Shown: piece after piece, positions 1-33,201 of the stretch | Layout of the letters: every line of letters starts with the position of its first letter | Numbering within the stretch: the stretch's first letter is position 1 | The notes under the pieces: generated by a model | Database searches by the model: none | What the model saw: only the letters and a program-made list of their open reading frames with translations | What the model was told of the DNA's origin: nothing | IMG/VR virus record: IMGVR_UViG_3300044681_000374 | Span: 1-33,201 of that record | Reading direction: 5' to 3' (one strand) | DNA length: 33,201 bases | From: a virus | Lineage: Duplodnaviria > Caudoviricetes | Translations under genes and position numbers: made by a program

Positions 1-540
1 AATGCGGCCGATCTGCAGGGGCACGACGAGGAGACCGCTGCCGCCCTGGCTGCAGCGATCGCCGAAGCGATCGGGCAGGGCGAAGCAAAGCCCGCAGCCG
101 CCCGGCTGGATGCCGCCGAGGCTGTCCTAGAGGCCTGGCCCGTTGAGACCCGCTGGGGCGGCACCCGCGCCTGTTACAGCCCGGCCATGGATCGAATCTC
201 CATGCCTGCCGCCGAGGCCTTCACCACCCGCGAGGCGATGGCGGCCACCTGGGCCCACGAACAGAGCCACAGCACCGGCCACAAGAGCCGGCTCGACCGG
301 GCCATGGGCGGATCCTTCGGCAGCCAGTCCTACGCCAGGGAAGAACTGGTGGCCGAGCTGTCAGCGGTGCTGATCTGCTACCGGCTGCAGATCGGCTGCC
401 AACTGGAGAACCATGCCGCCTACCTCAAGGATTGGGCCCAGATCCTCAAGGACGGCGGGCCACGGGTGCTGTTCCAGGTGCTCAGCGACGCCCGCAAGGC
501 TGCCGATTTGATCGCCCCCGAAGCGATCGAGGAGGCCTGA
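1..540 (+). CDS. ardC: ArdC-like antirestriction/ssDNA-binding protein, C-terminal zincin (MPTase) domain; 5' truncated
   Basis: Frame is open from base 1 (NAADLQG...). Motifs ACYSPAMDRISMP, HEQSHSTGHKSRLDR, YAREELVAEL and HAAYLKDW are typical of ArdC. Confidence 0.88.
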   Translation, partial: NAADLQGHDEETAAALAAAIAEAIGQGEAKPAAARLDAAEAVLEAWPVETRWGGTRACYSPAMDRISMPAAEAFTTREAMAATWAHEQSHSTGHKSRLDRAMGGSFGSQSYAREELVAELSAVLICYRLQIGCQLENHAAYLKDWAQILKDGGPRVLFQVLSDARKAADLIAPEAIEEA

Positions 541-543
541 GCC

Positions 544-975
544 ATGCAGGACGCCATCCACCCGCGGGCAGGCGAGCTGCCCCGCACCTACCGGCACCCC
601 AGGCACCTATGGGTATTCGATCTGCCTGCCATGGAATGCGGGATCTGGCTGGCCCGATTCCGCATTGATGCCAGGGCGTGGGCCGCCCACAAAGCCGGGA
701 ACGGTTACGAGCCATCTTGGCGAGTGCCTGCGATCGTCTGGCAGGCAGAGCCGGCCGGCGGCGGCTGGCTGCCATGGGTCCCAGTTGCCGGGCACATCGA
801 GCACCCGGCAGCGCTGCCGCTGTCGCTGAAAGAGGCGCACGCCATGGCGAGGGAATGGCGCCCGCTGTTCCCTGGCTCGCTGGTTGCCGTCCGGCCACGG
901 GATGCGGGCCCGCCTGTCTACCCCGACGCAATGCACGACGCCTACGACCTGCCGCCCTATGCGGACGGCTACTGA
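544..975 (+). CDS. Hypothetical early protein (143 aa)
   Basis: ATG 3 nt after the ArdC stop, preceded by GGAGG; Trp/Pro-rich; no family recognised. Confidence 0.6.
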   Translation: MQDAIHPRAGELPRTYRHPRHLWVFDLPAMECGIWLARFRIDARAWAAHKAGNGYEPSWRVPAIVWQAEPAGGGWLPWVPVAGHIEHPAALPLSLKEAHAMAREWRPLFPGSLVAVRPRDAGPPVYPDAMHDAYDLPPYADGY

Positions 976-1043
976 TCCCATCCCGGAGGCCTGCGGGCCT
1001 CCCTGCTGGGTTCACCAGCACCACCACAACCACACCCCGAACC

Positions 1044-1232
1044 ATGCTCACCATCAGCACCACAGAGGCTGCCTTGCTGGCTGCCCTGCTCCGTCCAAGG
1101 GTCACAGCGCTCAGCGAACTGCTGGCCGCCCAAATCCAATGCTTGCCACCTGGCGATTCCAGTTGGGCCGACACCGAGGACCAGCTGGAGACCGCCCGGG
1201 CTGCCCTCTCCAAGGTGGAGGCGATCCGATGA
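1044..1232 (+). CDS. Small hypothetical helical protein (62 aa, MLTISTTEAALL...)
   Basis: ATG follows a CAC-rich leader; stop overlaps the next ATG (ATGA). Confidence 0.65.
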   Translation: MLTISTTEAALLAALLRPRVTALSELLAAQIQCLPPGDSSWADTEDQLETARAALSKVEAIR

Positions 1233-1375
1233 AGCGCTTTCTGCGGTTGATCACCCCGCTGCGCGTGCCGCTGCTGTTCGTGGTCATCCTCGCCGGCTGG
1301 CCCCTGGTGCTGCCCCTGGCCTGGGTCGCCCTGCTGGGCTTCTGCGTGGTCTGGCTGGCCAGGGGGAAGCGATGA
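1229..1375 (+). CDS. Small membrane protein (48 aa, MKRFLRLITPLRVPLLFVVILAGWPLVLPLAWVALLGFCVVWLARGKR)
   Basis: ATGA-coupled at both ends, GGAGG upstream, long hydrophobic stretch flanked by basic residues. Confidence 0.65.
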   Translation: MKRFLRLITPLRVPLLFVVILAGWPLVLPLAWVALLGFCVVWLARGKR

Positions 1376-1707
1376 GCGCCACCCCTGCAGACGTTGCCGC
1401 CATGCTGCGCGGCATCCGGGCCCACCATCAGGCGATCAGCGCCAGCGCAGTTGAGACGCTTTTGCACGTCGCAACAGGCGCAGACTGCAGCGCCGAACTC
1501 TGCCGCCGGATGGGGGTAGTGCGCCAAACCGTCAACCGGAACCTGCAGCACCTAGTAGGCCGCGGCCAGGTGGGCAAAGGTCGGGTTAGATCCAGGCTGG
1601 GGCTGGTGCAGCGGTCGAAACACCCAGACCGCAAAGGGTTTCGGCTTGAGCTCACAGAGAACGGCCGCGAACTGTTGGCTAGTACATTTGGACCATTTGA
1701 GCCATGA
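1372..1707 (+). CDS. MarR-like winged helix-turn-helix regulator 1
   Basis: HTH CSAELCRRMGVVRQTVNRNLQHL and wing GLVQRSKHPDRKGFRLELTENGR. Confidence 0.8.
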   Translation: MSATPADVAAMLRGIRAHHQAISASAVETLLHVATGADCSAELCRRMGVVRQTVNRNLQHLVGRGQVGKGRVRSRLGLVQRSKHPDRKGFRLELTENGRELLASTFGPFEP

Positions 1708-1834
1708 GGGTACGGCTGCTGGCAACTGTCTGCGTCCCTATCACAGGGCGATGGCTGGAGTGGTCGCTATGGGTTGAGAGCCATGGCGGCAGGCGCCGGC
1801 TTTCTCTGCAGCGGTGCCAAAGTGCGGGCAGTAG

Positions 1835-2167
1835 GTGTCACCTAGGACCGTGGATCTCCCTGCACTGGCCTTGGCCTTAGGCACTTTTGCCGCCCAAGAC
1901 CCAACCCGTTTCCCGCTGCATCACGCCCGCCTGTTCTTGGAGGTCGCGCTGAACGAGCCGGCCACCTTCGAGCACCTGGAGCAGGCCTTGAACCTGACCA
2001 ACTCCAGCGTTTCCCGTTCTGTCGCTGCCCTCAGCGATCGGAACCGCCACGGCGACCGCGGCTATCGGCTGCTCACCGTGGAACGCGACCCCGAGGAGGG
2101 GCGACGCTTCCTGGTCCGCTTGAGCCCTAAAGGCCGGCTGCTCCTGCAGCAGCTGCAGCGGATCTGA
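1835..2167 (+). CDS. MarR-like winged helix-turn-helix regulator 2 (alternative GTG start at 1850)
   Basis: HTH LEQALNLTNSSVSRSVAAL and wing RDPEEGRRFLVRLSPKGR; lies directly upstream of the integrase. Confidence 0.85.
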   Translation: MSPRTVDLPALALALGTFAAQDPTRFPLHHARLFLEVALNEPATFEHLEQALNLTNSSVSRSVAALSDRNRHGDRGYRLLTVERDPEEGRRFLVRLSPKGRLLLQQLQRI

Positions 2168-2201
2168 TCACACCACCACCACCACCACCAACAGAACCAC
2201 C

Positions 2202-3188
2202 ATGACCGGATCAGTTCGCCGCACGGCGGACGGCTGGATTGCCGATGTGACCATCGGCGGCACCCGCCGCACTGCCAAGCGCCGCACCAAGACCGAAGCC
2301 ATCGAGGCCAAACGCCAGCTGCTGGAGCTCCTGGTAGCCCGCGGCAGGGGCGAGCCGGACGGCATCACCATCACCGATGCCCGGGCCCTCTCCCTCCGCA
2401 TCCGCTGGGCTGGCAAGGCCTTCGAGCGGACCGCAGCCATCTACAGCCAAGCCGCCGTGGATCACTTCGGCCCGCTCACCCAGCTGGGGAGCATCACCGC
2501 GCCAGCCGTGGAGGAGTGGCGACAGCTGCTGCTGCGCGGCGGCAACCGCCCCGGCACCGTTAACGCAAAGGTCAGCTGTCTGCGGGCCATGTTCAGCGAT
2601 GCCGTGCTCCATGGACACCTGGCTGCCATCCCGCCGCTGCCCCGGCAGCTGACCAACCGCAACACCAAGGACCGCATCTTCTCGGATGCTGAGATCGCAG
2701 CGTTCTGCGATCGGTTCCATGCCGCAGGCCATCCCGCCGCGGCCGACCTTTTCATCTTCCTGCTGGAGACCTGCTGCAGGTGGGGGGAAGCCGAGCGACT
2801 GCGTGGGGGTGATGTGGATGTGGAGCGCCAGCGTGTCACCTTCTGGGAGACCAAGGCCAACCGGGCCCGCAGCGTGCCGCTCACCCGCCGCGGCCTGGAT
2901 GCCCTGCTGCCCCACCTGCCGGCCGTGCCGGGCCATCGGGTCTGGCCCTACCGCTACGGGCAGTTCAAGTGGCTGTTTGAGCGGGCGAAGGAGGGGCTGG
3001 GGATCAATGACCCTGCCCTAACGATCCACTGCACCCGCCACACCTGCGCGAGCAAGCTGGCGACCAAGGGGATCCCGCTCCACCAGCTGATGGCCTTCGG
3101 CGGCTGGACTTCCCTCCAGAGCGTGCAGCGCTACCTGCACCTGCACACCGATGCCCTGGCCAGCTGCGTGGCAGCGCTTGAGGCCTAA
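2202..3188 (+). CDS. int: Tyrosine recombinase/integrase
   Basis: Catalytic R (TCCRWGE), K (ETKANR), HxxR (HCTRH), W (GGWTS) and Y (QRYLH); N-terminal arm-binding-like segment GWIADVTIGGTRR. Confidence 0.95.
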   Translation: MTGSVRRTADGWIADVTIGGTRRTAKRRTKTEAIEAKRQLLELLVARGRGEPDGITITDARALSLRIRWAGKAFERTAAIYSQAAVDHFGPLTQLGSITAPAVEEWRQLLLRGGNRPGTVNAKVSCLRAMFSDAVLHGHLAAIPPLPRQLTNRNTKDRIFSDAEIAAFCDRFHAAGHPAAADLFIFLLETCCRWGEAERLRGGDVDVERQRVTFWETKANRARSVPLTRRGLDALLPHLPAVPGHRVWPYRYGQFKWLFERAKEGLGINDPALTIHCTRHTCASKLATKGIPLHQLMAFGGWTSLQSVQRYLHLHTDALASCVAALEA

Positions 3189-3192
3189 CTGT

Positions 3193-3266
3193 GGATGCGT
3201 CCACCGGATCACGGGAGGATGCAAACTGGGTGCGGTTGGATGCCGAAATCGGCACCCGCCGCACCC
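3193..3266. repeat. Cluster of GGRTGC hexamers, candidate integrase arm-type sites
   Basis: GGATGC at 3193, 3217 and 3238, GGGTGC at 3228; inverted GCACCC at 3252 and 3261. Further inverted GCATCC copies lie across the core at 3356 and 3463. Confidence 0.5.
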
Positions 3267-3301
3267 TTCTCATTTCCTGAGAAGCCTTGCCACAACTGGC
3301 C

Positions 3302-3343
3302 GGGGGTCTAGCTATCTGGTGAAAGCAGCGGACTCATAATCCG
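3302..3343 (+). other. attP core: 5' half (42 bp) of a tRNA with CAT anticodon (elongator Met or Ile2); not a complete tRNA
   Basis: GGGGGTC-TA-GCTATCTGGTGAAAGC-A-GCGGA-CTCATAA-TCCG gives acceptor 5' strand, U8A9, D arm and anticodon stem-loop (CAT at 3335-3337). No T arm or 3' acceptor strand follows. It starts 114 bp after the int stop. Confidence 0.88.
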
Positions 3344-3352
3344 TTTTCCAGT

Positions 3353-3368
3353 TCTGCATCCCTGCAGA
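3353..3368. promoter_or_regulatory. Palindromic box TCTGCA-TCCC-TGCAGA (copy 1, between att core and RNAP)
   Basis: Perfect 6-4-6 palindrome; the same motif recurs at five other module starts. Confidence 0.65.
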
Positions 3369-3456
3369 TGTCCGGCCAGGACTGCAGACCACCACCCACT
3401 GATCAAGTCTGCGGGGGTGGGGTGTAATAAGTGCATCGCGCTACAGATGCCGCACC

Positions 3457-5856
3457 TTGTCCGCATCCGGCAATTCCTACACACCCCCGGAGGAGCGCCA
3501 GCGGCATCTGGAATCGGCGGCTCAGGAGGCCGCCGCCAACCGCTCGCGCATCGCCCGGGCCAAGCTCAAACAGCAGGAAAAAGAGAGCGCCACCGAATAC
3601 GGGCGGGCACTGTTCCAGGCCCACGGCGAGCGGGTGGCGCTGGCGCTTGAGCACAAGCTGGGCAAGGCGCTGAACCGCGAAGAGGTGGCCGGGCCCTATT
3701 ACGCCGGCATGTGGCTGCTGTTCCAGCTGGGTGACAAGGGGCCCCGCTCGATCGCTGCTGTTGCCCTGGGGGTGGTGCTCGATCGGATCAGCAAACCCAC
3801 CACCCACCGGGCTATGGCATCCGCCATCGGCCAGGCGATCGAGACGGAGATCAGGGCGCTGCCGATCGAGGACCGTGGGCAGGACTTGCTGCGCATCGCT
3901 CGCCGGCGGCACGGCAAGCGGCTGGCATCAAAGGCACGGCTGGAGCAGCTGCGCATCCAGGTGACGCCCTGGTCTGCTGCCGATCGCTTCCAGGTGGGCG
4001 CCTTCCTGCTGGAGATCATCACCACCGAAACCGAGCTGCTGCGAACGACGAAGCAGCCAGGGCGCCGCGGCCTGCAGCTGGCGCCAGCGCCCGTGGTGGC
4101 CGAGATCATCGCCGCCCATCCGCCCACACCTGCCAAGGCCCGCCGGCTGCCGATGCTCACCCCGCCCAGGCCATGGGAGGGGATGACGGGCGGCGGACAC
4201 CTCAGCAACACCGAACCGCTGGTGCGCAGCCGCAAGGGGCACCCGATCGACTACCTCACCACCGAGGCCCTGCAGCCAGCGCTGCGGGTGGTGAACACCC
4301 TGCAGGAGCAGCAGCTGCTGCTGGATCCATGGATGGTGGGCAATCAGCGCATTGCCTGGGATGCCAACTTGCGTGGGCTGTTCCCGATCCTGCGGGATCC
4401 GATCGAGGCCCCGCCCAAGCCGGTTGAGCTGGTGGGCAAGGAGGCCATGGCCCGCTGGCATCAGCAGGAGCAGGCCTTCCACCGTGACCGGATCGAAGGC
4501 CGCCACGCCCGCAACCAGATCGAGAGCTCCATCCGCCAGGCCGAGCAGCTGGCCGGCGAGCAGCTCTGGTTTAGCTGGTGCATGGACATGAGGGGCAGGC
4601 TCTACACCGCCAACCGGCTCACCACCCACCAGGGCCCCGACCATGAGAAGGCCCAGATCCTGATTGCCAACGCCAGGCCCTGCGACGACCGCGCCGCCGA
4701 CTGGATTCTCAAGGCCGCCGCGATCCACTGGGGCATGAAGGGCAGCTGGGTGGACCGGCTGCAGTTCGGCCGCGATCAGATCGAGCGGATGCTGGCCGCG
4801 GCCGAGGACCCGCTCGAGCGGGTACACCTATGGCGTGATGCCAAGGAGCCGTGGCAGTTCCTGGCCTGCTGCCGGGCCATCCAGCAGTGGATCGAGGACC
4901 CCAGCCAGCCGATCCATCAGCCGGTGCGACTGGATCAGACCAGCTCCGGCCCGGGCATTATCGGCGCCCTGCTCAGGGATCGAGGGCTGGCCCGGGCCTG
5001 CAATCTGATCGGCTCCACCCGCCATGACCTCTACACCGAGCTGGCCGAGGAGGTGACGCTGCTGCTGCGCTCCGATCTGGAGGCCGGCGACGCCAAGGAG
5101 CAGCGGCACGCGGGTTGGTGGCTGGAGCGGGGCATCACCCGCAACATGGCCAAGATCCCTGTCATGTCAACGGTTTACGGGGCGAAGCTGCTGGGTGTGA
5201 CCGAGCAGCTGGTGGCACTGCTCGATGAATCAGAGGGCACGGTGTCCCTGGGCCGGCTGGAGCGCGAGCGGCTGCTGCCCTGCCGCTACCTGGCGCGGAA
5301 GTTCGGCCTGGCTGTTGGCGCCAGGCTGGGTGGCGCCGTGGCGTTCCAGGCCTGGCTGCGGGCCGTGGTGCGGTGCTGCAGCGCCGTGAACAAGCCGATG
5401 CAGTGGACGACGCCGATGGGGCTGCTGATCCGGCTAGGCAAGGAGCTCACCGCCAGCAGCGGGGTGAAGTCGCTGCTGCATGGCACCCGCCGATGGCAGA
5501 CGCTGCTGGATGCGCCGCCGCCGGGGAAGCTCAGCGCCCTGGAGACCGGGCGGGCCATCACCGCCAATCTGATCCACAGCTTCGACGCCGCCTTGGTGTG
5601 GGCAATGGTCTGCGATGGTGCAGACAAAGGCGTAACGGTGCTGCCCAATCACGACTGTTTCGCCGTGCCGCCGTGCGATGCCGAGTGGCTGCACAGCACG
5701 CTTCTGTGGCGCACCGGGGAGCTCTACCGGCCGGACTGGTTGGCTGAGATCACGGCCGAAATCCAGGCTACGGCTGAGGTGAAGCTGCCAGCCCCGCCGA
5801 TGGTGGACACGCTGGAGGTGGGGCTGATCGGCAGGAATGCCTATCTGTTCTCCTAG
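3457..5856 (+). CDS. T7-like single-subunit DNA-directed RNA polymerase
   Basis: DMRGRLY, motif A (RLDQTSSG), motif B (RNMAKIPVMSTVYG), NLIHSFDA, motif C (HDCF). The TTG start is uncertain. Confidence 0.96.
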   Translation: MSASGNSYTPPEERQRHLESAAQEAAANRSRIARAKLKQQEKESATEYGRALFQAHGERVALALEHKLGKALNREEVAGPYYAGMWLLFQLGDKGPRSIAAVALGVVLDRISKPTTHRAMASAIGQAIETEIRALPIEDRGQDLLRIARRRHGKRLASKARLEQLRIQVTPWSAADRFQVGAFLLEIITTETELLRTTKQPGRRGLQLAPAPVVAEIIAAHPPTPAKARRLPMLTPPRPWEGMTGGGHLSNTEPLVRSRKGHPIDYLTTEALQPALRVVNTLQEQQLLLDPWMVGNQRIAWDANLRGLFPILRDPIEAPPKPVELVGKEAMARWHQQEQAFHRDRIEGRHARNQIESSIRQAEQLAGEQLWFSWCMDMRGRLYTANRLTTHQGPDHEKAQILIANARPCDDRAADWILKAAAIHWGMKGSWVDRLQFGRDQIERMLAAAEDPLERVHLWRDAKEPWQFLACCRAIQQWIEDPSQPIHQPVRLDQTSSGPGIIGALLRDRGLARACNLIGSTRHDLYTELAEEVTLLLRSDLEAGDAKEQRHAGWWLERGITRNMAKIPVMSTVYGAKLLGVTEQLVALLDESEGTVSLGRLERERLLPCRYLARKFGLAVGARLGGAVAFQAWLRAVVRCCSAVNKPMQWTTPMGLLIRLGKELTASSGVKSLLHGTRRWQTLLDAPPPGKLSALETGRAITANLIHSFDAALVWAMVCDGADKGVTVLPNHDCFAVPPCDAEWLHSTLLWRTGELYRPDWLAEITAEIQATAEVKLPAPPMVDTLEVGLIGRNAYLFS

Positions 5857-5861
5857 AGGTA

Positions 5862-5890
5862 TTGCCTAGGAGGCTCCTAGGTGCCATGCT
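5862..5890 (+). promoter_or_regulatory. Candidate sigma70-type promoter (TTGCCT-N17-CATGCT) overlapped by inverted repeat CCTAGGAG-G-CTCCTAGG (5865-5881)
   Basis: Read directly in the RNAP-SSB intergenic gap; 17-bp spacing. Confidence 0.4.
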
Positions 5891-5901
5891 GCAGCAGCAA
5901 C

Positions 5902-5917
5902 TCTGCACCCATGCAGC
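5902..5917. promoter_or_regulatory. Palindromic box TCTGCA-CCCA-TGCAGC (copy 2, 4 nt before the SSB start)
   Basis: Recurrent intergenic motif. Confidence 0.65.
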
Positions 5918-5921
5918 ACAA

Positions 5922-6572
5922 ATGCCGCGAGAACTGATTGTGACCCCAGTGGGCGAAGCCTGGTGGGCGAAATTGTTTGAGCCTGAGCAGGATCGCTTCG
6001 AGGAGGACAAGCCTCGGCAGTGGTCGATTGAGTGGGCTGGCCCGCAGAACAGCCGCGAGGTGTTGGGCCTCATGCAGACCATCGAGGCCGAGTTTGCTCG
6101 CCTCAACGGCGATGGCGCCAAGCCCAGCAAGAACGCCTGGCCGTTCAAGGAGCAGACCGACAAGGAAGGCAACCCCACCGGGCTGCTGGCGTTTCGGATG
6201 CGCAAGAACGAAACCACCAAGAAGGGCAAGGTGCTCCAGGCGCCGGCCATCTACGACAGCCACAAGAACCCATGGCCTGCCGACACCCTGATCGGCAATG
6301 GCAGCAAGGTGAAGGTGGCTTTCAGCTGTTACGGCTGGGAGGACAAGTTCGGCAAGAAGGGCATCAGCCTCAGTCTTGAGGCGGTGCAGGTGCTGGATCT
6401 GGTGCCCTACGAGCAGCGCGATCCCGGCGACGCCTTCGGAGTGGAGAACGGCTATGTGGTGGACACCCCGGCCGATGCGTTTGGCGGCGGCGACAAGGAG
6501 CTGAGCCCAAGCCAAAAGCTCCAGCGCCAATGGCAAGGCGAAGAACCGAGCGAAGAGGAAGTGCCCTTCTGA
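5922..6572 (+). CDS. ssb: Single-stranded DNA-binding protein, T7 gp2.5-like
   Basis: TPVGEAWWAKLFEP, IGNGSKVKVAF, GISLSLEAVQVLDLV and acidic tail EEEVPF. Start placed at ATG 5922. Confidence 0.9.
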   Translation: MPRELIVTPVGEAWWAKLFEPEQDRFEEDKPRQWSIEWAGPQNSREVLGLMQTIEAEFARLNGDGAKPSKNAWPFKEQTDKEGNPTGLLAFRMRKNETTKKGKVLQAPAIYDSHKNPWPADTLIGNGSKVKVAFSCYGWEDKFGKKGISLSLEAVQVLDLVPYEQRDPGDAFGVENGYVVDTPADAFGGGDKELSPSQKLQRQWQGEEPSEEEVPF

Positions 6573-6952
6573 TGAACACGCGATCAGCTGACTTTGAGCT
6601 GCCGCTGCCGCTCCAGCCCAAGGAGCGGCCCCGCTTTTCTGGCCATGCTTACAACAGCAAGAAGTATCGAGACTGGATGAAGCAATGCCGAGCAATTCTC
6701 GGCGAGTGGTGGACAGTCCCACCGCTTGAAAAGGGCCAGCTGATCGCCGTTTACCTCCTCTTCCGTGGCCCTGGCACCAGTGATCTCGACAACCTCTGCG
6801 GGGCAGTAATGGATGCCGGCAAAGGTATCCTCTGGGCCGACGATCGGGTAACGGTCATCAGACGAATTGAGGCCCAGTGGGAGCGGGCCACCAAGAAACA
6901 ACAATCCATTCTTCTAAAGGTGATTTGGGATGACGCTTACTGCCGTTGCTAA
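6572..6952 (+). CDS. rusA: RusA-family Holliday junction resolvase
   Basis: PKERPRF, DLDNL...VMDA..GILWADDR catalytic pattern; TGATG coupling to SSB. Confidence 0.85.
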   Translation: MNTRSADFELPLPLQPKERPRFSGHAYNSKKYRDWMKQCRAILGEWWTVPPLEKGQLIAVYLLFRGPGTSDLDNLCGAVMDAGKGILWADDRVTVIRRIEAQWERATKKQQSILLKVIWDDAYCRC

Positions 6953-7895
6953 CCCGATTGTCATTTCGCAGTATCAAGTTCTGCTGGATGACATCGAACA
7001 GGCCAAGAAGGAGGCCGCGCCCTCCTTCGACTACGAAACAAAAGAGGGCGACAAAGCCGCCCGCAGCTACATCTTCAAGTTGCGCAAGCTCCGTGCTCGG
7101 GTCGAGTCCGCACGCAAGGAGGCAAAGGCCTACAGCATTGCCTACGGGAAGCGGGTTGACGAGCAGGCCAAGGACCTCAGCAGCCAGGTGGACGAGCTGA
7201 TTCAGCCCCACCAGGAGCAGCTTGAGGCCATCGCTCTCCGCGAGGCTGAGCGGGTCGCGGCGCATCAGCTCGTCCTCGATCAGGCTGAGCACATCGGCGT
7301 GGTCGGCTTTGGCGAGGGATCGGCTCAAATCCAGGGCCGGCTCGACGCCCTGGACGAAATCAGTCTTGAGGGGCTGGAGGAGTTTACCGAGAAGGTGGCT
7401 GCGGCCATCGTGACTTCTCGGAAAACGCTGCAGCAGGCGCTGCAGCAGGCGCTGCAGGCTGAGGAGCAAGCCATCGAGCTGGCCAGGCTCAAGGCTGAAC
7501 AGGACGAGCGCGAAGCCAGGGAGCGCGAGGAGCGCATCAGGCGCGAAGCCCAAGAGAGGGCCGACGACGAAGCGGCCCAGGCGGCAGCGGACGCCATCGC
7601 AGCAGCCGAGGCCAGGGCCGCCGCCGCCGAAGCCAAAGCGGCTCAAGCGGAGGCCGCAGCCAGTCGGCCGCCAGCAGTGGCTGCGGCTCCCGCTAAGGCC
7701 GACGCGCCCGCCGAAATGGAGCACGGCACTTTCGTTGTCGAACTTCCGACGCCCCCGGCCAAAAAGGCGTTGGCCATCAACGTGCTCGAAGTAAGCATGA
7801 TCGGCATGAATCGCCGCCAAGTAGCGGAGGCAATCGTCGCGGGCCGCCTACATCCGAGCCTGCAAGTCCGTATTCACTGGGACCTACTCAAATGA
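6930..7895 (+). CDS. Coiled-coil phage protein (321 aa), resembling proteins of lambdoid recombination regions
   Basis: DYETKEGDKAARSYIFKLRK...KRVDEQAK N-terminus followed by a long E/A/R-rich helix. Confidence 0.7.
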   Translation: MTLTAVANPIVISQYQVLLDDIEQAKKEAAPSFDYETKEGDKAARSYIFKLRKLRARVESARKEAKAYSIAYGKRVDEQAKDLSSQVDELIQPHQEQLEAIALREAERVAAHQLVLDQAEHIGVVGFGEGSAQIQGRLDALDEISLEGLEEFTEKVAAAIVTSRKTLQQALQQALQAEEQAIELARLKAEQDEREAREREERIRREAQERADDEAAQAAADAIAAAEARAAAAEAKAAQAEAAASRPPAVAAAPAKADAPAEMEHGTFVVELPTPPAKKALAINVLEVSMIGMNRRQVAEAIVAGRLHPSLQVRIHWDLLK

Positions 7896-8068
7896 ACAAT
7901 CACGGCTATCCACCGCAAAATAAGCAGTCCTGTGCGAACTGCTATTACTACATCAGAGCTGCGTGCCGTCGCCGCGCTCCAGACCCGCCCTTGCGAATGG
8001 CGTATTGGCCATGCGTCATGAGCGACGAGTGGTGCGGCGAATGGGCCCCGAAGGAGGTGAGCCAATGA
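7892..8068 (+). CDS. Small Cys-rich protein (58 aa; CANC...CRRRAP...WPCVMSDEWCGEW), absent from the ORF track
   Basis: Translated by hand; ATGA-coupled at both ends; the CxxC...CRR.AP...WP...WCGE pattern is common in small phage metal-binding proteins. Confidence 0.75.
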   Translation: MNNHGYPPQNKQSCANCYYYIRAACRRRAPDPPLRMAYWPCVMSDEWCGEWAPKEVSQ

Positions 8069-8634
8069 GGTGCCCACATTGCGGTTGGAACAACACCAAG
8101 GTCGAAGAAACCCGGCCACGGGAGGAAGGCGATCTGCGATACCGACGCTGCCTTAGTTGCTGCCAGCGTTTCACCACCATGGAGCGGGTGTGCATCAACG
8201 ACCCAGGCGCCGCTGGTTATCTCGACGCGCATCCCCTGCGGGTGGTGCCGGAGCCCCAGCAACCCGCCAAGGCACCGGCCAAGGCCGCCCGCACTGCCCG
8301 GTTCATGCCGGACGAGGTGCCCGAGGAGTTCGGCATCACCCCCGAGGCCGCCCCGCTGCTGCTGCAGTGGTGGCGCGAAAGCCGCCGCAGCAAGCACGGC
8401 AGCAAAGCCACCTGGACTGAGGCTGCCTGGCTGGGCAGCGTTGTCCGGGTGGGCCGGCTGCCGGCTGCCAAGCAGGTCGAGCTCTGCACCGCTGGAGTGG
8501 AGAACGGCTGGCAGGCGCTGCGGGAGGAGTACCTGGGCAGCCACAAGCCGCTCGGCCTGCCGCAGATGGGCCGCCGGCCCATGCCCAAGGACCCCGCCAT
8601 GCTCGCCGCGCTGGAGGAGCCATGGCCGGCCTGA
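8065..8634 (+). CDS. NrdR-type zinc ribbon fused to a replication-initiator-like C-terminal domain (189 aa)
   Basis: Strong RBS AAGGAGGT at 8051. MRCPHCG..TKVEETR...RYRRCLSCCQRFTTMERV matches the NrdR N-terminus but no ATP cone follows; the C-terminus WWRESRRSK...AGVENGWQAL resembles phage replisome-organiser tails. Confidence 0.6.
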   Translation: MRCPHCGWNNTKVEETRPREEGDLRYRRCLSCCQRFTTMERVCINDPGAAGYLDAHPLRVVPEPQQPAKAPAKAARTARFMPDEVPEEFGITPEAAPLLLQWWRESRRSKHGSKATWTEAAWLGSVVRVGRLPAAKQVELCTAGVENGWQALREEYLGSHKPLGLPQMGRRPMPKDPAMLAALEEPWPA

Positions 8635-9140
8635 CTGCCGAGACCTTCCTGGCGGTTGCCGAAATGGTGGCCGGCCACCTGCGGCTCAAGGAGGCCGACC
8701 GCTGGAGTCCCCATGTCTGCCGGCTCAAGCTCCACAGCTTCAAAGCTGAGTTCCCCGAGGTGAACGACCCGCAGCTGATGTGGGCCGCCGAGAGGTGGAT
8801 CCAGTCCACCGACCCCCAGGCGTTCCATCGCTTCCCGATCTGGGCTGAGCTGATGGCACCGCTGTACCGGACCGAGGGCGGGCTGGCGAATCGCAGCTGG
8901 GGCCCCAAAGAGGACCTGCCGAAGTTCGTTCAGTTCAAGCCCGCCCAGCTGGCGCTGCTGCCCGAGGCGCCCGCCTCGATCCATGCCGCGCCCGACCCGG
9001 CCAATGCCCAGGCCTATGCGCTGGTGCAGGGCAGCCAGCGCCCAGCGCTCCCGCCCGCCGAGGAGGCCCAGGGCCTCACCGATGAGCAGTGGCAGGCCTA
9101 CCTGCAGCAGGTGCGGGAGGAGGCGACATGCAGCCCCTGA
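8622..9140 (+). CDS. Putative helicase loader/inhibitor-like protein (lambda P / SPP1 G39P-like position and pattern)
   Basis: Overlaps the previous gene; AAERWIQ...RFPIWAEL resembles the A...I.....FP..AE pattern of loader-inhibitor proteins. The function is an inference. Confidence 0.45.
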   Translation: MAGLTAETFLAVAEMVAGHLRLKEADRWSPHVCRLKLHSFKAEFPEVNDPQLMWAAERWIQSTDPQAFHRFPIWAELMAPLYRTEGGLANRSWGPKEDLPKFVQFKPAQLALLPEAPASIHAAPDPANAQAYALVQGSQRPALPPAEEAQGLTDEQWQAYLQQVREEATCSP

Positions 9141-9346
9141 TCAGCGGCACTGCACTGCAGGGGATCCTCGAAAAGGGTCTGCTCCAGGGGTACTGGTCGA
9201 TCGACCAGTTCAACCGGACGAGCAAGAAAGGCGAGCCGGTGTTGCCCACGCCTGGGTTCATCACCGAGCACCCGCAGTTCTTCGACCGGAGCCACCGCGA
9301 TCTCGATGCATACGCCAAAGGCGCGGGCAGGAGGGACTGGTTTTGA
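9128..9346 (+). CDS. Hypothetical protein (72 aa, MQPLISGTALQGILEKGL...)
   Basis: GGAGG RBS, overlaps neighbours, plausible codon usage. Confidence 0.65.
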   Translation: MQPLISGTALQGILEKGLLQGYWSIDQFNRTSKKGEPVLPTPGFITEHPQFFDRSHRDLDAYAKGAGRRDWF

Positions 9347-9570
9347 CCTGGCCCACTGAGTACGAGATCGGCCAGCCGGTGCGCGTCCACTACCAGGGCG
9401 GATGGCGCAGCGGCCAGGTGGTCTCCACCCGCACCCGCAGCTGCATGGTCCTGCTGGTGCGCGGCAGCAATCAGCAGACCATCAACATCCACGACCCCCG
9501 CAACATTCAGCCATGCCCCCCGCCAAAGACGACCGACTCGATGTTGAACGATCAGCTGTCCTTCGGCTGA
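9343..9570 (+). CDS. Small SH3/Tudor-like beta-barrel protein (75 aa)
   Basis: TTG start overlapping the previous stop; YEIGQPVRVHYQGGWRSGQVV pattern. Confidence 0.55.
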   Translation: MTWPTEYEIGQPVRVHYQGGWRSGQVVSTRTRSCMVLLVRGSNQQTINIHDPRNIQPCPPPKTTDSMLNDQLSFG

Positions 9571-9680
9571 GAAGTGATGCGCTGCAACGTGTGCAGCAAT
9601 CAGGCGAGAGTTTTTCTGGCCGCTGGTGGGATGGCTACCTGCAGGCTATCGACCACATCCTCGAAATGGAGAACGAATGA
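9513..9680 (+). CDS. Hypothetical protein (55 aa, ...WWDGYLQAIDHILEMENE)
   Basis: Stop overlaps the next ATG; C-terminal pattern familiar from small cyanophage proteins. Confidence 0.6.
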   Translation: MPPAKDDRLDVERSAVLRLRSDALQRVQQSGESFSGRWWDGYLQAIDHILEMENE

Positions 9681-9907
9681 TGCACTGGAGCGAATCAAAA
9701 ATCTACGAGCTTGAGGGCCCGCAGCCTGTCATCGGCCCAGGCCGCAGCCGCCCAAAACCAACTGAGTCATCCAGGCTGTATCGGCTCCGGGTCAAGCTGC
9801 CCGGCAAACCACAGATGACGGTCACGCTGCCAGCGCCCACCCGAGGCAAAGCAATCATGTACTGCAAGAACCGCTGGCCAGGTTGTGATGCGGAGGTGGT
9901 GGAGTGA
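9677..9907 (+). CDS. Hypothetical protein (76 aa, ...AIMYCKNRWP)
   Basis: ATGA/GTGA coupling on both sides; GGAG RBS. Confidence 0.65.
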   Translation: MMHWSESKIYELEGPQPVIGPGRSRPKPTESSRLYRLRVKLPGKPQMTVTLPAPTRGKAIMYCKNRWPGCDAEVVE

Positions 9908-10203
9908 GCACTGATTTCAGAGAGCTGTGCGCTGAGCTGCTGAAAGGGCTGGACGAAAATCGCCACCCCGAGGTGCGGTATCCGGGGCATTTGCGGATCA
10001 CTATGGCCAACGCCCGCGCCGCCCTAGCACAGCCCGGAGGTGGGCTAGTGGAGAGGGTGCATAGCTGCATCGTGGGCGAGCCGCCGTGCGGCCACATGCA
10101 GGCCCGCGCCGCCATCCGCGAAGTCGCAGCAGCTGCCAAGGATCTCCGGTTCACCACCGCCAAGGCCCTGATCGCTTGGCTGGAGCGGGAGGCATCGCGA
10201 TGA
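9904..10203 (+). CDS. Hypothetical protein with TDFRxLCAEL N-terminus (99 aa)
   Basis: GGAGG RBS, coupled start; N-terminal motif familiar from freshwater cyanophage small proteins. Confidence 0.65.
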   Translation: MSTDFRELCAELLKGLDENRHPEVRYPGHLRITMANARAALAQPGGGLVERVHSCIVGEPPCGHMQARAAIREVAAAAKDLRFTTAKALIAWLEREASR

Positions 10204-10436
10204 AGCCATCCACGCTTGATCTCGGCGGCGGCATGACTGCCAGTGCCCACCGTGGCGGCCCGTCCGGTCGCTACTTCGTTGGCTACTCCAAAGGCATCAG
10301 CGGTCTGTTCGATGGCATCGAATCGCTGCGCCGTTTTCTTCGCCTCCCACCTGGGACGCCAAGCCGTCAGGCCTTTGACGAATGGGCAAACAGCCTTGAA
10401 CACCCCGAGCCGACCACGAATGAAAGCCCTGATTGA
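10200..10436 (+). CDS. Hypothetical protein (78 aa, MKPSTLDLGGG...)
   Basis: GGAGG RBS and ATGA coupling. Confidence 0.6.
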   Translation: MKPSTLDLGGGMTASAHRGGPSGRYFVGYSKGISGLFDGIESLRRFLRLPPGTPSRQAFDEWANSLEHPEPTTNESPD

Positions 10437-11160
10437 TACCGAGGTCTATCTGTTCCGCGCTGCTGCAGCGTGCGAAATGGAAGCCGAGTGGGCCCCTGAC
10501 GACTGGACCTACATCTGCCGCCACGGTGATGCGCAGGCCCAGTTCCAAGACCAGATCGCAGAGCTGCTCGACCAGCTGCCGGGTCTCCAGCCGGTGCTGG
10601 TGTTCTCCGCTGGCGTCAGCTTCCGCTATGGCATCTGGCGCTGGTACAAGGCCAACCGCAAGAAGTACCGCAAGCCAGCCGGCTACCGGCAGCTCAGGCA
10701 GTGGGTTGCCCAGGCCGCACCATCCCGCGGCTGGCAGGTGGTCGAGCTGCCCGACATTGAAGGCGATGACGTGCTCGGCGTGCTCTACGAACAGGGCGAC
10801 GTGATCGTGTCGATCGACAAGGACATGCTCACCCTGCCCGGCTACCACCTGCGGGATGGCCAAATCATTGAGGTGTCCCGGCACGACGCGGACATGGCGT
10901 TCTACACCCAGGCCCTGGTCGGTGACACCAGCGACAACTACCCCGGCTGCCCGGGCTATGGGCCCGTCGCTGCAGGGAAGGCTCTAGCCGGGTGCTCAAC
11001 CGAGAGTGAAATGTGGGCGGCAGTTGTTGCCGCCTTCGCCAAGAAAGGCCTCGATGAGCGCTATGCCATCCAGCAAGCCCGCTGCGCTCGCATCCTTCGG
11101 CCCGGCGAATACGACCTGGACAGCCACACTGTCCGCCTATGGGAGCCCCCGGTAGCCTAA
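10420..11160 (+). CDS. 5'-3' exonuclease, T7 gp6-like
   Basis: MKALIDTE, YKANRK, EGDDVLG, SIDKDM and LVGDTSDNYPGCPGYGP motifs. Start placed at ATG 10420. Confidence 0.93.
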   Translation: MKALIDTEVYLFRAAAACEMEAEWAPDDWTYICRHGDAQAQFQDQIAELLDQLPGLQPVLVFSAGVSFRYGIWRWYKANRKKYRKPAGYRQLRQWVAQAAPSRGWQVVELPDIEGDDVLGVLYEQGDVIVSIDKDMLTLPGYHLRDGQIIEVSRHDADMAFYTQALVGDTSDNYPGCPGYGPVAAGKALAGCSTESEMWAAVVAAFAKKGLDERYAIQQARCARILRPGEYDLDSHTVRLWEPPVA

Positions 11161-11165
11161 GGAGG

Positions 11166-11181
11166 TCTGCACAGGTGCAGT
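11166..11181. promoter_or_regulatory. Palindromic box TCTGCA-CAGG-TGCAGT (copy 3, start of the virion module)
   Basis: Recurrent motif, 5 nt after the exonuclease stop and overlapping the next GTG. Confidence 0.65.
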
Positions 11182-11347
11182 GTTTCCACTCGTCAGTGAC
11201 GAATTGATCGCCAGGCTTGAGGCCACCTTTGGCCAAAAGCCCGATCGCTCGATGAGCCATCGGGAGATTGATCACTGGATCGGCGAGCAGAGCGTGGTGG
11301 ACTGCATCAAGCGCTGGCACGCCGAACAGCAGGGAGGGCTGAGCTGA
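11180..11347 (+). CDS. Small protein in the T7 gp6.5-like position (55 aa, MFPLVSDELIARLEATF...REIDHWIGEQSVVDCIKRW), absent from the ORF track
   Basis: Hand translation; TGATG-coupled to the next gene; lies between the exonuclease and the gp6.7-like genes. Confidence 0.7.
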   Translation: MFPLVSDELIARLEATFGQKPDRSMSHREIDHWIGEQSVVDCIKRWHAEQQGGLS

Positions 11348-11748
11348 TGTGCGTTGGCGGCTCGGCCCCCAGGGCCACGATCACCGTTCCCAACTACGAG
11401 CGCTACGACCGGATGCTCGATCGGCAGATCGAGCTCACCCAGTCCATCCAGAACACCAAGACGCTGGCGAAGCAGGAGAAGCTGAACTTCGCCATTGCCC
11501 AGCAGCAGGGGGCGCTGGCCAATCTGCTGAGCGTGGAGGAGGCCCGGGCCAACGCAACCGCCGCCGACGCGCAGCGCATGGCGGCGCTGATTGGCACGCC
11601 GCCGCCGGAGCCGACAGCTAAGGCGCCGGTCATTGGTGACAGCCGCAAGGGCATGAGCCAGGTGGAGGGCAAGCGCGGCCTGCGAATCGACCGCAGATCC
11701 CGCTCCTCCAGCGCTTCCGGCGCTGGTCTCAACATCGCTCGGTATTGA
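11347..11748 (+). CDS. gp6.7/7.3-like small virion protein A
   Basis: Starts MCVGG and ends LRIDR...GAGLNIARY; located before the portal. Confidence 0.7.
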   Translation: MCVGGSAPRATITVPNYERYDRMLDRQIELTQSIQNTKTLAKQEKLNFAIAQQQGALANLLSVEEARANATAADAQRMAALIGTPPPEPTAKAPVIGDSRKGMSQVEGKRGLRIDRRSRSSSASGAGLNIARY

Positions 11749-11750
11749 CC

Positions 11751-12134
11751 ATGTGCACAGGATCCAGCCCAAGCCGCCCGAAGGTGAAGGAGGTGGGGCC
11801 AAGCAAGAAGGAGATGAGGCAGCAGAAGAAGGAGATCCGCGGGTTGAAGGCAGAGATCCGCGACACCCAAAAGGATTTCCGCCAGCAGTTGCAGGCCCAG
11901 ATTGATGCGGCGAACGCTGCAGCGGAAGAGGCCGCAGCCGAGGCCGCTGCGCAGATGGCAGCGATGGAGCTGGCCAACTCCCAGCCCGTCTACAAGGTTG
12001 AGACCACCCAGCAGGAAGCTGTCTCACCCCAGGTCACCCAGCCCGTCCAGCCGCAGCAGCCGATCCGCACCACCGGCAGCCTGACGATCGGGGCCCGCCG
12101 CGCTCCGGCCACTGGTCTGAACATCGGCCGATGA
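11751..12134 (+). CDS. gp6.7/7.3-like small virion protein B
   Basis: Starts MCTGS and ends SLTIG...TGLNIGR; ATGA-coupled to the portal. Confidence 0.7.
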   Translation: MCTGSSPSRPKVKEVGPSKKEMRQQKKEIRGLKAEIRDTQKDFRQQLQAQIDAANAAAEEAAAEAAAQMAAMELANSQPVYKVETTQQEAVSPQVTQPVQPQQPIRTTGSLTIGARRAPATGLNIGR

Positions 12135-13768
12135 CCGCAGAAGCCCGCTACAAGAAGCTCGAACCAGCTCGCAACCACTGGATCGACCGTGGCCGCGAGG
12201 CGGCGGCATTGACGCTGCCATGGCTGCTGCCATTCGATGGCGACCCGGAGCCCCAGGCGCTGGAGAAGATCAGCCACCCGTGGGATGGCATCGGCCAGCG
12301 GGGCGTCCACAACATCGCCAGCCGGCTGCTGCTGGCCCTGCTGCCGCCCACGGAAACCTTCTTTCGGTTCGTCCACGACGACATGGAGTTCGCCCGGCAG
12401 CAGGCACAGCTGGCGGCAGAAGGGATGCCGCCCGAGCGGATCGCTGAGCTCAAGACCCAGATCGACAAGACCCTGGGGCTGATGGAGCGGGCGGTGCTGC
12501 GCAGCATCGAAACCAGCAACGACCGCACCGCGCTGCATGAAGCGCTGCTGCACCTGATCGTGGCCGGCAACTGCATGGCCTATGTCCCCGAGGACGGTTG
12601 CAAGGTGTTCAACCTCTACCGCTACGTCCTGCGGCGCGACCCGATGGGCAAGCCGCTGGAGGCGATCGCCTGTGAGCGGATCCCGGCGGATGAGCTTCCC
12701 GAGGCGGCCCGCAAAATCCTCGACCAGGCCGAGCCGATGGAGGCCGTCTACGAGGACCTCCCCGGCGGCGGGCGAGAGGAGCAACCCGACGAGCGCATGG
12801 TCAAGGTCTACACCCACATCCGCTGGGAGGGGGGGAAGTGCCGCTGGTATCAGGAGCTTAAAGGCCGCCGCATTGAGGGCAGCGAGGGCAGCTCAGACCG
12901 CGACGTGGCGCCCTGGATTCCGCTCCGCATGTTCCGTATCGACGCGGAGGACTACAGCCCCGGCTATGTCGAGGCGGCGTGCATGGCGGATCTACAGACC
13001 GCGAACGCCCTAACCCAGGCCCTGACCGAGGGTGCGCTGGTCAGCGCCATCTGCAAGTTCCTGGCCAAGCCCGGCGCCGCTGTCACTGCCAAGCAGTTCA
13101 ACGAGGCCGCTAACGGCGCCTGCCTCACCGGCAACCCGGAGGACATCACCGCTGTGCAGGTGGGCAAGGGCAGCGACCTGGCCGTGGCCGAGCAGCGGCT
13201 GCAGCGGGTGCAGGCCCGGCTGGCGACCGCCTTCATGCTGAGCGACATCCGCGACAGTGAGCGCACCACCGCCGAGGAGGTGCGGCTGCAGGCGCAGCAG
13301 ATCGAGAACAGCCTGGGCAGTGTCTACTCGATCCTTACGACCGAGTTCCAGTACCCCTACATCAGCCGCCGGCTGCACCTGCTCACCAGGGCGGGCGGCT
13401 TGCCGCCGCTGCCGGACAAGTCGATCAAGCCGGTGGTGTCGGTGGGTCTGGCAGCCGTGGGCCGGGGCAATGACCTGGAGCGGCACGCCCGCTTCATGCA
13501 GATCCTGCAACAGACGATCACCCCCGAAGGCACGCTGGAATACCTGATGCCCACCGAGCTCATCAGCCGGCTGGCGGCAGCCATGGGCATCGACACCGTG
13601 GGCCTGATCAAGACCCAGGAGCAGATCGCCAAGGAGCAGGCCGCTGCCCAGCAGGCCGCCCAGCAGCAGGCGCTCATGCAGTCGGCGATGGCCGACCCGC
13701 AGAAGCTGGCCACCGCCGCGGCCACCGTTCAGGACATGCAACAACCCACTGACGAGCCCTCTGGGTAA
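12131..13768 (+). CDS. Portal (head-to-tail connector), T7 gp8-like
   Basis: GQRGVHNIASRLLLALLPP, LHLIVAGN, YVLRRDPMG, RDSERTTAEEVR and GLAAVGRGND. Confidence 0.96.
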   Translation: MTAEARYKKLEPARNHWIDRGREAAALTLPWLLPFDGDPEPQALEKISHPWDGIGQRGVHNIASRLLLALLPPTETFFRFVHDDMEFARQQAQLAAEGMPPERIAELKTQIDKTLGLMERAVLRSIETSNDRTALHEALLHLIVAGNCMAYVPEDGCKVFNLYRYVLRRDPMGKPLEAIACERIPADELPEAARKILDQAEPMEAVYEDLPGGGREEQPDERMVKVYTHIRWEGGKCRWYQELKGRRIEGSEGSSDRDVAPWIPLRMFRIDAEDYSPGYVEAACMADLQTANALTQALTEGALVSAICKFLAKPGAAVTAKQFNEAANGACLTGNPEDITAVQVGKGSDLAVAEQRLQRVQARLATAFMLSDIRDSERTTAEEVRLQAQQIENSLGSVYSILTTEFQYPYISRRLHLLTRAGGLPPLPDKSIKPVVSVGLAAVGRGNDLERHARFMQILQQTITPEGTLEYLMPTELISRLAAAMGIDTVGLIKTQEQIAKEQAAAQQAAQQQALMQSAMADPQKLATAAATVQDMQQPTDEPSG

Positions 13769-13791
13769 GTCTTTCCTTCCAACCTCTCGCC

Positions 13792-14025
13792 ATGGAACAA
13801 AACGAATCCTTCGGCCTTGTGCTTGCTGATCTCGATTCCGAGTTTCGGCACCGCTGGTCCCGTCGCGGATGGAACGGCCCTGGTCAATTCATCGAGCTGC
13901 AGGTCCCCGATGAGCACAGCAAGATGACCCTCCCTTACATCTTCATCACGACCGTTCAGGGCAGCCGAGTCCCCTGGCTTGCGAGCCAAACCGACCTGCT
14001 TGCCAAGGACTGGTACATCGTTTAA
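13792..14025 (+). CDS. DUF2829 / Thoeris anti-defence Tad2-like protein (77 aa)
   Basis: RRGWNGPGQF...PYIFI...VPWLASQTDLLAKDW signature. Confidence 0.85.
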   Translation: MEQNESFGLVLADLDSEFRHRWSRRGWNGPGQFIELQVPDEHSKMTLPYIFITTVQGSRVPWLASQTDLLAKDWYIV

Positions 14026-14078
14026 GCCCCACGGCCCGCCGGGAGCCGATCCCGGCACGCCATTGAGTTGCTCTGACC

Positions 14079-15035
14079 ATGACCACCACCCCGATCCAAC
14101 CCACTCCCGACCAGCTGGCCCTGGCTGGCCCCGGCTACGACAAAGACGCCCTGGCCGGCTTCCTGCAGGAGATCGCCGAGGAGGACCAGGCCCTGGCCGC
14201 CGGCACGCTGGAGCCCCCGGCGCCAGCGGTTGCCGCGCCCGACTTCCAGACCCTCAGCGTCGAAGGCGACGAGGTGGAGGGCCAGCAGGAGCAGGGCGAG
14301 CAGCGGCCCCTGGCCGGGAAGTTCAAGTCCGCCGAGGACCTGGAGAAGGCCTACCTGGAGCTCCAGAAGAAGCTGGGCCAGCGGCCTGCCGAACCGCCCG
14401 CCCCGTCCGAGCCGGTGGAGGTGAAGCCGCTCACCCGCGAGGAGGCCGTGGCCGGCTATGGCGAGACCGTGGTGGCCGCTGCCGAACAGGAGGGGATCGA
14501 CCTGGCGCAGTGGGATGCCGCTGTGCAGCGGGGCGAGGACACCAGCGAAATGCGGCAGAAGCTGGCCGGCGCCCTGGGCCTGCCCGAGGCGCTGATCGAG
14601 CGCTACGAGGCGGCCTACCGGCCGGCTGAGGACCAGCCCGAGCCCGCCAGTCTGAGCGATGAGGACGCCGCAGCGATCCGCGCTGAAGTGGGCGGCGATG
14701 CCAAGTTCGCCGAGCTCAGCCAGTGGGCCCGGGCCAATCTGAGCGAGGCTGAACTGGCCGACTACAACGATGCGGTGAACACCGGCAACCCGGCTGCTGC
14801 CCGCGCTGCAGTGCGCTGGCTGCAGGGCCGGGCCGCCACAGCGGACACGGAGCCGGCCCTGGTGATGGCCAGCGGCGGCACCGCCAACCCTGCTCTGGAT
14901 GTGTTCGAGACCGAGGAGGAGGCGATGGAGGCCAAGCAGGTGCTCACCAAAGGCGGCAAGCAGCGCTACCTGGTGGACGAGAGATACCGGCGTTACATCG
15001 ACGCCAAGTTTGCACGCTCGCCGATATTCCTGTAG
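14079..15035 (+). CDS. Capsid assembly scaffolding protein, T7 gp9-like
   Basis: LAGKFKSAEDLEKAYLELQKKLG and VGGDAKFAELSQWARANL; acidic; lies between portal and capsid. Confidence 0.92.
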   Translation: MTTTPIQPTPDQLALAGPGYDKDALAGFLQEIAEEDQALAAGTLEPPAPAVAAPDFQTLSVEGDEVEGQQEQGEQRPLAGKFKSAEDLEKAYLELQKKLGQRPAEPPAPSEPVEVKPLTREEAVAGYGETVVAAAEQEGIDLAQWDAAVQRGEDTSEMRQKLAGALGLPEALIERYEAAYRPAEDQPEPASLSDEDAAAIRAEVGGDAKFAELSQWARANLSEAELADYNDAVNTGNPAAARAAVRWLQGRAATADTEPALVMASGGTANPALDVFETEEEAMEAKQVLTKGGKQRYLVDERYRRYIDAKFARSPIFL

Positions 15036-15053
15036 AAGGTGTGCATGAGTACG

Positions 15054-15069
15054 TCTGCACTCACGCAGA
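15054..15069. promoter_or_regulatory. Palindromic box TCTGCA-CTCA-CGCAGA (copy 4, upstream of the major capsid gene)
   Basis: Recurrent motif in the scaffold-capsid intergenic region. Confidence 0.65.
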
Positions 15070-15142
15070 GCACAGGCCGGCCTAGGCCGACACCCTGATC
15101 GCAAAACCGTAGAGACGGCAGAGGCTCACAGCAAACCTTGCA

Positions 15143-16177
15143 GTGACGCTTATCACGCCATCGCGGCTTGGCCAAATCAAAGGCAACGCCGCAGACAACT
15201 ACGCCCTGTTCCTGAAACTGGGTATGTCGGAGGTGTTGACCGCCTTCGATCGCAAAACCGTTTTCACCGGCCGAGTCAAGGAGCGCTCTATTCGGGGCGG
15301 TCAAAGTGCTCGGTTCAAGGTGACTGGCCGGCGCATCGCTGGGTATCACACCCCTGGCACGCCGATCACCAACGTCCCCACGGACGGCAACAACCCCAAC
15401 CCCAGCAACGCACCTTCGGATCGCAACGAGGAGATCATCAATCTCGATGGTCTGCTGGTGGCGCCCGACACCGTGTACGACCTGGACGACCTCATGGAGG
15501 ACGTTCAGTATCGACAGGACATGATGCACCAGCTGGGTGAGGCCCTGGCCCGCGAGAAGGATGCCCGGATTGCCCGGGTGCTCTACGCCGCAGCCAAGCG
15601 CAGCACCGAGCCGCTGAACAAGGCCAGCAATGCCGGCCGCACCGGCACCGCCCGGACTCTCAGCGCCGGCTATGCCACTGCCTCGAAGCAGGCCAAGGGT
15701 GACGAGCTCGCTTCTGTCATCGGTGACATCAAGGTTGCCATGCAGAAGAAGGACGTGCCCACGGACGACCTGGTTGTTGTCGTGCCCCCCGACGAGTACG
15801 ACTTCCTCAACGAAGGCAGCAAGGTGATCAATGCCGACTTCAACCAGGGCTCGGCCAACGGCACCTATGGCGGCGGCACCATCGGCCGGGTGAAGGGACT
15901 CCCGATCATGTGGTCCAACCATGTCACCCAGGCGGCCTACACCAACACCGCCTTCGATCGCAACGCGGCCTACCAGCAGAACCTGTCCAAGTGCCGGGCC
16001 CTGATCTTCCACAAGGATGCGGTCGGTGTGCTCACCCTGCGCCGCCCGCAGCTGCAGATGACCGCCCCCGGCGGTGACTACAACGTGGTCTACCAGTCGC
16101 AGCTGTTTGTCGCACGCATGGCTATCGGCATGGGGATTCTCCGCGCCGAGTGTGCTGCTGTGATCGAAGTCCCCTAG
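15143..16177 (+). CDS. Major capsid protein, T7 gp10-like
   Basis: ALFLKLGMSEVLTAF, RSIRGGQSARF, YHTPGT, LGEALAREKD and GMGILRAECA. Confidence 0.96.
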   Translation: MTLITPSRLGQIKGNAADNYALFLKLGMSEVLTAFDRKTVFTGRVKERSIRGGQSARFKVTGRRIAGYHTPGTPITNVPTDGNNPNPSNAPSDRNEEIINLDGLLVAPDTVYDLDDLMEDVQYRQDMMHQLGEALAREKDARIARVLYAAAKRSTEPLNKASNAGRTGTARTLSAGYATASKQAKGDELASVIGDIKVAMQKKDVPTDDLVVVVPPDEYDFLNEGSKVINADFNQGSANGTYGGGTIGRVKGLPIMWSNHVTQAAYTNTAFDRNAAYQQNLSKCRALIFHKDAVGVLTLRRPQLQMTAPGGDYNVVYQSQLFVARMAIGMGILRAECAAVIEVP

Positions 16178-16205
16178 CCTGGGAGGGGACACAACGGAGG
16201 CTTCT

Positions 16206-16234
16206 GCCCCACCTGCTCCTGGGTGGGGCTTTTT
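16206..16234 (+). terminator. Intrinsic terminator after the capsid gene (Tphi position)
   Basis: Stem GCCCCACC / GGTGGGGC with 8-nt loop, followed by TTTTT. Confidence 0.85.
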
Positions 16235-16255
16235 CATGGCTGCCGATAGCATTGG

Positions 16256-16271
16256 TCTGCACCGTCGCAGC
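16256..16271. promoter_or_regulatory. Palindromic box TCTGCA-CCGT-CGCAGC (copy 5, 3 nt before the tail tube A start)
   Basis: Recurrent motif just downstream of the terminator, preceded by TAGCATTGG. Confidence 0.65.
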
Positions 16272-16274
16272 GGT

Positions 16275-16916
16275 ATGGGGCTGACCAACCAATCGGCGAC
16301 GCCAGGCCGCACCAGCCTGCTCGATGCGGTGAACATCCTGCTGGCCAACATTGGCGAGCAGCCAGTCAGCACGCTGGAGGACCAGCAGGTGCTGGAAGCC
16401 CGCAACGCCGAGGACACGGTGTTGGAGTTCCACAAGGAGGGGCAGACCCGTGGCTGGAGCTGGAACACCGAGAGGGACTATCCCTTCACGCGAAACGACG
16501 CTGGCGAGATCACGGTCCCAGCCAATGCCATCAGCTGGCAGCCAGACCCCTACCAGTTCCAGCACCGCTATCAGCTGCGCGGCCTACGGGTTTACGACAA
16601 GTGGCGCCACACCTACCTGATCGAGGAGAAGGAGCTGCTGGCAGACGTGGTGTGGCTGCTGCCCTGGGATGAGTGCCCGGAGGCCTACAACCGCTGGAGC
16701 CTGATCCGCTCTGCCCGGGTGTTCAGCGCACGGACGGTCGGCGACATGGCCAGCGTGCAGTACACCCAGGTCGATGAGCAGCAGGCGCTGATCGAGCTGC
16801 TGCGGGTGGAGAACATTCAGGAAGCGCCCAACATGATCACGGGCCGGCGGCGCTTCCCAACCTTCCAGCCGGCTGAGGGGCTGACCGATCGGCTGATGGG
16901 AGGCCTGTTCTTGTGA
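16275..16916 (+). CDS. Tail tubular protein A, T7 gp11-like
   Basis: LLDAVNILLANIGEQPV and QTRGWSWNTE. Start placed at ATG 16275. Confidence 0.93.
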   Translation: MGLTNQSATPGRTSLLDAVNILLANIGEQPVSTLEDQQVLEARNAEDTVLEFHKEGQTRGWSWNTERDYPFTRNDAGEITVPANAISWQPDPYQFQHRYQLRGLRVYDKWRHTYLIEEKELLADVVWLLPWDECPEAYNRWSLIRSARVFSARTVGDMASVQYTQVDEQQALIELLRVENIQEAPNMITGRRRFPTFQPAEGLTDRLMGGLFL

Positions 16917-19417
16917 GCCTGGTCAGCTACATGGTCCCCAACCTGATCCAGGGGGTCAGCCAGCAGCCGGACGCATTGCGCGACCCAACTCAGGGCGAAG
17001 TGCAGGTGAATGGCATGAGCTCGCTGGTCGATGGCCTGCGCAAACGCGAGGGCACCCAGGTCATCGCCAAGGTGTCCAACCAGACGCTTGGCAATGTCGC
17101 CCTGCACCAGATCCAGCGCGACGCCGAGGAGCAGTATCTGGTGGTGATCGCCAGGGATGGCATCCAGGTGTTCGAGCTGCTCACCGGGGTTGAGCGCTCG
17201 GTGTCGGCGCCCGATGGCTACAGCTACCTGGCCGGCGGGTCAAACCCCCGGGTGGATGTTCGCGCCGCCACGATCGCTGATTACACCTTCATCAGCAACA
17301 CCAAGCGGCTGCCCGCGATGGCGGCGGCCACCGCACCAGCAGACCCAAGGCCTCTGCCGCATGAGTGCCTGGTGTGGGTCAAGGCCGCCAACTATGGCCA
17401 GACCTACAGGGTCAACCTCAACGGCACCGAGGTCACGGTCCAGACCGCCATTCAGCCGGTGGTGGTGGACGACGGCACCGTAACCGAAAACAGGATCTCG
17501 GCATCAGAGATCGCAAGCCAGCTGCGAACTGCCCTGGCTGGCGTTGCCGGGGTGACCATCACCAGGAGCGGGTCGGTGCTGTGGCTGCGCAGCAGCAATG
17601 CAATCACCATCGAGGCAACAGATGCCCGGGCTAACGCCGACATTGCGGCGATCACCAGCTCTGTGCAGTCGTTCACCGAGCTGCCGACCGCTGCCCCAAA
17701 CGGGTATCAGGTGAAGATCGAAGGCAGCCCGAGCAATCGGTTCGACAACTACTACGTCCGCTTTGTTCCCGGCGAAGGGGCCGGCGCATTTGGAGAAGGC
17801 GTGTGGGAAGAGACCGTTGCGCCAGGCGTCCAGTTCAGGATCGACGCCGCAACCATGCCCCACCTGCTGGTGCGGCTGCCCAACCGCAGCTTCTGGTTCG
17901 GCCCGGCAGATGGCCGCACGGTCAGCGGGGTCAAGATCCCCAAGTGGGGCGAAAGGGCCGCCGGGGACCTGGACACATCGCCAGACCCGTCATTCATCGG
18001 ACACCCGATTCAGGACGTGTTCGTGTTTAAGAATCGGATGGGATTCTTGGCCGATGAGAATATCATCCTCAGCCGCACAAGAGATTTCTTTGAGTTTTTC
18101 CCAGAGACCGCTACCGCCGTTCTCGACACTGACCCCATCGACCTGACCGCAACCAACCCCCGCGTGGCGCTGTTGCGCTATGCCATTCCGTACCAAGATG
18201 AGCTGATTGTCTTTGCGGATCAAATCCAGTTTCGGTTTAATTCTGCCAATGCTTCGCTGACGCCATCGACTGCGCAGATCACGCTGCTCACCCAGTACGA
18301 GATAGATCCAAACGTCAGGCCAATACAGGTTGCTGGCTCGATCGTGTTCTGCCAGGCCAATGGCGAATGGTCGCAGTTTCAGGAGTTCAGTATCCGGGGC
18401 GCGGGGACTGCGCTGGTGGCCGATGCGTCCGACCTGACGACGTATGTGAGCAGCTACGTCCCCAACCAAATCACAAAGCTGTCAGCCAATGATATTGGCT
18501 ATTCGTGGTTTGCGATCTCGGACAAGGCTGGCTATCGGAACCGCATCTATGTGTTCAAGTATTTCAACCGCAGCACAGCGGAGGGGGTGCGGAGGGAGCA
18601 GAGCAGCTGGAGCTACTGGCAGCTGAACGGCGCCAGCCGGATTCTGCAGATTGTGTGCGTGCAAGAAGTTCTCTATGTCCTTGCCCAGTACGGCACTGGG
18701 GTATGGCTGGAGAAGATGTCGGTCACCGACAAGATGAGCGAGCCGGCTGGCAGGGCGCTGCCCTTGCTCGATCGGCTGGTCAGCACCACGACGGACACGC
18801 CGCAGGCAATGCGCGTTGCTGATGGCACTTACGACCTGGCGGCTGACACCACGACTTGGCAGCTGCCATTCCCGGTCGAGGCCCGGACGCTCGCCGTTAG
18901 GGCTGGCCTGGAGGTGGAGCTGGGCAGGAGCGCAGTGCTGGGGGAGACCAGCGATGGCCGGCGGATTGCCGCGAGGGGCGACTGGCGAGGCAAGGCCGTG
19001 TATTTCGGCGAGGCCTACGAGTTCCTCTACCGCTTCACCCGCTTCAAGCTCTACCGGGATGCCGGCGATGGCCGCGTGCCCGGAAACGTGGAGCGGGTGC
19101 AGGTGCGCCATGCCCGCCTCCGCTACCACGGCTCCTCCTATTTCGAGGCTCACGTCATGGCAGAGCGTCGCAGGGCTGCGGTCTACACCTTCACGGGAAA
19201 AACCCTGGATGTCCGCAACTCGGTCGTAGGCAGCGAGACCTTCCCCAATTCCGAGCCGCGGCCTCGCCGCTATCTCGACGGGGTGTTCACGATCCCCATT
19301 CAGTCGAGGGGGGATACCTGCATCGTTGAGCTGCGCAGCAGCAGCCCAGACCCCTGCCAGTTCACGACCTGCGAATGGGTGGGCCTGGCGTTCAGCAAGG
19401 CGAGGGCAGTGCGATGA
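16913..19417 (+). CDS. Tail tubular protein B, T7 gp12-like
   Basis: PNLIQGVSQQPD, GLRKREGT, PSFIG and FKNRMGFLADENIILSR. Confidence 0.95.
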   Translation: MSLVSYMVPNLIQGVSQQPDALRDPTQGEVQVNGMSSLVDGLRKREGTQVIAKVSNQTLGNVALHQIQRDAEEQYLVVIARDGIQVFELLTGVERSVSAPDGYSYLAGGSNPRVDVRAATIADYTFISNTKRLPAMAAATAPADPRPLPHECLVWVKAANYGQTYRVNLNGTEVTVQTAIQPVVVDDGTVTENRISASEIASQLRTALAGVAGVTITRSGSVLWLRSSNAITIEATDARANADIAAITSSVQSFTELPTAAPNGYQVKIEGSPSNRFDNYYVRFVPGEGAGAFGEGVWEETVAPGVQFRIDAATMPHLLVRLPNRSFWFGPADGRTVSGVKIPKWGERAAGDLDTSPDPSFIGHPIQDVFVFKNRMGFLADENIILSRTRDFFEFFPETATAVLDTDPIDLTATNPRVALLRYAIPYQDELIVFADQIQFRFNSANASLTPSTAQITLLTQYEIDPNVRPIQVAGSIVFCQANGEWSQFQEFSIRGAGTALVADASDLTTYVSSYVPNQITKLSANDIGYSWFAISDKAGYRNRIYVFKYFNRSTAEGVRREQSSWSYWQLNGASRILQIVCVQEVLYVLAQYGTGVWLEKMSVTDKMSEPAGRALPLLDRLVSTTTDTPQAMRVADGTYDLAADTTTWQLPFPVEARTLAVRAGLEVELGRSAVLGETSDGRRIAARGDWRGKAVYFGEAYEFLYRFTRFKLYRDAGDGRVPGNVERVQVRHARLRYHGSSYFEAHVMAERRRAAVYTFTGKTLDVRNSVVGSETFPNSEPRPRRYLDGVFTIPIQSRGDTCIVELRSSSPDPCQFTTCEWVGLAFSKARAVR

Positions 19418-19863
19418 GGTGGGCGCCGCCGACCAAGGACCGGGTGCTGCATGTGGCCCGCCACCTGCGCAGGCAGGATGCGATCGAAGTGTTCTGCAGT
19501 GATGGGCTGCAACCCGCAGAAGCAGTGATCCTCAGCTGGAAAAACTCCACCGACTGCCGTTGCATAGAAGGAGACATTGGAGAGCCAGTGGGCCTGTGTG
19601 GCATTGCACCAAGGGGGAGGATCTGGCTGCTGGCCACCGATGGCCTGCTGGCCACGCCGTCCCATCGCCGGCAGTTCGCCAGGGGCGCAAAGCTCTGGGT
19701 GGATGGGCTGATTGCCGATGGCGCCGGCCCGCTGTGGAACCTGGCGCTGGCGAGCAATGTGATCACCCTGCGGTGGCTGCGGTCGCTGGGGTTTGAGCTC
19801 AGCACGCCCGAACCCCACGGGCCCTGCGGGCAGCTGTTCGCCTTCTTCGAGAGGAGGGCCTGA
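19414..19863 (+). CDS. gp13-like protein (GNAT-like fold, DUF2833-type)
   Basis: LRRQDAIEV, IWLLAT, LWN...N...LRWLRSLGF; ATGA-coupled after tube B. Confidence 0.85.
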   Translation: MRWAPPTKDRVLHVARHLRRQDAIEVFCSDGLQPAEAVILSWKNSTDCRCIEGDIGEPVGLCGIAPRGRIWLLATDGLLATPSHRRQFARGAKLWVDGLIADGAGPLWNLALASNVITLRWLRSLGFELSTPEPHGPCGQLFAFFERRA

Positions 19864-20678
19864 TGGGGCTCCCGGCTATCGCTGGTCTCGCGCTTGGTGG
19901 CCTGAACGCAGGCCTGGGGATCCTTGGTGCTTCGCAGGAGCAGGCCGCCGCCGAGCAGGATTACGTCAACCGAAAGGCGTTCCAGGGCGCCAACCAGCAA
20001 TTCGCCCAGTGGCAGGCGGCGTTTAACAAGCGCTATGCCGACGCCAACCAGCAGTACCAGTTCTGGCAGTCCACGCTGGCCTACAACCAGCAGCGGGCCT
20101 ATGTGAACAGCCTGCGCAACTTCGAGCTGAGCAAGGCGATTGCTCAAGCGGAGGTGGTCGGCCAGACCCGAGCCGCCGCTGGCGCTGATCTCGCGCTGCA
20201 ATCCGAAGCGCTGAGCCAGCAATTTGCCGAGGCCTCGATGGCTGATGCCGTGGCCTACCAGCAGTATCAGGTGGCGGCACTCAAGGCCCGAGCATCGGTT
20301 GCGGCCAGCGGCCAGGAAGGCAGCAGCATCGACCGGCTGATCAACGATTACGCCCGGCAGCAGGGGGATTACGCCACGATCCAGCAGATCAACGAGGGGC
20401 TGCGCAGCAGGCAGTACACGCGGGCGCAAACCGCGCAGATCACGCAGTTCTTAAGCCGGTACAACAGCCAGCAGTTCTACGAGCAGCAGCCGTACCTGGA
20501 GCCGATGCGGCCCTTCCAGCCGCTGCCAACGCTTCTTGCCCCGCCGGCGCCAACGATGACCGGGGCGGCGCCCAGTAGTGGCCCTGGCGTGCTGGGCGGG
20601 CTGAGCGGCCTGATGGGTGGCATCGGCGCTGGCATCAACACCTACGCAACCCTCTCCAACATCCAGGCCGGCGCATGA
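19863..20678 (+). CDS. Internal virion (ejection) protein, gp14-like
   Basis: Gly/Ala hydrophobic ends, Gln-rich helix, ASGQEGSSIDRL motif and synteny. Confidence 0.8.
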   Translation: MGLPAIAGLALGGLNAGLGILGASQEQAAAEQDYVNRKAFQGANQQFAQWQAAFNKRYADANQQYQFWQSTLAYNQQRAYVNSLRNFELSKAIAQAEVVGQTRAAAGADLALQSEALSQQFAEASMADAVAYQQYQVAALKARASVAASGQEGSSIDRLINDYARQQGDYATIQQINEGLRSRQYTRAQTAQITQFLSRYNSQQFYEQQPYLEPMRPFQPLPTLLAPPAPTMTGAAPSSGPGVLGGLSGLMGGIGAGINTYATLSNIQAGA

Positions 20679-23551
20679 GCAGGGATCTTCCGCTGAACCA
20701 GATCCGCCCTGCGGCGCAGCCGCTGAGCACATTCATCCAGCCTGCGCAGCGCCAGGTGGCGGCACCGGCCGGACCGCTGGAGATCCCGCGGGTGCCGCAG
20801 ATCAATTTGATCCAGCAGGGCAGCGGCGGCAGCATCGCTGGTGCCAACAACTTCGCCCGCACCGCTGCGGCATTGGCGCCGTTCAACCAGCAGCTGACCC
20901 AGCTGGTGGGCGCTGGGCTGGTGCTCTACGCCAAGCAGCAGGACCAAGTGGGTACTGCTGAAGCGGCCAACGCGGCGATGCGGGCGAAGGCGCTGCTCGA
21001 TGAGCAGGTGGCCCAGTCCGGCGCCGAGTACGCGGCCGAGAACCGGAAGCTGTCGGTGCAGGACCCGATCGCAGCCCTGATGATGGATCAGGTAAACCCG
21101 TTCCGCGCAGCAGCGCGGCAGCGGAAGCTGACCGAGCTGGCCGCGGCCGAGGTGCCTGCCGCCATGCTCACGGCCTACCGGAACATGGAAGGCGCCTACA
21201 TGCTGGCGCCCGGCGACCCGAAGCTGGCGCAGCTCAAGGCCGATGTGACTCAGGGCCTGGTGCAGAAGTACCAGCTCGATGAGAGCTCCCCGGGGTTCGC
21301 GCAGAAGTTCCTGCCGCAACTGAACCAGGCCAGCGACAAGATCACCGAGCTGCAGTGGAAGGACCGCCAGGACTACCTCAAAGATTCGACGTGGCGCACG
21401 GCCCAGGCGCAGCTGCTGGGGATCTACGGGACCGCGCTCCGTGACGGGATCGAGTTCAACGGTGAGCGCATCACCCCCGACCAGGGCAGTCGCTTCCGCA
21501 CCGCTGTCATCGCCGCATGGACGCTGACGCTGGACGGGCTCGCGGACGAGCTGGGGATCGCCGGGGAAGTGATCCCGATGAAGGTGAAGGCGATCGAGGG
21601 TGCCCTGGCACTGGCTGAGTCAGCCGGGAACACGGAGCTCCGCGACCTCCTGCGGCAGATCAGCGTTGGCCCGCCGGACAAGTTCGGGCAGCGGCCGAAC
21701 GCCATGTTCTACATGACGAGCGAAGCGCTCGATGCCGAGATCAAATACGGGGAGGTGTTCTACAAGCGGCAGCAGCGCGAGCAGGAGTCGCTGGGCCAGG
21801 CGTACCAGGACGAGCTGATCAACAAGACCTACAACCTGCCGGACGGGCCGGCCCGGCTGCTGGCGATCGAGGAGCTGCGGGAGGACAAGCGCTTCGAGGC
21901 GCTGCCTCTCAGCCAGAAGCTGGAGCTGGAGCAGAGCACCAGCACCACCATCGACAAGGTGACGGACCTTGGCCGCAGCACCGATGGCGTGGCGGCCCTG
22001 CTGCTGGACATGGACGGCCGGGTGGGGACGCAATGGAGCGCCAGCCAAGCGGACGCCGAGTTTGAGGCAGCCCTGGCCGGGGCGCCGGAGGACCAAAGGC
22101 CTGCGCTCCGGCAGCAGTACGCCGCGATCCGCCGCCGCAACAACGACCGCGAGGCATCGCCCACCAGCCGGGATGTGAGCAATGTGATCGAGCTGCGGAT
22201 CAAGGCCAACGCCAGGGCGGCATACCCCAACAACGTCACCGAGGCGGCAATCCGCGAGCAAAGCGTGCAGCAGCTGATGGCCGGCCTGACCGATGCCGAC
22301 GCGAAGGCGTCAGTGCAGCGGCAGTTCTCGGCCTACCAGCCGTTCGTCCGCCAACGGATTGCCCAAGCCGAGGGCGAGAAGGGCGCACCGCTCACCAATG
22401 CCGAAGCCGTTGCGGTCGCCACGAAGGCACTGGACGAATACGGGTCGCGGGACCCCAAGCAGAAGCAGTACCTGTTCCCCGGCGTCGATGGCCAGCCGGG
22501 TGTTGCCGGCAGCCAGCCGCAGCAGCAGGGGGCAGCAGCAGGCAGCGGCGCCCAGCGGCAGGGCCCACCACCAGGCACCAGGCCCGCCTCGAGGCCGGTC
22601 TACCCCAGCGGCCAGCTGGACAACATCCCTGACCGGCAGAGCCGGGTGCGCAGCTGGCGATCCGAGCCAGTGCTTGATGCGCAGTCGGTCGTCACCGAGG
22701 CCAACCGGATCCTGTACGAGGGCGGCAAACCCAGCGCTGCGCTGCAGCGGTTCGCCAAGGACGCCGGCACCACCCCAGGCGCCCTGCTCAACAAACACAT
22801 CGACTACTACCCCGGAGGCATCCGAGTGACACCAGAAGAACGCGAGCGGCTGCAGCGCGACGGCCGGCGGGCGCAGGCCACCCGCAGCGCAGCGCAGCCC
22901 AAGCAGGTTGCCGCCAGGTCGCCACAGGACAGCCCGGTGGCGCGGGCGGCCGGTTGGATGCTCGACATGGTGATGGGCACCAGGCCAGCCGTTGCCGCTC
23001 AGCCCCGGCTGCGGTCGGCGGTGGGTGTTGGCGGTGGCGGTGGCGGGCAGGTGGCGATGAGGAGTGGGGGCATCAGCAGCGGCGGGGTCTACACCGCCGC
23101 CCCCGGGCTGAGCCCTCAGCAGCGGGCGTTGCTGCGCACCATCCGATGGGCCGAAGGCACGGCAGGGCCTGATGGCTACCGGACCATGTTCACTGGCGCG
23201 AAGTTCAGCGACCTCAGCCGCCACCCCAGGCGCATCAACAGCAGCAACGGCCTGTCGTCCGATGCGGCCGGCGCCTACCAGTTCCTGTCAACCACTTGGG
23301 ACAGTGTTGGCGGCGGGGCGATGACTCCGGCCCGGCAGGACATGGCCGCACTGGAACTGGTGCGCCGTCGCGGGGTGGACCCGCGCCTACCCGGCGGCTT
23401 CACGCTGCAGGTGGCCGACCGCCTCGCGCCTGAGTGGGCCAGCTTCCCGACCGCAAAAACCGGCACCAGTTACTACGGGCAGGGCGGGAAAAGCTTCGCT
23501 CAGCTCAAGGCCTACTACGACCGGGCACTGCAGGAGGAGATGGGCAGATGA
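20675..23551 (+). CDS. Internal virion protein, gp15-like, with C-terminal lambda-R/GH104-type muramidase
   Basis: Synteny; C-terminal LLRTIRWAEGT, FSDLSRHP, AAGAYQFL..TW, LAPEWASFP and YYGQ. Confidence 0.85.
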   Translation: MSRDLPLNQIRPAAQPLSTFIQPAQRQVAAPAGPLEIPRVPQINLIQQGSGGSIAGANNFARTAAALAPFNQQLTQLVGAGLVLYAKQQDQVGTAEAANAAMRAKALLDEQVAQSGAEYAAENRKLSVQDPIAALMMDQVNPFRAAARQRKLTELAAAEVPAAMLTAYRNMEGAYMLAPGDPKLAQLKADVTQGLVQKYQLDESSPGFAQKFLPQLNQASDKITELQWKDRQDYLKDSTWRTAQAQLLGIYGTALRDGIEFNGERITPDQGSRFRTAVIAAWTLTLDGLADELGIAGEVIPMKVKAIEGALALAESAGNTELRDLLRQISVGPPDKFGQRPNAMFYMTSEALDAEIKYGEVFYKRQQREQESLGQAYQDELINKTYNLPDGPARLLAIEELREDKRFEALPLSQKLELEQSTSTTIDKVTDLGRSTDGVAALLLDMDGRVGTQWSASQADAEFEAALAGAPEDQRPALRQQYAAIRRRNNDREASPTSRDVSNVIELRIKANARAAYPNNVTEAAIREQSVQQLMAGLTDADAKASVQRQFSAYQPFVRQRIAQAEGEKGAPLTNAEAVAVATKALDEYGSRDPKQKQYLFPGVDGQPGVAGSQPQQQGAAAGSGAQRQGPPPGTRPASRPVYPSGQLDNIPDRQSRVRSWRSEPVLDAQSVVTEANRILYEGGKPSAALQRFAKDAGTTPGALLNKHIDYYPGGIRVTPEERERLQRDGRRAQATRSAAQPKQVAARSPQDSPVARAAGWMLDMVMGTRPAVAAQPRLRSAVGVGGGGGGQVAMRSGGISSGGVYTAAPGLSPQQRALLRTIRWAEGTAGPDGYRTMFTGAKFSDLSRHPRRINSSNGLSSDAAGAYQFLSTTWDSVGGGAMTPARQDMAALELVRRRGVDPRLPGGFTLQVADRLAPEWASFPTAKTGTSYYGQGGKSFAQLKAYYDRALQEEMGR

Positions 23552-23583
23552 CAGCGCTGACCCAGCCCACCAGGAGATAACCC

Positions 23584-26500
23584 ATGCCACTGAAACTCAC
23601 CGGCCCCGCACAGCCCGTCGTCCGCGACCAGCCCCAGGCCAAGTACACCGACGAGAACCGCCCGATCGGCGCCAAGTCCATCCTGGGCGGCCGGCAGGTG
23701 GTGTGGGCTGGGCCGGATTGGCGGTGGCAGTCGCCCAAGTCACTCGAGAAGCTCAAGAGCAGCGGCAAGCTGAACCGCTCGATCTTCAGCGACCCGCTGG
23801 GGGTGATCGGCAACGAGCTGCGCTACATGAGCCGCCAGGCGCAGGCCACCAACCGGCGAGCGGAGCAGGGCCCACTGCGCAGCGTTGGCCAGGCAGTTAC
23901 CAGGGCGCTGCCTGGCGTGAATGTGGTGAACGCCCTGCCGACCGTGCTGGGGCAGACCGGCCGCAACCTGCAGGCGGGCCTCACCGTGGGCGCGGCCGAG
24001 AACGCCGCCAAGCTGGGCATTGCCCTCACGCAGAAGGTTCGCGGCCGATCCGCCAACCCAGAGAACGCCGGGGTCAACAGCCTGGTGGAGCGCATCAGCG
24101 ATGCCGGCTACCGGGTGCTGGGCGCCACCCCGCCAGGGCAGCAGAACCAGTTTGAGCGGGGCCTTGATGCGGTCGCCCGCGGCACTGGCGCTGGCATCGT
24201 CGGCACTGCCGTCGCGGCCAAGGCCATCCCCGCCATTGGGGCTGGCGCTGCTGGCGCCGTGGTGACAGGCGGTGTGCGGCTGGCGGCTGGCGAAGTGCTC
24301 AGCACCTTCTTCGATGACAACCGTGGCGGCAACCTGGCCAACCTGGGCGAAGCGTTTGGCCGGCCGCTGCCCCTGTCGGTGAATGTCGGCGAGGACGACT
24401 GGATTGACGCGGGCCTGAAATCGCTGATCCCCAACGCCATCCCCGGCCTGCTGCTGTCCGGGGCGGGCGAAGCGGCAGGGGGATTCAAGAACACCCGCCG
24501 GTGGCTGCGGGATCGGCGCACGGTCTCGCAGGTCACGGATGCCCGCACGCAGCTGGAGCAGGCCGGCATCACCCAGACCGATCCGGCCACGGGCGCAACG
24601 GCCTTCAAGCCGACCGAGCCCGACCCGACCGGCCAGCAGGCGCAGATCAACCAGTTCTTCGAGGACATCGGCGAAACCGACCGGCCGCAGACGGTGTTCG
24701 GCAGCCTGCGCGGCGAGCAGCCGGCGGCGCCAGCGCGGCCCCCGGCTGATGCGGCCGAGCCGGCACCAGTCCCTGACGCGACCCCGGCACCCAGGGCCGA
24801 TGCCGAACCGGCGGCGGCGCCGGCTGCTGGCGGTGAGCTGGAGGTGGAGGGCGTCGAGATCGACCCGTTCGAGCTGATCTACGACCCTGAACTGCCCGAG
24901 GCGGATGTGGTGTTCAACCTCGTCCGCGACCTGGACGACGCCGATCTGCAGGCGCTGCTGGCCCAGCCCGGCCCGGTGGTGCCGCGCATTGACGAGCTGC
25001 TGACGGCCAGGGAGTCCATGCCGGTGCGGCCCGAGCTGGAGCAGGGCCGAGTGATGGCACCGGACGAGAGCGTGGCCGAGCGGATCGGCGGCGATGGCCA
25101 GCCGCTGCCGTATGAGCAGACGCTGGAGGCGATGCCGCTGGAGACGCTGCGGGGTGTTGCTGCACCGGAGAACAACCCGGCGCTGGCCCAGCTGATCGGC
25201 GACATCACCGGCCGCGAGTTCGAGGAGTTCACCAAGGCCGACATCATCGAGGGCCTTGCCAAGTACCGGGAGCAGTCCGGCCAGTCCCTGCTGGTGCGCG
25301 ACTGGCAGCAGTCATTCCGCCCCACCGGCGAGATCCAGGCCGACCCGCAGCGCTTCCAGTTCAAGCAGGGCGTCAACGAGGTGGGCGAGCAGGCCGGCAA
25401 CAGCCTGGCCGGCGTTGACCGCTGGGACACGGTGGCCGAGGGCACGCTGGATGTGTGGACCGACCCGGCCAATGGCGCGACCTATGTGGTGAACGGCCAC
25501 AACCGCCTCGCCCGGGCTGCCCAGCTGGGTATCCCCACGGTGCCGGTGCGCGAGCTGCCGGCCGCCACGGCCGAGGAGGCCCGGGCGCTGGGGGCGCTGG
25601 CGAACATCAAGGAGGGTCGCGGCACGGTGTTCGATGCCGCCAAGTTCATGCGCGACAGCGGTATCACCGACCCGGAGCAACTGCAGCGGATGGGTGCGCC
25701 GATGAAGGACGGCCATGCCGCCCGCGGCCTGGCGCTGGCGCAGCTGCCGGACAACATCTTCCAGGCCGCCGTGGATGGCCGGCTGTCCGTTGGCAAGGCC
25801 GCAGCGATCGGCGGCAGCGGGCTGGACGAGGCGCAGATGCAGACAGTGATGAAGATTCTGGGCGATCGAGACATCACCGACTCTGCTTTCAACGAAGTGA
25901 TCCAGCAGGTGCGCAGCGCACCCGTGGTCAAGCAGGCGGACGGGTCACAGACGACCCTGCTGGAGCTGATGGGGATGAGCGAGGAGGCGCTTTCCCTGGC
26001 GGTGGAGAAGGGCAAGCTGGCGGCCAAGATCCGTGCCGAGCTGATCAGCGACAAGAACCTGTTTGGCAAGGTCGGCAAGAAGGCCGAGCGGCTGCAGCAG
26101 GCCGGCAACAAGATCAGCGTCGAAGGCAGCGCCATGGAGGCGACCGACGCCAGCGCTGTGCTCGGGATCTTCGATGCGGTGAAGTACGCCCCCGGGCCCG
26201 TCAGCAGCATCCTTGACGAAGGCGCCAAGCAAATCGCCGATGGCGCCAAGCCTGGCGTGGTGGCCAACCGGATCCGCGATCAGATCGTCGAGGCCGTGCG
26301 CCAGAGTGCCGAGGAGCAGGACCTGCCCACCGCACGCCCGGCCGGTGCCGCTACAGAGGCCGCCGAGGCCGCGCCCCAGGTGGTGGAGCTCACCCCCGAG
26401 CAGCGCCAGGCCGCACAGCTTGAGGTGATCCGCCGTGCTGTGGATGAAGCCGAGGTGCGGCCACCGGAGACGCCGATCCCCGAGCTGCCCGATGGCCCGG

Positions 26501-27711
26501 CGCTGACGCCTGATCTGGCCAGGGCCGATCTGGAGACCCGTGGCGGCCAGGTGGAGCCCGGCACCCCCGCTGCGCAGGCCATGGCGGATGAGATCCGGCT
26601 GGCGGCTGAGTTCGCCGAGCGCGATGCGCAGATGCGGGCCATCGCCGAGGAAGGCGCCAAGGACGCGATGGGCTACGAGCTCAAGACCTTCGAGGAGAAG
26701 AAGGCGCTGGGGATGACGGATGGCTACGACCCGGCCATCGACGAAAATGCCCCTCGCGGCTGGGACGCCGTTGACGGCAACGGGCGCCCCGTGAACAGCC
26801 CCGAAGAAATCGCCGAGCTCCAAAGGATGGCCGCAAACATCATCCGCAAGGTGGCGGGTGACGATGTAGCGATCCGCTTTACCGATGCCTACAAGGTTAA
26901 CATCAAGCCTGCGCAATGGGGTGGCGACGGCAAGCAGCTGTCGCGGTCATCCGGCTCCTACAGCTTTGCCGAGGATCTCGTCACCATTCACGGGATGCGA
27001 GAGCAAGGGATGACTGTTGTGACTGATGTCGCCTATCACGAGGCATTTCACCGCATCCAGTACGTAGCCCTTGGCGAGAAAGAGGTCAAAGTCTTGGACG
27101 GCATCTTCGCCCGGCTCAAGATCGGCGTGGGCTCTGGTCACATCATGCGGGATGGAGCTGTGCCATCGTATTCAGAGTCGCAGGCCGTCGCCTTTGCCCG
27201 TTATGCCACAGCAAAAGCTATGGGAGACGACCCCATCGAAGCGCTTGTGGGGGCGATGGGGCCGCCGCTGCCAAGTAAAACCGATAAGGCGGTTATCAAG
27301 ATCATCGCTGCTTTTGATCGTGTGCTGGACTTTGTTGAGAAAGTCTATAACTTGCTGGCGGAAGGGACGTTTGATTCCACCCGAGCAATCTTCGAGCGAG
27401 CACGAATTGGTGCTTTAAGTGAAGCAGAGGGGACGGCCGGAACTGTTCGGATGCTCGAAGTCAGGCCTGATGCCCTTGGATGGAGGCAGTCCACGGCCAC
27501 GGGAGAACCGATCAGGAGCCGAGCAACTGCCTCTGACCTGTCCCTGGCCCCACCCCCCGTCCGCCCCGAGCCCATGAAGCTGGCGGATGGCGACGAGCCC
27601 CCAGCCAGGCCCCGCAGCAAGAAGGCCGACCAGGCGGCCCGCCAACAGATCCAAGCCAACGAACAGCGGATGGCTGAGATCCGCCGCAAAGCTCAACAGG
27701 AGGGCTGCTGA
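23584..27711 (+). CDS. Large internal virion protein (1375 aa) with hydrophobic N-terminal helices, ParB-like domain and HExxH zincin-like domain
   Basis: GGAG RBS; YVVNGHNRLARAAQLGIPTVPV; LPDNIFQAAVDGRLSVGKA; AYHEAFHRIQ...ESQAVAF. Confidence 0.8.
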   Translation: MPLKLTGPAQPVVRDQPQAKYTDENRPIGAKSILGGRQVVWAGPDWRWQSPKSLEKLKSSGKLNRSIFSDPLGVIGNELRYMSRQAQATNRRAEQGPLRSVGQAVTRALPGVNVVNALPTVLGQTGRNLQAGLTVGAAENAAKLGIALTQKVRGRSANPENAGVNSLVERISDAGYRVLGATPPGQQNQFERGLDAVARGTGAGIVGTAVAAKAIPAIGAGAAGAVVTGGVRLAAGEVLSTFFDDNRGGNLANLGEAFGRPLPLSVNVGEDDWIDAGLKSLIPNAIPGLLLSGAGEAAGGFKNTRRWLRDRRTVSQVTDARTQLEQAGITQTDPATGATAFKPTEPDPTGQQAQINQFFEDIGETDRPQTVFGSLRGEQPAAPARPPADAAEPAPVPDATPAPRADAEPAAAPAAGGELEVEGVEIDPFELIYDPELPEADVVFNLVRDLDDADLQALLAQPGPVVPRIDELLTARESMPVRPELEQGRVMAPDESVAERIGGDGQPLPYEQTLEAMPLETLRGVAAPENNPALAQLIGDITGREFEEFTKADIIEGLAKYREQSGQSLLVRDWQQSFRPTGEIQADPQRFQFKQGVNEVGEQAGNSLAGVDRWDTVAEGTLDVWTDPANGATYVVNGHNRLARAAQLGIPTVPVRELPAATAEEARALGALANIKEGRGTVFDAAKFMRDSGITDPEQLQRMGAPMKDGHAARGLALAQLPDNIFQAAVDGRLSVGKAAAIGGSGLDEAQMQTVMKILGDRDITDSAFNEVIQQVRSAPVVKQADGSQTTLLELMGMSEEALSLAVEKGKLAAKIRAELISDKNLFGKVGKKAERLQQAGNKISVEGSAMEATDASAVLGIFDAVKYAPGPVSSILDEGAKQIADGAKPGVVANRIRDQIVEAVRQSAEEQDLPTARPAGAATEAAEAAPQVVELTPEQRQAAQLEVIRRAVDEAEVRPPETPIPELPDGPALTPDLARADLETRGGQVEPGTPAAQAMADEIRLAAEFAERDAQMRAIAEEGAKDAMGYELKTFEEKKALGMTDGYDPAIDENAPRGWDAVDGNGRPVNSPEEIAELQRMAANIIRKVAGDDVAIRFTDAYKVNIKPAQWGGDGKQLSRSSGSYSFAEDLVTIHGMREQGMTVVTDVAYHEAFHRIQYVALGEKEVKVLDGIFARLKIGVGSGHIMRDGAVPSYSESQAVAFARYATAKAMGDDPIEALVGAMGPPLPSKTDKAVIKIIAAFDRVLDFVEKVYNLLAEGTFDSTRAIFERARIGALSEAEGTAGTVRMLEVRPDALGWRQSTATGEPIRSRATASDLSLAPPPVRPEPMKLADGDEPPARPRSKKADQAARQQIQANEQRMAEIRRKAQQEGC

Positions 27712-27713
27712 CC

Positions 27714-30700
27714 ATGGCTGACCAAAAACGCGCAAGCTCAGGGATCGACCCATCGGCGGCGATTGGCGTCGGTGTTGCAGGGGCCGCGGCTGGCGCCGGC
27801 ATTGCGGCAGGGCTGTCGTCAGCCAAGGCCCGCGTTGCAGTCGGCAACTGCAACACCTACCAGGCCGAGCTGCTGAAGCTGCAGGAGCAGAACGCTCAGC
27901 TGCGGCAGGGGCTCGCCACCTCCGAGGCCGCACGCAAGGCCGGCGAGGCCTTCCTGCGTACCGAGGTCAAGAAACAGTGGGTGTTCAAGATGCAGGACGG
28001 CACCGTGCGTTCGCTCACTGATGCCGACATCGACCGCGGCTACAGCGATTTTGTCAACCGACTGGAATCGAAAGAGCTTGATCAGATGATCGAGCGGGGT
28101 GTCGGCAACCGCTCCAAGCCGGTCGGCAGCAAAGGGCGGTTCGTCAACTACCGGATGCTGATTGACAACGCCAACATCAGCGATGCCGAGGACTGGCTGC
28201 GGCTCACCGAGGCACTGGTCGGCACCTGGAAGCAGACGGACCCCGAGGACTTCCGCCTGGTGACGGAGGTGTGGGGCCGCGACCGGCTGCTGGAGACCGT
28301 TGCCGATGCCTACAAGGAGTACATCGACGCAGACGCCATCGCTGCCGCCCTTGCCAACAACACCGCAGGGTTTATGAACCTGGCCGAGAAGATGACCCGC
28401 CTGCGGTTCATCTCCGACATGGCCAAGGAGGGCTACCTGGAGACGCTGGATCAGATTTACCAGTTCATGGTCAGCACCAGCGCCAAGGTGCCAAGCGGCC
28501 TCAAGCAGCGGGGCTGGAGCTCCTACAAGACAGCGCTGATTGCCGAGCGGAGCGTGGCGACTGCCAAGCGCAACACCGGCCAGGCCCTGCGGTCGCTGCA
28601 GACCGACTTCGACCGGCCGGAAATGTTCATGCCCGACATGGCCGAGGCGGCACAGACCCTGGGTGCCAAGGCGGCAGACGTGAAGCCCGATGAGCACTTC
28701 GCCAAGGTGATCCAGGCGATCGACAACGGCGATGCCGAGGCGATCAAGCAGCTGCGGATCGCGGCGGTGCTCGACTCGATCGACCCCAACGTGACCCTGG
28801 GCAAGGGCTGGGCCAACACCCACATGCGCTTTGGCAATGCGCTGGTGAAAGACTCCCAGCTGACCAATTTCGGCAGCCAGGTGCGGGCCAACATGCTCGG
28901 CACCTGGCTGGCCAACACCCACGGGTTTGCTCACCAGGCGTTCGAGAACATCGGCAACCTCACCCCCAACGGCACACGGTTCAGCCGGGAAGCGTTCAGC
29001 GAGGGCCTGCGGGTGGCGTGGGAGAGCGCCAAATACTCCCACGACGGGGTGCGGCGTGCCTTCCGCGAGCTGGCGGCGGATTCGTTCTTCCGTGGCGATG
29101 CCCCCTTCGGCGGCAACCTCGACACCTACGGGCCACGGGCCACCAGCAACGACAAGCTGCTCGCCCAGGTGAAGGGTCTACTGGAGAAGCCGTACCTGCC
29201 CGGCGGCCCGCTGCGGCCGGAGAACTGGGCCAACACCGTCCACAAGCTGCACGCGGCGCAGCGGCTGCTGGCCTTCCACTGGACCGGCCGCCATGAACTG
29301 CTCGCCCCGGCACTGCGGGCGATGAGCGCCACCGACAGCGTGCTCGGCTACGACGCCTTCCTGTTCAAGCTCAAGAACGACCTGGAGATCAAGGCACGCC
29401 GCGACGGTGTGCAGCTGGACCTGTTTGATCAGCGCAGCCGCGAGGAGTGGGTGGAGAAGCAGCTGGACAACGCCTTCTACCAGCTCGCGCCCACCGAGGA
29501 GAACGTGCTGGCCTTCCGCCGGCAGCACAAGCTCAAGGGCAGCGACATCAGCGACGACGAAATCCGCTCGATCATCACGGCCGATCGCGCACGCAACACC
29601 TACGGCTACCCCACGCTCGACACACCCGAGGCCCAGGGCGCCATGGACTACAGCCTGCGCAACCGGATGCAGAGCGCCCCCGAGGGCGGGCTGCCTGGCG
29701 CCATTGACGAGGCGGTGATGGCCGCCCGCAAGCACTGGGCCATCGACTCGCTGGTGCCGTACTGGCGGGCGCCGTTCAACCAGTTCCTGTTCGACACCCG
29801 CCTCACCTTCGGCCCGCTGGCCGAGACGGTCGAGGTGATCTTCGGCAAGAACCCCACCCAGGAGCAGATCGCCAAGGTGCAGGCCGGCTGGGTCACTACG
29901 GGCGGCCTACTGGGCCTGTTCGCCGGCCTGGACATGGCGGGCCTGATCGAGGGCAACGGCCCGCTGCCGCCCGAGGCACGCCGCGCCTTCCTGCTGGAGG
30001 GCCGCAAGCCCAACAGCATCGCCGGCATCCCCTACCTGGGTGGCCTGCCGATCCTCAACACCCTCTTCCTGTGGAAGGACATCAAAGAGACCTTCCTGAG
30101 CGGCAACTACTCCAACTTCGACCAGTACAACGCCTTCTGGGGGATCGCCCAGGTGCTCACCAGCCAGCTGATCCGCCAGACCGGCTTCGGCCAGATGCAG
30201 CGGCTGATCGACGCCCTGCTCGACCCAGAGAACGAAATGCCGCGGCTGGTGGGCTGGCTGGGCCAAGGCCAGCTGCCATTCAGCGGCATCATGCGCGACG
30301 CGCAACGGGTGACCGGCTTCGGCGGTGCTGACCTCTACCAGGACCGCGACCCGCTCGGCGAGGAGCGCTACGGGCTGGGTGAGGAGGACTGGCAGACCAA
30401 GGCAGAGCGCAGCCTGCGCGGCCTGGCCTACGGCACCATCCCGCTGCTGGGGCTCCCCGGCGGCGCACCACGCAAGGAGCAGGACTTCCTGGGCCAGCCG
30501 ATCCAGCTGGAGTTTGGCGCCGACTGGAAGGAAGCACTCAAAAGCCGGTTCCACCCGCGCATGTGGCCCCGCGCCAACCAGCGGGTCTATGCCGAACTCG
30601 ATGCCCAGGGCCAGCTGCGGCTGCCGCTGCCGCTGCTCACCCGCCGGCTGGAGGGCGTGGCGATGTCTGCAGAGCTGCAGAAGGAGTACAACGACACCTT

Positions 30701-31220
30701 CGGCACCGTGAAGGGCAGCATCCCGCTGGAGGCCCGCGCAGAGCTCGCCGGCCGCAAGATCAACGTCACCTTCAGCTTCAAGAAGGAGATCCCGATCGAC
30801 CTGCGCAGCCAGTTCGCCGGCTCCGGTGTGGTGGTGACCAAGGCAGGCGATTCGGCCACCATCGACCTGGGCCCCTTCCTCTCCAAGCACGTCAACGGCA
30901 AGACGATCGTGGAGGCCTTCACCAGCCTGTTCAACGATCCGGTGTACCAGCGAATGCAGGACATGCCAGGCACTACCTCCGATCTGGAGGTGCGCGACAT
31001 GCCGCCATCGCAGCGCCGGCAGCAGGCCGCCTCGCGGATGATCCAGGGCATCTACGACTACTACCAGTGGATGACCATTGATCAGCTCGAGGACTCCAGC
31101 ACCCCGGCCGCGCAGGACTGGCGCCAGAAGCGCACCGCCATCGCTGAACAGCAGTTCACCCAGCAGACCGACCAACTGCAGGACCTGATGGAGGCCGTGG
31201 GGCAGCCGGCGGCCAGATAG
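27714..31220 (+). CDS. Large internal virion protein (1168 aa), gp16 C-terminal-like
   Basis: Last gene before the tail fibre; helical; segment LVPYWRAPFN...GLIEGNGP...GRKPNSI resembles gp16-like proteins of aquatic podophages. Confidence 0.75.
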   Translation: MADQKRASSGIDPSAAIGVGVAGAAAGAGIAAGLSSAKARVAVGNCNTYQAELLKLQEQNAQLRQGLATSEAARKAGEAFLRTEVKKQWVFKMQDGTVRSLTDADIDRGYSDFVNRLESKELDQMIERGVGNRSKPVGSKGRFVNYRMLIDNANISDAEDWLRLTEALVGTWKQTDPEDFRLVTEVWGRDRLLETVADAYKEYIDADAIAAALANNTAGFMNLAEKMTRLRFISDMAKEGYLETLDQIYQFMVSTSAKVPSGLKQRGWSSYKTALIAERSVATAKRNTGQALRSLQTDFDRPEMFMPDMAEAAQTLGAKAADVKPDEHFAKVIQAIDNGDAEAIKQLRIAAVLDSIDPNVTLGKGWANTHMRFGNALVKDSQLTNFGSQVRANMLGTWLANTHGFAHQAFENIGNLTPNGTRFSREAFSEGLRVAWESAKYSHDGVRRAFRELAADSFFRGDAPFGGNLDTYGPRATSNDKLLAQVKGLLEKPYLPGGPLRPENWANTVHKLHAAQRLLAFHWTGRHELLAPALRAMSATDSVLGYDAFLFKLKNDLEIKARRDGVQLDLFDQRSREEWVEKQLDNAFYQLAPTEENVLAFRRQHKLKGSDISDDEIRSIITADRARNTYGYPTLDTPEAQGAMDYSLRNRMQSAPEGGLPGAIDEAVMAARKHWAIDSLVPYWRAPFNQFLFDTRLTFGPLAETVEVIFGKNPTQEQIAKVQAGWVTTGGLLGLFAGLDMAGLIEGNGPLPPEARRAFLLEGRKPNSIAGIPYLGGLPILNTLFLWKDIKETFLSGNYSNFDQYNAFWGIAQVLTSQLIRQTGFGQMQRLIDALLDPENEMPRLVGWLGQGQLPFSGIMRDAQRVTGFGGADLYQDRDPLGEERYGLGEEDWQTKAERSLRGLAYGTIPLLGLPGGAPRKEQDFLGQPIQLEFGADWKEALKSRFHPRMWPRANQRVYAELDAQGQLRLPLPLLTRRLEGVAMSAELQKEYNDTFGTVKGSIPLEARAELAGRKINVTFSFKKEIPIDLRSQFAGSGVVVTKAGDSATIDLGPFLSKHVNGKTIVEAFTSLFNDPVYQRMQDMPGTTSDLEVRDMPPSQRRQQAASRMIQGIYDYYQWMTIDQLEDSSTPAAQDWRQKRTAIAEQQFTQQTDQLQDLMEAVGQPAAR

Positions 31221-31249
31221 CCCGCCCCGCCAGGGCGCGGCAAGATTGG

Positions 31250-31265
31250 TCTGCAGCCGTGCAGA
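31250..31265. promoter_or_regulatory. Palindromic box TCTGCA-GCCG-TGCAGA (copy 6, 4 nt before the tail fibre start)
   Basis: Perfect palindrome preceded by CAAGATTGG. Confidence 0.68.
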
Positions 31266-31269
31266 ACTT

Positions 31270-33201
31270 GTGGCCAACGCCTACGTCAACTACCCGCGGA
31301 CGGGCAGCAACCGCACCTTCACGGTGCCATTCAGCTATCTGCAGCGGAGCCACGTTCGCCTCTACTACGGCTACAACCTGGCCAAGGGCACTTTCACTTC
31401 TCAGTTGACGCAGGGCGCCGACTGGCGATGGGTCAACGACACGACCATCGAGCTGGATTCGCCGATCCCTCAAGGGCAGACGCTGACGATCATCCGCCGC
31501 ACCCCATCGGTCGAGCCGCTGGTCAGGTGGAACAACGGCACGCTCAGCGCTGACGACCTCAACCTTTCCGAGCTGCAAAGCCTCTACCTCGACCAAGAGC
31601 AAGAGGACCGCCAAGACAGCACCAGCGGCCAGTCCACGCAGGCGCTGACCGCCGCCAACAATGCGCTGACCACCGCCAACAATGCGCTGGTCGTGGCCAA
31701 CGAAGCACTGGCGAACGGCGGCGATGGTGATGGCGATGGGACGGCATTTGTGGTGGTGCCGGATGTCGCCGGGATCCCAGCTTCACCTGCAGATGGCGAC
31801 GGCATCGAGATCGCCAACTCGATCGGGATCGAAAACTTCTCCCCACTCGCGGGCCTCCCCACTGGCTTCATTGGAGACGCTGGACTTCGCGTGCGCCTGG
31901 CGTATTCGCAGCAGTCCTGGCAATGGGTTCAGTATTACCCCGCCGACCCCGAGAACCGATACGCAAAGATCAGCCCACCTTCTCTGCGCTTCACCTTTGG
32001 CGTTGTCGGGCGGTCGCTGCAGCCAGGCCAGGGCAGCGATGTCGTCATCCCCGCCGCCGGGGTGAAGCTGGCCGATTTCGTGGATCGAGTTTCCTACTCG
32101 AAGCCTCTGCCTTCCGCGATCAAGGTCACTGTTCAGTGTCTGATTGATGAGCTGCTGGCGACGTTCCGCAACGTCAGCGACGTTGCCAGCTACGTCTCGT
32201 CCGGCGTGCTGGCCGTCGAGGTCACGCAAAACATCGGTGCGATGCCGGAGCCGCCGCCGGAGCCGGAGCCGGACCCCGACCCGGAGCCGGACCCCGATCC
32301 CGACCCCGAGCCCGACCCCGAGCCCGACCCGGATCCCGACCCCGAGCCCGAGCCCGAGCCCGAGCCGGACACCAGCATCGTGGAGCCGTTCACTACTCAG
32401 CAGTCCGCGATCGACAACGGCTGGACAGGAGTTGGCAATGCCGCGACCGGCCACTCGTTCGGGTGGCAGAACTCCAGCGCAGTCAGCGGCACGGCTGGCG
32501 CTGCAGGTGGAGTGTTCGCCCGCGCATCAGCCTTTGCCTATTACGCCGACACCAACATCGAGGAGGTTACCCGCGTCAACACGCTGCGACTGGCGGGCAG
32601 CTTCCGGCTGGCGAACAACGATTTTGACGGGTCGTTCTACCTGGGCTACTTCAACCCAGCCACGCTCGTTTCGGGTGCGCCCCCAACCCAGTTCATTGGC
32701 ATCGAGTTCGCCGAGCCCAGCGGCGGCGCATCCAACCCTTTTCGCGGGATCGTCAAGGTGCTGGGCACCGGCGGGGCGTCCAGTGCCGTCATCAGCCTCA
32801 CGCAGAACGAGACCCACGATGTCGATTTGCTGTGGACCGGCCGAGCCGATGGCTCAGGCACCCTGGTTGGCTTGCTCGCCGGCGAGGCCATCAATCTCTC
32901 GATCGCTGCAGGCACTGCCAGCTTCACCGCCTTTGGCCTCCTGGCCGGCGGCCTAGGTGTCGCCAATGCTGGCGAACAGACTGGCACCTGCCTGTTCGAC
33001 AACCTCCGATACCGCAACGGCTCCGAGCCTGTAACGCCGCCCCCGCCCCCGCCGGAGCCGCCTGGGTCGATCTCCTTGGCTGATTCCATCGTCCCCTCCC
33101 AGGTGTTCGATGCCAAGGACTACGGAGCGGTGGGCAACGGGGTGAAGGACGACACAGCAGCCGTGCAGGCCTGCATTGACGCTGCGAGGGCCGCAGGGAA
33201 C
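31270..33201 (+). CDS. Tail fibre/tailspike: T7 gp17 N-terminal adaptor, Pro-rich linkers, lectin-like domain and start of a pectate-lyase-3 beta-helix; 3' truncated, absent from the ORF track
   Basis: Hand translation from GTG: MANAYVNYPRTGSNRTFTVPFSYLQRSHV...IIRRTP...LSADDLN..ELQSLYLDQE. The frame stays open to the end: FDAKDYGAVGNGVKDDTAAVQACIDAA. Confidence 0.92.
   Translation, partial: MANAYVNYPRTGSNRTFTVPFSYLQRSHVRLYYGYNLAKGTFTSQLTQGADWRWVNDTTIELDSPIPQGQTLTIIRRTPSVEPLVRWNNGTLSADDLNLSELQSLYLDQEQEDRQDSTSGQSTQALTAANNALTTANNALVVANEALANGGDGDGDGTAFVVVPDVAGIPASPADGDGIEIANSIGIENFSPLAGLPTGFIGDAGLRVRLAYSQQSWQWVQYYPADPENRYAKISPPSLRFTFGVVGRSLQPGQGSDVVIPAAGVKLADFVDRVSYSKPLPSAIKVTVQCLIDELLATFRNVSDVASYVSSGVLAVEVTQNIGAMPEPPPEPEPDPDPEPDPDPDPEPDPEPDPDPDPEPEPEPEPDTSIVEPFTTQQSAIDNGWTGVGNAATGHSFGWQNSSAVSGTAGAAGGVFARASAFAYYADTNIEEVTRVNTLRLAGSFRLANNDFDGSFYLGYFNPATLVSGAPPTQFIGIEFAEPSGGASNPFRGIVKVLGTGGASSAVISLTQNETHDVDLLWTGRADGSGTLVGLLAGEAINLSIAAGTASFTAFGLLAGGLGVANAGEQTGTCLFDNLRYRNGSEPVTPPPPPPEPPGSISLADSIVPSQVFDAKDYGAVGNGVKDDTAAVQACIDAARAAGN
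31642..31689 (+). repeat. 21-bp tandem repeat encoding heptads (ALTAANN/ALTTANN/AL)
   Basis: GCGCTGACC(G/A)CCGCCAACAAT twice plus a partial copy; coiled-coil neck of the fibre. Confidence 0.8.
32245..32370 (+). repeat. Hexamer microsatellite-like repeat (CCS GAS)n encoding a Pro-Glu/Pro-Asp linker (42 aa)
   Basis: About 20 consecutive CC(C/G)GA(C/G/T) units in the tail fibre frame. Confidence 0.92.

What the first reader, a model, noticed from the sequence alone, without database searches (positions are those of the whole stretch)
1..11160. Overall system: temperate T7-like phage with its own RNAP but apparently host-dependent, lambdoid-type replication
Seen: integrase, attP, two wHTH regulators and T7-type RNAP, SSB, exonuclease and virion genes, but the replication block carries genes typical of lambdoid phages. 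Known: canonical T7-like phages encode gp4 and gp5 between gp2.5/gp3 and gp6, and integrase-bearing or polymerase-lacking cyanopodoviruses have been described. Inference: this is a hybrid lifestyle combining a tRNA-integrating prophage, a palindromic-operator regulon and an initiator that recruits the host replisome. I cannot confirm from here how new the lineage is.
Basis: partly seen in the sequence, partly recalled or inferred. Interest (0 to 1): 0.85.

Follow-up and report, generated by a model that had tools for sequence, protein, structure and literature searches.

The report
T7-like cyanophage with lambda-style helicase loader
This is a freshwater T7-like cyanobacterial virus of an already known group that has no DNA polymerase, primase or helicase of its own, and the genes sitting where its primase-helicase should be are predicted to be a lambda/SPP1-style initiator and helicase loader that likely put the host's replication machine onto the viral DNA.

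Summary
The lineage is not new: it is the S-SRP02-like 'clade S' of T7-like cyanophages, already noted in print as lacking DNA polymerase, with primase-helicase missing from S-SRP02 (PMC12695635). Near-complete relatives lack PolA, PolB, DnaB, Toprim and Prim-Pol (0 of 5 each).

attP is the 5' 42 nt of a Cyanobium tRNA(CAT) with a compensatory D-stem change. No integrated copy was found, so stable lysogeny is unproven. The CTGCA-N4-TGCAG palindrome is real but may be the phage RNAP promoter rather than an operator.

The parts
1..540 (+). ArdC-like anti-restriction protein, 3' part (contig starts inside it)
   Evidence: PF18818 4e-38, phrog_7245 1e-40
1372..1707 (+). winged-HTH regulator 1
   Evidence: MarR_2 9e-6, phrog_9665 4e-6
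1835..2167 (+). MarR-like regulator, candidate lysis/lysogeny repressor
   Evidence: phrog_9665 3e-19; 52% to S-SRP02 p020
2202..3188 (+). tyrosine integrase
   Evidence: PF00589 3e-19, phrog_1 4e-48
3302..3343 (+). attP core: 5' 42 nt of a Cyanobium tRNA with CAT anticodon, D-stem pair 12-23 changed from A-T to T-A
   Evidence: 40/42 to host tRNA; host-type copy in 23 of 32 genomes of the genus; ARAGORN tRNA-Met(cat) in 5 of 5 host loci tested
3354..3367 (+). CTGCA-N4-TGCAG site upstream of RNAP (promoter or operator)
3457..5856 (+). single-subunit T7-type RNA polymerase with motif A Asp, motif B Lys and motif C His-Asp present
   Evidence: phrog_414 5e-123; motifs; 46% to S-SRP02
5865..5881 (.). 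CCTAGG-based palindrome just after the RNAP stop; candidate origin element or operator
   Evidence: CCTAGG pairs recur in this spacer in many relatives
5903..5916 (+). CTGCA-N4-TGCAG site upstream of SSB
5922..6572 (+). gp2.5-like ssDNA-binding/annealing protein
   Evidence: phrog_112 7e-20
6572..6952 (+). RusA Holliday junction resolvase in the slot of T7 endonuclease I
   Evidence: PF05866 7e-8, phrog_140 5e-14
6930..7895 (+). accessory 321-aa coiled-coil-like protein, not part of the conserved module
   Evidence: phrog_1376 2e-20; found in 6 of 80 loci
8065..8634 (+). NrdR-type Zn ribbon (res 1-42) fused to a helical domain (res about 90-160) resembling the C-terminus of lambda-O-like initiators; predicted initiator or adaptor; no iteron array in the gene
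   Evidence: PF22811 1e-9; phrog_678 positions about 227-296 in 11 of 84 family members, E 7.5e-4 to 0.08; no iterons
8622..9140 (+). predicted G39P-fold helicase loader/inhibitor (N-terminal about 80 aa) with a conserved C-terminal extension
9128..9346 (+). 72-aa protein, fused to the 8622 homolog in distant members, so likely the split C-terminal part of the loader
   Evidence: downstream of the 8622 homolog in all 80 loci
10420..11160 (+). gp6-like 5'-3' exonuclease (its S-SRP02 ortholog is annotated 'DNA polymerase I')
   Evidence: phrog_107; annotation
11167..11180 (+). CTGCA-N4-TGCAG site at the start of the virion gene block; further sites at 15055 (capsid, 1 mismatch), 16257 (tail tube, 1 mismatch), 31251 (tail fibre)
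12131..33201 (+). T7-type virion block: portal, scaffold, capsid, tail tube A/B, internal virion proteins, tail fibre (cut by the contig end)

Best explanation
This is a clade S (S-SRP02-like) T7-type cyanophage that keeps its own RNA polymerase, SSB, resolvase and exonuclease, lacks polymerase, primase and helicase, and likely replicates by using a predicted G39P-fold loader (8622-9140, with 9128-9346) and a predicted lambda-O-like partner (8065-8634) to put the host DnaB helicase, and so host primase and Pol III, on its DNA. Shown: the gene inventory, the conserved gene order, and that sister phages have a stand-alone Zn ribbon followed by a T7 primase-helicase in the same slot. Inferred: an initiator C-domain plus loader cassette from a non-T7 cyanobacterial element replaced the primase-helicase gene in place and fused to the resident Zn ribbon. 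Because the initiator's wHTH and iterons are missing, the origin is likely marked another way, most plausibly by the Zn ribbon or by phage RNAP transcription at the RNAP-SSB spacer. The integrase likely recombines at the anticodon arm of a Cyanobium tRNA(CAT), with the phage supplying a working 5' half; whether this gives stable lysogens is open.
Confidence: 0.6

Rival explanations
1. 8622 blocks host DnaB or redirects it without an initiator partner, 8065 is a transcription regulator (NrdR/Ogr-like), and phage DNA replication starts from RNAP-made R-loops or recombination intermediates (SSB annealing, exonuclease, RusA) picked up by the host restart pathway.
Against: The Zn ribbon alone exists in primase-bearing sisters; the added C-domain appears only with 8622 and hits the O-like C-terminus; 8622 homologs sit behind iteron-bearing genes elsewhere.
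Confidence: 0.27
2. The phage encodes a polymerase, primase or helicase too divergent for the profiles used.
For: Many small ORFs have no family; only five families were searched in whole genomes; the window lacks about 10 kb.
Against: 0 of 5 in five family searches with positive controls; in the DTR-complete relative every listed ORF over 290 aa is matched to a window gene or is tail or terminase (a 1.6-kb stretch of its tail region yielded no ORF in that list); the diverged gp4 of sister phages is detected easily.
Confidence: 0.05
3. On lifestyle (separate axis): the phage integrates only transiently and is in practice lytic, as shown for S-TIP37 and P-SSP7.
For: No junction in contigs of 4 runs; junction-type pattern 0 in viral contigs, 0 of 401 host-family genomes, and the 1 metagenome hit is an unrelated tRNA cluster; clade members in host bins lie on phage-sized contigs with integrase and RNAP still adjacent; PMC8776855; S-SRP02 was isolated as a lysing phage.
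Against: Integrase found in 5 of 5 complete members tested, including those with the early block rearranged; MarR-integrase pair conserved; the attP half keeps a base-paired D-stem through a two-sided change, which suggests selection for a working tRNA. Assembled contigs drop rare junctions.
Confidence: 0.5
4. On the palindrome (separate axis): TCTGCA-N4-(T/C)GCAG is the phage RNAP promoter, not a repressor operator.
For: Sites lie before RNAP, SSB, the first virion gene, capsid, tail tube and tail fibre; the upstream T is present in 6 of 6 while the symmetric downstream A is in 3 of 6; the core GCACCC of site 5903 is shared with the 15-bp Syn5 promoter, and in that register the final AG falls at +1/+2 (PMC3950665 passages); 0 sigma-70-like promoters in 1-12000.
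Against: The site is near-perfectly dyad-symmetric with a variable 4-nt centre, and distant members keep symmetry with other letters, as expected for a dimeric wHTH protein; sites also occur upstream of early genes in relatives.
Confidence: 0.5

Closest known systems
Synechococcus phage S-SRP02 (MW822601) and 'clade S' T7-like cyanophages (PMC12695635); Stopalavirus S38-C3 (AP013548)
   Same: Gene order MarR-integrase-RNAP-SSB-RusA-ZnNrdR fusion-8622 homolog-exonuclease-virion block; no DNA polymerase or primase-helicase
   Different: RNAP only 46% and 36% identical; different attP region and accessory genes; early block inverted in S38-C3. The passages read do not assign a replication role to p028/p029, and the S-SRP02 paper treats the exonuclease as DNA polymerase I.
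MPP-C (clade C) cyanopodoviruses, P-SCSP1 (PMC9860041)
   Same: T7-like cyanophages without DNA polymerase; host Pol III recruitment in the SPP1 manner was proposed there as one of three options
   Different: MPP-C keeps the T7 primase/helicase; RNAP about 26% identical
Oinezvirus S37-C6 and Nohivirus S31-C1 (MedDCM fosmids)
   Same: Sister RNAP lineage, MarR-integrase, RusA-type or equivalent small gene, NrdR-type Zn ribbon, exonuclease
   Different: Zn ribbon is a separate 61-87-aa gene followed by a Toprim+DnaB primase-helicase; no 8065 C-domain or 8622 homolog by tblastn at E<=1
SPP1 G38P/G39P/G40P and lambda O/P replication modules; Vibrionaceae VdhL1/2 (PMC11087808)
   Same: G39P-like fold in 8622; O-like C-terminal domain in 8065; initiator-then-loader order
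   Different: No phage helicase after the loader (SPP1 has G40P, and recalled); no wHTH and no iterons in the initiator-like gene; housed in a T7-type genome with its own RNAP
Temperate T7-like phages: LUZ100 (PMC10134795), S-TIP37 and P-SSP7 (PMC8776855)
   Same: MarR plus integrase before RNAP; attP equal to the first half of a host tRNA
   Different: LUZ100 has the full T7 replisome; the known cyanophage attP sites match tRNA-Leu perfectly, here tRNA(CAT) with a two-sided D-stem change

Membership tests
T7-like phages (Autographiviridae as labelled in the records) | single-subunit RNA polymerase | tested here: met
   phrog_414 5e-123, PF00940, catalytic motifs
T7-like phages (Autographiviridae as labelled in the records) | T7-type syntenic virion block (portal, scaffold, capsid, tubular A/B) | tested here: met
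canonical T7 replisome | phage family A DNA polymerase and gp4 primase-helicase | tested here: not met
   none in window ORFs; 0 of 5 relatives
clade S (S-SRP02-like) cyanophages | no DNA polymerase; primase-helicase missing as in S-SRP02 | tested here: met
   definition
clade S (S-SRP02-like) cyanophages | groups with S-SRP02 in phylogeny (published: nine core genes) | tested here: met
   RNAP-only quick tree, 33 rows, SH-aLRT 95 for the group holding window, S-SRP02 and S38-C3; the nine-gene tree was not rebuilt
MPP-C (clade C) | primase/helicase retained as a core gene | tested here: not met
G39P-like helicase loaders (PF11417) | N-terminal helical bundle fold of 1NO1 | tested here: inconclusive
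G39P-like helicase loaders (PF11417) | sequence profile match to PF11417 | tested here: not met
   0 of 119 members at E<=1; hhalign probability 0.1 against a shallow alignment
G39P-like helicase loaders (PF11417) | binds and loads a DnaB-family helicase | not testable with these tools
   needs biochemistry
lambda O-like initiators (phrog_678) | C-terminal loader-contacting helical domain | tested here: inconclusive
   same profile region in 11 of 84 members, E 7.5e-4 to 0.08
lambda O-like initiators (phrog_678) | N-terminal winged helix and iterons inside the gene (feature recalled) | tested here: not met
   Zn ribbon instead; no repeat array in window, S-SRP02, S38-C3, while two control genes show clear arrays
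temperate phage (true lysogeny) | integrase plus attP matching a host site | tested here: met
temperate phage (true lysogeny) | integrated prophage or attL/attR junction observed | tested here: inconclusive
   none found; assemblies miss rare junctions
temperate phage (true lysogeny) | stable, inducible, immune lysogens | not testable with these tools
   experiment needed

The most novel reading that the evidence does not exclude
A whole clade of T7-like cyanophages swapped the T7 primase-helicase, in place, for a lambda/SPP1-type initiator-loader cassette taken from temperate cyanobacterial elements, dropped the initiator's winged helix and iterons, and now uses a Zn ribbon and/or its own single-subunit RNA polymerase to mark the origin for loading the host DnaB: a hybrid origin mechanism not described in any autographivirus, testable in the cultured S-SRP02.
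Probability: 0.4. Interest if true: 0.8.

Novelty: new variant of a known kind. Interest (0 to 1): 0.58.

Why it matters
T7-like phages are the textbook case of a self-sufficient replisome. Papers on polymerase-less cyanopodoviruses leave open how they replicate (PMC9860041, PMC12361551). Clade S lacks the primase-helicase too, and this work names two specific genes, present in a cultured phage (S-SRP02 p028/p029, now labelled 'NrdR' and 'hypothetical'), as the likely link to the host replisome. With cyanophage genetics available (REEP, PMC8776855) the question becomes directly testable. It would also be a clean case of in-place, non-homologous replacement of a core replication gene, and it corrects a mis-annotation (exonuclease called DNA polymerase I) that entered a published phylogeny. 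The temperate features themselves are already known in T7-like phages.

Tried and rejected
Complex prediction of the 8065 C-terminal part with 8622: no verdict, score 0.01 against a mark of 0.32; not used either way.

Foldseek PDB for 8622: nothing at E<=0.001. VIA search of the whole 8065 model: NrdR Zn ribbon only, no DnaD-like chain among the 50 rows shown for the C-domain; the domain was not folded alone (cap reached). hmmsearch of PDB sequences with A1, A3, A5: 0, 0 and 1 irrelevant hit. hhalign A3 versus SPP1 G39P plus 3 homologs: negative. PF11417 in 251 cyanobacterial genomes: 2 weak hits, not followed further than a local profile scan.

General repeat search of the window gave only tail-fibre low-complexity and chance families. 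No tRNA gene in the window.

Junction hunt: one metagenome hit proved to be a tRNA-Met/Arg/Leu cluster in a 50% GC contig with no window gene, rejected as a junction. No RNA holder was listed. Earlier scan findings: nothing.

Weak phrog_678 hits at profile positions 55-127 in 3 of 5 genomes were considered as a split-off HTH, but all 14 controls rang at that threshold and protein scans of the ORFs in S-SRP02 and G002 gave no family. The idea that the 321-aa gene or RusA marks the lambdoid module was rejected (6 of 80 loci; RusA also in S37-C6). The careful RNAP tree did not finish; only the quick tree is cited.
Full report
**What the window is.** The window is a whole 33,201-bp virus contig with nothing more held, about 65% GC, with all assigned genes on the + strand. 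Of 34 ORFs scanned, Pfam and PHROGs identify ArdC, two wHTH/MarR regulators, a tyrosine integrase, a T7-type RNAP, a gp2.5-like SSB, RusA, an NrdR-type Zn-ribbon protein, a gp6-like exonuclease and a T7-type virion block. None hits a polymerase, primase or helicase family. The RNAP keeps motif A Asp, motif B Lys and motif C His-Asp.

**The lineage is known.** The best phage match of the RNAP is cultured Synechococcus phage S-SRP02 (46%), then three MedDCM fosmids (36-37%), then others at 26% or less. S-SRP02 and S38-C3 share the gene order of the middle region. The S-SRP02 paper (PMC8790148; I read the abstract, part 2 of 6 of the text and parts 1-2 of 3 of Results) lists ORF34 as DNA polymerase I, but it is a 246-aa exonuclease (phrog_107). 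[quoted passage not shown] PMC12361551 (passages) notes that about half of marine autographiviruses lack at least one T7 replication gene. So the absence is in print.

**Absence tested in whole genomes.** PF00476 0 of 5; PF03796, PF13155, PF00136, PF09250 each 0 of 5. These sets hold S-SRP02, S38-C3 and three IMG/VR records, one with direct terminal repeats and RNAP 82% identical. Controls rang in 10, 14, 14, 6 and 5 of 14 genomes. Twenty of the 21 ORFs of the DTR genome that had no window match were scanned and gave only tail, terminase, one unknown family or nothing. I did not test the other loci for primase.

**The conserved module.** A search with the 8622 family returned 118 confirmed stretches; the best 80 loci were kept, and they include near-duplicates. 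The 8065 homolog lies directly upstream in 78 of 80 (the other two contigs start just before 8622) and the 9128 homolog follows in all 80. The 321-aa gene at 6930 is in only 6 of 80.

**8065-8634.** Residues 1-42 are an NrdR-type Zn ribbon. Residues about 90-160 form a conserved helical domain. In 11 of 84 members it hits phrog_678 (O-like initiator) at E<=0.1, always near profile positions 227-296, best E 7.5e-4; the window's own protein does not. The Atlas names Phg_2220_C and DnaT as nearest named clusters, which it says is often chance. A siphovirus-like contig in a cyanobacterial bin has an Arc/RHH-like N-terminus plus a domain hitting the same phrog_678 region at 2e-8, followed by a 9128-like gene, exonuclease, RusA and Erf; both of my profiles rank its ORFs first outside the clade, weakly (E 0.06 and 0.11 among 1,280 ORFs). 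No iteron array is present in the window, S-SRP02 or S38-C3.

**Two context arguments.** First, mutual exclusion. MedDCM S37-C6 and S31-C1 have, in the same slot, a separate 61-87-aa Zn ribbon followed by a Toprim+DnaB primase-helicase and no 8065 C-domain or 8622 match. Their Zn ribbons match the window's. In a quick RNAP tree of 33 rows (26 of the 80 loci picked by hand for spread; careful search unfinished; outgroups on long branches) they are sister to all 29 module-bearing rows, SH-aLRT 95. Second, distant homologs. Of 401 host-family genomes, 7 matched the 8622 profile: 4 clade members, 2 distant homologs and 1 weak hit not followed. In both distant cases, on contigs with no other window gene, the homolog directly follows a 415-420-aa gene with repeat arrays (10 copies of a 21-mer in one). 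The C-domains and downstream genes there resemble 8065 and 9128 by eye but not by profile score. That such arrays mark lambda-type initiators is recalled. Together this suggests an initiator-loader cassette replaced gp4 in place, fusing to the resident Zn ribbon and losing the wHTH and iterons. S-SRP02 also has a sliding-clamp-like gene, in line with use of host Pol III. MPP-C phages differ in keeping primase/helicase (PMC9860041, passages).

**attP and lifestyle.** 3302-3343 matches the first 42 nt of a Cyanobium tRNA(CAT) at 40 positions. In 32 genomes of that genus, 23 match; 24 of 26 sites are the host type and the 2 exact ones lie on phage contigs. The two changes are one D-stem pair, A-T to T-A. 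Of 45 integrase-RNAP spacers (with duplicates), 19 match this tRNA half at E<1e-4, one with a C-G pair at that position; 10 more match weakly a stretch with a TAA anticodon. Whether the tRNA is elongator Met or Ile2 was not tested. First-half-tRNA attP sites are known in T7-like cyanophages, which integrate but formed no stable lysogens (PMC8776855, passages). I found no junction: none in contigs of 4 runs, one possibly the window's source, 0 of 401 genomes, 0 viral contigs, and one metagenome hit that is an unrelated tRNA cluster. Integrase is kept in 5 of 5 further complete members. MarR plus integrase before RNAP is known from LUZ100 (PMC10134795, passages).

**The palindrome.** CTGCA-N4-TGCAG occurs 5 times exactly (0.16 expected) and 10 times with one mismatch (3.5 expected). 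Six sites precede RNAP, SSB, the first virion gene, capsid, tail tube and tail fibre; one exact site lies inside a gene. Positions are kept in many relatives; loci without an exact site are mostly distant members, which show variants. Symmetry favours a dimeric regulator. Position, a one-sided upstream T, likeness to the Syn5 promoter (PMC3950665, passages) and the lack of sigma-70 sites favour an RNAP promoter. I rate them even; both may hold.

**Is it in print?** Seven full-text searches listed no paper that, by title or the passages I read, assigns an initiator or loader to a T7-like phage. Most listings were seen only as titles and abstract starts, subscription journals are largely missing from the library, and I read no supplements; those of PMC12695635 and PMC12361551 may bear on this.

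**Verdict.** Observation confirmed; lineage and temperate features known; the replacement module is a plausible, apparently undescribed variant with moderate support (0.6). Interest 0.58.

Noticed in passing
window 13792-14025: Tad2-like (Thoeris anti-defence 2) gene between portal and scaffold, PF11195 1e-18; no tblastn hit in any of the related loci, so a recent insertion.
   Followed up: partly
window 5853-5881: Three of the window's 15 CTAG tetramers cluster just after the RNAP stop in a CCTAGG palindrome; paired CCTAGG sites recur in this spacer in many relatives. Candidate origin element or operator.
   Followed up: partly
window 5922-6572 versus L003-L017: SSB is 86% identical in some near relatives and 36-42% in others whose flanking genes are 82-95% identical: the SSB gene is swapped often.
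   Followed up: no
window 23584-27711: Large internal virion protein whose residues 580-906 match part of phrog_21 (7e-42, labelled portal protein); unexplained domain.
   Followed up: no
L002 (S38-C3), L073 and related loci: In a sub-branch the early block with MarR and integrase is inverted or moved away from RNAP; S37-C6 and S31-C1 have the virion block on the opposite strand.
   Followed up: partly
L001:10903-11607: S-SRP02 p014 matches a DNA polymerase processivity factor family (phrog_947 2e-8).
   Followed up: no
L001:9650-10024 and L235:8685-9092, minus strand: Small genes beside terL weakly match the N-terminal part of phrog_678 in 3 of 5 genomes; possible split-off DNA-binding domain, not confirmed by protein scans.
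   Followed up: partly
L225:4022-6110 and L140:497-3108: Non-T7 cyanobacterial elements with iteron-bearing initiator-like gene, 8622 homolog and a following gene; L140 then has a gene that looks RusA-like by eye. No PHROG family for the L225 pair.
   Followed up: partly
L226-L227 (G449:C13, 41 kb): Low-GC siphovirus-like contig in a cyanobacterial bin with an Arc/RHH-like plus O-like C-domain protein, exonuclease, RusA, Erf.
   Followed up: partly
L233 and L230:39797-39869, L023: A full tRNA(CAT) with the same T-A D-stem pair lies in a tRNA-Met/Arg/Leu cluster of an unrelated contig; S31-C1 and L023 carry a whole tRNA rather than a half after the integrase.
   Followed up: partly

Follow-up and report, generated by a model that had tools for sequence, protein, structure and literature searches.

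Gene organization of the window

The window, i.e. the whole stretch of DNA analysed here, is a single contig of 33,201 bases (IMGVR_UViG_3300044681_000374) with a GC content of ~65% and every gene on the plus strand. It opens with an ArdC-like antirestriction gene, two MarR-like winged-helix genes, a tyrosine integrase and a T7-like RNA polymerase (RNAP), continues with a gp2.5-like SSB, RusA, a run of small genes and a 5'-3' exonuclease, and closes with portal, capsid and tail genes. The genome is incomplete: the contig is cut within the ArdC-like gene at one end and within the tail fibre gene at the other, carries no terminase and is ~9–10 kb shorter than the full genome. Its relative G001 (42,709 bp) is collinear with it at 82–92% DNA identity, and the additional 9–10 kb of G001 hold tail, lysis-type and terminase genes (labels assigned by eye). 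The features of the replication region are:

3457..5856, plus strand: T7-like RNAP (PF00940, PF14700), with stretches that we take to be motifs A, B and C
5862..6572, plus strand: gp2.5-like SSB, likely start ATG 5922 (phrog_112, E = 6.9e-20)
6572..6952, plus strand: RusA-type Holliday junction resolvase at the position of T7 gp3 (PF05866, E = 6.8e-8)
8065..8634, plus strand: gene A, 189 residues, contains ENGWQAL (Pfam PF22811, AlphaFold model, homologue conservation, phrog_678, hhalign)
8347..8544, plus strand: predicted O-like C-terminal domain within gene A (hhalign, ESM)
8622..9140, plus strand: gene B, 172 residues, contains RFPIWAEL; likely helicase loader/inhibitor
9128..9346, plus strand: gene C, 72 residues, overlaps B by 13 nt (B-selected loci, B fusions)
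10420..11160, plus strand: gp6-like 5'-3' exonuclease (PF02739, phrog_107)

The RNAP is 46% identical to that of Synechococcus phage S-SRP02, the nearest isolate, and 36–37% identical to those of three uvMED phages, the next among the matches listed reaching at most 27%. Both the RNAP and the virion module (portal, capsid, tail fibre) are closest to S-SRP02, which places the window in the S-SRP02-like clade S. Because S-SRP02 is the nearest isolate and homologues carry Cyanobium labels, the hosts are likely to be freshwater cyanobacteria. Two phage-sized contigs of the lineage that carries A and B (L086 and L087) are found in bins labelled Klebsiella and Sphingomonadaceae; these labels are probably binning or labelling errors. 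The MarR-like genes and the integrase (1372–3188, plus strand), upstream of the RNAP gene, suggest a temperate lifestyle, and LUZ100 is another T7-like phage with MarR and an integrase (PMC10134795).

Proteins encoded by genes A, B and C

Genes A and B, whose coordinates in the original prediction (8065–9140) are right, overlap by 13 nt, and each is preceded by a purine-rich ribosome site. The A protein consists of an N-terminal Cys4 zinc ribbon (residues 1–42), a variable linker, a three-helix domain (about residues 95–160), which is conserved in 68–70 homologues, and a tail (residues 170–188, GRPMPKDPAMLAALEEPWP), which is strongly conserved and modelled by AlphaFold with low confidence. The ribbon is NrdR-like (PF22811, E = 1.2e-9, residues 1–40). 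The similarity ends near residue 42–69, and the ATP cone that follows the ribbon in NrdR gave no match in gene A.

The three-helix domain is predicted to be the C-terminal domain of an O-like initiator, a helical domain that in such initiators closes with a GW-type motif. Weak matches to phrog_678 ("replication initiation O-like") were found in 12 of 68 A homologues (E = 7.5e-4 to 0.14), and in the five that were inspected they align the C-terminal domain with profile positions about 203–296 of 346. For reference, 301 genomes yielded 30 phrog_678 loci, of which we kept the 18 in which the match reached the C-terminal part; the genes that follow these initiators resemble, by eye, P, DnaC or DnaB (two confirmed by PF06992). 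In hhalign, the domain aligns with the 18 O-like proteins over 51 columns with a probability of 60% and a score of 31.4, a result that is not independent of the phrog_678 match; 60 column shuffles scored 10.6 ± 1.8 (maximum 16.4) and none reached 31.4. The nearest named ESM clusters are DUF7833, Phg_2220_C and DnaT (0.88–0.90, low shared-feature counts). A Foldseek search of the PDB with the A and B models returned nothing at E ≤ 0.001, the PDB sequence profile search with A returned NrdR and zinc fingers only, and VIA-align of the whole A model gave no solved structure or named replication protein for the C-terminal domain.

The original prediction had likened A to the C-terminal domain of a replisome organiser, and the weak phrog_678 and hhalign matches point the same way; Foldseek did not, and a zinc ribbon occupies the place where O, DnaD and G38P carry their origin-binding domain, the N-terminal winged helix of O-like initiators being absent from A. 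Nor does the gene have the origin features expected of an O-like initiator. In lambda, iterons and an AT-rich tract lie inside the initiator gene. In gene A, no repeat of at least three copies is shared across 72 loci and the AT content is 27–44% throughout, with no AT-rich tract, and an origin inside A was therefore rejected. The zinc ribbon and a third conserved gene behind B had been overlooked by the original prediction.

The B protein is made up of a G39P-like helical domain (residues 4–79), a conserved hairpin extension (residues 80–135) and a short C-terminal helix. In the structure comparison G39P ranks first among 48,161 chains, as had been anticipated: residues 4–79 superpose on the whole G39P N-terminal domain, with all 67 of its residues covered and an rmsd below that of every other listed chain, at 8% sequence identity. 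B is predicted to have the compact helical N-terminal domain of the G39P fold, and two other methods agree. Profiles are silent. None of 121 B members matches PF11417 at E ≤ 1 (a family matched in only 1 of 401 genomes searched), the PDB sequence profile search gave no match, and a B profile run against 1.84 billion representatives retrieved 44 proteins without leading to a named family. The expected likeness to lambda P failed to appear: PF06992 matches none of the 121 members, and hhalign of B against a P set of seven sequences, which included one wrong ORF, stayed at shuffle level. Gene A, itself only partly initiator-like, lies directly upstream of B in 83 of 84 loci. The modelled fold makes B a likely helicase loader/inhibitor.

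Gene C is present in all 88 B-selected loci; in nine proteins it is fused to B, whose C-terminal domain it forms in distant relatives. Among the 36 loci with B in the RNAP-selected set described below (best 80 of 244), six gave no sign of C, and Pfam, PHROG and hhalign matched it to nothing named. In two close relatives, C is directly followed by a 172-residue family X polymerase-like gene with palm and thumb (L003:10734–11252, plus strand; also L005).

Absence of primase-helicase and DNA polymerase

Between the end of the SSB gene (6572) and the ATG of the exonuclease gene (10420), the longest plus-strand ORF has 321 codons (6930–7895), in line with the limit of about 320 residues given in the original prediction. 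Its claim that no TOPRIM, Walker A or PolA motif lies in this gap also held: the Walker A pattern does not occur on the plus strand of the whole window (all three matches are antisense), and Toprim, DnaB_C and PolA Pfam models match none of the 29 window proteins scanned, a set that leaves aside the tail tube and three large virion proteins.

Because the window is incomplete, the absence was tested on relatives. PF00476 and PF03796 match in none of five complete or 99–100% complete relatives, G001 among them, so that the Toprim + DnaB_C protein (gp4) and the PolA-domain protein (gp5) of T7 are found neither in the window nor in these relatives. A profile of the sister-lineage gp4 finds no match in the window, in 87 B-bearing loci or in G001. 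In the 66 loci that span both genes, the SSB–exonuclease gap measures 2.3–6.1 kb (median 2.9 kb) and contains no plus-strand Walker A motif. The lack of a DNA polymerase gene is that of clade S, with the window itself incomplete and the complete relatives at 0/5.

The absence of gp4 and gp5 is real and already in print for this lineage: the accessible text of PMC12695635 states it for S-SRP02 and "clade S". The gp6-like exonuclease of S-SRP02 carries the label "DNA polymerase I", and the portion of PMC8790148 available to us uses this name and makes no mention of a primase or helicase. More broadly, according to the consulted part of PMC12361551, one or more replication genes are missing in about half of the marine Autographiviridae.

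Probable exchange at the primase-helicase site

Two sister phages, MedDCM-OCT-S37-C6 (Oinezvirus) and S31-C1 (Nohivirus), share with the window MarR, the integrase, the RNAP (36–37% identical), SSB, RusA, the zinc ribbon, the exonuclease and the lack of an annotated DNA polymerase. Unlike the window, they have neither the C-terminal domain of A nor B and C; their RusA gene, which as in the window stands in place of T7 gp3, is followed by a free zinc ribbon (87 and 61 residues, respectively) and a Toprim + DnaB_C primase-helicase.

This difference extends to a set of RNAP-selected loci (out of 244, the 80 most similar to S31-C1, with some redundancy). Here 37 loci carry gp4 only, 36 carry the A C-terminal domain and B only, and none carries both; the remaining seven, with neither, are all truncated. 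In 36 of the 37 gp4 loci, a free zinc-ribbon gene precedes gp4; in all 36 A/B loci of the same best 80, the ribbon is fused. Further, none of 80 gp4-selected loci contains the A C-terminal domain, B or C, and none of 88 B-selected loci contains gp4. Such perfect exclusion supports an in-place replacement of gp4. In an RNAP tree (FastTree; 84 sequences of at least 600 residues, four outgroups), the gp4 and A/B types form two clades, with support of 0.998 and 0.31, respectively, which argues for one swap rather than many.

The zinc ribbon of A is inherited from the resident neighbour gene; since it occurs as a free gene in gp4-bearing sisters, the change lies elsewhere in A. A gp4 gene is the T7-wide state, so that the parsimonious order would be a loss of gp5 followed by the arrival of a piece comprising the O-like C-terminal domain, B and C, which would have replaced gp4 and fused to the zinc-ribbon gene. 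The original prediction, in which the pair stood in for both gp4 and gp5, must be narrowed to gp4, since the gp4-bearing sisters lack gp5 as well.

Proposed replication mechanism and alternatives

We propose that A, B and C are an imported O/P-type module that sits at the primase-helicase site of the sisters and loads host DnaB, whereupon host primase and Pol III copy the genome; we put the probability of this reading at roughly two in three. Its observed supports are the position of the module, the exclusion of gp4 and two kinds of fusion, that of B with C in relatives and that of the resident zinc-ribbon gene with the C-terminal domain of A. Since the module would have taken the job of gp4, B has a predicted loader fold and the phage encodes no helicase, the helicase should be host DnaB. 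Contigs of this kind occur in three cyanobacteria-labelled genome bins, and each of the three has both DnaB and DciA; a picocyanobacterial DnaB gene lies at L088:1489–2967, minus strand. B, perhaps with C, would bind and deliver host DnaB in place of host DciA. By analogy with SPP1 and lambda, B would be anchored where replication starts by the C-terminal domain and conserved tail of A; once DnaB is loaded, host primase and Pol III would come next, with the phage supplying its own SSB, RusA and 5' exonuclease. The origin might be recognised by the zinc ribbon of A, by a winged-helix protein encoded beside the terminase (see below) or by way of an R-loop made by the phage RNAP.

Alternatively, B could mainly inhibit host DnaB and so stop host replication, with host PriA and DciA starting phage DNA at R-loops from the phage RNAP or at recombination intermediates resolved by RusA. 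We regard this as unlikely. The PDB title of G39P, "helicase loader/inhibitor", accommodates it, as do the lack of a recognisable origin-binding domain in A and of a detected origin, the retention of RNAP, SSB, RusA and exonuclease, and the presence of DciA in the hosts; an inhibitor, however, need neither exclude gp4 nor occupy its exact slot, and an O-like domain directly upstream of B fits loading better. Slightly less probable again is that A is a zinc-ribbon transcription regulator of the NrdR/Ogr kind that works together with B and C, in which case the fold matches would be a chance likeness of small helical bundles and host proteins alone would replicate the genome. The ribbon, though, is not what distinguishes the lineage from its sisters, A has no ATP cone and loses its NrdR similarity soon after the ribbon, and the G39P match was foreseen, is complete and is reproduced by two other methods. 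That gp4 and gp5 lie in the ~9–10 kb beyond the window, or have diverged out of sight, is largely refuted by the five complete relatives without PolA or DnaB_C, by the failure of the sister-derived gp4 profile in G001, by the ease with which the same Pfam model finds the gp4 of the sisters (E of about 1e-17) and by the published statement on S-SRP02 in the accessible text of PMC12695635.

Candidate origin elements

For the preferred host-DnaB loading reading, an origin-binding protein may be encoded outside the window, by a winged-helix gene of 120–131 codons, W, which adjoins the terminase gene (all 48 W loci hold a terminase). Representative copies are:

L136:1005–1400 (G001), plus strand: W, winged-helix gene beside terminase
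L001:9650–10024, minus strand: W, winged-helix gene beside terminase
L002:42290–42655, plus strand: W, winged-helix gene beside terminase

W weakly matches RepL, HTH_36, DnaD_N and, at positions 76–127, the N-terminal half of phrog_678. Upstream of W lies a conserved non-coding element of 200 nt, which occurs once each in S-SRP02 and G001. Against the O-like profile W scores 27.6; MarR controls, at 18.9 and 22.2, are not far below, so that the match is partly generic. W is a possible origin-binding protein. It is not specific to the A/B type, a notion that was rejected when W homologues turned up beside the terminase in the gp4-type loci L289 and L294; S37-C6, L279, L299 and L277 have an unrelated winged helix at this place. 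One relative carries two W-type genes in tandem (L315:996–1815, minus strand). Because W and A weakly match the N- and C-terminal halves of the same phrog_678, we tentatively consider, as a doubtful possibility, that a T7-like phage gave up its replisome in favour of a lambdoid type with a split initiator: A, a zinc ribbon with a loader-docking C-terminal half, would lie next to B and C, and W (p013 of S-SRP02) would be the origin-binding half, encoded ~10 kb away and acting in trans on the element upstream of W. In S-SRP02, p014 (L001:10903–11607, plus strand) is annotated as a beta-clamp; it matches processivity-factor and RusA-like PHROGs and its label is uncertain.

Short repeats lie between the RNAP and SSB genes:

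5852..5881, no strand: tandem CCTAGG palindromes (5852, imperfect; 5865; 5876)

CCTAGG precedes SSB in 38 of 49 dereplicated A/B-type loci vs 2 of 25 of the gp4 type (background 0.032 per 130 nt). In the A/B lineage it precedes the second MarR gene in 36 of 41 loci (1841–1846 in the window), and 13 of 20 W genes have at least two copies in front of them, the motif being rare in the gp4 type; it never precedes A (0/56 loci), B (0/44) or C (0/50). The palindromes are likely operators of a MarR-type repressor and less likely iterons, since their occurrence before MarR2 and W and never before A, B or C is the pattern of autoregulated operators. No clear origin emerged from the cumulative GC skew, which was calculated for two complete records as well as for the window. 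A CTGCAC..TGCAG-like element (window about 5900–5915 and 15045–15075) recurs before the SSB and major capsid genes of relatives and, judged by eye, is a candidate promoter of the phage RNAP.

Comparison with known systems

T7-like phages are the textbook example of a self-sufficient replisome. The clade described here displays two steps away from it: the sisters have lost gp5 and kept gp4, and in the window lineage gp4 then probably gave way, at the same site, to a predicted loader of the host helicase. The MPP-C (clade C) cyanopodoviruses are likewise T7-like and without a DNA polymerase; unlike the window, they keep the primase-helicase. In the consulted text of PMC9860041, which reports them as lacking gp5 with gp4 kept, replication of polymerase-less cyanophages is treated by hypotheses only, host Pol III being proposed for MPP-C with SPP1 cited.

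In SPP1, the initiator gene (G38P) lies directly upstream of the G39P gene, as the partly initiator-like A does upstream of B. SPP1 loads its own helicase, G40P (PMC3561973, as far as its accessible text goes); the window encodes none. Lambda O/P resembles the window in the adjacent initiator–loader layout, predicted for A and B, and in the lack of a phage helicase, primase and polymerase. Lambda O starts with a winged helix and its gene contains an iteron origin, whereas A has neither; neither B nor C has a profile match to lambda P, and the window chassis, unlike lambda, is T7-like with its own RNAP. In size, B and C together (about 240 residues) are close to lambda P (233 residues in the available part of PMC12661323). 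The phage-derived loaders VdhL1/2 share a G39P-like core with B at similar Z, and VdhL acts on host DnaB (PMC11087808).

The absence of gp4 and gp5 is published; in a search of article texts, we found no paper that gives A, B and C an initiator/loader role or contrasts phages carrying them with gp4-bearing sisters. The presence of gp4 within the clade may already be shown in PMC12695635 (Extended Data Fig. 6, Supplementary Data 4) and PMC12361551 (Figs 2–3). Surveys based on polA or primase miss the A/B lineage. If the reading is correct, B would be a protein made by a phage to load or inhibit the DnaB of picocyanobacteria. Three small proteins and the cultured pair of S-SRP02 and Synechococcus SR-C1 make the question of how these phages replicate directly testable.

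S-SRP02 (MW822601) and MedDCM-OCT-S38-C3 (AP013548, Stopalavirus) have the same chassis and module as the window, including C, which is unannotated in S-SRP02; among 50,697 phage records, no others contain full-length A, B or W. The S-SRP02 proteins p028 and p029, annotated only as "NrdR regulator" and "hypothetical", are 46% and 61% identical to A and B of the window. Relative to S-SRP02, the window carries extra accessory genes. One encodes a 321-residue alanine/glutamate-rich, coiled protein between RusA and A (6930–7895, plus strand; phrog_1376, unknown), which is present in 8 of 88 loci and is accessory; the other is a Tad2-like anti-Thoeris gene between the portal and scaffold genes (13792–14025, plus strand; PF11195, E = 1e-18).
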